Assembly (NCBI GenBank): GCA_963675785.1 | Contig: OY776562.1 | Span: 736,001-800,000 of the forward strand | Direction of reading: 5' to 3' | Source of the DNA: Anaerolineae bacterium | Lineage (GTDB): Bacteria; Chloroflexota; Anaerolineae; UBA1429 | Length of the DNA stretch: 64,000 nt | Part shown: positions 1 through 64,000 of the stretch, piece by piece | How positions within the stretch are numbered: position 1 is the first letter of the stretch | Layout: each line of letters starts with the position of its first letter | Notes under the pieces: model-generated | Database searches by the model: none | Told to the model about the DNA's origin: nothing | What the model saw: the letters and a program-made list of their open reading frames with translations, nothing else | Translations under genes and position numbers: made by a program

Positions 1-1308
1 ATCAGCTATGCTCGTGAGCAGGTGGACGTCATCAAAGAGTTCTCGATTGCTCCCATTACCACCAATCTCATGGGGATCGGGTTCGATACCATCGATTATC
101 ATCGCCTGGCTCAGGATCTTGATCTAGTCTCTTGGGATAACTATCCCAGCTTTGCTGGTGGCACACCTTCTCGTGTGTCCTTTTCCCATGATCTCATGCG
201 TGGCCTCAAAGGGCAGCCTTTCTGGGTGATGGAGGAGCAGTCGGGTCCGGCGGGTGGTGCGGTGGCTACGCCCACGCCCATGCCCGGCCAAATTCGCCTT
301 TGGTCTTATCAAGCCATGGCTCATGGCGCCGATGGTATTGTCTATTTCCGCTGGCGCACCTGTTCTTTCAACAGCGAGGAATATTGGCACGGCATTCTCG
401 ATCATCATGGCGAGCCTGACCGACGCTATCGCGAGGTGCAAGCCATGGGAGAGGAAGTAGAGCGGCTTGGAGCGCGTTTAGAGGGGGCTGCCTCGCCTCG
501 TTCGGTGGCTCTGCTCTATAGTTATCCCGATGGGTGGGCGGTCACCCTGCAACCTACGGCCGAGGGATTGAGCTACAGTGGATTGATGCTAGCTTATTAC
601 AATGCGTTGCGCACCGCTGGCGCTTCGGTAGACATCATCTCGCCCTGGGACGAACTGGACGGTTACGAGTTGGTGGTGGCCCCCATGCTCCATGTGGTCA
701 CGCCAGAGCTTGTCGATCATCTGGCGGCCTATGTCGAGGCTGGCGGTAGTCTCTATCTTGGCACGCGTAGCGGTGTCAAGGATGCCTCCAATCGTGTGGT
801 CACGCAGCGTTTGCCGGGATTGCTGGCACCTTTGGTGGGGGCCACTGTGGCCGAATATGACCCTATCGGTGCGGGTCAGACGCGCCAGTTCATGTTGCGT
901 GGCGCGCACGAGGTGCAAACTTGTACGTTGTGGGTGGATGTTCTTAGGCCCACTATCGCCGAGACGATAGCTACCTATGCCTCTGGTTACTATGCTGGTG
1001 AAACCGCCCTTTGTCGCAATCGTGTGAAGCAGGGACAAGTGTGGTATTGTGGCACCATCCCCGAAGAGGCGTCGCTGGCCATGCTCATGGGGTGGCTCTT
1101 GGGTGAGCTTGGGGTCGAGCTGCATCCCATGCCCAAGGGTATCGAACGGGTGGTGCGTCTGCAGGGCGGGTGCCAGCAGGTGTATTATCTTAACCACACG
1201 TCCGAGGCAGTGACGTTGGTTGGGGCGGGTACTGACCTGCTGTCGGGTGCTGTGAACACCATCACCCTCGAACCGTTTGGCGTAGCAATTACAGAGAAAG
1301 AATCATGA
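1..1308 (+). CDS. Beta-galactosidase, GH42 family (5'-truncated by the window edge)
   Basis: GH42 motifs SWDNYP, FWVMEEQSG, AHGADGIVYFRWR and EEYWHG, followed by a trimerisation-domain-like region. The frame is open to position 1. Confidence 0.93.
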   Translation: MSYAREQVDVIKEFSIAPITTNLMGIGFDTIDYHRLAQDLDLVSWDNYPSFAGGTPSRVSFSHDLMRGLKGQPFWVMEEQSGPAGGAVATPTPMPGQIRLWSYQAMAHGADGIVYFRWRTCSFNSEEYWHGILDHHGEPDRRYREVQAMGEEVERLGARLEGAASPRSVALLYSYPDGWAVTLQPTAEGLSYSGLMLAYYNALRTAGASVDIISPWDELDGYELVVAPMLHVVTPELVDHLAAYVEAGGSLYLGTRSGVKDASNRVVTQRLPGLLAPLVGATVAEYDPIGAGQTRQFMLRGAHEVQTCTLWVDVLRPTIAETIATYASGYYAGETALCRNRVKQGQVWYCGTIPEEASLAMLMGWLLGELGVELHPMPKGIERVVRLQGGCQQVYYLNHTSEAVTLVGAGTDLLSGAVNTITLEPFGVAITEKES

Positions 1309-2222
1309 CAGAATTTTTGATGTCCCTTTTGCCCTGGGGTGCTCAGGCCGTGGCCTCTGTTCAAGGGGCGCTCTATGATCTCTGCCCCTGGCTGTGGATT
1401 GCTATCACGCGCCTGGGCAATGAAGTGGCCTATATTGTGTTTATCGCCCTGATCTTTTGGTGCATTGACCGCAAGACGGGCACCAAGGTGGCTCTGGCTT
1501 TTACCATCAGTGCCTTGCTGAACACCATTCTCAAGAGCGTGTTCACTATCCCGCGTCCCTTTGTCTATGATTCGACGCTGACACCCGGCCTTTATTATAG
1601 CGGCTATTCATTCCCCAGCGGCCATGCCCAATTGGCCTCAGCGGTCTGGTTGACCTTTGCTCTCTCGGTGCGCAAGCGCTGGGTCACCTGGGTCACGTTG
1701 GCTTTTACGCTGCTCATTGGGCTGTCTCGCGTGGTGTTGGCCGTACATTATCCGCAAGATGTGCTCATAGGATTGCTGTTAGGCTGGGTCGTTGCCCTGT
1801 GGGTTGTGCATATGCGCCTCGACGTTGCTCCGACCGGCAAAACGCGTCTGGTTTGGCCCATCGTGCTGTTAATCGTTGGGTTGGTGTCTGCCATTGTGCT
1901 GGGCGAGAGTGCGGCCATCATCGCCGCTGGGCTAGGAGGTCTTTGGGCAGGCTATTTGATGCAGCCGGCACTGGTTATCTCGGGTGAGAATAGCGAATTG
2001 GGCCCGCGCCTCTTGCGCGGGTTGATTGCTCTGACGCTGCTGGGACTGGTTTGGCTGCTGCACCTGGCCCTCATCACTTGGACGACAGGCACTTTGCAAG
2101 AAATATTGCTCGCATTGACTTATGCGCTGATGGGTTTTGCCCTGACAGGTCTGCTGGGGCGTGTGTATCTACGGCTTGGCTTGGCTGCGCTTGGGAAGGA
2201 TTCCGGAACGGTTTCGGTTTGA
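1305..2222 (+). CDS. PAP2-family membrane phosphatase
   Basis: PAP2 motifs K-x6-RP (KSVFTIPRP), SFPSGHA and SRVVLAVHYPQDV; many transmembrane segments; ATGA overlap with the upstream gene. Confidence 0.9.
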   Translation: MTEFLMSLLPWGAQAVASVQGALYDLCPWLWIAITRLGNEVAYIVFIALIFWCIDRKTGTKVALAFTISALLNTILKSVFTIPRPFVYDSTLTPGLYYSGYSFPSGHAQLASAVWLTFALSVRKRWVTWVTLAFTLLIGLSRVVLAVHYPQDVLIGLLLGWVVALWVVHMRLDVAPTGKTRLVWPIVLLIVGLVSAIVLGESAAIIAAGLGGLWAGYLMQPALVISGENSELGPRLLRGLIALTLLGLVWLLHLALITWTTGTLQEILLALTYALMGFALTGLLGRVYLRLGLAALGKDSGTVSV

Positions 2223-2251
2223 GCTGCGTCCAACGTTCGGGCGATTGATGA

Positions 2252-2280
2252 TTGGCTGCCTCCCTGCTCGGTGTTATAAT
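2252..2280 (+). promoter_or_regulatory. Sigma70-type promoter upstream of rfbD
   Basis: TTGGCT, 17-bp spacer, perfect TATAAT with an extended -10 TG (TGtTATAAT). Confidence 0.65.
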
Positions 2281-2336
2281 GGCGGCTGCCCTGAATGTAC
2301 GAGATTGCGCTTATACCAGAGGGGAATGTACGGACT

Positions 2337-3170
2337 ATGCGAATTGCAATTACGGGCGCCAAAGGACAGCTAGGCCATGCACTGCAAGCGGTATTGATCA
2401 ACGATGACCTGCTGCTGCTCGATCTACCCGAATATGACATAACGAATCTGGACGCCATTGTCTCCACTCTCACCGATTTTGGCCCCGAGGTCATCATTCA
2501 TGGTGCGGCCATAACCAATGTGGATGGCTGTGAGGCCGATCGCGATCTTGCTTTCCGTGTTAACGTGGTGGGCACACGCAATATCGCCGTGGCAGCCCAA
2601 CAGGTAGCCGCTTCCTTGGTCTATATCAGTACCGATTACGTTTTCCCCGGTCGCGATGAACCCTATGGCGAGTACGACGCCTGCCAGCCCCTCAGCTATT
2701 ACGGCCTCACCAAATGGTACGGCGAACAAATAGTCCGTGATCTTTGCTCGCGCTTTTACATCGCACGTACGGCTTGGCTTTATGGCGATAGCCCCCGCAA
2801 CTTTTGCGAGACGGTGCTGCGCCTTGCCGCCGAGCGTGACCATATCTCCATGGTCACCGATGAGGTCGGTTCACCCACCCATGCCATGGATTTGGCCGCC
2901 GCCTTGGACAGGCTCATCCGTATGCCTGCCTATGGCATCTACCAGTTCTCCAGCGAGGGCACGTGCTCTCGCTATGAGTGGGCTCAAGAGATTCTCAAGC
3001 TAGCTGGCGTCGAGGGCTATGATCTGCGTCCTTCATCCAATTATCAGCGGGCGGCACGCGTGCCTACTCATGTGGATATGCTGAATCAGATGGGTGCGGC
3101 GGTGGGCATCGAGATGCCCGATTGGCGCCAGGCCCTGGTTAACTATTTCGCTTGGAGGGCTGCCCGTTGA
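2337..3170 (+). CDS. rfbD: dTDP-4-dehydrorhamnose reductase
   Basis: ITGAKGQLG, ISTDYVF, YGLTK and GSPT motifs. Start reassigned to the ATG at 2337 (MRIAITG). Confidence 0.93.
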   Translation: MRIAITGAKGQLGHALQAVLINDDLLLLDLPEYDITNLDAIVSTLTDFGPEVIIHGAAITNVDGCEADRDLAFRVNVVGTRNIAVAAQQVAASLVYISTDYVFPGRDEPYGEYDACQPLSYYGLTKWYGEQIVRDLCSRFYIARTAWLYGDSPRNFCETVLRLAAERDHISMVTDEVGSPTHAMDLAAALDRLIRMPAYGIYQFSSEGTCSRYEWAQEILKLAGVEGYDLRPSSNYQRAARVPTHVDMLNQMGAAVGIEMPDWRQALVNYFAWRAAR

Positions 3171-4117
3171 GCCAGAGGGCCCTGAAAGCCTCCGTCATCA
3201 TCCCTAACTGGAATGGGCTCGCTCTCCTTCGCCCTTGCCTCGATACCCTGCGCCAGCAGACGCTGGATGCTTATGAGGTCATTGTGGTGGATAACGCCTC
3301 CAGCGATGACTCTGTGGCGGTGCTCCAACGCGATTACCCCGAGGTGCGTACCATTGCCTTGAGCGAAAACCTCGGCTATTCGGGGGGTTGTAATGCCGGT
3401 ATCCGTGCGGCCCGTGGTGAGATCGTGGTGCTCCTCAATAACGATATCGAAGCCGAACCCGATTGGCTGGCCGAGTTGGTGGCCGCGCTCGATCGCCACC
3501 CTGAGGCGGGCTTTGCCGCCTCTCGCATGATGATCCACACTGATCGTCAACGTCTCAACGCCGCCGGCGACATCTATCGGCGTAACGGCACACCCGATTC
3601 GCGCGGCGTGCGCGAGCTCTACGGCTCGCCGTATGATGAAGAAGTGCTGGTATTTGGTGCTTGCGGTGGGGCGGCGGCCTATCGTGCATCCATGCTGGAG
3701 GATATCGGTCTCCTCGATGAGCGTTTTTTCATGTATTGTGAGGATGTCGATCTGAGTTGGCGCGCTCAGTTGGCCGGTTATCGCTGTGTGTATGCACCCA
3801 AGGCAGTCGTCTACCATCATATGAGTGCTACCGGTGGGGGGGCGCTTTCCAGTTATTATGTGGGGCGGAACACCCTTTGGGTGATCGCCCTCAATTATCC
3901 CGGCAAGTTGCTGCGGCATAACCTGGGCGCCATCTGCGGCGAACAGTGGCATATCTCATCGGACGCTCTCAAAGCCTGGCGCGGCGCGTCGGCGCGGGCT
4001 CGCCTGCGTGGTCAGTTTGTCGGTTTCTTTACCCAATTACGCTGGTGCGCTGAGAGACGCCGACGTTTGCGTTCTCGCCGCGTTGATGATGCCTATATCG
4101 CCAGTATCTTGGATTAA
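3167..4117 (+). CDS. GT2-family glycosyltransferase (rhamnosyltransferase-like)
   Basis: SVIIPNWNG, VVDNASSD, LLNND and FFMYCEDVDL motifs. A TTG start with a GGAGG RBS overlaps the rfbD stop. Confidence 0.88.
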   Translation: MSQRALKASVIIPNWNGLALLRPCLDTLRQQTLDAYEVIVVDNASSDDSVAVLQRDYPEVRTIALSENLGYSGGCNAGIRAARGEIVVLLNNDIEAEPDWLAELVAALDRHPEAGFAASRMMIHTDRQRLNAAGDIYRRNGTPDSRGVRELYGSPYDEEVLVFGACGGAAAYRASMLEDIGLLDERFFMYCEDVDLSWRAQLAGYRCVYAPKAVVYHHMSATGGGALSSYYVGRNTLWVIALNYPGKLLRHNLGAICGEQWHISSDALKAWRGASARARLRGQFVGFFTQLRWCAERRRRLRSRRVDDAYIASILD

Positions 4118-4136
4118 GGCCCAAATAGGAGAGTAG

Positions 4137-4916
4137 ATGGATTCTCCCTATCTTTCAATCGTTGTGCCCTGCTACAACGAATCCGCCAATCTGGCGCGTG
4201 GCGTGCTGCAAGAGATGCAAAACTATCTGGATGGGCAATCGTGGCATTATGAGGTCATCATCTCCGATGATGGCAGCGCCGACGACAGCCTGGCGCGTGT
4301 TCGCGCCTTTGCAGCAGAGCATCCCGCCTTTCGTATCGTGGAGAACCCTCATGGCGGCAAGCCCTCGGCGGTGTGGGGAGGTATTCGCGCCGCCCGTGGT
4401 GAGCTGATCCTCTTTACCGACATGGATCAATCGACGCCGCTGAGCGAGTTGGACAAGCTGCTGCCCCTCTTCAACCAAGGCTACGACGTGGTCATTGGCT
4501 CGCGCGGCCTAGGGCGAGAGAATTTCCCCTTTTACCGCCGGCTGGGCTCGGCCGTGTTTGCTGGCTTTCGGCGGCTCATGCTGCTGCGCAACATCAAGGA
4601 TACACAGTGTGGGTTCAAAGCTATGCGTACCGAGATTGCCCGGCAACTCTTTCCGTACCTCACCGAGATCAAACGTACTGGCGAGATCAAGGGGCGCCGT
4701 GTTACTGCTTTCGATGTCGAACTGCTCTTTTTGGCCGAGTTTGCCGGCTATCGCGTGGGCGAAGTTGGCGTCGAGTGGGTCAATCGCGATGTGGTCAAGG
4801 GGGGTATTTCTACCTATTTCCGTGAATCGGGTGAGATGGCTGGCCAAATCTTTCATATCAAGTGGAAGCAGCTTCGCGGTGACTATGCCGAGGTCAGGGG
4901 TACGGCACATAGTTGA
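4137..4916 (+). CDS. GT2 polyprenol/dolichyl-phosphate glycosyltransferase
   Basis: LSIVVPCYNE, DDGSAD, FTDMDQST, GSR, DTQCGFK and FDVELL motifs; AGGAG RBS. Confidence 0.88.
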   Translation: MDSPYLSIVVPCYNESANLARGVLQEMQNYLDGQSWHYEVIISDDGSADDSLARVRAFAAEHPAFRIVENPHGGKPSAVWGGIRAARGELILFTDMDQSTPLSELDKLLPLFNQGYDVVIGSRGLGRENFPFYRRLGSAVFAGFRRLMLLRNIKDTQCGFKAMRTEIARQLFPYLTEIKRTGEIKGRRVTAFDVELLFLAEFAGYRVGEVGVEWVNRDVVKGGISTYFRESGEMAGQIFHIKWKQLRGDYAEVRGTAHS

Positions 4917-4941
4917 CGATATACCTTTGAAGCTATAACAT
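4913..4941 (+). promoter_or_regulatory. Promoter for the metG leader
   Basis: TTGACG (4913-4918), 17-bp spacer, TAACAT (4936-4941). Confidence 0.55.
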
Positions 4942-4968
4942 AGTGAAATAGACTAGCAGGAGCAACGC

Positions 4969-5091
4969 ATGTACGCACGATATATCAGCATACAGTGTTT
5001 GGGCCGCAAACATCGCGGTCCGTTTGGCGTTGCCTATTCTCTCCGCGATTACCGCGCCGCCAAGGGCCGTATGGGGGGCTCCCCCCGATAA
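4969..5091 (+). CDS. Putative 40-aa leader peptide upstream of metG (absent from the ORF track)
   Basis: AGGAG RBS, then ATG ... TAA encoding MYARYISIQCLGRKHRGPFGVAYSLRDYRAAKGRMGGSPR; overlaps GC-rich hairpins. Confidence 0.45.
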   Translation: MYARYISIQCLGRKHRGPFGVAYSLRDYRAAKGRMGGSPR

Positions 5092-5180
5092 ATCTTCTCT
5101 TGATCTGTTCCTAACCTCGATGTTTCATGCAACTACTTGACGACAGAATCATTCAGCCTAGAGCTGCTTTGGAGAATAAA

Positions 5181-6920
5181 ATGAACGAGAGAATTCTTGT
5201 TGGCGTGGCTTGGCCTTATGCCAACTCACCCCTGCACTTGGGCCATTTGGCCGGAGCATATATTCCCCCCGATATTTTTGCGCGCTACCACCGCCTGCGC
5301 GGTGACAAGGTGCTCATGGTTTCGGGTTCTGATACTCACGGCACGCCTATTACTGTCACGGCGGAAAAAGAAGGCGTCGAGCCCATTGATGTCGTTAACA
5401 AGTACCACGCCAGCTTTGTCGAATCCCTCAAGGGGCTTGGTATTGCTTTCGATCTGTTCACCCATACCGACACCGAAAATCATTACGCCGTAACGACCGA
5501 TTTTTTCCTGACGCTCCTCGAGAAAAAATACATCTACAAAGAGGCTATGACCTCTCTCTATTGCGAGACCTGCGAGCGCTTTTTGCCCGATCGCTATGTA
5601 GAGGGTACTTGTCCCCATTGCCACTTTGAAGATGCTCGTGGTGATCAGTGCGATAACTGTGGCAAGCCGTTGGATGCCTTGGAACTCATCAACCCACATT
5701 GCAAGTTTTGCGGCGGTACGCCAGTGCCCCGCGAGACTGAGCACTTTTTCCTTGACTTGGCTCAGTTCAACGAACCGCTCAAAGAGTGGGCAGGTGACAA
5801 GGATTATTGGCGAGCCAACGTGCGCAATTTCACGTTCAATCTGCTTAACGAGGGCCTCCATGGCCGTGCGATCTCACGCGATATGAGTTGGGGTATCCCT
5901 GTGCCCGTCGAGGGTTATGAAGACAAGTGTATCTATGTCTGGTTCGATGCTGTCATCGGTTATCTCTCTGCTGCCAAGGAATGGTCGGTGGCTCAGGGCA
6001 CGCCCGAGGCTTGGCACGACTGGTGGGATGCTGACGCCGATGTTCGTACCTACAATTTCATCGGTAAGGACAACATCGTCTTTCACACGCTCATCTGGCC
6101 GGCCATGCTTATGGGTTATGGTGGATTGCAGTTGCCCTACGATGTGCCGGCTAACGAGTATCTCACCCTGGAAGGGCGCAAAATCTCTTCTAGCCGCAAT
6201 TGGGCTGTATGGGCGCCGGACTATTTGGAGCGCTATGATCCCGATCCGCTGCGCTATTGTCTGACGGTACATGCTCCAGAGGGCTCGGATTCGGACTTTT
6301 CCTGGCAGGATTTTCTGGATCGCAACAACAATGAATTGGTGGGCACCTGGGGTAACCTGGCTCACCGCATGTTGAGCTTTGCTTTCAAGAACTTTGGTTG
6401 CGTGCCCACACCCGGCGAATTGCTGCCTGAGGATCTAGAGATCATCCAAACGATAGAAAGCGCCTTTGGCCCGGTGGCCGAGGATTTGGAAGCTTGCCGC
6501 TTCCGCGTGGCTCTGATGAAGGTTATGGCCGTGGCTCGCAGTGCCAACCAGTATCTGGATGCGGCTGCGCCCTGGAAGGCCCTCAAGACCGACCGCGAAC
6601 GCGCGGCGACAGTCACTTTTGTGGCGCTCAAAGTCATCGATTCGCTCAAGATCCTCTTTGCGCCTTTCTTGCCGTTCTCTTCGCAGCAGCTTCATGAGAC
6701 CTTTGGCTACCAAGCCAACCTTTTTGGCGTTCAAGAAGTGGTCGTACACGAGGAAGAGACCCGCTCGCATACGGCCCTCACTTATCATTATGATCTAGAG
6801 GGCGATAGTTGGGTGCCTAGCGACTTGCAGCCGGGCCACGAGCTCAGCAAACCTGAACCTCTGTTTACCAAACTCGACCCAGAAATTGTTGAGGAAGAGT
6901 TAAGCAGGCTCGGAGAATAG
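5181..6920 (+). CDS. metG: Methionyl-tRNA synthetase (short form, no C-terminal tRNA-binding domain)
   Basis: AWPYAN..HLGH (HIGH motif), SGSDTHG, CxxC knuckles, YVWFDA, FIGKDN and KISSS (KMSKS motif). GGAG RBS before the ATG at 5181. Confidence 0.97.
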   Translation: MNERILVGVAWPYANSPLHLGHLAGAYIPPDIFARYHRLRGDKVLMVSGSDTHGTPITVTAEKEGVEPIDVVNKYHASFVESLKGLGIAFDLFTHTDTENHYAVTTDFFLTLLEKKYIYKEAMTSLYCETCERFLPDRYVEGTCPHCHFEDARGDQCDNCGKPLDALELINPHCKFCGGTPVPRETEHFFLDLAQFNEPLKEWAGDKDYWRANVRNFTFNLLNEGLHGRAISRDMSWGIPVPVEGYEDKCIYVWFDAVIGYLSAAKEWSVAQGTPEAWHDWWDADADVRTYNFIGKDNIVFHTLIWPAMLMGYGGLQLPYDVPANEYLTLEGRKISSSRNWAVWAPDYLERYDPDPLRYCLTVHAPEGSDSDFSWQDFLDRNNNELVGTWGNLAHRMLSFAFKNFGCVPTPGELLPEDLEIIQTIESAFGPVAEDLEACRFRVALMKVMAVARSANQYLDAAAPWKALKTDRERAATVTFVALKVIDSLKILFAPFLPFSSQQLHETFGYQANLFGVQEVVVHEEETRSHTALTYHYDLEGDSWVPSDLQPGHELSKPEPLFTKLDPEIVEEELSRLGE

Positions 6921-6928
6921 CACTTGAT

Positions 6929-6959
6929 GGCCGTGCGGAGGAACCTTATCCGCACGGCC
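6929..6959. terminator. Hairpin after metG with no U-tract (weak terminator or RNA stabiliser)
   Basis: 11-bp inverted repeat GGCCGTGCGGA/TCCGCACGGCC. Confidence 0.45.
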
Positions 6960-6973
6960 TCGTCTATAGGAAT

Positions 6974-8485
6974 ATGGTGCAGAACAGATCCTATCCGCTC
7001 TCAAAGAACGCGCGATGGTTGCTGCTAGCAATCGTCGCGGTTTATGTGTTGCTAGGCTCTCTCTATGCAATCGAAACGCCTGCCTGGCAATCCCCTGATG
7101 AACCTGCGCATTACAACTATGTGGCCTATATCGCCACCACAGGTCAGCTCCCCGTGTTGCAACTGGGGGATTACCCTGCCGAATACCTGGAAGAGCTCAA
7201 GGCTGCTCGCTTTCCCGCAGAGTTGTCGGTGGACAGCATCCGCTACGAATCGCACCAACCGCCGCTTTATTACCTTGTCGCTTCGCCTGTCTTTCTCTTG
7301 GCGCGTGCTTTCGATCTGAACGAGCTCTTGGTCCTGCGGCTCTTTTCTGTCCTGCTCGAAAGTATTGCTCTGGCACTTGGCTATCTGGCTTTGTACACCC
7401 TGCTCAAGGGACGCACACTACTGACCACATTGGCTATGGGGCTGGTGGCTTTGATCCCCATGCATGTGGCCCTAACGGCTGCCGTCAATAGTGATGTCAT
7501 GGCTGAATTGATGATCGCCCTGGTCGCCTTTTACGTTATCCGTGGCCGTGGGAGCTGGTCGACTCGCCGTATTGTCGGCCTGGGGCTCTTGCTTGGTCTT
7601 TGTGCTCTTACCAAACTGCAAACCTACACGGCCGGCGCCTTTGCAGCTTTTGCTCTCTATGACGAGGCCACCGAGGGGTCTTTTAGGCTCAAGCATATCT
7701 CCAAGCGTTGGTGGGCCTGGTTTGCCTTGACCATCGTTGTGGCTTTGGCTGTGCTGGCGCCTTGGTTGGTGCACAACGGACTAACCTATGGCTGGAATGA
7801 TTTACTGGGTCTCCATCGCCACGATACTGTGGTATTGGGCCAGCTTACCACCGCCGACTATTTGGCGGCGAACGGTGGGTGGGCGTTGTTGAGAGCCTTT
7901 TGCACCACAACCTTTCATAGTTTTTGGGGCCAATTTGGTTGGATGGGCGTGGTGCTGGATCGGCGTATCTATCAGCTATTCGGGCTCTTTTGTCTTATTG
8001 CCCTGAGCGGCATGATTCTAGGCTGGCGGCGTAAACGGCGTGCGGGAACCCATTTCGATGGTTACGCGTTAGGATTACTGTCTGTATGGCTTCTGGTGAC
8101 CACGCTAGGTTATTTGTGGTGGAATCTCTCCTATGTACAACATCAGGGGCGCTATCTGTTTCCTGCACTGTTGCCCATTTGCGTCGGCCTGGCCTGGGGA
8201 TGGGAACAAGCACTTGTTGTAGTTGAAGAGACTCAGCGGCGCGGGGCCTATGGCAAAGTTATACAGGGGTTTATTTGCGGGGCCATTTCGGGCTTATTCT
8301 CTTGGCTAGCGAACGTTCTATCGCGCTTTGACATTGCCCTACTGGCTGGCTCGATGGTGGGGCTTCCCACATTGGCCTATCTTCGCCGTCGCCTGGGCGC
8401 GATGATCTGGGGAGTCGTTTGGGCGGGCTTGGCACTGCTCGATATCTATATTCTCTATCGGCAAATACTGCCGGCGTTGATCTGA
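6974..8485 (+). CDS. GT-C-fold multipass membrane glycosyltransferase (DUF2142/GT39-like)
   Basis: PDEPAH motif after the first TM helix, HQPPLYY, QGRYLFP, and more than 10 TM segments. Confidence 0.75.
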   Translation: MVQNRSYPLSKNARWLLLAIVAVYVLLGSLYAIETPAWQSPDEPAHYNYVAYIATTGQLPVLQLGDYPAEYLEELKAARFPAELSVDSIRYESHQPPLYYLVASPVFLLARAFDLNELLVLRLFSVLLESIALALGYLALYTLLKGRTLLTTLAMGLVALIPMHVALTAAVNSDVMAELMIALVAFYVIRGRGSWSTRRIVGLGLLLGLCALTKLQTYTAGAFAAFALYDEATEGSFRLKHISKRWWAWFALTIVVALAVLAPWLVHNGLTYGWNDLLGLHRHDTVVLGQLTTADYLAANGGWALLRAFCTTTFHSFWGQFGWMGVVLDRRIYQLFGLFCLIALSGMILGWRRKRRAGTHFDGYALGLLSVWLLVTTLGYLWWNLSYVQHQGRYLFPALLPICVGLAWGWEQALVVVEETQRRGAYGKVIQGFICGAISGLFSWLANVLSRFDIALLAGSMVGLPTLAYLRRRLGAMIWGVVWAGLALLDIYILYRQILPALI

Positions 8486-8506
8486 GGTTGAGGTTGTTTT
8501 AGCAGG

Positions 8507-10468
8507 ATGTATATCGCTAAATCAAGAGCAATTGAACATCGAGCAATTCTTAACCTTGTCCAAAGGCTGTGGTTTCCTCTGGCTTTGGCAGGTGTCATAT
8601 TGGGGTTTTACTGGGCCAGTCTCTCCTTTCCCTTGATATGGGACGATCCTCAGTGGTACCAACAGGGAGCAGGTCGTTCTCTCTGGGAACTCTTGGGCCC
8701 CACGCCTAGCTATCAGTTCTATCGCCCCTTGGCGCTCTTTTGGAGCAATTGTTTCCTTGTTGATGGTACCGTGGATGTACAAGCGGCTCATATCGTTCAG
8801 CTCTTGGTGCATCTTGCCAATACGTTGCTGGCCCTAAAATTAGCCCTTTCACTGGGCCTGAATCATCGCACGTCTCGTTTAGCCGCGCTCGTTTTTGCCC
8901 TACATCCCTTCTCTTACCAAGCCGTCTCTTGGCAGGCCGCCCATCAACCTTTTTCGCTGTTGTTCATCCTTCTGGCGGTTGATCTTGCTCTGATCTATGG
9001 CCGTGACAAGAAATGGTGGATACTGACTGCTAGCGCCTTTACTTATGCGTGCGCCCTTCTTTTCCATGAGAGCGCGGCTGCCTTTGTCTGGGTGTTCTTT
9101 GGCATTGCCTTGGTCCCGGCGCTTAAAAACGCTCAGTGGCGTTCATGGAGATGGCTAAAAAAGAATCTTTGGCCCTTGATCTTTGTGGCTCTGGTGGGCA
9201 TCTATGTTTGGATCTGGTGGAGTATTCCTCGACTGGATGCCTATACTGTATTCTCCCCCGAGATGATATCGCTTGTTTATCTCTTGCAGTCCATCGTGGC
9301 TCCTCTGGCTGCTTTGGTGCAGCTCTGCGGACTGAATCTTTCTACCATCGCTCTGTTCATCGTGCTATTGATTGGCATCACTGGACTGTTCGTCTGGGTG
9401 GGCAAGAGCAAGGGGTGGTTTGTCTCATCAGTGGCCCTTCTTTGGGCGCTAGTGGGTCTTGCCCCTGTGTGGGTCGGCCTCGATTGGGGCTATATCCAGC
9501 TGGGACCTCGCTTGGTCTATCAATCATTGCCTGGTACGGCGCTTCTGTGGGCTCTCGCCATGGATGCTCTCTGTGTTCATCACCGCTTGGCTGTTCGCTT
9601 ATTGGGAATCGTCACCATAGTTTTTGTCTTCGGGGTAGCCATCTGGCAACTTTATCAGCAAGATGGACTGAGTCGGGTGGCTTCGCGTTTGCAGAGTGAT
9701 TTATTGGCGACCATGCCCGATGATGGCGAAAAATACCTTTTTGTGAACTATCCCGACCGTTTATCGCTAGAGCAAACGCCATTCCCTCTCGGATATTGGG
9801 GGATCATTATTTCACCAGCTGCAGCTCAGATCGATGTTTCGGACTTTGCCTACATGACCAGTGGCGTACAAGTAGAGACTACCAATGTCTCGGTGCCTGC
9901 CTTGGAATTGGATGAGCGTGAAGAATTCGATTTCAAGATTGATTTGCGGGGAGTTCCTGTTGGCTCCGCCGAGTTCTCAAAGCTTGCCCTGAGCGCTGAT
10001 CATGTGTATGTGACGCGCTATCAAGACGGACGCATCTTTCTTCAAGATGAGACCAAAGATTCGGCGCTTTACGAAGAGATAGAAGCGATATTCGGCGATT
10101 TCCTGCTTCTCAGGAATTACAACCTAGAAGTAGTCAATCATAGTCTATCAATCAATTTGGTGTGGGAAGCGTTGGACCAAGGGGTTGTTGGCGATACGAT
10201 TTTCGTCCATCTCCTGTCGCCTGAGGGTGTCTATCTGGCCGGAGCGGACGGCGATCTCATGTTGGGTATCCTGCCCCTTTTCGAATGCCCCATAGGTGAA
10301 CTCATCACAGATAAACGTTCGATTGATGTGGGCGATCTTGTAGGACAAGAGTGTGTCGTGACTGTGGGGATTTACAATCGCGATTCGGGGATTCGCGCAA
10401 CCGTGCAGACTTCAGATTTGGGCATTACTAACGACGAAGCCATTCTCGGTAGCGTTTTTATTCCCTAG
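8507..10468 (+). CDS. Multipass membrane protein, GT-C-like N-terminus with a soluble C-terminal domain
   Basis: WDD after the first TM helix, FYRPL, FALHP, and a C-terminal L.W...FVHL...VG.Y pattern. Confidence 0.65.
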   Translation: MYIAKSRAIEHRAILNLVQRLWFPLALAGVILGFYWASLSFPLIWDDPQWYQQGAGRSLWELLGPTPSYQFYRPLALFWSNCFLVDGTVDVQAAHIVQLLVHLANTLLALKLALSLGLNHRTSRLAALVFALHPFSYQAVSWQAAHQPFSLLFILLAVDLALIYGRDKKWWILTASAFTYACALLFHESAAAFVWVFFGIALVPALKNAQWRSWRWLKKNLWPLIFVALVGIYVWIWWSIPRLDAYTVFSPEMISLVYLLQSIVAPLAALVQLCGLNLSTIALFIVLLIGITGLFVWVGKSKGWFVSSVALLWALVGLAPVWVGLDWGYIQLGPRLVYQSLPGTALLWALAMDALCVHHRLAVRLLGIVTIVFVFGVAIWQLYQQDGLSRVASRLQSDLLATMPDDGEKYLFVNYPDRLSLEQTPFPLGYWGIIISPAAAQIDVSDFAYMTSGVQVETTNVSVPALELDEREEFDFKIDLRGVPVGSAEFSKLALSADHVYVTRYQDGRIFLQDETKDSALYEEIEAIFGDFLLLRNYNLEVVNHSLSINLVWEALDQGVVGDTIFVHLLSPEGVYLAGADGDLMLGILPLFECPIGELITDKRSIDVGDLVGQECVVTVGIYNRDSGIRATVQTSDLGITNDEAILGSVFIP

Positions 10469-10479
10469 AAGGTAAATTC

Positions 10480-10908
10480 CTACTCGTCGTCATCGTCTGC
10501 TGCTTGCTGCGGAAAGATGATCTCTAGTACATGGCCGTGCACATCAACCACAACACGAAACCCCATGAGTCGTAGCCAAGGTATCCACTGGTCGCGATCT
10601 ACTGTGCGAATGTTCTTATCCAAGTTCCGTATCGAAGCATCGATGGCTGCCTTGGTAAAGATATCGTCCTTACCCATCATCTCTAGCATAGAACGCACAA
10701 CTTCGTCCTGCACAGATGTGATCTGCTCTTTGATACCCTCTAGCACAACCTGGTCGATGTCTTCGGCGATGACATGCCGCAAAAAACCGTCATCGGGAAT
10801 AGCATAGTGAGCAACCCCACCAATATAGGCAACCTCGGCAGGCTCACCTAGCTCGTTATAGATCAGACCTTCGAACAGCGGCAGAGTGGATGTGATCTGA
10901 TCGCTCAT
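10480..10908 (-). CDS. Conserved hypothetical protein (third gene of the SNF2 operon)
   Basis: Clean ORF directly following the SWIM gene; acidic tail. Start reassigned to 10908. Confidence 0.7.
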   Translation of the reverse strand: MSDQITSTLPLFEGLIYNELGEPAEVAYIGGVAHYAIPDDGFLRHVIAEDIDQVVLEGIKEQITSVQDEVVRSMLEMMGKDDIFTKAAIDASIRNLDKNIRTVDRDQWIPWLRLMGFRVVVDVHGHVLEIIFPQQAADDDDE

Positions 10909-10912
10909 TTCA

Positions 10913-11752
10913 TCATTCCTCGGCTTTCTCGCCGTTATTGACTGGCTCCTCATAGGCAATCTTTAGCGCTTGTTGCGATACCGTACTATACACTTTTGCA
11001 AGCCTTGCCATCAAGCTGCTGTCATTGATGAATCCCGGGCGCCCAAGTAGTTTGATGATCTGCATTCTAATCTCGGGCCCGTGTACGCGAATGTGCACAT
11101 CTGTGCCTTCAGGGCCCATCTCCCAATACGAGTCAATACATTCTTCGAGCGGAGGTTCGTAGGCCATGTCCGTCAAAGCGGCGCGTGCCTCTGATTTCTC
11201 CCCGTCGTTGGTCCCCCGCAATTCGCGCAGTGCCGCAATGATCTGTTCGCGGTTTCTGCCCCGCAGTTTGAACAAGAGATATGGGTCTTCGTCGAGCAAG
11301 TCACCAAAGGCGATACATGCTGCGGCTACATGCCGGCAGGGCACTGACCAGTTCGGCCCGCTGCATTCAGAGCCAATGTCACTCCGTTCAGAGGGTAACA
11401 ACGAGACGCCCTGCGCCTCAAAAATATCTTCAATATCGCGCGGTATCTCACCGTTCAGCAGGTGAGCAGAAAAACTGGCCTCTTCGGACATGGCTGCAAT
11501 GGCTTGTTCCCACACGTTGTCCCGAAAGGTCTGTACGCTGATGATGACGTGAAAGGTTTCTTCGTTCGGTTCGCTCACATCGGCTTCAAAGCGGCCGACG
11601 TCCACAACTAGATTCTTGACACGTCCGGCGCGAACATAGCGCATGCGCCCTGTGGATAGCAGGCTATTGCTAACCCATCCTTGCAGGGCTTGAAGCCACT
11701 TGCCAGACCACAATGTTTTATAATGCGTTCTGCCCATGTCCATGCTTGGCAT
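10913..11752 (-). CDS. SWIM zinc-finger family protein
   Basis: GR.Y.RAG.V motif, CSGP..PCRH SWIM-like motif and DPYLLFKLRG; coupled to the SNF2 gene. Confidence 0.85.
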   Translation of the reverse strand: MPSMDMGRTHYKTLWSGKWLQALQGWVSNSLLSTGRMRYVRAGRVKNLVVDVGRFEADVSEPNEETFHVIISVQTFRDNVWEQAIAAMSEEASFSAHLLNGEIPRDIEDIFEAQGVSLLPSERSDIGSECSGPNWSVPCRHVAAACIAFGDLLDEDPYLLFKLRGRNREQIIAALRELRGTNDGEKSEARAALTDMAYEPPLEECIDSYWEMGPEGTDVHIRVHGPEIRMQIIKLLGRPGFINDSSLMARLAKVYSTVSQQALKIAYEEPVNNGEKAEE

Positions 11753-14700
11753 TAGTCGTCTCCCAGCTCGTCGTCGATCGATTCTGAGCGCAGCAAGATA
11801 ACATCCTTGAGCTCATCCGTCGACAGTTCTGTGAGCCAGCCTTCGCCCGAGCCAACTACATTCTCGGCCAATTCGCGCTTGCTTTCGATGAGTGTATCAA
11901 TGCGTTCTTCAAGCGTGCCCGGGCAAATGAACTTGTGTACCTGTACATTTTGTGTTTGACCGATGCGGTAGGCGCGGTCAGTAGCTTGGTTCTCTACGGC
12001 CGGGTTCCACCAGCGATCATAATGGAATACGTGGTTGGCACGCATCAAGTTCAATCCCAAGCCGCCTGCTTTGAGCGAGAGCACAAAAATGGAAGGGGCG
12101 CGTTCATCTTCTTGGAATCGCTCCAGCATGTGGTCACGCTGGCGTTGCGGCGTGCCCCCGTGTAAAAAGAGCACCTCTTGGCCAAAATGTTCCTGCAAAT
12201 GGCGTTGCAAGACAAAGCCCATCTGGGCAAATTGGGTAAATACCAGCGCTCGATCGCCAACGGCCAGTACTTCTTCCAGCATCTCGGTCAGGCGGTTGAG
12301 CTTGCCTGACCGACTGGCCGATGCCGAACCGTCCGCCAGATAGAGCGCAGGATGATCGCAAATCTGCTTGAGCCGGGTGAGCATGGTAAGCACCATGCCC
12401 CGTCTCCTGATGCCCGACATATCCTTGCTGTCCTGATTGAGTTGGCTCAAGCCGTTTTGCACCACTGCCTGGTAAAGGCTAGCCTGCTCGCGCGTCAGGT
12501 TGCAATACACCTTGTACTCGAACTTTTCTGGCAAGTCTTGGATGACTTGCGGATCGGTTTTCACGCGGCGCAGCACAAAGGGGCGCACCAGTATCCGTAG
12601 TTTCTCGGATGCTGCCTCATCCTGGAAGCGCTCGATGGGCACAGCGAATTCGCGTCTAAAGCTCTCCAGCGAACCCAAATAACCGGGGAGCAAAAAGCTG
12701 ATGATGGACCACAGCTCTGAAAGGCGGTTCTCGATGGGTGTGCCAGTGAGGGCGATGCGATAGTCAGAATCCAACAGGCGTACGGCCCGTGCTTGTTTGG
12801 TATAAGGGTTCTTGATGTTCTGAGCTTCATCAAGGATAACGTTGGCCCAGCGCACTTGCCGCAAATCCTCGAGGTCACGACGCACCAAACCATACGTACT
12901 TACCACAATATCATTGCTCAGGCTCTGCTGAATAAAGTTCTCGCCTTCGGCGCGGCCGGTACCGTGATGTACCATCACGTTGAGATCGGGCGCAAAACGT
13001 TGAATTTCACGCTTCCAGTTGCCCACCAACGATGTGGGGCACACCAATAGCGTGGGGTTTTCTCCGCCGCCGTTCTTTCGCTCGTGCAGAACAAGGGCAA
13101 TAGCCTGGATGGTCTTGCCCAGACCCATGTCATCGGCTAGGCAGGCACCCAAATGCCAGTGCCGCAAAAAAGCCAACCACGAGAGGCCCCGTTTTTGGTA
13201 GGGACGCAACTCGCCCACAAAGTCTTCGGGTGTGTTGAGCTCGGGCAATTCCTGCCCGGAATCCAGTTGGCTCAAGAGACTGGCCAGCCAGCCATCTACT
13301 TCGATGGCGGATACTGTGAGCCCATCTAACTCGTCTTCAACACCCAGAGCCAACCCCAGAGCTTCGTGCAGCTCAATGCTTGACCGTTGCTGCTGTTTTT
13401 CCCAAAAGGCGATGGCTGCTTCCACTTGGTCCGGTTGCAGCAATACCCATCGCCCACGAACCTGGACCAGCGGCGTCTTGAGCTGAGCCAGGCGCTCAAA
13501 CTCTTCTTTCGTCAGCACCTCGTCGCCCAGAGCCAGTTCCCAGTCATATTCGACCAGGCTGTCCATGCTCAACATGCCCTTTTGTTGCGGCTCGATCATA
13601 TTGCCTTTGAGCTTGGCGCGTACGCTCAGGCGGGCGTCCGACCGATTCCACCAGGGCGGAACCATGACCGCAAACCCCTTTTCCTGCAAGAGCTGGGCGG
13701 TTTCGCGCAAAAAGCGAAAGGCCTCTTGGGCCGATAGTGTCGCCGATTCGGGTTTTTCTTTACGAAGGCTGCGCTGAATTGCCGTGCTGTATTGCGCGGC
13801 AATGCCCAGACCGGCCAGCAATCGTTCTTGTGCGTTCTCAAAGCTGTGATCGAGAAAACCGCCCGGGGCGATTTGTCCTTGCCACACGTCATGGACGGGT
13901 ACGAGCAGGCTGGGGTCTTTGACGGACTGGAACAGATATTCCAGTCGCCAATGTGCCTCAGAGCTCTCCAGGTCATAATCAGGAGCTTCCAGTCGGAAAC
14001 AGAGCTTAAAGTCGAAATGCTCGACTTGCTGTGATGGGTATGTCCAACTTCGCCAGGATTGCTGAAAGCGGTCGAGTTCGCCCCGTTTCGCTTCTGGCAC
14101 GGCCATGGTGTTATCGTCGGCGTAAAGCGCCTGCCACCAGGCACTGTCGACACGCGATGTTCGCACCCGCCGGGTTCGCTGCGCCAGGCCAAACTCTGCC
14201 GCATTGGGCGAGGCATAGGCCCAGTCTCGCACGGCCGAATCGACGAGGTTCTCGATAAAGCTAGACAGAACCGTATACGGGCGTGGCACCACTTCGCGCG
14301 CGTCATTCGCCGTTTCGCGAACTACGGCACGACATACGGGCGGCATGGCCTTCATCAGTAGGGTAAAGCGCTCGCGATCGTTCTCATCATTGATATAGGG
14401 CAACCAAATGGCGCCATAAGCATCGCCGTTTTTTTGCATACCGGGCAAAAAGCGTTCGCGAGCCAGCAACTCTAGGCCGAATTTGGCCACCAGACCCCAG
14501 TAACGCAAATCCTCGCCCAATTTATGGTCGTTCTGGCTGCCGTTCTGCATGGCAGGCAGCACCGTAAGCACGCGCAGCATATCGAGCACCGAAACGCCAA
14601 TACCTTCAACACGCCAGGGAGCCAGAATAGGCTCGGTATCTGGGTCAGGAGAGGCGTTATCCGCGGCTAACCAACCGGGTACAATAGGAGATTGCTCGCG

Positions 14701-14943
14701 CGATGGAAGCAGAGCAACGCGCGTGAGGCGCTGGGCACCCTGCCAGGCAATGCTCGGCACATAGTGCGACAGCAGATCCGCAATCTCGATAGTCGTCGCG
14801 CCGTACGGATGACGTAGAATGCGAGGTGTTTTGTTGTGTTGTGCGGGCAGCTCACGCCGAGCCCGCTCTGTCCAAACAAAGAAAAGGCCATCGGTTTGGC
14901 CGTCTCTGTCAGTTACCCAGGTTCCATGCAATACAGCTCGCAT
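11752..14943 (-). CDS. SNF2-family helicase/ATPase
   Basis: LRPYQ, LADDMGLGKT, DEAQ, LTGTPIEN, LSLKAGGLGLNL and WWNPAVENQATDRAYRIGQ motifs. Confidence 0.96.
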   Translation of the reverse strand: MRAVLHGTWVTDRDGQTDGLFFVWTERARRELPAQHNKTPRILRHPYGATTIEIADLLSHYVPSIAWQGAQRLTRVALLPSREQSPIVPGWLAADNASPDPDTEPILAPWRVEGIGVSVLDMLRVLTVLPAMQNGSQNDHKLGEDLRYWGLVAKFGLELLARERFLPGMQKNGDAYGAIWLPYINDENDRERFTLLMKAMPPVCRAVVRETANDAREVVPRPYTVLSSFIENLVDSAVRDWAYASPNAAEFGLAQRTRRVRTSRVDSAWWQALYADDNTMAVPEAKRGELDRFQQSWRSWTYPSQQVEHFDFKLCFRLEAPDYDLESSEAHWRLEYLFQSVKDPSLLVPVHDVWQGQIAPGGFLDHSFENAQERLLAGLGIAAQYSTAIQRSLRKEKPESATLSAQEAFRFLRETAQLLQEKGFAVMVPPWWNRSDARLSVRAKLKGNMIEPQQKGMLSMDSLVEYDWELALGDEVLTKEEFERLAQLKTPLVQVRGRWVLLQPDQVEAAIAFWEKQQQRSSIELHEALGLALGVEDELDGLTVSAIEVDGWLASLLSQLDSGQELPELNTPEDFVGELRPYQKRGLSWLAFLRHWHLGACLADDMGLGKTIQAIALVLHERKNGGGENPTLLVCPTSLVGNWKREIQRFAPDLNVMVHHGTGRAEGENFIQQSLSNDIVVSTYGLVRRDLEDLRQVRWANVILDEAQNIKNPYTKQARAVRLLDSDYRIALTGTPIENRLSELWSIISFLLPGYLGSLESFRREFAVPIERFQDEAASEKLRILVRPFVLRRVKTDPQVIQDLPEKFEYKVYCNLTREQASLYQAVVQNGLSQLNQDSKDMSGIRRRGMVLTMLTRLKQICDHPALYLADGSASASRSGKLNRLTEMLEEVLAVGDRALVFTQFAQMGFVLQRHLQEHFGQEVLFLHGGTPQRQRDHMLERFQEDERAPSIFVLSLKAGGLGLNLMRANHVFHYDRWWNPAVENQATDRAYRIGQTQNVQVHKFICPGTLEERIDTLIESKRELAENVVGSGEGWLTELSTDELKDVILLRSESIDDELGDD

Positions 14944-15067
14944 CGATAAGGTGTTACTCCATTTGACAAGAGGCTAACAACTGGCTCATTATTGTACAAC
15001 GCTTTGAGAACAGCGTCCAGAATCCAAGAGCCCCAATTTGTACTTGCACAATGAAAGAAGAAGATAT

Positions 15068-16063
15068 ATGACTACTGTTTCTAATGATGTTGTAAGTCAA
15101 GTTATTGCTTTCCACGGTCATTTCTGCCCCGGTTTAGCCACTGGCATTCGCGTTTCGGAAATAGCTCTCCGCATCTTGGGCCCTCGTGCTGCTGACGAAG
15201 AGATGATTGCCGTTGCCGAAACGCTCAACTGTGCGGTCGATGCCATCCAGTATCTTACAGGATGTAGCATTGGCAAGGGAAATCTGTTTCACCTTGATTA
15301 TGGCAAAAACGCGTTTACGCTGGCCCGACGCAGTGATGGAAAGGCCGTACGCATTGCCAGCAAACCTCGCAAGAGCCAGATGACCGACAAAGAGCAACAA
15401 CTCGTCTCCCGTGTCCGCAGCGGTGAGGCGACGACTGAAGAGCGAGCGGCTTACCAAGTATTATGGCGGCGCCGTGGCCAAGAAGTGCTGGATACCCCCG
15501 AGGACGAACTCTTTGTGATAACAGAATTGAACGATTACGAGTTTCCACCTGAGGCCGTCATCGTGCCCTCGGTCAAGTGCGACAAGTGTGGTGAACTCAC
15601 CATGTCGATCCGCATGACTCGCCTGGATGGTGCTAACCTCTGCCCGGCTTGCTTTGGCGTGGCTCCGCAGCTCACGCTGACGCAGGTGGGTACGGTGGAA
15701 AACGACCTTATCTATCCCGAGGTGGCGCCGCGCGTCAAGAGCGACCGTTCCGTCATTCATATTTTGCCGCAGTACATGCCAGCTTTGCAGGGCATTGAAG
15801 TGGGTGATTCTATCGAGCTGTACTTTATCTTTGATCGCGCTCCTGGCGAACTTTCACTGCTTCAACACCCTCGTGGTGATCAGAGCGTCCCACGCAAAGG
15901 CGTCTTTGCCTTACGCAGCCCGCATCGGCCGTCGCCCCTCGGCGTAACCGTGGTCGAAGTGTTGGAGCTGCTGCCGGACGGCATGGCTGTCAAAGGCTTG
16001 GATGCCTGGAGTGGCAGCCCCATAGTTGACATCAAGCCCAAACCGAAACATTATAGCGCCTGA
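15068..16063 (+). CDS. FmdE-family protein with zinc ribbon, fused to a TrmO/TsaA-like domain
   Basis: FHGHFCPG, CAVDAIQ, CDKCGE..CPAC, then GVFALRSPHRPSPLG and GLDA..GSPIVDIKP. Confidence 0.82.
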   Translation: MTTVSNDVVSQVIAFHGHFCPGLATGIRVSEIALRILGPRAADEEMIAVAETLNCAVDAIQYLTGCSIGKGNLFHLDYGKNAFTLARRSDGKAVRIASKPRKSQMTDKEQQLVSRVRSGEATTEERAAYQVLWRRRGQEVLDTPEDELFVITELNDYEFPPEAVIVPSVKCDKCGELTMSIRMTRLDGANLCPACFGVAPQLTLTQVGTVENDLIYPEVAPRVKSDRSVIHILPQYMPALQGIEVGDSIELYFIFDRAPGELSLLQHPRGDQSVPRKGVFALRSPHRPSPLGVTVVEVLELLPDGMAVKGLDAWSGSPIVDIKPKPKHYSA

Positions 16064-16099
16064 ATGGCCGCGTTGGCCTGGCATTCGATGGAGGAAACG

Positions 16100-16837
16100 A
16101 TGGGGAAAAAGATTCGCGTTACAGTGTGGAACGAGTACCGCCACGAGAAGAAGGATAAAGCCGTTTCGGACGTCTATCCTGAGGGCATTCACGGCCAGAT
16201 CGCCGCATTCCTTGGTGAGAACGCTGATTTGCAGATTCGCACCGCCACGCTCGATGAGCCCGATAATGGCCTGCCGCAGTCAGTCTTGGATGAGACCGAT
16301 GTATTGATTTGGTGGGGACATATGGCTCACGCCGACGTGCTGGATGAAACTGTAGATCGCGTACAAGCCCGCATTTTGCAAGGCATGGGCCTCATCGTGC
16401 TGCACTCGGGCCATTATTCCAAGATATTCAAGCGCATGATGGGCCAAACCTGCAATTTGAAATGGCGTGAAGTGGGCGAGCGCGAGCGCATTTGGTGTGT
16501 GCGCCCCGGTCATCCCATCGCCAAAGACGTGCCTGAAAAGTTTGTGATCCCTCACGCCGAGATGTATGGCGAGCCCTTTGATATTCCTCAACCCGACGAG
16601 CTTGTTTTCATCAGCTGGTTCCAGGGCGGCGAAGTGTTCCGCAGCGGCTGCTGCTACCATCGCGGCAAGGGCAAGATCTTTTATTTCTGCCCCGGCCACG
16701 AAACCTTCCCCATTTACTATCAAAAAGAAGTTCAGACCGTCATCAAGAACGCTGTTCATTGGGCAGCGCCGGTGGATGGTCCCACCATTACTTGGGATAA
16801 CGTCAAGGCTCAGGAAGAATTTGAGATTTCTGACTGA
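16100..16837 (+). CDS. thuA: Trehalose utilization protein, ThuA family
   Basis: VTVWNE, YPEGIH, WWGH.AH, LHSGH, EMYGE and PGHETFP motifs. Start at 16100 after GGAGG. Confidence 0.9.
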
Positions 16838-16854
16838 CCGGGCTTGGACAGACC

Positions 16855-16888
16855 AAAAAGGGTGTCCCTACAAGGGGCACCCTTTTTT
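16855..16888. terminator. Bidirectional intrinsic terminator between thuA and the RT gene
   Basis: AAAAAGGGTGTCCC, loop, GGGCACCCTTTTTT. Confidence 0.85.
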
Positions 16889-16983
16889 CTATGGGCGAGT
16901 GCTCAATGTGCTGACTGGAGCCGATTGACGATGGCGAGCAGGTGGCCGTTTGCACGCCCCTTTTTATGGGTTTGGCGTTGTAC

Positions 16984-19900
16984 TCAATCTGCCTTTTTAC
17001 GGTCTTGTTCAAACACGTATTTCCAGAGAGTGTGATTCTGTTTACGTTCTACGATGTCAGGCCTAAAATTAGGTGGGGTCGGCTTGAAAGTATCGTCATC
17101 GTGCTGCAATTCGTATTCTTTCCGCTGAAACTCGCGCAGTGCGTCAATATCGATCTCATCAACTAGTATGGCGCTGTTTTTACCGCCCTTCGTCTTAATG
17201 AGGTCACGTTTCTCTGTAGGCGATGGTGATGTGACTCTACTGTCGCCGTAATCTGACGAGTTCGCCTGAATACAGAAGCAATGAAGGTCACGGCACAGTG
17301 ATTCGATGATGCTACTAAAATAGTTGGTATCTCTATTCCACTCTACTGCTACCGTAAGGTCAGCATAAGATTGAAACAGCGCACGGTCTTGAATAGACGC
17401 TAACTCGTAGCAACAATATACAGAAAACCATACATCTCGCCAATAGAACAAGTGATAGGCGTTCCCCTCTATAGGAACAAATCGATATCCCTTAATTATC
17501 CGTTTTTCCTCTGGCGAATAATGTACCTTTTGATGATAGGTGATATAAGCATATTCATAGTTTTCTTGACGATAAGGCAAGATGATAGCTGTTAGATTAT
17601 ATACTTTTCGTTGTTTTTTATTTTCTCCTTCATGTGCTGGAGAAACTATGTGCTCAATACCTGTGATGAGCCCCATCTGATTTCTGGCACACAGCCTAGC
17701 AATGTCTGGGACCCATTCCCAGGGCAGATAGCTTTCGGGCAACACCAAAAGATCGACCTTCTCTTTGATTGCTGCACGGAGTAGATCTGAAAGCTGTTGG
17801 TATCGCTCAAAACTACGGTTTGCTTTCCCTGTAAGAGCCCCATAAAAATCCTTATCAGTGAGTCTGGCGTTTCCAATGGAGACTTTGAGTTTCTTGCAAG
17901 AATCATCTCCAATGGATATGGCATAACATCCTCTGTTTATAGTATCTTTTTTGAACTTTTCTGGACGAGTTCTCTCTGAAGTAGAGCTATTTTTGTTATC
18001 ACTTTTGTTCTCATCATCGCTCGCTATGCCACAGTGATCTTCATCAGCAGAGCAATCCCTAAATATTCCCACTTTTATTTTATCAAGAGCAAATTTCTTC
18101 CCATCTTCTTCCGATGTTGAGTTTCTTAAATTCGGATAATTCCACTCTCTATATAGAGTTTCTATTTTTTCTCGTTGTTTTATTGGATCTGGCAGATCAA
18201 CAGCACTGCTTATAGCCTGGCAGGTAAGGGCGAAAGAAAGCTCTTGTGGGGTCACCATATATGGATAATAGTGATATTCTTGATCTTCCCATTTCGCGTC
18301 CAAGTATCCTACCACATCCTCAAGTTTATAAAGACATACGTCGAAAGATAATTCATCAGAGAAAATAACCCCCAAAAGGCAATCTATTGGAAGAGGTATT
18401 ACATACTTGTTAATCATCCGTGTGGTACAGTAGTTCTTTCTAGTTTTCAAAAGAGAATCATAGGAGAAATCGATACAGAATTCATCCAAAGCTCCTGCTC
18501 CAACTCTAGGAACAGTCAGAGTTTTCATCGCTGCTTCCTCAATATTTTTGAGGGTTTTTTTGATGTTTGGTCCCCAACGTAACGCGGCTGTGCGACATAT
18601 GGCCGCACGAAGCGTTCTCAGGAGCGCTTCGTCTGACTCTTTGCTCGTTTTGACCTTTTCGTCCGGTACATGAAATTCGACGATGGTCTCCAAAATGTTG
18701 GTTATTAGCTTTTGGTAATTAGTCAAACGATCATTGACAATCATGATTTCCAACAGACGTTCCCACAAAGTGTGATTCTCTATAAGGGCATGCCGATCCA
18801 GAATGGTCAGAAGATCTCTATCAAAGACTGTCTCTTTTTTATCTCTAATCATGCCGCTGGCTTGGCGGTACTTGCCGAGAAACTTGGAGAGTGAGAATTT
18901 ATCCAATTCAACTCCGGCAACGCCTCGCAACTTATGGATACTGTCCTCTCTCTGCAAGTGGAATATTTCACTGTAATCATTTTTGTTGAGGAGAGTGTCC
19001 ATTTCCGGCAAATAGTTGAATCCACTTGCATTTTGAGCGATCTGTGTGTGGAAACAATCTAATAAAGCTCTACTTGCGCCTTTGCGAAAGTAGAATACCC
19101 TGACTTTGCTATCTTGTATTTGAATATCAGGATTTCCTTTTGTACTAAAGATAGCTGGGTTAATCTTATATGCTGAGGGAAAGTTTCGAGCTTGGGAACT
19201 CTCATCTGTGACTTGCGTTTTGTCTTGTTCCTTTGATGGTGTTTTCTTATCCTCTGATGGAGTCTCTCTGTTGCTTGTGATTCCTATAAACAGTTCTTGT
19301 TCATTCGGGCAGTCTGTTCGACTCGCAGGGCATGAACAAAAGTAATAGTTTATCACAAATTCTCTCGTTAGCCGCTCTGTTTGTTCTGTAATTTTCTCGC
19401 CATTCTTATATTTTTTCGATACTTCGTTTGCTTTTTTCTGTAACGGGCTATTTTTCTCTACTTTATCGACGATGATAATGTCATCCACATAGCGCCCATA
19501 GTAGACGGGGTTCCAGCGTTTGATGATAGCGTCATCAAACGGCGTAAGAGCCCAATTAGATAGGATTTTGGAGGGTAGGAAACCGATGGGCAGGATTGTA
19601 CGCTTTCCAATCTGCAATTCCATATCAGTACTTATTTCCCTTATTTTGTCCGAATAGGCACAAAGGACAGCATAGACAAACGCATGGATACGTTTGTAAA
19701 CGCGCTCCTGCCACGGTTCGAGAGTCTTGACATATTTAAACAGTTTTTCGAACTCTTCCTCCTGAATGTCGACGCTGTAATAGAAACTCTTGAAATCCAG
19801 AGTCAGAATCAGAGCATCTTGCTTATCATCAAGCCTACTCTTGGCGTATTGCAAAGCTTTGTCACGCCAGCTCTCATACTGAATAAAATAGGGCTCGAAT

Positions 19901-20421
19901 AGATTGGGCGAGTAGGTAATATCTTCAGAATCGGGATTGATCAAGGTTTTTCTTAGTCGATTACCGTAAGAATGCTCATACATAAGTGCACCATCTGGGT
20001 TATTGGGATTATCTAGAGCCAAACCAACAGACAGCACCCACAAAACTCCTAGGATATGTCCAGTGATGGGTAGATCAATAAAGTATTGAGCTTTTTCGAG
20101 CTGGACAGGCTCACCATCTGTGTTAAAAATGATTCCATTTTTGTCCCTATCTTCTAATTTTTTTGGTAATACCAGCACATTAACTTTATTTTTTATCTGT
20201 TCTTCATATTCTTTCCATATACTTTCTTCTGCCAAAAGTGCGGTACATAGAGTGGAAAAACTGTCGTCGACTTGATCTGTTTCAAACTCAACTATCTTGT
20301 CTCGCAATGGGGGCATATATTTATCAAAGTAAACACTAGCCTTTAGTTTTTTGTAGGCGATGCAAATACGCTTTAATAGTTCATTAAATCCTTGACTTTC
20401 ATTGTTTTGTTCTTTTTGCAT
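16984..20421 (-). CDS. Reverse transcriptase-nitrilase fusion (DRT1-like UG/Abi defence-associated RT)
   Basis: RT motifs YGNRL, LDFKSFYYSVD, LPIGFLPS and YGRYVDD (YVDD at 19480-19491). C-terminal carbon-nitrogen hydrolase triad VLPES, QKVHYSPEE and CCYEL. Markedly AT-richer than its flanks. Confidence 0.92.
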   Translation of the reverse strand: MQKEQNNESQGFNELLKRICIAYKKLKASVYFDKYMPPLRDKIVEFETDQVDDSFSTLCTALLAEESIWKEYEEQIKNKVNVLVLPKKLEDRDKNGIIFNTDGEPVQLEKAQYFIDLPITGHILGVLWVLSVGLALDNPNNPDGALMYEHSYGNRLRKTLINPDSEDITYSPNLFEPYFIQYESWRDKALQYAKSRLDDKQDALILTLDFKSFYYSVDIQEEEFEKLFKYVKTLEPWQERVYKRIHAFVYAVLCAYSDKIREISTDMELQIGKRTILPIGFLPSKILSNWALTPFDDAIIKRWNPVYYGRYVDDIIIVDKVEKNSPLQKKANEVSKKYKNGEKITEQTERLTREFVINYYFCSCPASRTDCPNEQELFIGITSNRETPSEDKKTPSKEQDKTQVTDESSQARNFPSAYKINPAIFSTKGNPDIQIQDSKVRVFYFRKGASRALLDCFHTQIAQNASGFNYLPEMDTLLNKNDYSEIFHLQREDSIHKLRGVAGVELDKFSLSKFLGKYRQASGMIRDKKETVFDRDLLTILDRHALIENHTLWERLLEIMIVNDRLTNYQKLITNILETIVEFHVPDEKVKTSKESDEALLRTLRAAICRTAALRWGPNIKKTLKNIEEAAMKTLTVPRVGAGALDEFCIDFSYDSLLKTRKNYCTTRMINKYVIPLPIDCLLGVIFSDELSFDVCLYKLEDVVGYLDAKWEDQEYHYYPYMVTPQELSFALTCQAISSAVDLPDPIKQREKIETLYREWNYPNLRNSTSEEDGKKFALDKIKVGIFRDCSADEDHCGIASDDENKSDNKNSSTSERTRPEKFKKDTINRGCYAISIGDDSCKKLKVSIGNARLTDKDFYGALTGKANRSFERYQQLSDLLRAAIKEKVDLLVLPESYLPWEWVPDIARLCARNQMGLITGIEHIVSPAHEGENKKQRKVYNLTAIILPYRQENYEYAYITYHQKVHYSPEEKRIIKGYRFVPIEGNAYHLFYWRDVWFSVYCCYELASIQDRALFQSYADLTVAVEWNRDTNYFSSIIESLCRDLHCFCIQANSSDYGDSRVTSPSPTEKRDLIKTKGGKNSAILVDEIDIDALREFQRKEYELQHDDDTFKPTPPNFRPDIVERKQNHTLWKYVFEQDRKKAD

Positions 20422-20683
20422 AATCTTATGCCTTTGTAAAGTGAGTTCTGGCGATCAAATCTCTACCGAGTCTTGCAAAAAAAGCTCTTGTGTAACTATT
20501 ATCATGGACTTTTCACTAAACAGTGTGCTCTCTTGGTATTATTCAGGGAAAACATCAACTTACAGAGATAGAGAAGATTCTCAACTATTGAAACTGCTAA
20601 TAGATATCTTATGAAGCTATAATACACTTTTTTGCGTTAAAAGTCTGCTGTATCACTATAAATCACCAACGCGTAAGCCAACA

Positions 20684-20712
20684 TTGCACTTTTGGCTCTT
20701 GTTGGCTATTCT
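20684..20712 (+). promoter_or_regulatory. Promoter for manA overlapped by an inverted repeat
   Basis: TTGCAC, 17-bp spacer, TATTCT; AGCCAACA/TGTTGGCT inverted repeat around the -35 box. Confidence 0.55.
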
Positions 20713-20738
20713 GGTGAGGTACAAGCAAAGGGGAATCT

Positions 20739-21767
20739 ATGACGACTGATATCTATCCACTGACTTTTGAGCCTGTTTTTCGCGACTATATATGGGGTGG
20801 CCGTAATCTGGAGACGCTCTTCGGGCGCCACTTGCCAGAGGGGCGCATCGCCGAAAGCTGGGAGATCTCGGGGCACCCGAGTTCGCCAACTGTGGTGAGC
20901 AACGGCCCTTTGGCCGGCAAGACGCTACCGGAACTCGTCACCGAGATGGGCGTCGATTTGGTGGGCACCGCTTCAGCCGAGATGCTGGCTCGGGGCAAAT
21001 TCCCACTGTTGGTCAAGCTGCTGGATGCCAACCGAGACCTTTCGGTGCAGGTGCACCCCAACGATGCCTATGCTGGCGAATATGAGAACGGCGAACTGGG
21101 CAAGACAGAGATGTGGTACATCCTCTGGGCTGCGCCTAATGCCGAACTCATCTACGGTGTGGCGGAAGGGGTCACCAGGGAATCCTTCAAAAAGGCCATC
21201 GAGAGCAACACGTTGGAGACTCAATTGAACCGCATCCCCATCAAGGCGGGTGATACGGTTTTCGTGCCTTCGGGGACGGTGCACGCGTTGCTAGCGGGTA
21301 CGGTGGCGGCTGAGATTCAGCAAAATTCGGATACCACCTACCGTGTATATGACTGGGGTCGAGTAGGTGACGACGGCAAGCCACGTCCGCTGCACATCGA
21401 CAAGGCCTTGGATGTCATCGATTTCGACCGAGCGGCGCCGCCTTTGGTTGAACCCGTTCAGGTGTGGTCGGGCGAAGGTTTGGAGATGGACTCGCTGGTG
21501 GCCTGCCCACAGTTCAGGATCGACAGGGTTACAATGGAGCAGGGTCTGGCCATCGAGGGCTATTGCTCGGGCGTCACTTTTGAGATATGGGGCTGCATCA
21601 AGGGGCAAGTCAGGATAGAGCATGATGACGAGCTTTGGCCGGCGGTCGATATCTCTGCCGTAGGTTGGGTGTTGTTACCTGCTACTCTGGGGGATTTCAC
21701 TGTTCGGGCCAGTGAGGACAGCGTTTTATTACGGGCACGAATTCCCAAGCCCGAAAAAGGCAAGTAA
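20739..21767 (+). CDS. manA: Mannose-6-phosphate isomerase, class I
   Basis: IWGG, ESWE, FPLLVK, LSVQVHP, KTEMW, HAL and EIQQNSDTTYRVYD motifs. Confidence 0.93.
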   Translation: MTTDIYPLTFEPVFRDYIWGGRNLETLFGRHLPEGRIAESWEISGHPSSPTVVSNGPLAGKTLPELVTEMGVDLVGTASAEMLARGKFPLLVKLLDANRDLSVQVHPNDAYAGEYENGELGKTEMWYILWAAPNAELIYGVAEGVTRESFKKAIESNTLETQLNRIPIKAGDTVFVPSGTVHALLAGTVAAEIQQNSDTTYRVYDWGRVGDDGKPRPLHIDKALDVIDFDRAAPPLVEPVQVWSGEGLEMDSLVACPQFRIDRVTMEQGLAIEGYCSGVTFEIWGCIKGQVRIEHDDELWPAVDISAVGWVLLPATLGDFTVRASEDSVLLRARIPKPEKGK

Positions 21768-21796
21768 AAGAGGGGCGGTCTTGACCGCCCCTCTTT
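21766..21796. terminator. Bidirectional terminator
   Basis: AAAAGAGGGGCGGTC, short loop, GACCGCCCCTCTTT between convergent genes. Confidence 0.85.
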
Positions 21797-21863
21797 CTCT
21801 AGCAGCTTTTGGTAGACAGATGTTCCGCAGCCAGTCGCAAACTGCCGCAGTCGCAAACTGCCA

Positions 21864-22655
21864 CTATTCGGCGATTACGTGGTTGGTGAGTACACCGATG
21901 CCTTCTATCTCAATGTCTACGACATCGCCTGCATGTAGGAATACCGGCGGTTTGCGCGCAAAGCCTACGCCAGAGGGTGTCCCCGTCATGATGACGGTGC
22001 CCGGAAGCAGCGTCAGGTTTTCTGAGAGGTAGGAAACCAATTTGGCGCAGGAAAAGATCAAGTCATTGGTGTTGGAATCCTGCATGGTTTTGCCATTGAC
22101 TCGCGAAGTGACGCGTGCATTATCGGGGTCGAGATCGGTTTCGATCCAGGGGCCTAGTGGGCAAAAATTATCAAACGATTTTCCGCGTGCCCATTGGCGG
22201 TCAATTTCCAGTTGGCAATCGCGCGCGCTGACGTCGTTGCCGCAGGTATAACCCAGCACGTAATCCAAAGCATCTTCTTCAGAAACATGTTTGGCTTTTT
22301 GGCCGATGATGATAGCCAATTCGCATTCATAATCCACATGATCCGGCGCAATGCGCGGTAGTACGATGGGATCGCTGGGGCCGCAGACCGTAGTGGTGGC
22401 CTTGATGAACAGCAAGGGCCGTTCGGGCAGCGTTTCGCCGCCTTCCATGGCGTGGGCCCGATAGTTAAGCCCGATGGCCAGCACATTGGGAGGATCGACG
22501 GGCGCCAACAGGCGAGAATCTATAGGCAGGGTGGTGCTGCTGTCCACCGACCAATCTCCAAAGACACATCCTTTGATGGGGTGGTACCCCTTGTCGCCGA
22601 TGACGACATGTACCGGTTTGCCGTCTGGGCCGCTGATACGGGCGATTCTGGTCAT
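21864..22655 (-). CDS. Fumarylacetoacetate hydrolase family protein
   Basis: IGLNY..H, DYECELA, GNDVSARD, GKSFD..PLGP and TGTP.GVG motifs. Confidence 0.93.
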   Translation of the reverse strand: MTRIARISGPDGKPVHVVIGDKGYHPIKGCVFGDWSVDSSTTLPIDSRLLAPVDPPNVLAIGLNYRAHAMEGGETLPERPLLFIKATTTVCGPSDPIVLPRIAPDHVDYECELAIIIGQKAKHVSEEDALDYVLGYTCGNDVSARDCQLEIDRQWARGKSFDNFCPLGPWIETDLDPDNARVTSRVNGKTMQDSNTNDLIFSCAKLVSYLSENLTLLPGTVIMTGTPSGVGFARKPPVFLHAGDVVDIEIEGIGVLTNHVIAE

Positions 22656-22699
22656 CGCTGGTCCTTTCGTTCTTACAATGGATGATGAGCTATCGTTTG

Positions 22700-23650
22700 T
22701 CAGTTCAAAGATTGGCTGACGAGCGCCGCGCCGCCGAGCACCCCGGCATCGTTTTCAAGTACGCTTTCCACAACCTCTATCTCACGGGGCATCTCGATAG
22801 AGGATTCTCGCTGGATAATATTGCTCACTACATTGATGCTTTCGGGCCAGGCTTTGACTACGCCGCCACCCAATACCAAGAGTTGGGGACTAAGCAGGTT
22901 GACGAGATTGGCTAAAGCGACCCCCATATATTCAAAAGCCTCTATCATCGCAGCGCGCGCGCCTTGATGACCGGAATTGGCCTGATCGATCACTAGGGCA
23001 GCGCCAGCATAGCGTGTGCCTAGCTGAAAGAGCTCTCGTGGATCAAAGAGAGTTTGAGCAGTGCGTTCCAATGCCTTGGCCGAGCAATACATTTCCACAC
23101 AGCCATGTCCACCGCAGGTGCACAGGCGTCCACCCGGCACTACTTTGGTATGGCCGAACTCACCGGCCATGCCGTTACTGCTGTGGTAAACCTGGCCGTT
23201 CAGAATGAGGCCCGAACCGACACCAGAGCCCACAAATACCGCTGCCATATCATCGACTTTGCGACCTACACCAGCAGTATGTTCACCAAGAGCGATCAGG
23301 TTGGTGTTGTTGTCCAAAAAGGCGGGAATGGAGAGGTCATTCTGCAAGTCGTCAACGATAGATGCACCATCTAACACGCTCAGGTTGGGGCAGACGATGA
23401 CATTGCGTCGTTCCACGTCTACGACGCCGGGCACGCCCACCCCAATGCCACAGATATCAGCGAGGGGGATATGCTTGTCATCGAGAAAGCGCCGTGTTGC
23501 ACTGGCCAGTGCGGCTCCCCCCGGCCTTTCGCCTGTGAAGATGACACTGCTCATGGGCCTGTCTCGCGTTACAATGCGTGGCATATCACGTTCTACTATG
23601 GCAAAGTGCGTCCGCGTTGCGCCAATGTCAACTGCCATTCTATAGCTCAT
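22700..23650 (-). CDS. ROK-family sugar kinase
   Basis: VDIGAT, GVGVPG, GSGVGSG, AGEFGH and CTCGGHGCVE motifs; no N-terminal HTH. Confidence 0.9.
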   Translation of the reverse strand: MSYRMAVDIGATRTHFAIVERDMPRIVTRDRPMSSVIFTGERPGGAALASATRRFLDDKHIPLADICGIGVGVPGVVDVERRNVIVCPNLSVLDGASIVDDLQNDLSIPAFLDNNTNLIALGEHTAGVGRKVDDMAAVFVGSGVGSGLILNGQVYHSSNGMAGEFGHTKVVPGGRLCTCGGHGCVEMYCSAKALERTAQTLFDPRELFQLGTRYAGAALVIDQANSGHQGARAAMIEAFEYMGVALANLVNLLSPQLLVLGGGVVKAWPESINVVSNIIQRESSIEMPREIEVVESVLENDAGVLGGAALVSQSLN

Positions 23651-23687
23651 ACTTGCACTCCTCGCGCCACTGCGTCAAACGGCAATT

Positions 23688-25241
23688 TCAGCCGCCCGGA
23701 TGTGATGGATATCCCGTTATATCCCTGATCTCTTCATAGAGTGCCCGCAATCTGCGGTACATTTGCAAATAGACGCGGGTGTAAAGCTCTTCATATATTT
23801 CTGCATTATCTTTGTTGGGTTCAAAAACACGCCCCAACCTGCACATCGATGTGACCGCTGTCTCATGGTCGGGATACCAGCCGAGGCCAACGGCAGCATT
23901 GATGGCGGCACCGAGCGAAGATGTTTCATAGATATGCGGTCTGGCTGTGGGTAGGTTGAACACGTCGGCAGTGATTTGCAGGGCCTGATCGGATTGTGAA
24001 CCACCGCCAGATACGCGCAGCTCATGCACGGGTTTATGGGAAGCTCGTTCGGAGCGTTCTTTGCCTTCGCGCAAGGCGTAGCATAGCCCTTCAATAATAG
24101 CACGATAAACGTGCGCGCGCGTATGAACATCGCCAAATCCGATCATCGCCCCCTTGGCCTCTGGGCCGGGCAGCTTGACCCCTGGCGCCCAGTAGGGCTG
24201 AACTAGCAAGCCCATCGAACCAGGCGGCACTTCGGCAGCCAGCTCATCGAACAGTGATTCTGGTTCAATGCCCAAACCGGCAGCCAGGTTTTCTTCGCGC
24301 AGGCCAAACTCCTGTCGGAACCAACTTACCATCCAATAGCCGCGGTAGATCTGCGTCTCCAGGCTGTAATGATCGGGCACAGCCGCCGGATAGGGCGGTA
24401 TGAGTGGAATCGTCTCGACATAACGCTTGTGGGTGGTGTTAAAGGTGGCTGTCGTGCCGTAACTCAGGCAACCAATATGTGGGTCCAGCGCACCAGCGCC
24501 AATGACTTCGCAGGCTTTATCTCCGCCGGCGGCGAACATGGGTAAGCCCTCGGGGATGCCGGTAGCCAGGCTGGCCTCATGGGTGATATGGCCCAGTATG
24601 CCGCTGGGGGGCACAAGGTCGGGCAATATCGATTCAGGCATGGGAACAGCCTTCCACTTCCAGCTGCCTTTACTGGCCCAGACTAGTTTTTTATAGTCAA
24701 ATGGCACATAACCCACTTGCGAAGCCACTGAATCGACTGTTTCACCAGTGAGAAGGCGCGTCAGGTATCCCGACAAAAACAGATATTTGTCCGTCTTGTC
24801 CCATATCTCTGGCTGATGCTTTTGGATCCAGTTGCTTTCGGCCTCTGCCTGAAAGTAGGCGACGGTCTCTCTCATGCCGGATAGCGCAAAGAGCAGCCCC
24901 CACAAACCGCCCACGGGGGGCAAGCCTTCGGCTCGCCGCTGATCCAACCAGACAATAGCCGGGCGCAGTGGCTTGCCTTCGCGGTCGATGTTGACTACTG
25001 TGGCACGCTGTGTGGTGAGCGAAACACCTTTGATTGCCTCTTTGGGGATAGAGGTTGTATCCCAAAGCTTGTTGCAAACGCAACATAGCTGCCGCCAAAA
25101 ATACTCGGGATCCTGCTCTGCCCAACCAGGATTTACAGAATAGTAAGGATCGAGGATGACCCGCGCCATTTCGACGAGGTTGCCCTGAGCATCAATGATT
25201 GTTGCCCGAACGCTCTGGGTGCCGTTATCGATGGCCAGCAC
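23688..25241 (-). CDS. FGGY-family carbohydrate kinase
   Basis: [21 protein letters not shown] and SGGGSQS motifs; start codon uncertain. Confidence 0.92.
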
Positions 25242-25269
25242 ATAGGGCCCGCCCCGTGAGGAGGATGGA

Positions 25270-26232
25270 CTAGTCGTAATTGCCCTCCTCGCGCCAGATT
25301 TTGAGCATCATTTCATAGCGTTCCAACGGCATTCCGGTGAATACGCAGTTACTGGTAGAGAAAACATAGCCACCGCCGGGCATGCCGTTGCGCAGCGCAT
25401 ACCGCACCGATTCGATGACTTCTTCATCGGTGCCGGTGGTGAGCAGCCCGCAGTTGACGTTGCCAATCAGGGCTACCTTATCGCCAACTAGTCGCTTGAT
25501 CTCGGCAATATCCACGCCGCCCTGCGGGTCCAGGCTATGCAGTGCGTGGGGGCCGGCATCTACTAACTCATTTAGGATGGGCATGATGTTGCCATCGGTG
25601 TGTTTGATGGTGTAAAAGCCTAATTCGCGTTCCCCTTGTACCACCCGTTTAAGAAACGGGGCGACGGCCTTGCGGAACATGCGCGGGCTGAGAAACGGAC
25701 CTGTGTTAAAGCAGTAATCGGAACAGAGGGCAAAGCCATCCAATCCGCCGTGGGCGGCCAGCTTGGCGGCTTTTTCCAGTTGGGCATCCACGCGACGGTC
25801 GGCTTCGGCCAGGGCTTCATCGGTCTTGTTATAGAGCCAGGCGCACCATTCGGTCATCTTGTCACCGTTGGGGATGGAATACGTGGCGTCGCCGTGCATC
25901 ATCAAAAAGTAGGTGTCACCGCTCTTTTCCCGAATCGCGTCGATGAGGCGGTAGGTCTCTTCCAGCGTGTTGGGGTTGGGGTGGATAAAGATGGCATCGT
26001 GTTCGAATCGTTGTGCCGTGCGGATATATAGATCGGCCATATCTTGCCGATGCAGTTCGCGTTCTGTCTCCGTCATCTGGTCCCACTGATGGTAGCTGCG
26101 ATGGCTAGGATGCACTTGCCCAAAGGCCTCCATCGTGAGGAAAAAGACGAGTTCGAAATGGGGCACGCGACCGTGGATAGGCTTTCTATCGAGCGCTGCG
26201 GCAAAGCGTTCGCGTGGGGTCGGATCTATCAA
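25270..26232 (-). CDS. Uroporphyrinogen decarboxylase/methyltransferase-like family protein
   Basis: TPRERF N-terminus, SDY....GPFLSP, HTDGN, LIGNV and [10 protein letters not shown] motifs. Confidence 0.85.
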
Positions 26233-26372
26233 GGCGGCCTCCGTGTTAGATGAAAACGACCAGGCTGATACCGGTAGCTAAGATTAGCGATGAGAGCGTC
26301 TTGTGTCAACCCAGGGTGCTTGCCAGCGGCGCAGATAAGACTACTATTTAGGGATGGAACTGGAGGGGGATT

Positions 26373-27281
26373 ATGGAAAATGAGCGCGCCATCGAGACAA
26401 AAGATCTCACTGTATCTTATGGCAAACACAGGGGAATCACCGATGTCGATCTTGCCGTAGAGTCTGGCGAGGTTTACGGCTTTCTTGGGCCTAATGGTGC
26501 TGGTAAAACAACAACCATGCGTACGTTGCTCGACTTGATTAGGCCAGTATCGGGCACGGCGACGATCTTTGGCTTGGATTGCCAACGCCAGGGAGCTCAT
26601 GCTCGCGAATATGTGGGCTATATGCCGGGCGATCTCAACATGTATTCTCAGCTCTCTGGCAAAGACTATTTGGCCATGATCACTTATTTGCGTGGCAATC
26701 ATATCGACAAACGCTATACCGAGATGCTCTGTCAACGGTTGGATTTGAACGTGAATCGGCGCATCGGTGAATACTCGACCGGCAATCGACGCAAGCTGGG
26801 TCTGGTAGCCGCCTTTATGCCCCAACCGCAGTTGCTCATGCTGGATGAGCCGACCTCGGGCCTCGACCCCTTGGTGCAAGAGACGGTGCTCGATATGGTG
26901 CGTGAGGCTGTAGACGGAGGTAGCACTGTTTTCTTCTCCACCCATGTGCTCTCAGAGGCTGAGACGATCTGCGACCGCGTCGCTCTCATTCGCGAAGGTC
27001 GTGTGATCACGGTGGAAAGCGTCAAGAGCCTTACTGCCAAGCGCTTAACAACGTTATCACTAGAGCTGGCTCATGCTGTTTCGGCGGAGGCTATTGAACG
27101 CAAAGGTGTTGAGGTGTTGAGCATCGAGGGCAACCTCATTCGTGTTCAGATCACCAGTGGTTTGCCCGAGTTTATGCGCCAGATGTCGTTGTTGGGCATC
27201 GAGTCCATCACCACTGAGCCGGTCACTCTCGAATCTGTCTTTCTCTCATACTACCGAGGTGAGGAGGCCCCCCGTGTATAG
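26373..27281 (+). CDS. ABC transporter ATP-binding protein (ABC-2 exporter)
   Basis: GPNGAGKTT, YSTGN signature, LDEPTSGLD and STH motifs. Confidence 0.93.
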   Translation: MENERAIETKDLTVSYGKHRGITDVDLAVESGEVYGFLGPNGAGKTTTMRTLLDLIRPVSGTATIFGLDCQRQGAHAREYVGYMPGDLNMYSQLSGKDYLAMITYLRGNHIDKRYTEMLCQRLDLNVNRRIGEYSTGNRRKLGLVAAFMPQPQLLMLDEPTSGLDPLVQETVLDMVREAVDGGSTVFFSTHVLSEAETICDRVALIREGRVITVESVKSLTAKRLTTLSLELAHAVSAEAIERKGVEVLSIEGNLIRVQITSGLPEFMRQMSLLGIESITTEPVTLESVFLSYYRGEEAPRV

Positions 27282-28107
27282 CATCCTACGCAAAGAACTC
27301 CGTTTTCGCCTGAGCGGCATGTTCTGGTGGTTTATTGGCGGATTGAGCTTGGCACTGATGGAGGTAGCGATCTTTCCCTCTATGGCCTCGCAATTGAGCG
27401 GCATGGATTTTCCCGCCTTTTTCGAGTTGTTTGGCCCTGTTGCTCAAATGTATACGATCGAAGGATTCTTATCCGTCGAGATGTTCGGATTCATGGTGCC
27501 GCTGGTGGTATGCATTTACGGCGTGGTGTTGGGCGCCAACCTTTTGGGTGGCGAAGAAGACGAGGGCACGCTTGAAATCCTGGCAGCTTTGCCCGTTCGT
27601 CGTTGGAAGATCGTGGTAGGCAAGGCTATCGCCTTGGCTGTTCTGGTTCTCATCCCTTTAGTGGGCATGTTGTTGGGCACGATTTTGGGTCTGGAATATA
27701 TTCAAGACCAATTGACAAGTACTATCGAGATGCGCCTGTTGCTGCTCAATACGTTGTTTTCCTGGCCGCTCGCGCTCGCATTTGCTTATCTGGGGTTGTG
27801 GTTGGGGGCCTATTTGCCAACGCGCTCGATCGCATCTTCGTTTGGCACTTCGCTGGCGGTCATCGCTTATTTTATGGATACGCTCGGTGGAATGGTGCCA
27901 GCCTTACAGGATTACCGCCTGTATTCCCCCATGTATTACTACAGAAGCCTCGATGTGCTTCATGGAGAGTTGGATTGGGGCGCGCCAGCGCTGTTGCTGG
28001 GGCTTGCAGCAATCCTTTTGCTGTTTGCTCTGGCCAGCTTTGCCCGGCGCAACATCACCGTCCATGCCTGGCCCTGGCAACGCAATCGTCAGCTTGATGC
28101 GGAATAA
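27274..28107 (+). CDS. ABC-2 type permease
   Basis: About 6 TM segments; GEEDEGTLE.L...PV.R motif; GTG start at 27274 after GAGGAGG. Confidence 0.88.
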   Translation: MYSILRKELRFRLSGMFWWFIGGLSLALMEVAIFPSMASQLSGMDFPAFFELFGPVAQMYTIEGFLSVEMFGFMVPLVVCIYGVVLGANLLGGEEDEGTLEILAALPVRRWKIVVGKAIALAVLVLIPLVGMLLGTILGLEYIQDQLTSTIEMRLLLLNTLFSWPLALAFAYLGLWLGAYLPTRSIASSFGTSLAVIAYFMDTLGGMVPALQDYRLYSPMYYYRSLDVLHGELDWGAPALLLGLAAILLLFALASFARRNITVHAWPWQRNRQLDAE

Positions 28108-28142
28108 AAAAAAGAGGCGCTCACAAGAGCGCCTCTTTTTTT
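28106..28142. terminator. Bidirectional terminator
   Basis: A-tract, GAGGCGCTC, loop, GAGCGCCTC, T-tract. Confidence 0.9.
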
Positions 28143-28713
28143 ATAGTTCGCCCGGTGCAACATTGACCGGCCCAATAAAGGCTTGGCCATCCTCCAGGAC
28201 GATTCGCGTAACAGCGCCAAAATCGAGAGGCGGACATTCGTCCAGCGAGCGCCAGTCTTTGCCATGCCAGGCCAGCATCATCATCTGGATCACATCCTCA
28301 TGGGCCACAATAAGAACTCGCTCAAAGCCATAGTTGTCCATGAATATCTCGATGCGTGGCATAACGGCCGTAACACGAATCCAGGCTCGTTTTTGCCCGG
28401 TAATAACTTGGTCTTCCGTCCATTGAGCCATCACCGGGTGCCCAAAGGGATCGAGCATGAGGTCATCAACATTCACGGCCTGAAACTCTTCCAAATCCCA
28501 GCGGGTCATATCAGGAATCTCCGCCAAAATGATGTTGGCCGTCTCTTCGGCGCGAATCATGGTGCTAGAGATCAAAAAACGAATATCCAGTCGCTTGCAC
28601 ATCTCGGCCAACTGGAGGCTCTGCGTTTGGCCTAGCTCAGTCAAGCTTGCGGCAAACAAATCGATGCTATGGTCGTAATCCACATGTCCGTGGCGTGCCA
28701 GATAAAGCTCCAT
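28141..28713 (-). CDS. Histidine phosphatase family protein
   Basis: LYLARHG, LTELG..Q, SS...RA.ET and LIVAH motifs. Confidence 0.85.
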   Translation of the reverse strand: MELYLARHGHVDYDHSIDLFAASLTELGQTQSLQLAEMCKRLDIRFLISSTMIRAEETANIILAEIPDMTRWDLEEFQAVNVDDLMLDPFGHPVMAQWTEDQVITGQKRAWIRVTAVMPRIEIFMDNYGFERVLIVAHEDVIQMMMLAWHGKDWRSLDECPPLDFGAVTRIVLEDGQAFIGPVNVAPGEL

Positions 28714-28856
28714 TGCGCTCCTCATTAGCTTGCAAACCCCCTAATTCTAGGCTGGGCCAGAGTCAGGGTCAAAATGTCATCGGGCAGCTTATGAGATATT
28801 CACGCCCTGTGCCCCCAATGGGGCTATGCTATAGACGTATCAACAAAGGAGTGCTC

Positions 28857-29591
28857 ATGATGCGCGGTTTTACCTTGATAGAGACATTGATTGTGCTAGC
28901 CATTCTGGCCGTACTAGTGGCCATGGTTTCTCTTGCTGTTGGCCCGGTCATTGCCCAGGCCAACACTGAGGCAGCGCAGGCCGAGTTCGAGGCTGTCTCT
29001 ACGGCGCTGGTAGCTTTCAAAACGCTGGACGGAATCGAGGGCGCAGTGCTCCCTGAGCGTGAGGCGCCCGCAGTCATCACCGAGGCCGATAGCGATGCGC
29101 CATTCAAGGTCTATCTCAACTATCTGCCGACGCGGTTTGCCTATGCCTGGACTTTAGATGGAGTGCTAACCCAACTCGCCAATGATACGGTACAGGCGCT
29201 TACACCATTGGGCAGCACGCCCCAAGAGATATCCACCAGCATTCTTGCCCTCATGACAGCTCTCTACGATGAGACCGGCCATTGGGCGCGCAGTTGGTCG
29301 CCCTACAGCTACACTGATCTCGGCCTGGATGCTGACGTGTGGGGAGAGGCCATCGGCGGCATTCGCTATGGCCCCAACAGCGCCTATCTAGGCCTGGCCA
29401 ACGTGTCGGGCGATGAGTACCAGGTGTATGTGCAGACGATCGATGGCGTAGAGATGCACCTCATCGATAGCTGGAACATCTGGATTAGTGCTTTGGATGG
29501 CCGCGCCTACTATCATCTCAAGCCAGAGGGGCAGGATCCAGAGGATATTATTGAGGTGGACCCCAGCACCATTGAGGTACGTAGCGAATAA
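28857..29591 (+). CDS. Prepilin-type N-terminal cleavage/methylation protein
   Basis: MMRG|FTLIE followed by a hydrophobic helix; AAGGAG RBS before the ATG at 28857. Confidence 0.85.
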   Translation: MMRGFTLIETLIVLAILAVLVAMVSLAVGPVIAQANTEAAQAEFEAVSTALVAFKTLDGIEGAVLPEREAPAVITEADSDAPFKVYLNYLPTRFAYAWTLDGVLTQLANDTVQALTPLGSTPQEISTSILALMTALYDETGHWARSWSPYSYTDLGLDADVWGEAIGGIRYGPNSAYLGLANVSGDEYQVYVQTIDGVEMHLIDSWNIWISALDGRAYYHLKPEGQDPEDIIEVDPSTIEVRSE

Positions 29592-29611
29592 GAACTGGTA
29601 GACGAAAAGCA

Positions 29612-29651
29612 GAACGGGGGGACAGTTTAGACTGTCCCCCCGTCGTTGTTT
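29612..29651. terminator. Terminator between the prepilin gene and tpiA
   Basis: ACGGGGGGACAG, loop, CTGTCCCCCCGT, followed by a T-rich tract. Confidence 0.75.
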
Positions 29652-29686
29652 TGGTTCTGAAGCGTCTCGATCTTTGACCGAAGGTC

Positions 29687-30457
29687 TTACAGACCCTTGG
29701 CTTCTGCGCCCAGCGTGATCAGGGCGATGAAATCTTCAGCCTTGAGGCTGGCACCGCCGATGAGCCCGCCGTCGATATTTGGCTTGGCCATCAGTTCGCT
29801 CACGTTAGAGGGCTTCATGCTGCCGCCGTACTGAATCCGCACGGCTTCAGCGGTCTTGTCGCAGTAGAGCTTGGCTACAGTAGCGCGTACCACGGCGCCG
29901 CAAACTTCTTCAGCGTCCTCGGCAGTGGCGGCTAGGCCGGTGCCGATGGCCCAAATGGGCTCATAGGCGATGACTAGAGAGGCCACCTGCTCGGCTGAGA
30001 GGCCCTTGAGCGCGCCTTCAACTTGCCCAGAGACCCAGTCGTTGGTCTCACCGTTCTGGCGCTGTTCCAGCGTTTCTCCCACGCATACGATGGGGGTCAG
30101 GCCATAGGCGAACGCCGCATGGATCTTTTTGTTGACGGTTTCATCGGTCTCGCCGAAATAAGCGCGGCGTTCCGAGTGACCGATAATCACATAACTAGCG
30201 ACTTCTTTGACCATGCCCGGGGCTACTTCGCCGGTAAAGGCGCCGTTGGCCTCCCAGTACATGTCCTGTACACCCACGCCCAGCTCGGTGCCTTTGCATA
30301 GTTCGGCCACGGCCGGAACGGCCAGAAACGGCGGGCAGAACACTTTGTCGATACCATCGACAGCCAGTAGCTCGTCCTTCATCGCCGATACCAGCTCCAC
30401 CGCTTCGGCGATGGTCTTGTTCATCTTCCAGTTGCCAGCAATAATTGGCTTGCGCAT
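29687..30457 (-). CDS. tpiA: Triosephosphate isomerase
   Basis: AGNWKMN, IIGHSERR, AYEPIWAIGTG, YGGS and GGASL motifs. Confidence 0.98.
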   Translation of the reverse strand: MRKPIIAGNWKMNKTIAEAVELVSAMKDELLAVDGIDKVFCPPFLAVPAVAELCKGTELGVGVQDMYWEANGAFTGEVAPGMVKEVASYVIIGHSERRAYFGETDETVNKKIHAAFAYGLTPIVCVGETLEQRQNGETNDWVSGQVEGALKGLSAEQVASLVIAYEPIWAIGTGLAATAEDAEEVCGAVVRATVAKLYCDKTAEAVRIQYGGSMKPSNVSELMAKPNIDGGLIGGASLKAEDFIALITLGAEAKGL

Positions 30458-30506
30458 GTCACATCCCTTTTTTCATATCTTTAGGCCTGAGCCCTGAATA
30501 ACCGAA

Positions 30507-31955
30507 TTACTTTAGCTTTTCCAACTCTTGCATGAGCGCTTCTCGGGCTACATGGGGGTTGGCGCTGCCCTTGGTGGCTTTCATCACCTGGCCCACCAAA
30601 AAGCCCAACACCTGGGTCTTGCCCTCCAAGAACTGCCCCACCGGGCCGGGGTTATCGGCCAGCACCTGGCGCACAATGGTTGCTACCGCGTTGCCATCAC
30701 TAATCTGTTCCAACCCCTTGCGCTTGACGATGATCTCGGGATCGTCGCCGCAGGAGAACATCTCGGTCAGCACGTCTTTGGCGGCACTGTTGCTGATGGC
30801 GCCGTCGGCAACCAACTTGAGCAAAGCTCCCAGCTGGGCCGGCTGTACGTTACAGGCATTGATACTGCTGCTGGTTTCGTTCAGTAGACGGAACAGCTCG
30901 CCGGTCATCCAGATAGCAATCGTCTGCGACTCGGCACCGTCGCTGGCTTTGACCGTTTCTTCGAAATAGGCGGCGATCTCTTGATCTTCGACTAGCAGTC
31001 CGGCTTCTTCGGCGCGTACGCCCAGTTCCTGCTGAAAACGCTGCTTTTTGGCATAGGGCAGCTCGGGGATGGCCGCTTTCAGACCGGCAACCCACGCCCT
31101 ATCCGGGAACAGAGGGGGCAAATCTGGCTCTGGGAAATAACGATAATCATCGGCCGCTTCTTTGCTGCGCTGGAAAACCGTCTTGTGGGCCGATTCGTCC
31201 CAACCCATGGTGACCTGCACAACCTCGCCGCCGCTCTCGATGACGGCGATTTGCCGCGCAATTTCGTAATCGATGGCCTGCCGCACTGAGCGGAACGAGT
31301 TAATGTTCTTGACCTCAACTTTGGTGCCAAAGGGCTCGGTGCCTACGGGCCGAACAGAGATGTTGGCCTCGCAGCGCATGGCGCCCTCTTCCATATTGCC
31401 CGTACACACACCCAGGTAACGCAAAACGCTGCGCAGACGCGTCACGTATAGCCAAGCCTCTTCTGCTGTGCGCATATCGGCCTCGGTCACGATTTCCATG
31501 AGGGGTACACCAGCACGGTTGAAATCGATGAGGCTCTGTCCGTCAATGTGCACCAACTTGGCGGTGTCCTCTTCCAAGTGCACGCGCCGAATTCCGATGC
31601 GCTTGGGCTCAACGCCGCTTGGCTCAACCCAAAGCTCACCGTTCACGCAAAAGGGCAGATCGTATTGTGAGATCTGATACCCTTTGGGCAGGTCGGGATA
31701 GTTGTAATTCTTGCGGTCGAACTTGCAGTATTCGGGGATCTCGCAGTTTAGCGCCAGACCGGTGCGGATAGTGGCCTCCACAGCGGCCTCGTTGATGACG
31801 GGCAAAACGCCGGGCATCGCGAGGCACACCGGGCAGGTGTGGGTGTTTGGGGGTGTCGAGGCGTAATCGGCCGAACACCCGCAAAACATCTTGGACCGCG
31901 TCAGAATCTGCGCATGGACTTCCATGCCAATGACTGCTTCATAGTCCATGGCCAT
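30507..31955 (-). CDS. gatB: Asp/Glu-tRNA amidotransferase subunit B
   Basis: [34 protein letters not shown] and [10 protein letters not shown] motifs. Confidence 0.98.
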
Positions 31956-32030
31956 GCTATCTCCTTTCCAGAACTACCTCGCGCATTATAGCAGAGAGGA
32001 ACCCGTCTGAAAAGGTGAGGGTATTGGGCA

Positions 32031-32564
32031 TTATGGCAGAGACCAGATGCCCAGTTTTTGTTCACGTGCGGCATCTTCGGCAGCATTGAGGGTGTCCTGT
32101 CGAGCCGTATCGGGGTTGTAATAGCGGGCATCGGCCAGGCCTTGGCGCACGAGTTCCTCGTTCACCAGTGTGTCGCCCAACCAGACATAACGAAGCAGTC
32201 GGCCGTATTGGTCGGTGTCTGAGGTATCGCGTTCCAGCACTATCGTCTGGTCCTCAACCAGCTCGGCGTTGTATTCGGCGGCTTCCTCGGCATAATCCTC
32301 GGCGGAGCGGCTGTTGTTAGCTAGTTCGGGGGAGTTGATGCCGATATAGCGCACGCGGTATTCCTCGCCGTCGATCTCGGCGATGATGGTGTCGCCATCG
32401 ACGACGCGTACGACTGTGGCATAGGTGGCATCCTCGGCGTCAACGCCGGAGGGCAGACGAAGCGGAGTGGCGCTCGGTTCTGGCGTGCGCGTGACCGTCA
32501 ATGGGTCGCAACCTGCGGTCAGGATGAGGAGCAAGCTGACTGCAATCAGTCGCAGGCTTCTCAT
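32031..32564 (-). CDS. Thermonuclease (SNase) family lipoprotein
   Basis: Lipobox LTAGC; VVDGDT, VRYIGINSPE, DQYGRLLRYV and GIW motifs. Confidence 0.92.
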   Translation of the reverse strand: MRSLRLIAVSLLLILTAGCDPLTVTRTPEPSATPLRLPSGVDAEDATYATVVRVVDGDTIIAEIDGEEYRVRYIGINSPELANNSRSAEDYAEEAAEYNAELVEDQTIVLERDTSDTDQYGRLLRYVWLGDTLVNEELVRQGLADARYYNPDTARQDTLNAAEDAAREQKLGIWSLP

Positions 32565-32600
32565 TCCCCTCAAACAATCACGCGCACGTGTCAGCATCTA

Positions 32601-33476
32601 TTACTTGGTGCGGATGGCGGAGGTAAATTCGGGAACGCCCTTGATGCCCAGATTCAGGTGGAACAGGGCACCAGCGTCCTTGCCGTCCTCATCCTTTTTG
32701 TGGCCGCCGGCAGTGGTGATGTACATGTCCGTGTAATCCGGCCCGGCAAAGATCACGCTGGACACCTTTTTCGCCGGGAAGGTGATGCGCATGACTTCTT
32801 TGCCCTCGGGGGTGTAGCGCACCAGGCAAGAGCCATCCCAGCGTGCCGACCAGACATAGCCCTCGGCGTCTACCGTCATGCCGTCGGGCGTGCCCTCTTC
32901 ATTCTCCAAGGAGACGAAATCACGGCGATTACTGATTTCGCCGGTGACCTCGTCGTAATCGTACAGGTAGATCATCTTGGCCTTGGAGTCGGTGTGGTAC
33001 ATGCCCTTACCATCGGGCGTAAAGCCCATGCCGTTAGATGTGCCCACATTCTTCACCACCGGACGGATGCTTTCGTCGGTATCCAGGCGGTAAAGGATGC
33101 CCATCTGCTCACCGGTAGACATGGTGCCGCAGAACACGCGACCCTTGGGGTCGGCGATGACATCGTTGAACCGCGAGGTCTCTTCGCGTTCGATGGATTC
33201 AATGACTGTCTCGGTCTTACCGTCCCGCAGCACACGCACGGCGCCTTTGCCCATGAACAGCGCAAGGCTGCCATCGCACTGTACGGTAAAGCCGCCGATG
33301 GGGTCGTCATCCTCAGACTGCCAGTAGAGCTCGTGTTCGCCTGTGGCCGGATCGTAACGGAACAGTTTGCCGGTGGGAATATCGCACCAGTAAAGGCGCT
33401 GCTCGGCTTCATGCCAAAAGGGGCCTTCGCCAGTGGCGCAGGCATAATCGGCGATCAGTTTCGGTGTCGTATTCAT
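32601..33476 (-). CDS. SMP-30/gluconolactonase family sugar lactonase
   Basis: GEGP.W, RFND, SNGMGF and PDGMTVD motifs. Confidence 0.93.
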   Translation of the reverse strand: MNTTPKLIADYACATGEGPFWHEAEQRLYWCDIPTGKLFRYDPATGEHELYWQSEDDDPIGGFTVQCDGSLALFMGKGAVRVLRDGKTETVIESIEREETSRFNDVIADPKGRVFCGTMSTGEQMGILYRLDTDESIRPVVKNVGTSNGMGFTPDGKGMYHTDSKAKMIYLYDYDEVTGEISNRRDFVSLENEEGTPDGMTVDAEGYVWSARWDGSCLVRYTPEGKEVMRITFPAKKVSSVIFAGPDYTDMYITTAGGHKKDEDGKDAGALFHLNLGIKGVPEFTSAIRTK

Positions 33477-33489
33477 ATCTGTCTCCTCG

Positions 33490-35925
33490 TTACAGCGTTC
33501 GTTCGGCACGCAAAGATACAGGCCCCAGGATACCGGAGGGCAGTTGCACCCCTTCGTATTCGTTGGCCATGCTGTTGGTTACTTTGATGCAGAGCTGGTG
33601 CTCGCCCGCTTTAATGCTCCCCAGTTTGAACACATAAGGCGTCCAGGAACATGCCCCCACTTTCTTCCCATCCAGGCTGACCTCGGCGATGTCGCCCACT
33701 TGGCCCAGATCGAGGTACAGTGGTTGTCCGACTAGGTCTGACGCCAGATTCAAGATCGCCTCAAAGCTCACGCTGCCGGTGAATAGCTCCCAGCCAGCCA
33801 CCTGAGCCCAATCACCGGGGCAGGGCAGTTCGACCGCTTTGCCGCAGCAAGAGGCTTTCCAAGCTAGCGTCAACTCGCTCAACACGTCGCCGGCGGTTAC
33901 CGGGCGTGGTGCGTCGGCTGATGGTACCCCGGCGGGATCGACGGCCAGCACCGCGATCTGTCGTCGCTCGATGTGCAGGTCCAGTTCCAGTCCGCGTGTT
34001 GTGATCTCGGCAGGGCAAGGGGCAGTGGTGTTCTCATAGGGCAACCACAGCTCCACTTTGCCGGTAGCGCGCAGGCACAGGTGCGTGTCGATGGCTGCCT
34101 CGCCCTCATTAAAGAGAATATAATACTCAAGGCTGTCTTTGCGATAGTGTTCCATGCGCAAGTCGGGGGCATTCTCGGCGGCCAAATCAGCGCCAGCAAA
34201 GGCCACTATGGCTTTTGCCAGGGTCTCTTCCTGCCAGTTTTCGATGACCAATAGGCCGGCAGCGCTCAGTTCGTCCAGTCTGGCGCGCAGGGCTGGCGTC
34301 ATGGGGGCGCCGTCTACGATGATGACGCGAAAGGCCATGTCGCCGATGAGTGCGCGCCCGTTGGCCAGAGTCGTCGCCTTCAGGGCAGTCTCATCCACAT
34401 AGCAAAAGTCGATCTGTGACTGGTAAAGCGCCTTGGCTGCTTCCCAGCCCAGATGGTTGCTATCCCCCAGGATGGCCACATCGGTGATCATCTTGCCGCC
34501 GCTGGTCAGCCAACAAAGCCGGCGTACATGGTCGGCGATGGGCTCCCAGTAGGGCCACCAGACATTGTTGCGCCCCAGGGCCGGTTCGGATTCCCAGGCG
34601 CGGCGGTCGCGGATGGTGTAGAAAAAGGCGTGCGGGTAAAAGAGGTTGTTGCCGCGGATGATGTGCCAATCGAACAGCCACTTGGCTTCGTCCAGGGTTA
34701 GCTTCCAGCCGTAGGCGCCCAACACTTCGCTGGTGTTGCGCTCACAAGAAGCGAGGGCAGCGGCGCTGCTGGCGCCTTTGGGGGCGATGCTGTGAATGCC
34801 CTCCAACCCCGAGCCGTTATTCGGCTCGACATAATTCCAAACCATATCCTGCCCCGGCCACTGGAAGAGCCGCAATGAGCCCAACTCGTTGCTCTCGGCG
34901 GGGTGCCCCGTTAGGGCGATGCCGTGGGCCACGCACCACTCGCTTTGAGCCTTGTAGAACACACGCTCCAATCGGTCGTAAACGGCGCGGTCATAGGCGG
35001 CGCGCAACTCTTCTGTCTTGGGGCCGCAATCGTACCACATCACCGGCAGCCACTTGGCTGCGTCCTCGCCCCACACCGCTTTGATGTCCTCCATAAAACC
35101 GGTGGTGAACGGTTGAGCCATGCGCCCATAACGGGTGCCCCTGCCCATCACGCCGGGTTCATCGGTGAACATGGCCAACACGGTCGTGCCGAAATACTCT
35201 TTGAGGTTCTCGTAATAAGCGTCGTGGGTGATGCGGATAAAGGCGGCGACGGCTTCTGGGCTGAGGATGTCGCCTGCTGCGGGTGCGGTGGCGTGGGCAT
35301 CCTCTTGTTCAGCATGAACGCCGCGAATGGTCGCCCCTGAGAAGACCTGCCAGGCCGATAAAAGCAGCCAGCGACCCTCGGGCACGTCGTAATGCAAAAT
35401 ATCGTGCTCCAAGATGGGCAGCTCAGTCAGAGAATCGGGATCGAGGGTATTATCATCCAACAGACGACCTTGCACCACAGCGATGAGCTTGTTGCACAGC
35501 GCTCGGCTCGAATTTGGCCGCCAATAGCCAGAAGCCGGCCCTTCGATCTCGCGTTTGACCGGGATGAGGCACTTGTTGGCATAGTCGGGGTTTTCGGCCA
35601 CCACTTGGCCCACCGCCGAACCGGAGGGATAACCTCCCTCATCATACAGTACCACTTTCATACCCAACTCGCTGGCCCGTTTGACGCAGGTCTTGACCAG
35701 CTTGAAAAACTCTTCTGATAGATAGCCAACGCGGTGGGTGAGGCCCGTGCGGGCGTGGGGAATAAAACCGCCAAACCCCCACTCATAGAATTCTTCTAGC
35801 TGTTCGAGGAGACCCTCTTCGGTGATGTCATCGTTCCAAAACCAAAAGGGGATCAGACCGTTTTCACGCGGTGGATCGGCGAAAAGTGCTCTGGCAGTAT
35901 CGAGTGCATCGGGTTTGACAGTCAT
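33490..35925 (-). CDS. Glycoside hydrolase, GH106/alpha-L-rhamnosidase-like
   Basis: PFWFWN, LYDEGGYPSG, FTDEP and SEVLGAYGW motifs; C-terminal LDLG.V...AEV and VTN...SGILGPV. Start at 35925 after AGGAGG. Confidence 0.75.
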   Translation of the reverse strand: MTVKPDALDTARALFADPPRENGLIPFWFWNDDITEEGLLEQLEEFYEWGFGGFIPHARTGLTHRVGYLSEEFFKLVKTCVKRASELGMKVVLYDEGGYPSGSAVGQVVAENPDYANKCLIPVKREIEGPASGYWRPNSSRALCNKLIAVVQGRLLDDNTLDPDSLTELPILEHDILHYDVPEGRWLLLSAWQVFSGATIRGVHAEQEDAHATAPAAGDILSPEAVAAFIRITHDAYYENLKEYFGTTVLAMFTDEPGVMGRGTRYGRMAQPFTTGFMEDIKAVWGEDAAKWLPVMWYDCGPKTEELRAAYDRAVYDRLERVFYKAQSEWCVAHGIALTGHPAESNELGSLRLFQWPGQDMVWNYVEPNNGSGLEGIHSIAPKGASSAAALASCERNTSEVLGAYGWKLTLDEAKWLFDWHIIRGNNLFYPHAFFYTIRDRRAWESEPALGRNNVWWPYWEPIADHVRRLCWLTSGGKMITDVAILGDSNHLGWEAAKALYQSQIDFCYVDETALKATTLANGRALIGDMAFRVIIVDGAPMTPALRARLDELSAAGLLVIENWQEETLAKAIVAFAGADLAAENAPDLRMEHYRKDSLEYYILFNEGEAAIDTHLCLRATGKVELWLPYENTTAPCPAEITTRGLELDLHIERRQIAVLAVDPAGVPSADAPRPVTAGDVLSELTLAWKASCCGKAVELPCPGDWAQVAGWELFTGSVSFEAILNLASDLVGQPLYLDLGQVGDIAEVSLDGKKVGACSWTPYVFKLGSIKAGEHQLCIKVTNSMANEYEGVQLPSGILGPVSLRAERTL

Positions 35926-35954
35926 CGGGTTATCCTCCTGCCGTGCGGCTATCC

Positions 35955-35994
35955 AAAAACAGACTGGCGACGCCAAAAACGTCGCCAGTCTCTT
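35955..35994 (-). terminator. Intrinsic terminator/attenuator after the oxidoreductase gene
   Basis: 12-bp inverted repeat AGACTGGCGACG/CGTCGCCAGTCT with a minus-strand T-tract. Confidence 0.65.
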
Positions 35995-36010
35995 TCATAG
36001 CATGTTGTCT

Positions 36011-37117
36011 CTAGCGATCGCTTTTGGCGATCAGATTCTTGAGCATCGCTTCGTAAGCGGCGCCATCCAACGGAAGGTCAATGGGACGCTTTTCAAATGA
36101 AGACATGATCATGGCGCAGGCCATTTCGACGGCACTCAGGCCTTCTTCGGCGGGAGCGATGAGGGGTACGCCGTCAAGGATGGCATCCACAAAGTTCTGG
36201 GTGATCTCGACATGCTGTCCGCCGTGACCAGAGGTCGGGATATCGCAGTTCCATATGTCGATGTGACCAAACTTTTCGTCGGTCGTGCGACTGTATTCAT
36301 CACTGGGGATCTCGTTACGTGTAAACGTGGTCTTGCCGTTCTCGCTGACCACTTTGCCGCGTGTACCCACGATCTCTAGGCGGTTGGTGCCCGGGGCTTC
36401 GCCGGTGGTGGTCACAAAGATGCCCGTTGCGCCGTTGGGATACTCAAAGAAGGCTGTGACCTCGTCCTCAACCTCGATGTCGTGGTACTTGCCGAGGTAG
36501 CAATTTGCCTGAATGCGTGAGGGCTTGCCGCACAGCCACTGGAACAGGTCCAGGTTGTGAGGGCATTGGTTCAAGAGCACGCCGCCGCCTTCACCCTTCC
36601 AGGTGGCACGCCAGCCGCCGTGGCGATAATAGGCTTCGGTGCGGAACCAGTTGGTGATGATCCAGTTCGTGCGGGTGATCTCGCCCAGTTCGCCGTCTTC
36701 GATGAGCTTCTTGACGCGGGTATAGTTGGGATCGGTGCGCTGGTTGAACATGGCCGCGAAAACCAGGCTCTTGTCGGTGTGGGCGGCAATCAGACGTTCG
36801 GCGTCAGCCTTGTGTACCGAGAGCGGCTTTTCTACTAACACATGCAGCCCGTTTTGCAGGGCGTCGATGCCGATGGTGGTATGGCCATAGTGCGGCGTGG
36901 CAATGAATACGGCGTCCACATCACCAGAACGAATCAGCTCGGCGCTGTCGGCATAGGTCTTGACACCCCATGCTTCCTCAGCCTTGGCGCGTACTTTTGG
37001 GTCGATATCACAAAGTGCGGCCAGCTCGGCACGCTTGATCTTGCCTGTGGCAAAAAACTCGGCCTCACCCCATCCGCGGATGCCAGCACCAATGACGCCA
37101 ACTCTTACTTTTTCCAT
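36011..37117 (-). CDS. Gfo/Idh/MocA oxidoreductase
   Basis: VGVIGAG, ATPH, VEKP and GGGVLLNQCPHNLD motifs. Confidence 0.93.
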   Translation of the reverse strand: MEKVRVGVIGAGIRGWGEAEFFATGKIKRAELAALCDIDPKVRAKAEEAWGVKTYADSAELIRSGDVDAVFIATPHYGHTTIGIDALQNGLHVLVEKPLSVHKADAERLIAAHTDKSLVFAAMFNQRTDPNYTRVKKLIEDGELGEITRTNWIITNWFRTEAYYRHGGWRATWKGEGGGVLLNQCPHNLDLFQWLCGKPSRIQANCYLGKYHDIEVEDEVTAFFEYPNGATGIFVTTTGEAPGTNRLEIVGTRGKVVSENGKTTFTRNEIPSDEYSRTTDEKFGHIDIWNCDIPTSGHGGQHVEITQNFVDAILDGVPLIAPAEEGLSAVEMACAMIMSSFEKRPIDLPLDGAAYEAMLKNLIAKSDR

Positions 37118-37481
37118 ACTGTACTTCTCCTATAAATTGAATGCGCCTCATAAGGAGGTTGCCGTTGCTCAGAGGCCCTGTTTCACACTAGGCCAAGTGC
37201 TTTTAGAATACCACCGCTTGCCATTTGGTCAAGCGCGATAGCTACTAGATATGCTCCGACCAGCCTAGTCGCGCAAATTCTGGCATTTTGCGCCAAAAGA
37301 CTGAGGATGCAAAAGATTTCCTCCGCGCCTGAGAGTGGCAATTATTTCGGGCTCAATCGAGTCATCCGCGACTGAGCCATCACGTGGTCTAGGGTGATCC
37401 TTTAAATCATGATATGATGATCTTGTAAATTCATGTCGTAACGTAGATGATTCTAGAAAAGATGCTAAAAGGAGATGAGAA

Positions 37482-39215
37482 ATGGTTGATCTGAGGGCCA
37501 AGCCTTTTTACCTCGATGATGAAGGTCTCCAGTGGGTTGAGGATACTATTGCTGACATGTCACTGGACGAAAAAATCGGCCAGCTATTCATGCTGATGCG
37601 CAAATCACTGGATTCGCAGGATATCAAGAATACACTTGATACTTACCATCAGGCCGGCCTGCGCTATCGGAACGAAGATCGGAAAACCATTTGGCAGCAG
37701 AATAAAGATTATCAAGAGAACTCTAGAATCCCCTTGTTTATTGCTGCCAACTGTGACAATGGTGGTGATGGTGCTATGAGCGATGGCACGTTCATCGCCA
37801 CCGCCGCTGAAGCTGCCGCCAGCGATTCGACTGAGACAGCCTATAACATTGGTTTGGTTTCCGGTCGAGAGGCCGCTGCCGTGGGCTGCAATTGGACGTT
37901 CAACCCTTGCTGCGACATCTTTATGAACTGGCGTAACACCATTGTCAACACCCGCTGTTTCGGCGATAACGCTGATCAGGTTATCAATAATATCCGTGCC
38001 TTTATCGAGGGTGTGCATCAAAGTGGCGTGGCGTGTTGCTGTAAGCATTTTCCTGGCGATGGTGTAGAAGAGCGTGACCAGCACCTCGTCTTGGGTGTGA
38101 ACGATCTGTCTGTAGAGGAATGGGACGTCTCTTTTCGCCAGGTGTATCAGACCATGATCGACGAGGGTCTGGAGAGCATTATGGTGGGTCACATCGCTCT
38201 GCCTGAGATGAGCCGCAAGCTCCGGCCTGGCATCAAGGACAGCGAGATCATGCCAGCAACACTCGCCCCCGAGCTTCTCACCGATTTGCTGCGTGGCGAG
38301 ATGGGCTTCAATGGACTGATCATCACCGATGCTTCTCACATGGCGGGCATCGCCTGCATGGAGAGGCGTGAGATCGCTGTACCTAGTGCCATTGCCAGTG
38401 GCTGTGATTTATTCCTCTATACCAATGATGAGGAAGAAGATTTTGGCTATATGAAGGCTGGCCTCGAGAACGGCACCATCACTGCTGAGCGCCTCTCGGA
38501 TGCATTGCATCGCATTCTGGGTCTCAAAGCCCGATTGCATCTGTACAAGCGCGAAAGGCTATTCCCTCCGGAGAGTGGTCTGGCAGTTGTTGGTTGTGAG
38601 GAGCACCTCAAGTTGGCCGAAAAAGCGGCCGAGGATTGCATTACCCTGGTTAAAGACACTCGGAACAATCTGCCCATAGATCCCGAGAAGCAAAAGCGTG
38701 CCCGTTTGGTTTATATCCAGTCCACGCCCAACAGCAAATCTTACAAAGGCGACCCCGTGCGGGATGTGGTGGTAGAAGAGTTGGAAGCTGCTGGCTTTGA
38801 GGTGGACATCGCCCCCAACTTTCACGACCTAGAAGTGGAATACGGTCCGCGTATGGAGAACATGCGCATCATGATGGAATGCGGCAAAATGGAGGATTTT
38901 CGTGCTCGCTATGATGTCGTTTTCCTGGTGCTTAACATCAAAGGCTATGCTCAAGAAAATGACGTGCGTGTGCGCTGGAGCGCCAACCACTCCAATGAAC
39001 TGCCCTGGTATGTTACCGAGGTGCCTACAGTGGGCATTAGTTTGAACTATACCAACCATCTGATTGATGTCCCCCAAGTTCACGCTTTTGTGAATGCTTA
39101 TGACAGCACCCGCACTAGCATTCGCAGTGCTATCGCCAAGATTATTGGCAAAAGCGAATTCAAGGGCATTCCTAGCGAAACTGTTTTTTGCGGCAAATGG
39201 GATACTCGTTTGTAG
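37482..39215 (+). CDS. GH3 glycoside hydrolase/phosphorylase (Nag3/BglP-like)
   Basis: MSLDEKIGQLF, KHFPGDGVEERDQH, IMVGH and FNGLIITDA motifs. Confidence 0.9.
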   Translation: MVDLRAKPFYLDDEGLQWVEDTIADMSLDEKIGQLFMLMRKSLDSQDIKNTLDTYHQAGLRYRNEDRKTIWQQNKDYQENSRIPLFIAANCDNGGDGAMSDGTFIATAAEAAASDSTETAYNIGLVSGREAAAVGCNWTFNPCCDIFMNWRNTIVNTRCFGDNADQVINNIRAFIEGVHQSGVACCCKHFPGDGVEERDQHLVLGVNDLSVEEWDVSFRQVYQTMIDEGLESIMVGHIALPEMSRKLRPGIKDSEIMPATLAPELLTDLLRGEMGFNGLIITDASHMAGIACMERREIAVPSAIASGCDLFLYTNDEEEDFGYMKAGLENGTITAERLSDALHRILGLKARLHLYKRERLFPPESGLAVVGCEEHLKLAEKAAEDCITLVKDTRNNLPIDPEKQKRARLVYIQSTPNSKSYKGDPVRDVVVEELEAAGFEVDIAPNFHDLEVEYGPRMENMRIMMECGKMEDFRARYDVVFLVLNIKGYAQENDVRVRWSANHSNELPWYVTEVPTVGISLNYTNHLIDVPQVHAFVNAYDSTRTSIRSAIAKIIGKSEFKGIPSETVFCGKWDTRL

Positions 39216-39235
39216 TAGGGTTTTCTACAAAAGGA

Positions 39236-39273
39236 AAGAGGCCCTTTGCTAGACATTGCAAGGGCCTCTTTTT
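39236..39273. terminator. Bidirectional terminator
   Basis: AAAGAGGCCCTT, loop, AAGGGCCTCTTTT. Confidence 0.75.
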
Positions 39274-39275
39274 AC

Positions 39276-40286
39276 CTAGAGCTGGAACGGCGGCTGACTA
39301 AAGATCATATCCGAGATATTTTGTCCCAGAATCTCGTAACCATCGCCATCGGGATGCAGTTCATCGGGCAAATGGCTGACCTGCGCTTTGCCAAAGGCAT
39401 CCAACCCCGAGAAATAATAGAGGTTGCTGTCGCCGGCCTCGCGCAAGCGCTGCACGGCTTCTTCCACTTGCTCGCGCATCAAGCGCAACGACATGCCCAC
39501 TAGGTTGGGTGTGTTCTCTCGCGGTGGCGAGATGATGGGTGAGATGACACCGATGGGCGTGTTGGGGTGCTTTTCGCGAATGATACGCACAAAGCCGATG
39601 ATCGCCGCCCGAAAAGTACGGTCCGAGAGGGACGAGGCCCCCTGCACGTTGATGCCCAGTTTCAGGGTGATCACATCAGCGGGCAGATCGCGGATCATCA
39701 TGGCTACCATAGGTTCCAGGTGGCAGTTTCCGCCATAGCCCAGGCAAGTCAGGTTCAAGTCCTGTTCGCGAGCCACGGTAGCCGGCCAGGTACGCGCCGG
39801 GCTGTGGGCCGCGCGGCAGTGGGTGATCGAGCTGCCGTAGGCAATCCAACGCGGACGCTCATCCTGCACGGGAGCCACGTTGGTGTCATCAGCCACGCGC
39901 AGCTTTTTCAACACACAGGGGAAAAACTGCGGCAGCCAAATCTCCACCGGACGCATTTCCTCGCCCAGGTTCTCAAAGCGCACCACGTCTTTGCCGTCCG
40001 GCAGGCGCCTGCTCTGTACCAATTCCGAACCCACGGTCAGGTCAAAGATGCGCTTGTCGCCCTCGACGCTGCTTTCGGGTTGCACCGTCAACTCGATGAT
40101 CGGTGAATCGGTGGCAAAGATCAGCCGCACGCCGGCTAGCTGCTCTGCTTTGAGAGGCAAAGCGTCGTCTGGCGGATAAAGGGCCAGCTCCTTGTAAGGC
40201 AATCGCCAGGGCTTTAATCCGTCGCGAACCGTCTCGATAGAGACAGCGCCCTGAATCATCTGGTGGGTAATGAGGATATCTTGCAT
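39276..40286 (-). CDS. SGNH/GDSL hydrolase (esterase)
   Basis: YGSSIT, LGYGGN, LGIN and DELHP motifs. Start reassigned to 40286. Confidence 0.88.
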   Translation of the reverse strand: MQDILITHQMIQGAVSIETVRDGLKPWRLPYKELALYPPDDALPLKAEQLAGVRLIFATDSPIIELTVQPESSVEGDKRIFDLTVGSELVQSRRLPDGKDVVRFENLGEEMRPVEIWLPQFFPCVLKKLRVADDTNVAPVQDERPRWIAYGSSITHCRAAHSPARTWPATVAREQDLNLTCLGYGGNCHLEPMVAMMIRDLPADVITLKLGINVQGASSLSDRTFRAAIIGFVRIIREKHPNTPIGVISPIISPPRENTPNLVGMSLRLMREQVEEAVQRLREAGDSNLYYFSGLDAFGKAQVSHLPDELHPDGDGYEILGQNISDMIFSQPPFQL

Positions 40287-40384
40287 ATTCTTCTTTCTAT
40301 TTGGTGGGCACGTGCTACATAGGATTAAGGGTAACCTCATTTTAGCCAGTGTACAAGCATATGCAATGGCACCTTGGACCACTT

Positions 40385-40429
40385 AAAAAGACATGGCTGA
40401 TGTGATACTAGACTCTAGCCATGTCTTTT
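40385..40429. terminator. Terminator downstream of the AraC gene
   Basis: 13-bp perfect inverted repeat AAAAGACATGGCT/AGCCATGTCTTTT. Confidence 0.7.
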
Positions 40430-40550
40430 GGGGGTTGGGTTGCTAAAAGGCTTTGCGGGCTGGCACGTTGCTATCCATCACTTTCTTTGATGGCAGCATT
40501 GGCGGCCGTGCCAGTCAGACGCTTGTAGAGAATCTACATCTCCTGGTTGA

Positions 40551-41432
40551 TTAGTTTTGTATCTCTCTGACGGGGTGTAATTCGATGTATCCTCTTGTCC
40601 CGATTGGTTCGAGCTGAATTCTGGGATTGGATTCATCCCAGTAGTAGCCAATGAGGGATGGATCATACTTTTGGATCGCATTCCAAATCTCTTCGATTGC
40701 CTGAACATAGTCCTCTTCGGCAAAAGGTTCCCCTCTAAACAAGAGGTACTTGGCGGCAGGCAGTTCAATCAAGTCCAAGTCTTCTGGAATCACCCCGTCA
40801 TAATCCAGAGGCACTTCTACACCTTGCACATATTCCGAAGTCCCCGATTTGATATAAGCAGGCGGAAGCCAAAGGCTGACGGGTTCGCCACTGATAGACT
40901 TGATGCTAGTAAGCAGTCCCCAAATGTCACATCCAACTTCTTCACAATAAGCGAGGTAATTGGTAGCTTTTATTCCACGCTTGATGAGGACCTTTCGTGG
41001 TTGTTTTTCAACCAATTGAACAAAAACTGTTTTTGTGCTCTCCATTTGTTTTCCCTTTCGTTTAACTTGAGATGTGACTCTGTAGGGTGTGAAAAGATAC
41101 AAAGGAACGGGACTGTTGGCGTATTCTCGAGGGTTACATCCAAACTCACGAAAGAACGCACGTTGATAACCGTCCACACTGCCAAAGCCAAGTTCTAGGG
41201 CAATATCTATGATTTTGCATGGATCATCTCGTAACCTGAGTGCGGATTTCGACAAGCGAAGCCGTCGAATATAGACAGCCGGCGTCATGTTTGTCCATCG
41301 AGAAAATAGCCGGTGAGAATACCACGGAGAGAAAAATGACGCTTCGGACAAGTCGGCAAGTGTGATATTTTCAGCTAGATGCGCCTCGATATAATCTTGC
41401 ATTCGCTGAACGGCTTGAATCTGTTCTTTCAT
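40551..41432 (-). CDS. AraC-family regulator with a GyrI-like effector domain
   Basis: N-terminal AraC double HTH (YIEAHL...SPWYSHRLF, IALELGFGS..GYQRAF..EFG..P) plus a C-terminal effector domain; AT-richer than its flanks. Confidence 0.9.
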   Translation of the reverse strand: MKEQIQAVQRMQDYIEAHLAENITLADLSEASFFSPWYSHRLFSRWTNMTPAVYIRRLRLSKSALRLRDDPCKIIDIALELGFGSVDGYQRAFFREFGCNPREYANSPVPLYLFTPYRVTSQVKRKGKQMESTKTVFVQLVEKQPRKVLIKRGIKATNYLAYCEEVGCDIWGLLTSIKSISGEPVSLWLPPAYIKSGTSEYVQGVEVPLDYDGVIPEDLDLIELPAAKYLLFRGEPFAEEDYVQAIEEIWNAIQKYDPSLIGYYWDESNPRIQLEPIGTRGYIELHPVREIQN

Positions 41433-41555
41433 CTATCCTCCTTGTAGCTTCATTATACGGTCACAAACAAGGAATTTCTCGACTATTTTTGCTCTTGGCA
41501 GAGAAGATGATCTATCTTTTCTCCTTGTGCAGCGTTGCCAGGATACTCCGTATGA

Positions 41556-41593
41556 CAAAAAACAGAGCGAATCCTTTAAATGGATTCGCTCTG
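41556..41593 (-). terminator. Terminator of the sulfatase/alpha-galactosidase operon
   Basis: CAGAGCGAATCC/GGATTCGCTCTG stem with a minus-strand T6 tract. Confidence 0.8.
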
Positions 41594-41672
41594 CTCAATG
41601 AACATGATTCTGAGAGAGTATTTGCAGAGAACAGGTTTTCGATTTGACGCTTGTCTTAAGCTGTCTTTTTAT

Positions 41673-43688
41673 TCAGAGTACGCGGTAATGGTACAAGCAA
41701 TAGCTAAAAGGTTCTGGCAGGGCGAATATGCAGGTGCCCAGTGTGCCGGTCTCGCATTCAAAACTCTTGCCCTGTCCGATGATCGCATCGAGGTGCAGAT
41801 GCTGATTCGCCAAGCCCCACAGCGCCAACTGAGCCTTGTTCTGTGCATTGCTCTCGCGGTATACGGCGATATAGCCCTCGCCATCGCCCATGGATTGCAG
41901 GCCGGTCCAACTAAACCCGCTGGGTTCATCGCCGATGGGCAGAATATGCCCGGCGTGAATGCGCGCCATGTGTTGTCGGTAGGTTTTGATGGCCGGCGCA
42001 GCCTCAAATGCTTCCTCTGGCAGGCTGCTGGCCTCGAACCAGGCCAAGGGTTGGGCCATCACGGTTGCCGCAAAGGCGTATTCAAAGGGCACTTGCCCTG
42101 GTGCTAGGGTGTCGTCTGCGGCGTACTTGTCGCGGTTGCGCCACACGTTGAGAAACTCGAACTGCATGAATTGGGTGGGCACATAGCGCGAGAGCATCCA
42201 CAGGTTACGCAGGGTAGTGTGCGGGTAATAATTGGCCCAGTCGGTATAGCGGTTTTCCACAAACAGGTTGCCATAGCGCGTCAGGTAGTGGTAACCAAAA
42301 CGCCGTCGCGCCGTGCAATCCAGATTGAAAGAAACCTCTCCTGCAGTGGCCTCGGTTACGGTGTCCAACATTCGCCGAAAGTTGATGTCGGCCTGCTTGT
42401 CGGGGATGTCCACACCATCGATTTTGAAGGTACGAATGCCATACTCGCGATAAATGCGGATTAACTGCTCGGCATCTTGCTGCCAATGGGCGCAGCTATC
42501 GTCCATCGAGGGATTGAACCACAGGCACAACTCGATACCCTTGTCCACGGCATGTTGCCGCACGGGTTCTAGCCCCTCGGGGAAACGTTCGGGATGCGGT
42601 GCCCAATAATCGTCGCGCTCCCAAATGTTTTGCAGGCTGCCGCCGGTAAAAGCCGAGTTGCTCGTCTGCCCGCTCTGCCAGCCATCATCCAACTGGAAAT
42701 GGGTGACGCCCAGTCGTGCGCCGGCCTCTATTTCGGCATGGGCAAAAGACTCGCGGATGCGCGTATCCTGCCCACGGTCGCCCCAGGTGTTGAGCATGAT
42801 CATCTCATCACGATCGCCAGGGGCCGTGCGCTGCAGGCGCTGGTAACTGTGCAGGGCGTTCAACTGCGAGAGTTCATCGGCGGCAGAGATGCTCGTCACA
42901 AAGCCATAGCCACGAACCCAATCCTCGTCCAGATCGCCCGGTTCCAAGCCCAGGCCGGCCACCTCGATGAGGTTATGCCGGGCACTGAAATCGTACCCCG
43001 GCCAGGCCAGCTGCACGTCTGAGCAAGGGGCTTCTTTGAGGATGAACAACCCCAGGTCGCGTTGGACATCACTAATGAACAGCAAATTGCCATTGAGATG
43101 CGCTGGCGAGCGGTAGGGGAGAACGCTACGTTCGCTTACCAGATTGTTGCGCCGGTCGGTCACGTCGTAAAACTGGACGGCTTTGAGGCGCAGATGCCGC
43201 TCTGCTAAACAAAGGCGCTCCATCACGGGTGCTGGTCCTCCTTCGATAACCGCTGCCGTCCACGCTTCAATGTTCTCCAGCGAGGCGGGGTCGGCAGAGT
43301 CAGTCAGCCAACTTTTGGCACGAGCCACACCACGCAAATACAGATCACAGGCGATGGCCGGGCACCCCTCGTAGAGACGAAACATGCGCCGTACGCCCAA
43401 TTCGCCCAATTGGCAGGTTACGATGGCCTTTAAGTGGGCCGGGTGGGTGGAGGTAGCTTTTACCCAACAGCTCTCGAACTGACCCTCACTGGTGGTTTCC
43501 CAGCTTTCGCCGGGCAGCATCAAGTCGGGTTCGCTGCCCACCAGTTCCACGGTCAATCCCCGCGTTACGTCGCTCAAACTGCGGCTAATCAGGTTGCCTC
43601 TGTTCCACTGGTAGGTGCGTCTGATGCCGCCGGTATCTAGGATCAGCAAGTCATTCTCCAAGACAGCGTTGCAGTTTGTATTGGGCAT
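41673..43688 (-). CDS. Alpha-galactosidase-like glycoside hydrolase (GH36/clan D)
   Basis: LNTWG, FQLDDGW, RFPEGL, LCLWFNP and FKIDG motifs. Confidence 0.82.
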   Translation of the reverse strand: MPNTNCNAVLENDLLILDTGGIRRTYQWNRGNLISRSLSDVTRGLTVELVGSEPDLMLPGESWETTSEGQFESCWVKATSTHPAHLKAIVTCQLGELGVRRMFRLYEGCPAIACDLYLRGVARAKSWLTDSADPASLENIEAWTAAVIEGGPAPVMERLCLAERHLRLKAVQFYDVTDRRNNLVSERSVLPYRSPAHLNGNLLFISDVQRDLGLFILKEAPCSDVQLAWPGYDFSARHNLIEVAGLGLEPGDLDEDWVRGYGFVTSISAADELSQLNALHSYQRLQRTAPGDRDEMIMLNTWGDRGQDTRIRESFAHAEIEAGARLGVTHFQLDDGWQSGQTSNSAFTGGSLQNIWERDDYWAPHPERFPEGLEPVRQHAVDKGIELCLWFNPSMDDSCAHWQQDAEQLIRIYREYGIRTFKIDGVDIPDKQADINFRRMLDTVTEATAGEVSFNLDCTARRRFGYHYLTRYGNLFVENRYTDWANYYPHTTLRNLWMLSRYVPTQFMQFEFLNVWRNRDKYAADDTLAPGQVPFEYAFAATVMAQPLAWFEASSLPEEAFEAAPAIKTYRQHMARIHAGHILPIGDEPSGFSWTGLQSMGDGEGYIAVYRESNAQNKAQLALWGLANQHLHLDAIIGQGKSFECETGTLGTCIFALPEPFSYCLYHYRVL

Positions 43689-43741
43689 TTGTTCTCCCTC
43701 GCAAAGGGGGCCCTGCTATACAACAGGGCCCCTTGTCTTGT

Positions 43742-45082
43742 TTACTCGGCCGGCACGATCTCTGGTGCGGCTTCGCCGGCTTTGGTCATCTGCTGCACGA
43801 GCTTCTCTGCTAGCTCGGCTCGCACGCCAATGTAAGCTGGGTCAGACACCAGGTTGTCGCGCTCGTTGGGATCGGCTTCTAGATCGTACAGGAATTGCTC
43901 GACATAACGATCGCTATCCGCATCCTGTGAGCCGCTCTTATCCGGCGCGTACACCGAGTACTTCCATTTCTTGGTGCGGATGGCCCGTCCCACCTGGCTC
44001 TCGCTGATCTGGATGAACACCTCTTCCGGCCAGTCCGCAGCGCTGCCGTCCACCAAGCCCTGTAGGGCGTTGCCCTGCATGGTGTCCAGCTTTTTCAGGC
44101 CGGCTGCAGCGGTAATGGTGGGGGGCAGGTCGATGAGGCTGATCAGATTATCGCTGATGACCTTGCCGCCCTCAAAGCCGGGGCCACAGGCGATGAGCGG
44201 TGTGCGCACACAACCGTCGTGGCAAGAGCGCTTGTATTCGTTGTTACGGGTGCGGAAATGCGAGCCGTGATCGCTGGTATAGATCACCACGGTGTTATCG
44301 GCCACGCCCATCTCTTCCAATGTTTCACGTATGCGGCCCACGTTGCGGTCCAGCGCGTTGCAGCAGCCCAGGTAATCGGGATAGTTGGCCCGCCAGTCGC
44401 CCTCGGTGCCTACCAGGTCGCCCGGCACCTCGTAATCGTTCCACTGCTCCCAGGAACCATGTGGTCCTTCGTAACAGTCATGATCGTTCTGGTGATGGGG
44501 CTCAATCCAGGAGACAAACAGGAAGAATGGCTTGTCCAGCGTACGGCTCTTTAGATAGTCGATCGTCCAGTCGCCGAGCACATCGGCGCGAAAGCGCCCC
44601 TCAGGAAATTCGACGCGGTTGCCGTCGCCATCGAACATGTGCCCGTCATAGCTGTGGGAGGTGAATTCTAACGTGTCGGAGGCCAACCAATAATCCTTAT
44701 AGCCGCCGCGGCGCTCGGGCGGTACGGGCAGCGTGCGGTAGTTATCCGGCCCATCTTTGGGACCGAAAGAAGCCAAGTGCCACTTGCCGATATAGCCCAC
44801 TTCATAGCCCACGTTGCTGAGCTGTTGAGCAATGGTTACTTCATCCAGAGGCAGCATGCGGTGGTTGGTAAAGACGCCCATCTCGGTGGCGTATTTGCCG
44901 GTTTGCAGACAGGCCCTGGCCGGGCCGCACACGGGCTGGCAGGTAAAGTTGTACTCAAAACGCACGCCATCCTCGGCCATCTTGTCCAAATTGGGCGTGA
45001 GGTTTAATGATTGACCATAGCAGCCGCAGGTATCCCATCGCTGTTGGTCGGAGAAAAGGAATACGATATTGGGTTTGGGCAT
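43742..45082 (-). CDS. Cys-type sulfatase (S1)
   Basis: PNIVFLFSDQQR, CGPAR (CxPxR), GKWHL and TSDHG motifs. Confidence 0.95.
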   Translation of the reverse strand: MPKPNIVFLFSDQQRWDTCGCYGQSLNLTPNLDKMAEDGVRFEYNFTCQPVCGPARACLQTGKYATEMGVFTNHRMLPLDEVTIAQQLSNVGYEVGYIGKWHLASFGPKDGPDNYRTLPVPPERRGGYKDYWLASDTLEFTSHSYDGHMFDGDGNRVEFPEGRFRADVLGDWTIDYLKSRTLDKPFFLFVSWIEPHHQNDHDCYEGPHGSWEQWNDYEVPGDLVGTEGDWRANYPDYLGCCNALDRNVGRIRETLEEMGVADNTVVIYTSDHGSHFRTRNNEYKRSCHDGCVRTPLIACGPGFEGGKVISDNLISLIDLPPTITAAAGLKKLDTMQGNALQGLVDGSAADWPEEVFIQISESQVGRAIRTKKWKYSVYAPDKSGSQDADSDRYVEQFLYDLEADPNERDNLVSDPAYIGVRAELAEKLVQQMTKAGEAAPEIVPAE

Positions 45083-45095
45083 GTCGTCCCTCCGT

Positions 45096-46064
45096 CTATT
45101 GGCCGGCTAGCAGGGCTTGGGCCAGAATTGTATCAGCGGCGTGCATGGTCTTGAACGCATCGCCAAAGTGGGATTGCGGCAAGGTGCGAGTGCGCAGGCA
45201 GTCCAGAAATTCGCGGTGTTTGGCCTGGAATCCCCCATAGATATACAGCTCGTCACTGCCCGCTACCTCACGGGTATCATACGTCATGCCTTGCGCATCA
45301 CCATCGGCGTAAAGCACACCCTGGCCCTCGTGTTCGGCCTCGGCGCAGATGCCGGGGGCGTGCATTTCTACGTCAAAGATGCGTCGTCCGCTGGACCAGC
45401 TATTGATCATGAACCCGGTAGCGCCGCTATCGAACTGAAAAGTGGCCGAGATGAAATTGATATCGGGCACTTTGATGCGTTTACAAATGCTGTGAATCTC
45501 GCTGATCTCTCCGCCGCACATCCAACGCAGCGTGTCGATGGCATGTACGCCGTCATCCATCATATGATCGCGTGCGTCGTAACGTGGGAGCATCTCGCAC
45601 TTGTAAAAGCGGCATACGGCGTGAATGATGGGGCCGCGAGCCAGGCATTGATCATGGAGCTGCACAACCATGGGACAACTGCGCCGCTGAAAGCTCACCT
45701 GGGTGATGCAGCCGTGTTTTTCGGCGAGATCGGCCAATACCGCTGCCTGGTGCACGCTCAAGCCCAGCGGTTTCTCTACATACAGGTTCAAGCCCTGTTG
45801 CAGGCACCACAGCCAGATATCGTACATGATATGCGGTTGGCCGATGGCATATACTGCGTCGGGGGCCGTTTCTTCTACCATCTGGCGATAATCGCTGTAT
45901 TGCCCTGTGATGCCGTATTGCTGGGCCACGGCCGCCCGCCTGGTGGCGTTTAGTTCGCAGAGGGCGGCGATTTCCACGTCAGCGAACGAAGCCAGCGAGG
46001 GATAGTGTACTTTTTGGGCCATCTCTCCCGCGCCGATGATGGCCACACGCAGTTTGTCAGCCAT
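45096..46064 (-). CDS. Gfo/Idh/MocA oxidoreductase
   Basis: VAIIGAG, VEKP and DDGVHAID motifs. Confidence 0.92.
   Translation of the reverse strand: MADKLRVAIIGAGEMAQKVHYPSLASFADVEIAALCELNATRRAAVAQQYGITGQYSDYRQMVEETAPDAVYAIGQPHIMYDIWLWCLQQGLNLYVEKPLGLSVHQAAVLADLAEKHGCITQVSFQRRSCPMVVQLHDQCLARGPIIHAVCRFYKCEMLPRYDARDHMMDDGVHAIDTLRWMCGGEISEIHSICKRIKVPDINFISATFQFDSGATGFMINSWSSGRRIFDVEMHAPGICAEAEHEGQGVLYADGDAQGMTYDTREVAGSDELYIYGGFQAKHREFLDCLRTRTLPQSHFGDAFKTMHAADTILAQALLAGQ
46009..46064 (-). repeat. Direct repeat, copy A (5' end of the Gfo/Idh/MocA gene)
   Basis: 48/56 nt identical to 47214-47269 by manual alignment. Confidence 0.9.
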
Positions 46065-46067
46065 TGC

Positions 46068-47195
46068 TTATTCTTGTTCCTTATCGGTGCATTCGGCTTT
46101 TGGGCAAGCGCCATCCGTCTTGTCCGCATGCCAGGTTTTGAATAGCTCGCGGTAAACGTCGGTATGTGCTTCGCAATCGAGATAGTGGCAAAAGTTTTGG
46201 AGCAGGCGAGGGTCGCTGGGGTCGGCATATGCTTTGGCAACAGTCGCAATATAGGTTGGCGCCACGCTGTCGCAGAATTCTCGCCAGCCTTCGACCCAGG
46301 TGCCGTCCTGCAAAGACTCGCTTCTCGACCAGAAACCGTCCATGATCGCCTTTCCAGACGCTTCATCGGCGAGATCGGCACCCGTATCGAACTGCACGGT
46401 TGGGATGAACCGGATATCGAGAGTGTCTGCGATGTCCAAGCCAACAACAAGTCCTTCAGACCAGGATTGTTGGTCGCGGTACTTGACGAAATGAAAGTTG
46501 CCAGTGCCATAGACGATGTGCCCGTCGTTGTAATGCTCATAGCAGCCAACAATGTGGCTGTGCTGACAAACGACGACGTCTGCACCCAGGTTGACCATGC
46601 CACGACAGGCCTTTAGGAGTCGTGGAGAGGGATAACGGCAGTGTTCTTTGCCGCCGTGGTAAACGACGATCACATAATCATTGTTCTTTTTGGCATTATA
46701 GATGTCGGTTAGGGAATCGAACGGATCAAAAGGCGTGGCGCCGGGCTGATCGGGCAGGGCGTAATTGTATTCATGCTCGGCTAAGGCTAGAATCGCAGTC
46801 TTTTTGCCATCGGCCTCGATGATCAGCGGCTTTCTGGAATCGATTTCGTTTTCACCAGCGCCAACCCAATGGACACCGGCGGCATCGAGGGCGGCGATGG
46901 TGGAGCGCATACCATTCACGCCAAAGTCCAGCATGTGGTTGTTGGCCAGGCCACAATCGGTAACACCCGCAGCCTTTAGGGTTTGAGCAGTAGCGATCGG
47001 TCCTTTGAGGTTTGGGCCGAACTTGTTGATTCGCTCCTCGCTGTCGGTGAGGGCGCATTCGAGGTTGCAGAACACACGGTCATAGGAGGCAAAGACGCCG
47101 AGAATCTTGCCAAAGAGACCGTCGATATCGCCGGAGGCGAAAAGCGGAGCACTGGCCTCGGTCGGGACGGTATCGCCGCAGAGCAAAAGTTTCAT
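46068..47195 (-). CDS. CapA/PGA_cap-family metallophosphoesterase
   Basis: CGD, NLEC, LANNHMLDFG, HGGKE, QHSH and YGTGNF motifs. Confidence 0.9.
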   Translation of the reverse strand: MKLLLCGDTVPTEASAPLFASGDIDGLFGKILGVFASYDRVFCNLECALTDSEERINKFGPNLKGPIATAQTLKAAGVTDCGLANNHMLDFGVNGMRSTIAALDAAGVHWVGAGENEIDSRKPLIIEADGKKTAILALAEHEYNYALPDQPGATPFDPFDSLTDIYNAKKNNDYVIVVYHGGKEHCRYPSPRLLKACRGMVNLGADVVVCQHSHIVGCYEHYNDGHIVYGTGNFHFVKYRDQQSWSEGLVVGLDIADTLDIRFIPTVQFDTGADLADEASGKAIMDGFWSRSESLQDGTWVEGWREFCDSVAPTYIATVAKAYADPSDPRLLQNFCHYLDCEAHTDVYRELFKTWHADKTDGACPKAECTDKEQE

Positions 47196-47269
47196 AGCTC
47201 TCCTCTGGCGTTGACTTTTTGGGTTATTTCACCCACGCCGATGATGGCCGCGCGCAGTTTATCAGCCAT
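47192..47269 (-). pseudogene. 25-codon remnant of the Gfo/Idh/MocA 5' end (contains repeat copy B, 47214-47269)
   Basis: Encodes MADKLRAAIIGVGEITQKVNARGEL, versus MADKLRVAIIGAGEMAQKVH for the intact gene. Its start overlaps the end of the upstream gene and its stop overlaps the capA ATG. Confidence 0.75.
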
Positions 47270-48062
47270 CGGCTTCTCCCTCGGCAAAAAGCGCCTTGGC
47301 CACCGCCAAATCCTGGGCAATGAGCGTTTCTACTCGCTCCTCATCGCTGTATTCGGCGGTCAGGCAAACCACGCCGTCATAGTTGCGGCGTTTTAGCTCG
47401 GCAATGAACCGCGGCCAAGAGGCTAGCCCATGACGGGCGTCGGTCCAATAGGGCTTCCATGTGGCGAACTCGGCCTCGGGGCCTTGCTCAGGGCGCCAAT
47501 AGGCACTCTTGAGGTTGGCCATGCCCAGGCGCGGCCAGACGATATCCAGGGCCATCTCTGGCTCACAGCCGCACAGTGCCTGGTGCGAGGGATCGAGCAC
47601 GGCACAGTAGCAGGCGGCATCGAGCGGCAACAATAGATGATGCAGCCCCATGGCATTGGAGATATAGCGCCCAAAGTGGTTCTGCACGCCGATCTTGACG
47701 CCCATTTCCTTCAACAGCGGCTGCAGCGCCTTGTAGCTGTTTTGCAGGTCAGATACGGCGGCCATATACCCTTGCCCGGCCGGGATAGCGGCCATGGTGC
47801 GGATCATGGGTACGCCAGCCTCTGCACAGGCGCGAATAGTGGCCTCGTCGGTGTTGCCTGCCACGCTAAAGATGCTCACGCCGTATTTGGCAAAGGTCTC
47901 GGCAGCGGCGGGAAGGTCCTTGCGAATAGCCTGAGGCTCCACCTGAAAGCCGGGCCGCACCGGAAACTCGACGCCGTCAAAGCCGGTTTCATGCACAAAC
48001 TGGGCCAGCTCGTCTAAGGGCAATGTCTTCCATGGCTTGGTAAAGACCGAGTACTGGACCAT
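47262..48062 (-). CDS. Sugar phosphate isomerase/epimerase (xylose isomerase-like TIM barrel)
   Basis: GFDGVE, QNH, DPSH and YDGVVCLTAEY motifs. Confidence 0.85.
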   Translation of the reverse strand: MVQYSVFTKPWKTLPLDELAQFVHETGFDGVEFPVRPGFQVEPQAIRKDLPAAAETFAKYGVSIFSVAGNTDEATIRACAEAGVPMIRTMAAIPAGQGYMAAVSDLQNSYKALQPLLKEMGVKIGVQNHFGRYISNAMGLHHLLLPLDAACYCAVLDPSHQALCGCEPEMALDIVWPRLGMANLKSAYWRPEQGPEAEFATWKPYWTDARHGLASWPRFIAELKRRNYDGVVCLTAEYSDEERVETLIAQDLAVAKALFAEGEADG

Positions 48063-48071
48063 GATGCTCTC

Positions 48072-49559
48072 CTATTCCTGGTCGAACTCAACCTTGTCGT
48101 CGGTGCGTTGTTGCCAACCACGAATGAGTTCGCGCATGGCGGCGATGCGCTCTTTGTGTTCGGGGCGTTTCACCAGATTGATGGTCTCTCCAGAGTCCAC
48201 AGCGATGTGATAGAGCTCGCTTTCACCGAGGGGGCTCCAATTGTACTTCCAACCGTCGGGGGTGATGACCGTACGCACCGGATCGCCCAGGGCGGCGATA
48301 ATCTCTTCTTCAGTGGCCATCTCTTTCCAGCAATCGAGCAAACTGGCCTGACCGACGATATCGCCAAAGCCGTTGTTCAGTCCGCTCCACTCGATAAAGA
48401 TGTTCTCTTCAGCAGGGGAGGCGCCTTGCAGCACCGGCAACAAGCTATTGCCCTGCATGGTATCGGGTATGGCTTGGCCCATGGCATCCAGCAGCGTGGG
48501 GATGACGTCGATCTGGCTGACCGGCGCTGCTACGTGTTTGCCACCGCTGGCCAACCCCGGAATGCGAATCATAAAGGGCACTTGTACGGCCTCTTGGAAC
48601 ATGGTGCACTTGGCCAGTAGCCGATGGCTGCCCATCATATCGCCGTGGTCGCTGGTGTAAACGATGATGGTGTTATCCATCAGCCCCTGCTTTTCCAGCT
48701 CTTGGAGAATGCGACCCATGTGGGTATCCACCAGGCTGTTCAGCCCCCAGTAATGAGCGATCATGCGCTTCCAGTCGGCTTCAGAACGTAGTGGCAGGCC
48801 GCTGTGTCCCTCCTCGTAATAAGCCTGACGGAACAGGCGCGTCTTGAGCGGGTTGGCTTCATCGAGGACATGGTAAAAGTTACGTGGTACTGGCATGTCT
48901 TCGGGCGGGTACTGGTCATCGCGACAAGAGAAAAAGGGCATGTGTGGCTCTAAAAAGTTCACCCACAGTGCAAAGGGCTGCTCGGCGTTATCGCGGATGA
49001 ACTGCGTGGCCTCGTTAGCGATATAGGCCGGTTTGCTAAAGGCTTCTGGCAATCGGGCAGACATGCCGCGGCTAAAGGTTTTGTGGCCACTGGCCGATTC
49101 GCGGTCAGGCTCAAACCCGGCATCGAGCAAAAAATCATGATAGGTCGAATGGGCTGACTTGTCGCGCTTGTCACTGTAATACTTGCCGTATTCGTCTTCA
49201 ACGCTGCGCCAGTCGTCAAAACCATGCTGACGGAATATTTCGTCACCCAAGTGCCATTTGCCGTAATAGGCGGTGCGGTATGCGCTCCAATCCGCCAATT
49301 CGGGGAAACAGGGCACCTCGTCGGGCAGGGCAACATTGTTCTCAGTGCAGCCGTTGGTATGGGGATACAATCCGGTGAGCAGCGTGGAGCGCGAGGGTGT
49401 GCAAACGGGCTGGGTCACATAGGTATTGTCAAAGATGACCGAGTCCTCGGCCAGTCGGTTCAGGTTAGGCATACGGATCTGTGTATTGCCATAGGCAGCT
49501 AGTGTAGCAGTAGCCTGTTCATCTGTGAAAAGAAAGAGCAAATTAGGTCTCGTGGCCAT
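48072..49559 (-). CDS. Cys-type sulfatase (S1)
   Basis: RPNLLFLFTDEQ, CTPSR, GKWHLG and TSDHGD motifs. Confidence 0.95.
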   Translation of the reverse strand: MATRPNLLFLFTDEQATATLAAYGNTQIRMPNLNRLAEDSVIFDNTYVTQPVCTPSRSTLLTGLYPHTNGCTENNVALPDEVPCFPELADWSAYRTAYYGKWHLGDEIFRQHGFDDWRSVEDEYGKYYSDKRDKSAHSTYHDFLLDAGFEPDRESASGHKTFSRGMSARLPEAFSKPAYIANEATQFIRDNAEQPFALWVNFLEPHMPFFSCRDDQYPPEDMPVPRNFYHVLDEANPLKTRLFRQAYYEEGHSGLPLRSEADWKRMIAHYWGLNSLVDTHMGRILQELEKQGLMDNTIIVYTSDHGDMMGSHRLLAKCTMFQEAVQVPFMIRIPGLASGGKHVAAPVSQIDVIPTLLDAMGQAIPDTMQGNSLLPVLQGASPAEENIFIEWSGLNNGFGDIVGQASLLDCWKEMATEEEIIAALGDPVRTVITPDGWKYNWSPLGESELYHIAVDSGETINLVKRPEHKERIAAMRELIRGWQQRTDDKVEFDQE

Positions 49560-49624
49560 ACAAAACAACCTCCTTATAGCGTTCATGCCGTCAGATTACC
49601 CGCACACGCTTTTTGTCGCAAGTG

Positions 49625-50548
49625 TCATTCAGGTAAATGCCGGGCAATTCTCTCAAACAAGGCAATAGATTGCTCCATCACATAGCGATCTCGCCAGGCA
49701 TAGGTCTCCTGGCTCTTGCGTGAGGCAGTTTGCATAGCTACACCCTGCATACGGATGCGTTCCTTGGCCGAAGAGGGATACTGATAGCCCACATAACTGT
49801 CGGCCACACTGAGCAGATTTTGCAGCGATTCCGCTTCTTGCGGGTGCGAAGCATAGTGGCTGCACAGCCAAACTAATAGTTTGGGGAACACGTTGGCGGC
49901 CGTGCCGCTATAGCCGCTGCCACCAGCGCGCAATGAGGCTAGCAGAGTGGCGGTGTGAGCATTGTAAAAGCCCAATCCGCTTCCCTCAATGGCTTCCAGC
50001 TTTTGCAGGATCGTTGGCAGATGAGCGCAGGTGTCTTTGGTAAAGACGAATCTGCCCGTGCTGGCTACCCATCCCAAAAGCTCTGGTGAGAGCAAGCGGT
50101 GGTAAGGCACAGGACATTCGTAAACGCCCAGACGCACGTCATTTGGCATGAGTGAGAGGTACTGTTCCATGGCAGCCTGCCATTGGCATTCGTCGGCCTC
50201 GGGCCCTACCAGTTGGTTGGCGATGACCACCACCGTATTGACACCCGTATCCGCCATGCACCGCGCAAACTCAGCCTGCTGGGTGATACTGCCTGCATAC
50301 ACTGCGCCAGCCGCGACGGGCACTCGTCCTCCTGAGGCCTTGACGACGGCATCGGCCAATTGCAGTCGCTCCTCGGGTGTTAGTTCGTACATCTCACTGG
50401 AGAGACACACGGTAAATAAACCCGCCACGCCCTGTTCGATGAACCACTCGGTCAACCGAGCGGCACCATCCAAATCGAGGCGTCCATCGTCATAAAAAGG
50501 GGTAACCATGGTGGGCCATACGCCCCGCCATGATGAGTCAATCTCCAT
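49625..50548 (-). CDS. Dihydrodipicolinate synthase-family aldolase/dehydratase
   Basis: GVWPTMVTPF, YECP (Tyr) and FTKDT (Schiff-base Lys) motifs. Start at 50548 after GGAGG. Confidence 0.88.
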   Translation of the reverse strand: MEIDSSWRGVWPTMVTPFYDDGRLDLDGAARLTEWFIEQGVAGLFTVCLSSEMYELTPEERLQLADAVVKASGGRVPVAAGAVYAGSITQQAEFARCMADTGVNTVVVIANQLVGPEADECQWQAAMEQYLSLMPNDVRLGVYECPVPYHRLLSPELLGWVASTGRFVFTKDTCAHLPTILQKLEAIEGSGLGFYNAHTATLLASLRAGGSGYSGTAANVFPKLLVWLCSHYASHPQEAESLQNLLSVADSYVGYQYPSSAKERIRMQGVAMQTASRKSQETYAWRDRYVMEQSIALFERIARHLPE

Positions 50549-50660
50549 CGCGAACCCTCCATTGATGCGCTTGCCCGGCAGGGTGGCAGTGTATATCATG
50601 AGGATTGTTGGGTCAATGCGATCAGGCCCTTTGGGGTCGTCAGATAGGAGTTGATTCCTC

Positions 50661-51614
50661 ATGAAGATAGTTGTGCTTGATGGTTATGGCATGAATCCCG
50701 GCGATATGAGCTGGCAGGGTTTGCAAGACTTGGGCGATCTGACGGTGTACGATCGCACTGCTGCGCAGGATACCCTGGCGCGTTCGGCAGGCGCTAATAT
50801 TCTTTTAACGAACAAGACCGTGCTGACGCGCGAAATCATGGCGCAGTTGCCCAATCTCAAGCTCGTGAGTGTGTTGGCTACAGGCTATAACGTGGTAGAT
50901 GTTGTCGCCGCTCGCGAATTGGGCATTGATGTGTGCAACGTGCCGGCTTATAGCACGCAATCTGTCGCTCAAACCGTCTTTGCGCACGTGCTAAATCTCA
51001 CCCAGCATGTGGGGCATCATGCTGACACCGTGCGTGACGGCAAGTGGTGCACCAGCCCGGATTTCGTCTACTGGGATTACCCCCTCATCGAACTGGACAA
51101 CCTGACTATGGGCATCGTCGGCTTTGGTCGCATTGGCCAGGAGACGGCTAAATTGGCCCTCGCTTTTGGCATGAAGGTGCTGGCTGCCAATCGCTCCGAG
51201 GTCGTGAATCCACCCAAGGGCGTCACCATGGTCGATCTAGAGACGGTGTTCCGTGAGAGCGACATTATCAGCTTGCACACACCACTCACACCGCAAACCG
51301 AGGGCATGGTGAACAAGGCGTTGCTGGCTACCATGAAGCCGACGGCTTTTCTAATCAACACCAGTCGCGGCCCCGTCATTGTGGAACAGGACCTGGCCGA
51401 TGCCCTCAATGAAGGCGTTATCGCCGGTGCTGGTCTGGATGTGCTCTGCAAAGAGCCGGCGGATTCGGCCAATCCTCTGCTCGGGGCCCAAAATTGCTAT
51501 ATTACCCCACATGTGGCCTGGGCGACTACTGCAGCGCGTCGACGATTGATGGATGTGAGTATAGCCAACGTCAGGGCCTTTATTGCGGGTAACCCCATTA
51601 ATCTGGTGAACTAG
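50661..51614 (+). CDS. D-2-hydroxyacid (glycerate/hydroxypyruvate) dehydrogenase
   Basis: VVLDG..NPGD, GFGRIG, INTSRG, GLDV and TPHVAW motifs. Confidence 0.93.
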   Translation: MKIVVLDGYGMNPGDMSWQGLQDLGDLTVYDRTAAQDTLARSAGANILLTNKTVLTREIMAQLPNLKLVSVLATGYNVVDVVAARELGIDVCNVPAYSTQSVAQTVFAHVLNLTQHVGHHADTVRDGKWCTSPDFVYWDYPLIELDNLTMGIVGFGRIGQETAKLALAFGMKVLAANRSEVVNPPKGVTMVDLETVFRESDIISLHTPLTPQTEGMVNKALLATMKPTAFLINTSRGPVIVEQDLADALNEGVIAGAGLDVLCKEPADSANPLLGAQNCYITPHVAWATTAARRRLMDVSIANVRAFIAGNPINLVN

Positions 51615-51620
51615 TATCAC

Positions 51621-51657
51621 AAAAAGGACCTGCTCCATTTTGGGAGCAGGTCCTTTC
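51621..51657. terminator. Bidirectional terminator
   Basis: AAAAAGGACCTGCTCC, loop, GGAGCAGGTCCTTT. Confidence 0.85.
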
Positions 51658-51679
51658 TCTTTGCCTGGGCTTTAACGGT

Positions 51680-52054
51680 TCACCAGGGCAGCATACTTGT
51701 GAGGATGGCCGGATTGGCGATATACGCAATCAGCCAGATCGCCACTTCGACGCCCATGGCGAGACCAAAGCGCTTGAAAAGCTGCCCTACAGTCTTGCTC
51801 TTTTCAAGATAGTTGTTACCCCAGATCGACATGCCGAGCCATGCTGCACCAAAGATGATGGCTCCGAACTGGCGTGTGGTTACCAGACGGTATTTGTCAG
51901 TAACACTCTCAGTGGCTTCGCCAGATTGAATAGCTATGCCGATCACAGAGAATATGGTGTCGACTGGAATGAGAAGCGTAAAGGCACCGACTGAGGCAAA
52001 GACCCAGAGGAATGTTGCGAGTATGGACAACCATGTGTTCTTATCTTCTGACAT
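51680..52054 (-). CDS. Small hypothetical membrane protein (about 3 TM)
   Basis: AGGAG RBS; three hydrophobic segments. Confidence 0.7.
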   Translation of the reverse strand: MSEDKNTWLSILATFLWVFASVGAFTLLIPVDTIFSVIGIAIQSGEATESVTDKYRLVTTRQFGAIIFGAAWLGMSIWGNNYLEKSKTVGQLFKRFGLAMGVEVAIWLIAYIANPAILTSMLPW

Positions 52055-52103
52055 ATCTCGATAACTCCTATTGATAGATTGGTTCAGGAATGAATCCTGT
52101 GTT

Positions 52104-54932
52104 CTATTCTCGCGTTCCCAGCCGTAGTGCTTCGAATACGCGTGTCTTGATGAGACGATAAAGGATGAATCCTTCGATAGCCAGCAGGCTGACGGCCATA
52201 ATCACAGCCATCCAGGTTGTCGCGCTCCAATCAACATACGGTGTAAATGGTGGAATGGGCAGGGTAGTGCCCTCGCTTAATGGGAAATAAGGCACATACA
52301 GTGTGGCGCCCGCAATACCTACAAAGGCACCAACTAGCATACCATATAACAAGGTAATCACATATTCAATCGATACCATGGCTACAACTTCGCGCCGTTT
52401 TAGCCCCATAGCTTGAAGTACGGCAAACCGATAGGTTCGTCCTGCCATAGAGGCTGTGTTATAGATCAATAATCCGCCGCCAGCAAGAACAGCACTGGCA
52501 ATAAAGCTGATGCTAAACAACCCAAAGAGACCTACGCGCTCGAGTCGGTCTTTGTCTTCTACCAATAGCGAGTTGAGCTCTTTCGCCTTGAGCGGCTCGA
52601 TACCCATCGCACGAACTTCTGCCAGCACTGTTTCTGGATCTGCCCCCGGTTCCAAGTCTAGCCAGATATTATGGGGGAACTCTCCACCTGTGATCATTAT
52701 CATATAATCCAGGCTGGCAATCAAAGTGTAGCTGTTGTCTTCAGGATAGACGGTTGGCCAATAATCATAGGTGCCGATGATGGTAAAGGGTATCTCGATA
52801 TAAAAGTCATCGATGAGGACGTTAATAGTGATCTCGTCCCCTTCTTCGAGTCCCAATAGCTCGGCGGGTTCGCTGGGCAAGATCACGCCATCTGATTGAA
52901 TGGCCAGCGCATTCATCATTTCGCCCAGTGATTGCTCGGCATAGTCATCTCGGAAGTAAATGACGCTTGGCAGTGTGTACCGCTCGACAGCCATGATCTC
53001 AAGGTTGACTCGGTCGCCGGTTACCAGCGTGGTGCTGGCTGTATACTGGCCGACGCGCGATGCACTTTCAACACCTTCGAGAGCCGCATAGTCAGAGGCA
53101 GGGAAAAGCCAGGCCATATCGCTTTGGGTAATGCCGAGACTGCCTTCGCTGTCTTCTTCTTCCTCAATACCGGGCTCAAAGGTCAAATCGGCGCCTACCT
53201 GATATTGCAGCCGGTCTTCCAGCCAAATATCGGCGCTCATGGCCAAAGAGGCATAAAAGACGCCCAATCCCATACAGAGCACCAGCAGGTAAATAGGTGT
53301 TCGATATTGACCGCCTTCACGCCCGAGGCTCAGGCAGCCGAGATATGCAGTGATGGATTTGAACCCCTTGCCCAAAAGCGCCAGAGGACGCATCAAAAGA
53401 GCAAAGAGCTCCGAAGCCCATAGCGGCGCGACGAACAAAAAGAGTGTTGGTGCTAATAAAAGGAGTGGGTCGGCCAGGGGATCATCGCTTTGCCACCCAG
53501 TGATGCCGATCATACCGCGCTGTACCAGTTGTCGGTAGGCGTAGGCTGTAACCAGCGTGATGAACAGCATCCCCAGTATCTTGCCGACATTTTTGAGCCC
53601 TTTGCGTCTGGCAGTGGATTGCTCAAAGGCCACAATGCTGTAATTGGCCGAGATAAACGAGGGAATGATTCGCGCAAGCAGGTTGATGCCTACGGCTGCC
53701 GCAACGAGTTCCCAATTAACCGAAGCAAGGTGCACCTGTAGCGGATCTCGTTGGATAAAAGCCATAAAGCCCTGAGAGTAACCGAGAAGGCGTGCTAAAA
53801 GAAGCCCAAGCAAAATGCCTAACGGCACAGCAATCACTAGAACGATAAGCGTCTCGATCAGCGTAATCCAGATGATCTGCGTTCGGCTCGTTCCTCGGCT
53901 TACTAGCACAGCCGTCTCCTGAGCTTGGAACCGAACAACCATCGTCGATATGGCTGCAATGAACAGGATTAGAATGCCTACCAGCGGGACGCTAAAGCCC
54001 AGCAGAAACACGGAAAGCGAACTTTTGCGCTCTTGGCCAGAAAGGAGCTCGTCAGTTGGCGCATAGTCCATCTTGCCACTTGGCAGCCGGGTAATGACTT
54101 CTTCTTCGATCAGAGCAAGGCCATCGAGATACTGTTGTGCCTTGTCCAGTGTCATTCGGGAATCATCCAGAACATAATACCAGAAATCAAAGCCTGTGCC
54201 TTCGGGGGCAATCGGCAGAATGAACTGATTGTACTGATCGTTGGTTGTCGAAAGAGCCTGCCTAAAAAGTTCGTTCGGGTTTCGATACCAAAAGGCATCA
54301 GCCTCATCAAGAGGTTCCCAGAATCCAGCAATGATGATACGTGTCGGCGTCTCGTTGGCACTAAAGAAATAAGCCAACTCATAGTACTCGCCGACATTGA
54401 TACCGATGCTGTTAGCCAAAGAGGGCAGAATCCACACGTTTAACGCGTTTGGATCCATCACCTCACCAAAATCATTGCCTTCTACAATCTGGATATAGTC
54501 GGCAAAGTCGTCGGTCACCACCACCTGTGTCGTAGCCAGATCTGTACCAGTGTAGTGAATGTCATCCTGAGTGGGGCGCATGTGCAGTGTGGGACTTTCG
54601 CTCTGAGCATAGATCATGGTAACGGGAAGCCCCACTTCACGCTCGAGCATGTCGGCCAACCAGTCCCTGGTATAGTCGGCATCATCCAGTGTTATGGGCT
54701 GACGAGACCGTGGCAAACAATAGTAGCGCACCGAAAAGGGTGGTCGATTTAGTTCCTTGGTCTTTTCGGCCAGCTCTTGCTGCATGATACGCATACTGAC
54801 CGCGCCTGAAAATGCGGGAATACACACCATGACGCCCACGGTCAGGGCCATAGCGAGAATGAGTACGATGTTCAAAAATGCCTTGTTGCGAAGCCGCTTG
54901 AGGGCAACGCCAAGAAATGCGGTTCCCTTCAT
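52104..54932 (-). CDS. FtsX/MacB-type ABC transporter permease
   Basis: Two FtsX-like repeats (E.AVL.SRG.SR and FAVLQAMGL.R) with large extracytoplasmic loops. Confidence 0.88.
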   Translation of the reverse strand: MKGTAFLGVALKRLRNKAFLNIVLILAMALTVGVMVCIPAFSGAVSMRIMQQELAEKTKELNRPPFSVRYYCLPRSRQPITLDDADYTRDWLADMLEREVGLPVTMIYAQSESPTLHMRPTQDDIHYTGTDLATTQVVVTDDFADYIQIVEGNDFGEVMDPNALNVWILPSLANSIGINVGEYYELAYFFSANETPTRIIIAGFWEPLDEADAFWYRNPNELFRQALSTTNDQYNQFILPIAPEGTGFDFWYYVLDDSRMTLDKAQQYLDGLALIEEEVITRLPSGKMDYAPTDELLSGQERKSSLSVFLLGFSVPLVGILILFIAAISTMVVRFQAQETAVLVSRGTSRTQIIWITLIETLIVLVIAVPLGILLGLLLARLLGYSQGFMAFIQRDPLQVHLASVNWELVAAAVGINLLARIIPSFISANYSIVAFEQSTARRKGLKNVGKILGMLFITLVTAYAYRQLVQRGMIGITGWQSDDPLADPLLLLAPTLFLFVAPLWASELFALLMRPLALLGKGFKSITAYLGCLSLGREGGQYRTPIYLLVLCMGLGVFYASLAMSADIWLEDRLQYQVGADLTFEPGIEEEEDSEGSLGITQSDMAWLFPASDYAALEGVESASRVGQYTASTTLVTGDRVNLEIMAVERYTLPSVIYFRDDYAEQSLGEMMNALAIQSDGVILPSEPAELLGLEEGDEITINVLIDDFYIEIPFTIIGTYDYWPTVYPEDNSYTLIASLDYMIMITGGEFPHNIWLDLEPGADPETVLAEVRAMGIEPLKAKELNSLLVEDKDRLERVGLFGLFSISFIASAVLAGGGLLIYNTASMAGRTYRFAVLQAMGLKRREVVAMVSIEYVITLLYGMLVGAFVGIAGATLYVPYFPLSEGTTLPIPPFTPYVDWSATTWMAVIMAVSLLAIEGFILYRLIKTRVFEALRLGTRE

Positions 54933-54985
54933 GCTGAAAACTTGCCTTTCTCGCTATGGCACTCGACAGTTGTTATTTTGCTATC

Positions 54986-56479
54986 CTAGCGTTCGAGAAT
55001 AACTGAGCAGACAGAGCCTGCTGGCATTGTCACAACCCAATTATCGCCATCCGTGGTTGCCTTGGTACATGCTGGTTTGACGCTCTCGGGATTCTCAAAG
55101 CTGTTGTAAGCGTGAATATCACCGGTGCCCAACATAGTCGCGGTGGCTTTATTGAATTCGCCAAGGCTAACCGAGCTCAGTTTGACATCGACGGCTTCGG
55201 TGGCGCTGAGGTTTGCCAGCGTTACCAGCAGACGCTCACCCTTGATAGAGGCCGAAGCAGATACGAGTTCGATATCGCCCGGCTCAGCCTTGGTGGCGCA
55301 GCCAGCCATGGGCGAATCCACCAGAGCTCTCAGGCTTTTGGCGCCTTGATGGCCGGTGTACATAGCATACACGTGATAGGTGGGCGTCAGTAGCATCTTG
55401 GCGCCTTGCGTCAGAATCATCGCTTGGAGCACGTTAACAATCTGGGCAATGTTGGTCATCACCACTTTGTCAGCGTGGCGATTGAATGTATTCAAAGAAA
55501 GTGCAGCCACTATGGCGTCGCGCATGGTGTTCTGCTGATAGAGGCCGTAATCAGGAGCCCCCTCTTCAACGGGATGCCATGTGCCCCACTCATCGATGAT
55601 CAGGCCGATTTCACGCTTGGGGTCATAGCCGTCCAATACGGCACGCTGCTGAATGATCAGGTCCTCGATGACGGTGGCCCGTTTGACCAGCTGATACCAC
55701 TGGGCCTCATCGTACTCGGTGGCTGTTCCGGCTGTCCCGCAGTAATAGTGAGCAGCAAAGCCGTTGACGCGCGGGTGATGCCACACAGAAGAAAGGTTGT
55801 CCATAAACCGGCGGGTCCAATCGGGGTTATTGCCGTTGGGGCCGCAGGCAATGAGGAATAACTTGGTGTCGCTCATGTCATGCATAAAGGTGGAATACTG
55901 CCGGTATTTGGCAGCATATTCGTCGGGGGTCATGTTTCCGCCGCAGCCCCAGTTCTCGTTTCCCACACCCCAGTACTCGACGTCAAAAGGCTCCGAAGAA
56001 CCGTTTTCTGCACGTGTTTCTGCCAGAGTAGAGTCACCGGGATAGTTGCAATACTCGAGCCATTCGCGCATCTCTTGGGGAGTAGCGCTGCCCATATTGC
56101 CGCACAGATAGGGCTTGGCGCCAATCAGTTCGCACAGACGAATGAACTCATGTGTCCCTACGGCATTATCATCGATAACCTTGCCCCACCAGAGGTTAAT
56201 TGTCTTGGGGCGATCTTCTGCTGGCCCAATGCCATTACGCCAATGATAATCATCCGCATAGCAGCCACCCGGCCAACGCAGCACCGGCGGCTTGATCTTG
56301 CGCAGCGCTTCAACGATATCCGTTCGCCATCCATCGATATTGGGAATCGGCGATTCGGGCCCTACCCACATACCATCGTAAATGCAACGCCCCAGATGCT
56401 CAGCAAAGTGGCTGTAGATTTCAGGGCGGATCGTTGCGATGGGCTCATTGCCCAGAACCGTAACTGTAGCTTGCGCCAT
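54986..56479 (-). CDS. abfA: Alpha-L-arabinofuranosidase, GH51
   Basis: FAEHLGRCIY, RWPGGC, GVGNENWG, IDEWGTW and AQIVNVLQ motifs. Start at 56479 after GGAGG. Confidence 0.93.
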   Translation of the reverse strand: MAQATVTVLGNEPIATIRPEIYSHFAEHLGRCIYDGMWVGPESPIPNIDGWRTDIVEALRKIKPPVLRWPGGCYADDYHWRNGIGPAEDRPKTINLWWGKVIDDNAVGTHEFIRLCELIGAKPYLCGNMGSATPQEMREWLEYCNYPGDSTLAETRAENGSSEPFDVEYWGVGNENWGCGGNMTPDEYAAKYRQYSTFMHDMSDTKLFLIACGPNGNNPDWTRRFMDNLSSVWHHPRVNGFAAHYYCGTAGTATEYDEAQWYQLVKRATVIEDLIIQQRAVLDGYDPKREIGLIIDEWGTWHPVEEGAPDYGLYQQNTMRDAIVAALSLNTFNRHADKVVMTNIAQIVNVLQAMILTQGAKMLLTPTYHVYAMYTGHQGAKSLRALVDSPMAGCATKAEPGDIELVSASASIKGERLLVTLANLSATEAVDVKLSSVSLGEFNKATATMLGTGDIHAYNSFENPESVKPACTKATTDGDNWVVTMPAGSVCSVILER

Positions 56480-56800
56480 ATATTTTAGACCTCCAAGATA
56501 CGCATAATGGCGGCATCCTATCACGGTAGTTTGTCGGTGTCAATCACAGCAGTTGAGCCTAACTTACGATGAAAAATCTTAACATTCTAGCATCACTCGG
56601 ATGTCAACCAGGGCCCGGTGATCACAGATGTTTACATGTGATGTCCGGATGACAAAATTTACTGGTATCAGTCGATCCCTTAACTTCATGCTTGTAAGCT
56701 CCTTGTTCAAGAAAACCTTGCCTCACTTTAACATTGGGCATACAATGTGCCAATCAATAGAATACGCATAACGGAATTAACGTATACAGAGGAGTTCGCC

Positions 56801-57493
56801 ATGGCCGAAATACAGGACTCTCCCGAGCGTATGACCCGCCAGCAAGAGGCCTATGATTTTATGCGTGACAAAATCACCAGCCTCATGCTCAGGCCTGGCG
56901 AATATGTGACCGACATAGAAGTCGCTGACGAACTGGGCATGAGCCGCACGCCAGTACGTGAGGCCTTTCACCGCCTCGAGAACGAGGGCCTGCTCATCAA
57001 CGAGGCCCGACGAGGTTGGCGCGTCTATTCACTCAGCCTAAAAGACATCCACGAGATATTTGATGTCAAGATCGCCATCGAATGTATGATATCGCGTCGC
57101 GCAGCCGAGTGTGCCGCTACTCAGCGATGCACGGGAATGGACGAGGCCGTGGAACTCATGCGCCTGGCCGCTTCCACTGATGATGTGAACGCTTGGGTCG
57201 AGGCCGATGTAGCTTTTCATACCACCATATTTCGTATGGCAGGCAACGAACGCGCCGAACGCATCGTCGCCAATCTCAATGACCAGTGGCACAGATTGCG
57301 CGTGCGCTACAGTTCTCTGCATCGGCGCATGGGTGGTTCAGTGGTCGAGCACGAGCGCATCGGTGAGGCCATAAAGGCCGGGGATGTTGAAGCCGCCGAA
57401 GAGCGTACGCGTGAGCACCTCACCAACGTGCGCGACGATCTGCTCGACTTGGTGTCCAACTTGTTGTTGCCCTTTGCCCAGAACGGGGTATAA
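56801..57493 (+). CDS. GntR-family regulator (FCD domain)
   Basis: LGMSRTPVREA wHTH; FH and EH...H FCD motifs; divergent from the GH51 gene. Confidence 0.93.
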   Translation: MAEIQDSPERMTRQQEAYDFMRDKITSLMLRPGEYVTDIEVADELGMSRTPVREAFHRLENEGLLINEARRGWRVYSLSLKDIHEIFDVKIAIECMISRRAAECAATQRCTGMDEAVELMRLAASTDDVNAWVEADVAFHTTIFRMAGNERAERIVANLNDQWHRLRVRYSSLHRRMGGSVVEHERIGEAIKAGDVEAAEERTREHLTNVRDDLLDLVSNLLLPFAQNGV

Positions 57494-57525
57494 CTGGCGC
57501 CTTTGTAAGGAGACGGGGTGAGAAC

Positions 57526-58062
57526 ATGCCTAACAGAGCGCAACGAGTGTTTGCCCAGGCCCAACAGAGGCTGGATACTGATTCTTGTTCGGCCTTGATC
57601 AGCGCAATCGGTTTACCGGAGGACAAGGCGTCGCCTGCTAAACAGGCGAGCTATGTACGTTTGCTGTTGCTCAATCTGCAAGAGACACGGGGCAAGGATG
57701 TGTGCGCGACTGTCATGCGGCCTTGTGGCCATATTTGCATCTCTAACCACACAATCAAACAGGCCCAAGCTCTATATATCTCCTGTGGGGGCGACATGAA
57801 CCTGTTGCTCGACAAACTAAACGAGCGAAACATCGGCGGTGGACATCTCTATCTCGATGACCATCGTATCATGGCGAGCTATGATCGATGTTATTGCGGC
57901 ATTGCTAGGGCAGCCCAAGATATGCCAGTGGTCTATTGCGAGTGTTCAGCAGGGTGGTACGAGCGGCTCTTTTCCTCTGTTTTTGAACGAGAGGTGCGAG
58001 TCAATATCCTGCAAACGATTCTGGCAGGTCAAGATAAATGTGCCTTTGAGATCTTGCTCTAG
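57526..58062 (+). CDS. Cys-rich hypothetical protein (DUF6144-like)
   Basis: CGHIC, CYC, YCECSAG and C-terminal CAF pattern. Confidence 0.65.
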   Translation: MPNRAQRVFAQAQQRLDTDSCSALISAIGLPEDKASPAKQASYVRLLLLNLQETRGKDVCATVMRPCGHICISNHTIKQAQALYISCGGDMNLLLDKLNERNIGGGHLYLDDHRIMASYDRCYCGIARAAQDMPVVYCECSAGWYERLFSSVFEREVRVNILQTILAGQDKCAFEILL

Positions 58063-58080
58063 CTACTTGGTATTTTACAT

Positions 58081-58117
58081 AAAAGGCTCCGCTTGGTTTT
58101 GCCAGGTGGAGCCTTTC
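58081..58117. terminator. Bidirectional terminator
   Basis: AAAAGGCTCC, loop, GGAGCCTTT between convergent genes. Confidence 0.7.
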
Positions 58118-58136
58118 TGTACAAACAAGAATTGGG

Positions 58137-60842
58137 CTATTCCTTGCTGACGGCTAGGGTGGCAATGCCATGAGATCTCAGCGTCAGGCGCACCACATTG
58201 CCCTCCACGCTGACCTCTCCCGCCACAGGATTCCCTTCGAAATCCACCAGCTGCACACTTGCGCCTTGCAGTAGCCGTTCATCCAGGGTGAGAATCTCCT
58301 CGGCAACCGCATCCTCGGGGTTGAACAGGCGAATCTCGGCGGCATCCTGGTGGATGCGCACACTGGTGATAACCCCCGCCCCCTCTGCTTCGTAGAGGCT
58401 GTCCTTTGCAGCCAGGTTGCCCTCGCTCGGGCTATCCTGCATATCCGCCCACTGAAGCTGCGCCGTGCGCAGGCCGTTGGCCAGACGCTGGCCGCTCTTG
58501 CACAGGGCGTTGCGTTCGATGTTCTGGATGGGCATGATCCAATAGTGGAAAGCCAGATCTTGCAGCAGTTCGCCATCGGGTTCACCATTGGTGCCCACTG
58601 TGCGTTGCGTGCTGCGGTATAGGGTGAGAGCGATGGGACGCTGGGGCAGGTCGCGCACTGAGGCCTCATAGAGTCCCGTAGAAAGGATGGCTAGGCCGCC
58701 TTGCTCGTCGCATACTGCCGTCCAACTGCGTTGTGGGTGGGTCTCTGGCTCTGCTTCTCGCCAGGTGTGCCGTTGCGGGTTCAGGGCGATGGATCGTCGC
58801 ACCACGTCAAAGGGAGAATCTGCCTCGTACTCGCTGGCTGCACGGGCGCCGCTGTCGAACAGCACGCAAAGGCGGTGGTCGCGAATGGTGTTGTGTACCC
58901 GCGTCTCCACCTCCAGATGGTCGGCATTGGCATACAGGGTGATGCGCGAATCAATGACCAACGATTGCCAGTTCTCTTCGCGTGTCATGCACTCGAAATT
59001 CAAGGCCGCGGGCAGGTTGAGGCGGGTACGTACCCTTAGCGTGGCGCAATAAGGGCCATCCTGTACCAAGGCCACATCGGCGGCGCAGGCGCAGGAGGTG
59101 AATATCTGCTCGTTCACGGCTTCGCCATGATACCAGCCGTCGCCGATGTCGGCTCGATCCTCATAGCTCATCAGGTTGCTGTAAACCTTGCCGCTGCGTT
59201 TGTCGGTAACCGTTAGCGTGCCGTTACTGGCCACCGTTACGCTCAGATGGGCATTCTCCAGGCTGCTGTTAGAGGTAGCCAACTCCGGCGTCTCTGGATG
59301 ACGTGTTGGTAACCCCTGCTCTCCGGCGCGCACGGTCAGCGTGGTATAACCGGCGGCGGGGATGTCCAGCGGCAAGCAAACGCCCACGTTATTGCTCTGG
59401 TACGATTCGGGCGTGCGGTCATAGTGGATGCGCATGTGCTGGCGCCCCATGGTTTGGCTCAACCGCTGGTAAGGTATCTCCTGGCCGTCAGGCCCATAGA
59501 TGCGAAAGGCCGGCTTGGGTTCAAAGCCAAAGCGCTCGTTAAAGGTGGGCCATTCGGCGGGGATTTCCAGCGCCAATTCGACCGGCTCCTGCTGCGCCGT
59601 CGAGGCGGCATTGAACACGCAGACACGCAGTTCGTTAGGGGCGATTTCGCCCCGCACGTTGGCTGCGATCTTGCGCGTGGCTTCGATGGTCAACCGCTCG
59701 GCGATGCCCTCTGCTTGCTGAAAGCGGTAAACCATATCACGGTGCACAGCATCGATGCTGCAACCGCAGATCGAATCGTGCGGATGGTTCTTGAGCAGCC
59801 AATCCCAGGCCACGTTCAAATAGCCCTGTGGGTAGCGCTCGTCCAGCCAGTTGCTAGCCATCAACGAAAAGGGTTCGGCCCAACTGCACAGGGCAGCCTC
59901 GCAAGCGGCGTTCCATTGCTTGATCCACACGCGGCTAGAAAGCACGCCGGGGATGAGCCACTGGCTGTCCACATCACCCGGATAGATGGCTGGTTCGCGC
60001 AGTTCGCCCCGAACACGCGTGGTGATGCGCTCTCGCTGGGCGTACAGTTCGCTGGCAAAAGCATCCAGTGTGCTGTGCATATAGCGCAAATCGCCGTCGG
60101 GGGCGTTGATGCGTTCTTGAATTACCGTATAGCAATCCTTGTCCCAACCCTGGTGGTCGCAACCGTCGAACAGCAGCAACGGCGAGGCATCGGCGGCCGC
60201 TTTTTGTTCCTCGATAAAGGTATTCAGCGTCTGATTCAGTTCTTCTTGGGTCAGGCGGGGCAGGTGCTGGCCTGCTTTGCGCACTTGCAGCGCAAAGGAA
60301 CAGTAGCCCACGCGGCCAAAGCGGTAGCAGACCATCTCGGTGCCGTCGGCGCCCTCCCAGATCACGTGGCGATTCTCGGGCAGGTTGACCCCTCGCCAGA
60401 TAAAGCCGGTGTGGATGCCAAAGCCGGCCATGATCTGCGGAAGCTGGCTGTTGTGCCCAAAGATGTCGCATACAAATCCCGTGCGCGATGAGGCACCTCC
60501 CAGTGCTTTGGATACGGCCAGGCCCCGCTCCAGGTTGCGCACCATAGATTCGCCCGAGACCAGGAACTCGTCAGGCAGCACATACCAGGGGCCCAAAAGC
60601 AGCAGGCCGCGTTGTACATAATCGGCCACCATCTCGCGCCTCTCGGGGCGTACTTCGAGGTAATCCTCAATGGGCAGCGCTTGCCCGTCCATCTGAAAAG
60701 GCCCGGCCAGCGAACCGTCGCCGAGGCCATCCAGCACGTCATCAAGCAGTGTCACCAGTCGGTAGCGATAATCCTGAAAGGTCTGGTACCATTCGCGATC
60801 CCAGTGAGACGACAACACGTAATACACGTTCCGTTGGGGCAT
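58137..60842 (-). CDS. Alpha-mannosidase, GH38
   Basis: SHWDREWY, GPWYVLPD, CDIFGH and HPHDSICGCS motifs. Confidence 0.93.
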   Translation of the reverse strand: MPQRNVYYVLSSHWDREWYQTFQDYRYRLVTLLDDVLDGLGDGSLAGPFQMDGQALPIEDYLEVRPERREMVADYVQRGLLLLGPWYVLPDEFLVSGESMVRNLERGLAVSKALGGASSRTGFVCDIFGHNSQLPQIMAGFGIHTGFIWRGVNLPENRHVIWEGADGTEMVCYRFGRVGYCSFALQVRKAGQHLPRLTQEELNQTLNTFIEEQKAAADASPLLLFDGCDHQGWDKDCYTVIQERINAPDGDLRYMHSTLDAFASELYAQRERITTRVRGELREPAIYPGDVDSQWLIPGVLSSRVWIKQWNAACEAALCSWAEPFSLMASNWLDERYPQGYLNVAWDWLLKNHPHDSICGCSIDAVHRDMVYRFQQAEGIAERLTIEATRKIAANVRGEIAPNELRVCVFNAASTAQQEPVELALEIPAEWPTFNERFGFEPKPAFRIYGPDGQEIPYQRLSQTMGRQHMRIHYDRTPESYQSNNVGVCLPLDIPAAGYTTLTVRAGEQGLPTRHPETPELATSNSSLENAHLSVTVASNGTLTVTDKRSGKVYSNLMSYEDRADIGDGWYHGEAVNEQIFTSCACAADVALVQDGPYCATLRVRTRLNLPAALNFECMTREENWQSLVIDSRITLYANADHLEVETRVHNTIRDHRLCVLFDSGARAASEYEADSPFDVVRRSIALNPQRHTWREAEPETHPQRSWTAVCDEQGGLAILSTGLYEASVRDLPQRPIALTLYRSTQRTVGTNGEPDGELLQDLAFHYWIMPIQNIERNALCKSGQRLANGLRTAQLQWADMQDSPSEGNLAAKDSLYEAEGAGVITSVRIHQDAAEIRLFNPEDAVAEEILTLDERLLQGASVQLVDFEGNPVAGEVSVEGNVVRLTLRSHGIATLAVSKE

Positions 60843-60851
60843 GCCAGCCTC

Positions 60852-62537
60852 CTATTTATACGTTTCGGGTGTTGTGGGGCCGCTCACCGTCAGCCGTGGT
60901 TTGCCTTCCCATACGGCAGTGAGAATACCATCTGCTACGACAGTCATCGGTTCGGCGCTGCCAAGGGGCTCATCGACGCCCACAATCTCGACGCTACCGG
61001 CCAGTTCGATGTCCGCCAGTTCGTTAAAACGGAATTTGCGCACGGGGCCGCGATAGCAAACGGCCTGAACCCAACAGGTGTCGCCGTCACAGCCGCACTC
61101 CCAATAGATGGGCTCGCCGGCAAAGCGCCCGGGCAGGGTGTGCACCACAGCGCGATAGGGTGGGGCGATCAAAGCATAGCGACCCTCGCCGAGATCCTCC
61201 ACGGTCGCTCCCTGCGCCTGGAGCTGGTAGCGCAATGTGAATTCAGAGGTCTCAAAGGTGGCATCCTTCGGCCTGTCCAACGAGCAATGCCAATCGCCGC
61301 GGTCGGTCAGCAGGTTACAGGCTGTCAGCACACGGTTTTCGTGCTGGGCGCTGCGCAAATAGGCCGACGCGAACTCAACGCCGTTCTTCAAAAAGACCAG
61401 CCGCAAACAAGCCGCCGGGTCGTTTGCGGCCTTCCAATAGCCGATGAGCGGGCGGCGCTGTACCCAGGTATCGTCGTGGTTGGTGCTGCCCAGGCTTACC
61501 TCACGCGACATCCAGGTGGTGCCCATGCGCGAATCGAGAGGGTCTTCCTCCCTCACCAACACGTTACTGAACTGCACCGGGCAGGGCGAGAGCTCGTCAA
61601 AACGCGCCCGCAAGTCCTCAGGGCAGGGCAGCGGCTCCACCGGCGAAAAGAACACATCCATCTCGTGTTCCATGCTGGGGTGGATGGGGATATCAACACC
61701 CGTGCGCACGCCAAGCTCGTACACCGTGTTGGCTCGCAGTAAATCAGAGTAGGCGCGGCTGTGCGGCCCCGACCACTGGTTCGTGCCGGGGTGATAGTGG
61801 CGACAGATGGTTTCCCAGGCCACGCGGCGCAGTGTTTCGGCGCAGTCGCGGGCGATGGGATCTTTAGCCAGTTGCAGGGTGCGTTCGCATTCGTGCAGGG
61901 CGGTGATGGTATAGGTGGGGCTGTTATACTCGTTGAATCCGCCGTGGTATTCGGTATGCGCTACAAAGCGCTCCAACCGTCGACGACCGTAGGTGACCAG
62001 TCGCTTATCACTCAATATCTCGCCGGCGATGACGGTGACGGCGCCGCCCATAATGCCAATGTTCGTGTATCCCGGCCCCACGTTCCGCCTAAAGATAGAC
62101 CACCCGGCATGGCCCAGGGCTTGCAATATACCCTGCTCCACGTCAGCCTCTAGCTGATCGCGCTGCTCGATGATCATGTGTTCTAACAGGGCGCCGTTGA
62201 AATCGGCCCAGTTCCAGTCTGGCGGCGACATTTGTGCCAGGGGTTCTTCATAGAGATAGGGCCAAATGCCGTAGGTGGCCTCGCAGGGGTCTGTTTCCTG
62301 CAGGGTGAGCATCACTCGCACCACTTTGTTAGCGCGGACGGTGGCTTGTTCTTCTTTCAACCGTAGTAGGGCTAGCGCATAATTGAGGTTATCGCGTGTG
62401 CCGTGAACCCAGGTGTCTGCTGGCACGGTGCTGTGGTAGCCGCTGCTGTGGAATGGCCCACCAAACAAGTGCAGTTTGGCGTCATAGTTTTCTTCTTGCG
62501 CTTGAACGTATCGTCTGGCAAGTTCGACTTGCTCCAT
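60852..62537 (-). CDS. Hypothetical protein, possible (alpha/alpha)-barrel glycan lyase/heparinase-like
   Basis: Long ORF coupled to GH38; DWNWADF, YTNI, FNEYNSPTY and GPHSRAY motifs. The fold assignment is inference. Confidence 0.55.
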   Translation of the reverse strand: MEQVELARRYVQAQEENYDAKLHLFGGPFHSSGYHSTVPADTWVHGTRDNLNYALALLRLKEEQATVRANKVVRVMLTLQETDPCEATYGIWPYLYEEPLAQMSPPDWNWADFNGALLEHMIIEQRDQLEADVEQGILQALGHAGWSIFRRNVGPGYTNIGIMGGAVTVIAGEILSDKRLVTYGRRRLERFVAHTEYHGGFNEYNSPTYTITALHECERTLQLAKDPIARDCAETLRRVAWETICRHYHPGTNQWSGPHSRAYSDLLRANTVYELGVRTGVDIPIHPSMEHEMDVFFSPVEPLPCPEDLRARFDELSPCPVQFSNVLVREEDPLDSRMGTTWMSREVSLGSTNHDDTWVQRRPLIGYWKAANDPAACLRLVFLKNGVEFASAYLRSAQHENRVLTACNLLTDRGDWHCSLDRPKDATFETSEFTLRYQLQAQGATVEDLGEGRYALIAPPYRAVVHTLPGRFAGEPIYWECGCDGDTCWVQAVCYRGPVRKFRFNELADIELAGSVEIVGVDEPLGSAEPMTVVADGILTAVWEGKPRLTVSGPTTPETYK

Positions 62538-62601
62538 CGCCGATCCTTTTCTGCTAGGATGCTATGGCGTGCAGGCTAGCCTTGTTGCAGGGGCAAGTCA
62601 A

Positions 62602-62630
62602 GGGGGCGAGAGATATTTCTCTCGCCCCCA
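62602..62630. terminator. Intergenic hairpin
   Basis: GGGGGCGAGAGA, short loop, TCTCTCGCCCCC. Confidence 0.5.
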
Positions 62631-62657
62631 GTTTGTGCAGTTGATTCAGTTTTATGA

Positions 62658-64000
62658 TTAACGGCGCCACATAGAGCGTAGGCTGTGTACGGCCAGCTTG
62701 GGCTTGCGGTCGCGTGTAAACAGGCCGCGATAGTCAGTGCTGGCTGGGCTGGTGATGGACTGTGTGGCTTTGTAATCACACAATGCGCCGGTGATCTGCC
62801 CCACCACGAATTCCTTGCCCTGCATAATCTTGATGGCCCCGGCCAGTTCCTCGGCCTGGTACTCTTCCGAGAACATCTCCGAGGGCATGGCGTGGTTGCC
62901 GGGAATTGCCGGGCAGGCGAACTGGGTCACGATGATCGGCTTGGCGAATTTCTCATAGAGAGCATCCAGACCGGTGGCGAACTCGGTCAATCCATCCTTG
63001 AGCTGTCCCGGATGTGTATCCCAGCCAGGACGATAGTTCAGGCAGACCACGTCCAGGTCAGAAAAGGCTGTTTCCAGCAGTCCAGTTTCGCTAATAGTGG
63101 TCAGCAGTCGACTGTCGTCCACGCTGCGTAGGTCATCAGCAAACCTTTTCTGTGCCACCCTGGCTGCGCCGCGCCGCGAGAATCCTTCCGTCACCAGCGA
63201 ATACATGATCACGCTGGGGTGGTTGCGGTGGGCTGTGCCAAACTCTTTGATAACCTCGCGGGCGCGCAAATAACGCTTTTCCAACCCTGGGCCGCCATAA
63301 GCAAAGCCCGCCAACGGCGATTCATCGATCACCACAAAGCCAAGGCGGTCGGCCATATCCAGCAGTGTTTCTGAAGCGGGTAGTCCATAACTGCGGATGC
63401 AGTTGGCACCCATCCAGCGCATCACCGAGAAATCGCGAACCAGGGCCGCATCGAGCGGGCCGCGACCAACGGCAGCGAAATCAGCGGGCAAACCAAAGCC
63501 CTTGATGCTGAGGGGCTCGCCGTTCAACAGAACCTGGTCACCCTCGACCTTGATGCTGCGAACGCCTATGGGCAGAGTGTACTTGTCAAAAATACCCAGG
63601 CCGGTGCGCAACTCAATGGTGAGCTCGTACAAATTGGGCGCTTGGGGGCTCCACAAAGTAGCATGTGGTACACGCAGGGCCAATTTGCCCTCCTGGCCCA
63701 CACCCTCGGCCTCGGCGCTGTACTCGGCGCCAAAACCATTGAGAATGATGCGCACTTCAGCAGCACTGGCGGCGTCACGTGTAACGCTAACTTCGATAAT
63801 ACCATCGGCGCCCATAATATCCGTGCGTACAAAGACGTCCTTCAAGGCGCCGTTGGGCCGCGTATAGATGAATACCGGCTGATCAATGCCGCAGTAGGGG
63901 TAGGTATTAAAGTTGCTATCCGGATAGCTGGGATGAGCATAGGTATCGTCGGGATGGTATGTAACCTTTCCAGGCGGCACGCGATACTCAGAAAGGGTCG
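62658..64000 (-). CDS. GH2 beta-glucuronidase-like protein with degenerate active site (5'-truncated by the window edge)
   Basis: WSP..P.LY, GVRSI, LNGEP...KGFG, FSEEYQ and GLFTRDRKPK motifs. The frame is open to the window end. Confidence 0.85.
   Translation of the reverse strand, partial: TLSEYRVPPGKVTYHPDDTYAHPSYPDSNFNTYPYCGIDQPVFIYTRPNGALKDVFVRTDIMGADGIIEVSVTRDAASAAEVRIILNGFGAEYSAEAEGVGQEGKLALRVPHATLWSPQAPNLYELTIELRTGLGIFDKYTLPIGVRSIKVEGDQVLLNGEPLSIKGFGLPADFAAVGRGPLDAALVRDFSVMRWMGANCIRSYGLPASETLLDMADRLGFVVIDESPLAGFAYGGPGLEKRYLRAREVIKEFGTAHRNHPSVIMYSLVTEGFSRRGAARVAQKRFADDLRSVDDSRLLTTISETGLLETAFSDLDVVCLNYRPGWDTHPGQLKDGLTEFATGLDALYEKFAKPIIVTQFACPAIPGNHAMPSEMFSEEYQAEELAGAIKIMQGKEFVVGQITGALCDYKATQSITSPASTDYRGLFTRDRKPKLAVHSLRSMWRR

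Follow-up and report, generated by a model that had tools for sequence, protein, structure and literature searches.

DRT11, encoded on pSymA of Sinorhizobium meliloti RMO17, is an RT-nitrilase of the UG5-large type (PMC13436386). It was reported to protect without a partner and in an MOI-dependent manner, to require the Asp-Asp pair of its RT as well as the Cys of its nitrilase, and to show no ncRNA. Purified DRT1, DRT5S and DRT5L were reported to make covalently attached DNA template-free (PMC13275509); according to that paper, the DRT1 adducts build dormant filaments that gate the nitrilase, and the priming Ser402 of DRT1 is not conserved in other class 3 DRTs. One activation determinant of DRT1 is known, the phage ssDNA helicase Dda. 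In the surveys, a membrane partner stands next to 31 of 299 UG5-large genes (about 10%; Mestre 2022); for drt1 the share is about 18% (Neville 2026, PMC13275509). The DRT5L of Neville et al. is presumably UG5-large, the equation of the names being our reading. Here we describe an RT-nitrilase gene located between thuA and manA in an Anaerolineae-type Chloroflexota genome, and compare it with these systems.

The window, i.e., the whole stretch of 64,000 nucleotides that was analyzed, contains a UG5-large RT-nitrilase ORF (P0001) of 1145 aa at 16984..20421 on the minus strand; its translation starts with ATG and has no internal stops. The N-terminal region together with the RT (palm/fingers) domain occupies aa 1-340 (19402..20421, minus strand; Pfam, PADLOC and Foldseek), with RVT_1 covering aa 186-339 (Pfam) and RT_UG5_small aa 17-325 (PADLOC). 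The motif A Asp, D209 (19795-19797, minus strand), and the catalytic YVDD (aa 311-314; 19480..19491, minus strand), the latter located by translation and by alignment to DRT1 (9yfd), are invariant in 30/30 sequences of the family alignment. A mostly helical connector follows (aa 341-835; 17917..19401, minus strand; alignment gaps and pLDDT), in which aa 450-780 form a mostly helical stretch between the RT and hydrolase domains of the folded model. The connector carries three loops that are lineage-specific and modelled at low confidence (aa 333-346, 380-416 and 793-832; pLDDT < 50 at 343-348, 383-413 and 792-828), to which the extra length of P0001 over the usual ~1050 aa is attributed. Y418 was considered as priming residue and ruled out because three relatives have Phe there.

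The C-terminal nitrilase (C-N hydrolase) domain spans aa 836-1122 (17056..17916, minus strand; PADLOC, alignment and Foldseek) and is matched by the PADLOC models PDLC02995 (aa 835-1122) and RTasNitrilase (aa 874-1119). Its residues E896 (17734-17736), K965 (17527-17529), C1004 (17410-17412) and E1006 (17404-17406), all on the minus strand, are invariant in 30/30 aligned family members. Near the C-terminus lies a conserved FKPTPP motif (aa 1112-1117; 17071..17088, minus strand), of which F1112, K1113, P1116 and P1117 are invariant (30/30) and which reads FKPVP in the alignment with DRT11; it might conceivably act as a nitrilase lid. P0001 keeps every residue that is invariant among the 30 family members, and the intact frame, the YVDD and the nitrilase Glu-Lys-Cys that the sequence-only reading had described were thereby confirmed. 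Support from Pfam is weak (RVT_1 36 bits, cut-off 29.6; CN_hydrolase 17.7 bits, under the cut-off of 23.2). The folded model has a pLDDT of 72 and a pTM of 0.79, with pLDDT falling below 50 in the latter half of the nitrilase domain (aa 1003-1082). Foldseek matched the RT part to AbiA, DRT9, G2L4, DRT6 and AbiK, and the nitrilase part to the D-carbamoylase 6led (carbamoylase-type).

A PADLOC search, as had been proposed, yielded a full-length match to PDLC03780 RT_UG5-nitrilase (766 bits, E 1.8e-230; aa 7-1128 against positions 13-898 of the 907-position profile). Lower scores were obtained with a second UG5-nitrilase model (292 bits), UG5_small (216), RTasNitrilase (107) and Drt1a (74), the last matching only at aa 151-336. 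The NCBIfam matches were all sub-threshold (Drt3a, retron St85 and Drt2), with no Drt1 model among them, and a phmmer search of the PDB sequences gave 0 matches. The family features of UG5-large, i.e., a size of ~1000 aa, an RT-hydrolase extension and a fused C-terminal C-N hydrolase, are present. Judged by profile scores, P0001 is a UG5-large protein (UG/Abi class 3, DRT11 type) and not DRT1/UG1. The earlier description of the gene as a DRT1-like UG/Abi RT-nitrilase was right about the fusion and about its UG/Abi nature (class 3), and imprecise about the DRT1 type (UG5 766 versus Drt1a 74 bits).

The facultative downstream membrane partner of UG5-large, which belongs to clusters 85 and 1858, is absent from this locus, with no ORF between the stop codon and thuA; downstream of the gene there are only 33 nt of cassette DNA, followed directly by native DNA in which a shared terminator lies. 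The terminator is a GC-rich native hairpin between A and T runs (16855..16887; inverted repeat I2, 15-nt arms, 93% complementary) that includes a terminator-like site at 16872-16884. By its sequence it would be a bidirectional terminator common to thuA (plus strand) and the RT gene (minus strand), outside the cassette. On the other side, the intergenic stretch 20422-20738 (317 nt, 36.9% GC) contains the upstream non-coding part of the cassette (20422..20674, minus strand), where the promoter and 5' UTR presumably lie. Only ORFs of chance size were found when this spacer was searched for a partner gene, and it does not fold more stably than its shuffles (z-score -1.1; 14 of 100 shuffles fold equally well). 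A blastn comparison of both spacers with 83 related loci returned only 14-nt chance matches. A promoter scan limited to a sigma-70 consensus model found 6 sites in the region, versus 7.8 expected, with none of them on the spacer's minus strand. With no partner ORF in the flanking DNA, the description of the locus as a single-gene unit stands. The suggestion that it might represent a distinct subtype for want of a membrane partner does not: few of the UG5-large genes counted in Mestre 2022 have one, and the partner is not defining for UG5-large, since DRT11 also lacks it and is reported to defend alone. P0001 is a further member of the established UG5-large family and no new kind of system.

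The gene lies within a low-GC, strain-variable cassette of 3,724 bp (16951..20674; 40.5% GC), which comprises the RT-nitrilase gene, a 3' tail of 33 nt and, upstream, a non-coding stretch of 253 nt. Public-assembly contigs from two studies are 97-99% identical to the window in the flanks and diverge from it at 16950 and 20675. Contigs of runs X4 and X8 have the thuA-side flank with few differences and are unlike the window past 16950, and X4 contigs differ from it before 20675; X9 and X10 provided only short flank pieces of lower identity. The site of the cassette differs between near-identical strains. The window's own cassette sequence is present in contigs from runs of three studies (the public runs listed with it include no RNA run), and the X4 and X8 contigs that carry it show no differences from the window over the cassette. 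In run X4 the read depth was 63-96 on the flanks versus 7-13 over the RT gene, a minority of the population carrying the cassette. No contig joining 16950 directly to 20675, i.e., an empty site, was found among the public-run contigs. The cassette borders show no repeats beyond 6-mers, no tRNA gene was found in the 64-kb window, and the RT gene occurs nowhere else in the genome, whole or in part.

The gene had been called AT-richer than its flanks, and the composition bears this out. Its GC content is 40.9% versus 53.6% for the genome (z = -4.4), and 0.16% of 6,429 genomic windows of equal length are as low in GC. Seven 500-nt windows over 17000-20499 have a GC fraction of 0.358-0.444, compared with 0.518-0.582 in 11000-16999 and 21000-27999, and GC3 is 0.40 in the RT gene versus 0.58-0.68 in four neighboring genes.

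The two flanking genes are native. On the thuA side (16064..16837, plus strand; Pfam ThuA 115.6 bits), orthologues occur in 13 of 15 same-family genomes with 69-75% identity; manA, a type I phosphomannose isomerase gene (20739..21767, plus strand; Pfam PMI_typeI_cat), is divergent from the RT gene and has orthologues in 14 of the 15. Fourteen neighboring ORFs of >= 200 aa between 6974 and 30457 were scanned by Pfam and include no integrase or transposase family. PADLOC, which also took in a fifteenth ORF (29687-30457, PADLOC scan only), found no complete defence system among the 15; its sole match, to an SNF2/DUF3670 protein (11752-14943), covers the helicase core, and no Zorya or Dpd partners accompany it. 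Within this range the gene is thus alone between thuA and manA, as first described. The relatives lend no support to an insertion between adjacent genes, since thuA and manA are never adjacent in the same-family relatives examined; the strain-level contigs do show a replaceable cassette.

Homologues of P0001 were found in 0 of 40 relatives and in 0 of 300 other genomes sampled from the Chloroflexota. Its nearest named-organism relatives in the genome collection are Bacillota with 44-55% identity (besides one unclassified 'bacterium'), and in the tree it nests within a Bacillota clade. A single-protein metagenome scan gave 41 pattern matches, with 0 relatives among them, and an alignment-based scan gave 50 loci. 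A tblastn search of GenBank phages did not match P0001, and in IMG/VR the full-length relatives are all distant (L095-L101, 29-35% identity). The proposed Chloroflexota host is supported by the listed manA homologues, whose organism-bearing names (8/8) are Chloroflexi, Chloroflexota, Anaerolineae or Anaerolineales. Horizontal acquisition by this genome, also proposed earlier, is well supported by the low GC and GC3, the lack of homologues in both genome samples, the Bacillota affinity and the cassette borders; the donor was probably Bacillota-like.

Among the related loci L007-L090, a RecQ-like ORF (> 500 bits to the RecQ profile) adjoins the RT gene in 19; its end lies at most 100 nt from the RT start in 14 of these, and in the other five the RT ORF is broken on its 5' side. 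Three more loci show C-terminal RecQ fragments at contig ends. The complete RecQ domain set (DEAD, Helicase_C, RecQ_Zn_bind, RQC and HRDC) was found in 6 of 16 upstream proteins scanned. Single relatives have domain additions, namely a C-terminal HRDC in one and a DEDD exonuclease in another. In the 30-row clade of P0001, RecQ abuts the RT start in 9 of 15 dereplicated lineages of known context and is lacking in the other 6 (context counts refer to homologues other than the six closest, P0002-P0007), and RecQ-linked lineages flank the clade of the window gene on both sides in the tree. At the window locus there is no RecQ gene, the 317-nt spacer being followed by the divergent manA; tblastn of six RecQ proteins against the spacer gave only chance hits (E > 1), and RecQ_Zn_bind is not matched anywhere in the genome. 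Of five genomes checked, three have no RecQ copy besides the linked one. The GC of the linked gene exceeds that of the RT gene by 1 to 15 points, and on both counts it may be a housekeeping recQ beside an insertion site. The genes upstream in relatives, which a hydrophobicity heuristic had marked as membrane proteins, proved by Pfam to be helicases and restriction subunits, and the heuristic's call was dropped. The literature searched, which did not extend to the associated-cluster table of Mestre 2022 (possibly listing a helicase cluster), has no mention of UG5 and RecQ together.

The best explanation, in which we have high confidence, is an intact and probably functional stand-alone UG5-large RT-nitrilase that was imported on a 3.7-kb cassette, the likeliest donor being Bacillota-like. 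By analogy with characterised relatives, the RT domain would synthesize short DNA without a template, with the protein itself as primer, and this covalent adduct would drive oligomerization, both enabling and restraining the C-terminal nitrilase. A cue from a stage of phage replication would then release the nitrilase, whose chemistry would stop the infected cell (abortive infection); neither an RNA template nor a partner protein would be required. This function is extrapolated across a deep split, given an identity of only 25-29% to DRT11, the only validated stand-alone member.

The RecQ linkage allows other readings. Because the RecQ end abuts or overlaps the RT start, and because of the HRDC in one relative and the DEDD fusion in another, a DNA helicase or nuclease may be the usual partner of RT-nitrilases in the Bacillota clade and could sense or process the RT-made adduct, the window gene then being a natural partner-less derivative that crossed into a phylum and a genome lacking RecQ; we offer this tentatively, at perhaps one chance among several. 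We regard it as improbable that the window gene is the orphaned half of a RecQ-helicase and RT-nitrilase module, separated from its helicase during transfer and now inactive, mis-regulated or working differently in its present, RecQ-less host. The adjoining RecQ genes, their occurrence on both sides of the clade, the complete helicases and domain additions of relatives, and a spacer and genome free of RecQ traces would agree with it, but RecQ-free lineages occur in the clade itself, DRT11 and DRT1 are reported to function alone, P0001 has lost no invariant residue, and a housekeeping recQ near the insertion site would not be part of any module.

Lower still stands the idea of a decaying or silent passenger, recently imported and neither expressed nor used by the host, to which the strongly foreign codon composition, the lack of a promoter-like site upstream on the gene's strand and the minority carriage in X4 would lend themselves. 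It has little chance against a 3.4-kb frame that is still open with all family-invariant residues kept, and against a cassette that recurs in runs of three studies and is without differences in the X4 and X8 contigs; the simple scan, moreover, could see only sigma-70 consensus sites. Hardly credible, and contradicted by the results, is the reading as either the RT of a mobile retroelement (group II intron, retron or DGR) or a nitrilase with a metabolic role for the adjacent sugar genes, as the RVT_1 match and the location amid carbohydrate genes might suggest. The St85 retron profile scores 41.6 bits versus a cut-off of 235 and the PADLOC retron-type RT models reach at most 30 bits, and a search of both strands of 16700-20900 against Rfam (E up to 1) matched no intron, retron or other RNA family. 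The nitrilase part fits RT-associated nitrilase models while the general CN_hydrolase model stays below its cut-off, and the RT gene is missing from all relatives that retain the sugar genes.

As an imported stand-alone UG5-large gene, P0001 extends RT-nitrilase defence of this family to the Chloroflexota. It also gives an unusually clean picture of transfer, with one defence gene moving across phyla as a 3.7-kb cassette without integrase, transposase or repeat borders into a site that is occupied by other DNA in near-identical strains. Of more use as a lead is the large Bacillota clade of UG5-large genes, in which linkage to RecQ genes is tight and fusions to HRDC or exonuclease domains occur now and then. 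If helicases do work with these enzymes, a RecQ-type partner would be the host-encoded counterpart of phage Dda, and the window gene would be a test case for the helicase as regulator versus mere neighbor; the RecQ-linked loci and the partner-less copy are natural material on whether helicases act on protein-linked DNA.

Among the known systems, the UG5-large plus transmembrane protein system of E. coli E101 (P2/P4 hotspot) is likewise an RT-nitrilase fusion of the UG5 radiation; it reportedly needs its downstream membrane protein, a gene that the P0001 locus does not have. DRT1 (UG1, Drt1a) of Klebsiella pneumoniae (9yfd) is also a class 3 RT-nitrilase fusion, often stand-alone, that causes abortive infection. 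D313/D314 of P0001 align with its D324/D325, and C1004 with its catalytic C1116. Unlike P0001, however, 9yfd aligns to the family profile only at residues 150-345 and 1115-1221 (54.7 bits), and the C-terminal tails differ; the S402 region of DRT1 is unaligned between the family profile and 9yfd, its counterpart in P0001 being a variable, low-confidence loop.

DRT11 differs from P0001 in sequence (25% identity in the RT part, 29% in the nitrilase part), in length (1005 aa versus 1145 aa with three additional loops) and in host (Alphaproteobacteria versus Chloroflexota). DRT11 is encoded in a defence-rich megaplasmid region and its function is shown experimentally, whereas the P0001 gene, whose function is predicted, is on a chromosome amid sugar-metabolism genes. 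The two are alike in other respects: PDLC03780 is the best model for both proteins (DRT11 1016 bits, P0001 766), the RT, middle and nitrilase parts are co-linear, and the YVDD and the nitrilase Cys-x-Glu are aligned, C1004 with DRT11 C876, while K965 is paired with DRT11 K833 via a Y-x-Q-K motif and not by the BLAST alignment. Both are single genes without a membrane partner and without evidence of an ncRNA. DRT5L, presumably of the same UG5-large family, provides the biochemical precedent (PMC13275509), i.e., template-free, protein-primed covalent DNA synthesis.

The RT-nitrilase gene of the window (16984..20421, minus strand) is a single ORF of 1145 aa with an ATG start and no internal stop, and a translation check placed its RT catalytic YVDD motif at aa 311-314 (nt 19480-19491, minus strand). 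In an alignment with 29 homologues, the encoded protein keeps all family-invariant residues, including D209 (the motif A Asp), D313/D314, E896, K965, C1004 and E1006. A profile of this 30-sequence alignment put C1004 on the catalytic C1116 of the solved DRT1 chain 9yfd (Klebsiella pneumoniae) and YVDD on D324/D325. The uninterrupted frame, the YVDD motif and the nitrilase Glu-Lys-Cys triad that an earlier, sequence-only reading had reported are thus all present, and judged by these residues the gene is an intact and catalytically complete UG5-large gene. Pfam scores were weak (RVT_1, 36 bits; CN_hydrolase, 17.7 bits, under the cut-off). The top PADLOC model was RT_UG5-nitrilase (PDLC03780), with an E-value of 1.8e-230 and 766 bits over aa 7-1128 (profile positions 13-898 of 907), whereas the Drt1a model yielded 74 bits on the RT core only. 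The label 'DRT1-like' given by the sequence-only reading is therefore wrong, and the gene belongs to the already known UG5-large family. The NCBIfam models for retron and Drt2/Drt3 RTs scored far under their cut-offs.

The family is a large one: among 7,994 candidates scored, 765 proteins were assigned to it (E <= 0.001). The best non-self hit showed an identity of 63%, and the listed family lengths are mostly 1020-1100 aa. The extra length of the window protein stems from three lineage-specific loops (aa 333-346, 380-416 and 793-832), which correspond to gaps in the alignment of the relatives and are of low confidence in the AlphaFold2 model. This model, for which the 30-sequence alignment served as input (mean pLDDT 72, pTM 0.79), predicts an RT region, a connector made up mostly of helices and, at the C-terminus, an alpha/beta domain. 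Foldseek matched its first part to AbiA, DRT9, G2L4, DRT6 and AbiK and its last part to D-carbamoylase.

The GC content is 0.36-0.44 within the gene, compared with 0.52-0.58 outside. The gene as a whole has 40.9% GC against 53.6% for the genome (z = -4.4), a value as low as that being found in 0.16% of 6,429 genome windows of equal length, and its GC3 is 0.40 against 0.58-0.68 in four neighboring genes. It is flanked by a ThuA gene (thuA, 16064-16837, plus strand) and a gene for a type I phosphomannose isomerase (manA, 20739-21767, plus strand). Fifteen ORFs of at least 200 aa between 6974 and 30457 were scanned as neighbors; no integrase or transposase was found among the 14 compared with Pfam, and no complete defense system among the 15 compared with PADLOC. 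The gene is thus AT-richer than its flanks and, as far as the scanned ORFs go, stands alone, both as previously described. Among the neighbors, only an SNF2/DUF3670 protein matched the defense library, and it did so with its helicase core. The stretch 10913-14943 (minus strand) contains this 1063-aa SNF2-type helicase with DUF3670, whose start codon overlaps the stop of a 279-aa ORF, and the latter gave no family match; the models hit by the helicase core are ZorD and DpdE, and the partner genes of those systems are absent nearby. Further low-GC blocks occur on contig C1 of the same genome, e.g., at 1811501-1823438 (12 kb, GC 0.42) and about ten of 4-6 kb, which are possibly imported islands too.

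Of the sampled words of 16400-21100, eight public sequencing runs (three studies) contain 64% or more, and contigs were aligned to the region for four runs, each from a different study; these data record the presence of sequence, not cell frequencies. In run X4 the depth was 63-96 on both flanks versus 7-13 within the gene. One contig of this run (711 nt, depth 7.6) is identical to the window across the left border, and deeper contigs show a few variants at 16853-16914 and are then unlike the window past 16950. In run X8, from a different study, a 678-nt contig matches 16546-16950 with 10 differences and continues with approximately 270 nt of other sequence, the first letters of which are the same as in X4. 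At the right border, two contigs of X4 diverge from the window ahead of 20675. In the runs examined, no contig joining both borders directly was found; other strains therefore have different DNA at the site, not an empty site. The cassette so delimited (16951-20674) measures 3,724 bp and has 40.5% GC, versus 57.5% for the native DNA on its left. With these borders it includes its own 253 nt upstream of the gene and a 33-nt 3' tail, and the gene uses a native bidirectional terminator at 16855-16887. No repeats were found at the cassette borders, no tRNA gene in the window, no partner ORF beside the gene, and neither an Rfam family nor an unusually stable RNA fold at the locus. The cassette is recently imported and strain-variable, and carries no partner gene or recognizable RNA. 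Upstream of the RT gene, and on its strand, is a hydrophobic ORF of 41 aa with a GTG start (20502-20627, minus strand); inspection by eye showed no ribosome-binding site before it, related loci have no counterpart, and it probably arose by chance in AT-rich DNA. Run X4 also contains, at low depth, a second allele of the gene, 85-87% identical over 18892-19630 and 17584-17659. Within it, 19171-19383 is too diverged for alignment; this stretch codes for the variable loop that follows YVDD, suggesting that the loop is fast-evolving.

No homologue of the window protein turned up in 40 relatives, of which 24 belong to the same family and 16 to the same class, and 30 reach 90% completeness or more with 5% contamination or less; nor did the UG5 profile match, at E <= 1e-50, any of 300 further genomes sampled evenly across the phylum. 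Regarding the host, all eight organism-bearing names among 119 listed manA homologues were Chloroflexi, Chloroflexota, Anaerolineae or Anaerolineales. Relatives of the protein at 44-55% identity in a collection of species-representative genomes are by title Bacillota MAGs or isolates, save one unclassified 'bacterium'. A quick maximum-likelihood tree (46 rows, LG+G4, support by SH-aLRT only) groups the protein with six metagenomic proteins of unseen context in a 7-row clade (support 95), which is nested within a 30-row clade (support 99) where every named member is from Bacillota. Absence from the relatives and from the sampled genomes of the phylum, low GC and this nested position bear out the horizontal acquisition of the sequence-only reading, and the manA names its Chloroflexota host. 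That reading had also looked to the adjacency of thuA and manA in close relatives. The two genes share a contig in three same-family genomes and are adjacent in none, being 1.3 kb apart in G008 (one aldo/keto reductase gene between), 8.3 kb in G014 (sugar-metabolism genes between) and 17 kb in G002; in 10 other same-family genomes they lie on separate contigs. Synteny is less informative here than had been hoped because the comparison set includes no same-genus genome. Seven full-length, distant UG5-type RT-nitrilases (29-35% identity) were observed on predicted viral contigs from IMG/VR (L095-L101), none of them close to the clade of the window gene.

At 19 of the loci L007-L090 of relatives, a RecQ-like ORF (>500 bits to a profile from six RecQ proteins) lies beside the RT gene and on its strand, e.g., L007:2059-4002, L010:2116-3999, L013:2149-4002, L014:2167-4014, L016:2091-3974 and L017:2122-4020. 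At 14 of them the RecQ end is less than 100 nt from the RT start (gap +94 to -68 nt by longest-ORF starts); at the remaining five (L014, L018, L048, L072, L073) the RT ORF is broken and the distance is not comparable. Many Bacillota relatives have a full-length RecQ gene immediately upstream in this way, its end touching or overlapping the start of the RT gene. The longest RT ORF at these five is 470-795 aa despite a full-length tblastn match, and the broken frames could be pseudogenes or assembly errors. Three further loci carry RecQ C-terminal fragments at contig ends. According to Pfam, six of 16 upstream proteins scanned have the full RecQ set (DEAD, Helicase_C, RecQ_Zn_bind, RQC, HRDC) and that of L012 a partial one; the others are type I restriction R or S subunits, GmrSD, other helicases, or unmatched. 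Within the 30-row clade nine dereplicated lineages are RecQ-linked and six are not, and outside it linkage was found in none of 14 rows with upstream data.

RecQ may be part of a module or a mere neighbor of the RT gene. Among close relatives of the window protein, P0010 (L041, 3977-7399) has a C-terminal HRDC domain (aa 1072-1136) and P0005 a C-terminal RNase_T/DEDD exonuclease (aa 1119-1283). The RecQ tree broadly agrees with the RT tree (pairwise identities, r = 0.63, 28 non-independent pairs), and in one genome the unlinked RecQ clusters with taxonomic kin and the linked one does not. The linked RecQ is the sole RecQ in three of five genomes checked, and its GC exceeds that of the RT gene by 1-15 points. 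Upstream of the window gene no RecQ gene or remnant was found, and the genome (a single contig, 94.8% complete) gave no RecQ_Zn_bind match, which is present in eight of 14 control genomes. Its nearest tblastn match to RecQ proteins is a helicase of 23-25% identity (C1:114417-115541). A UG5-RecQ link was not found in any of the texts searched, and neither the DRT11 paper (PMC13436386) nor the main text of Mestre et al. 2022 names RecQ or HRDC. What makes the locus of interest is chiefly the cassette that crossed phyla, with borders that can be fixed to within a few bases, together with the RecQ linkage in the source clade.

The gene was compared with CHARACTERISED systems. In the part of the census covered here, a transmembrane partner adjoins 31 of 299 UG5-large genes (Mestre et al. 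2022); the absent membrane gene is therefore the usual state and not, as the sequence-only reading had suggested, the mark of a distinct subtype. Of that reading as a whole, a horizontally acquired single-gene RT-nitrilase defense system in Chloroflexota stands, and the DRT1 label and the subtype give way to UG5-large. Purified DRT1, DRT5S and DRT5L synthesize covalently attached DNA without a template, the DNA adducts of DRT1 form dormant filaments that gate the nitrilase, and T4 escape mutations fall in the Dda ssDNA helicase, according to Neville et al. 2026 (PMC13275509). By analogy with DRT11, DRT5L and DRT1, the window protein would carry out protein-primed, untemplated DNA synthesis; adduct-driven oligomerization would both enable and restrain the nitrilase, and a phage cue at the replication stage would release it, with abortive infection as the outcome. 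DRT11, the UG5-large RT-nitrilase of Sinorhizobium meliloti RMO17, likewise has no membrane partner; the sections of its description covered here report protection against podovirus-like phages at low MOI only, abolished by RT DD>AA or nitrilase C876A, and no ncRNA was seen (PMC13436386, published in 2026). The DRT11 protein matches PDLC03780 at 1016 bits and is co-linear with the window protein; the identity is 25% for the RT part and 29% for the nitrilase part, where the Cys-x-Glu is aligned.
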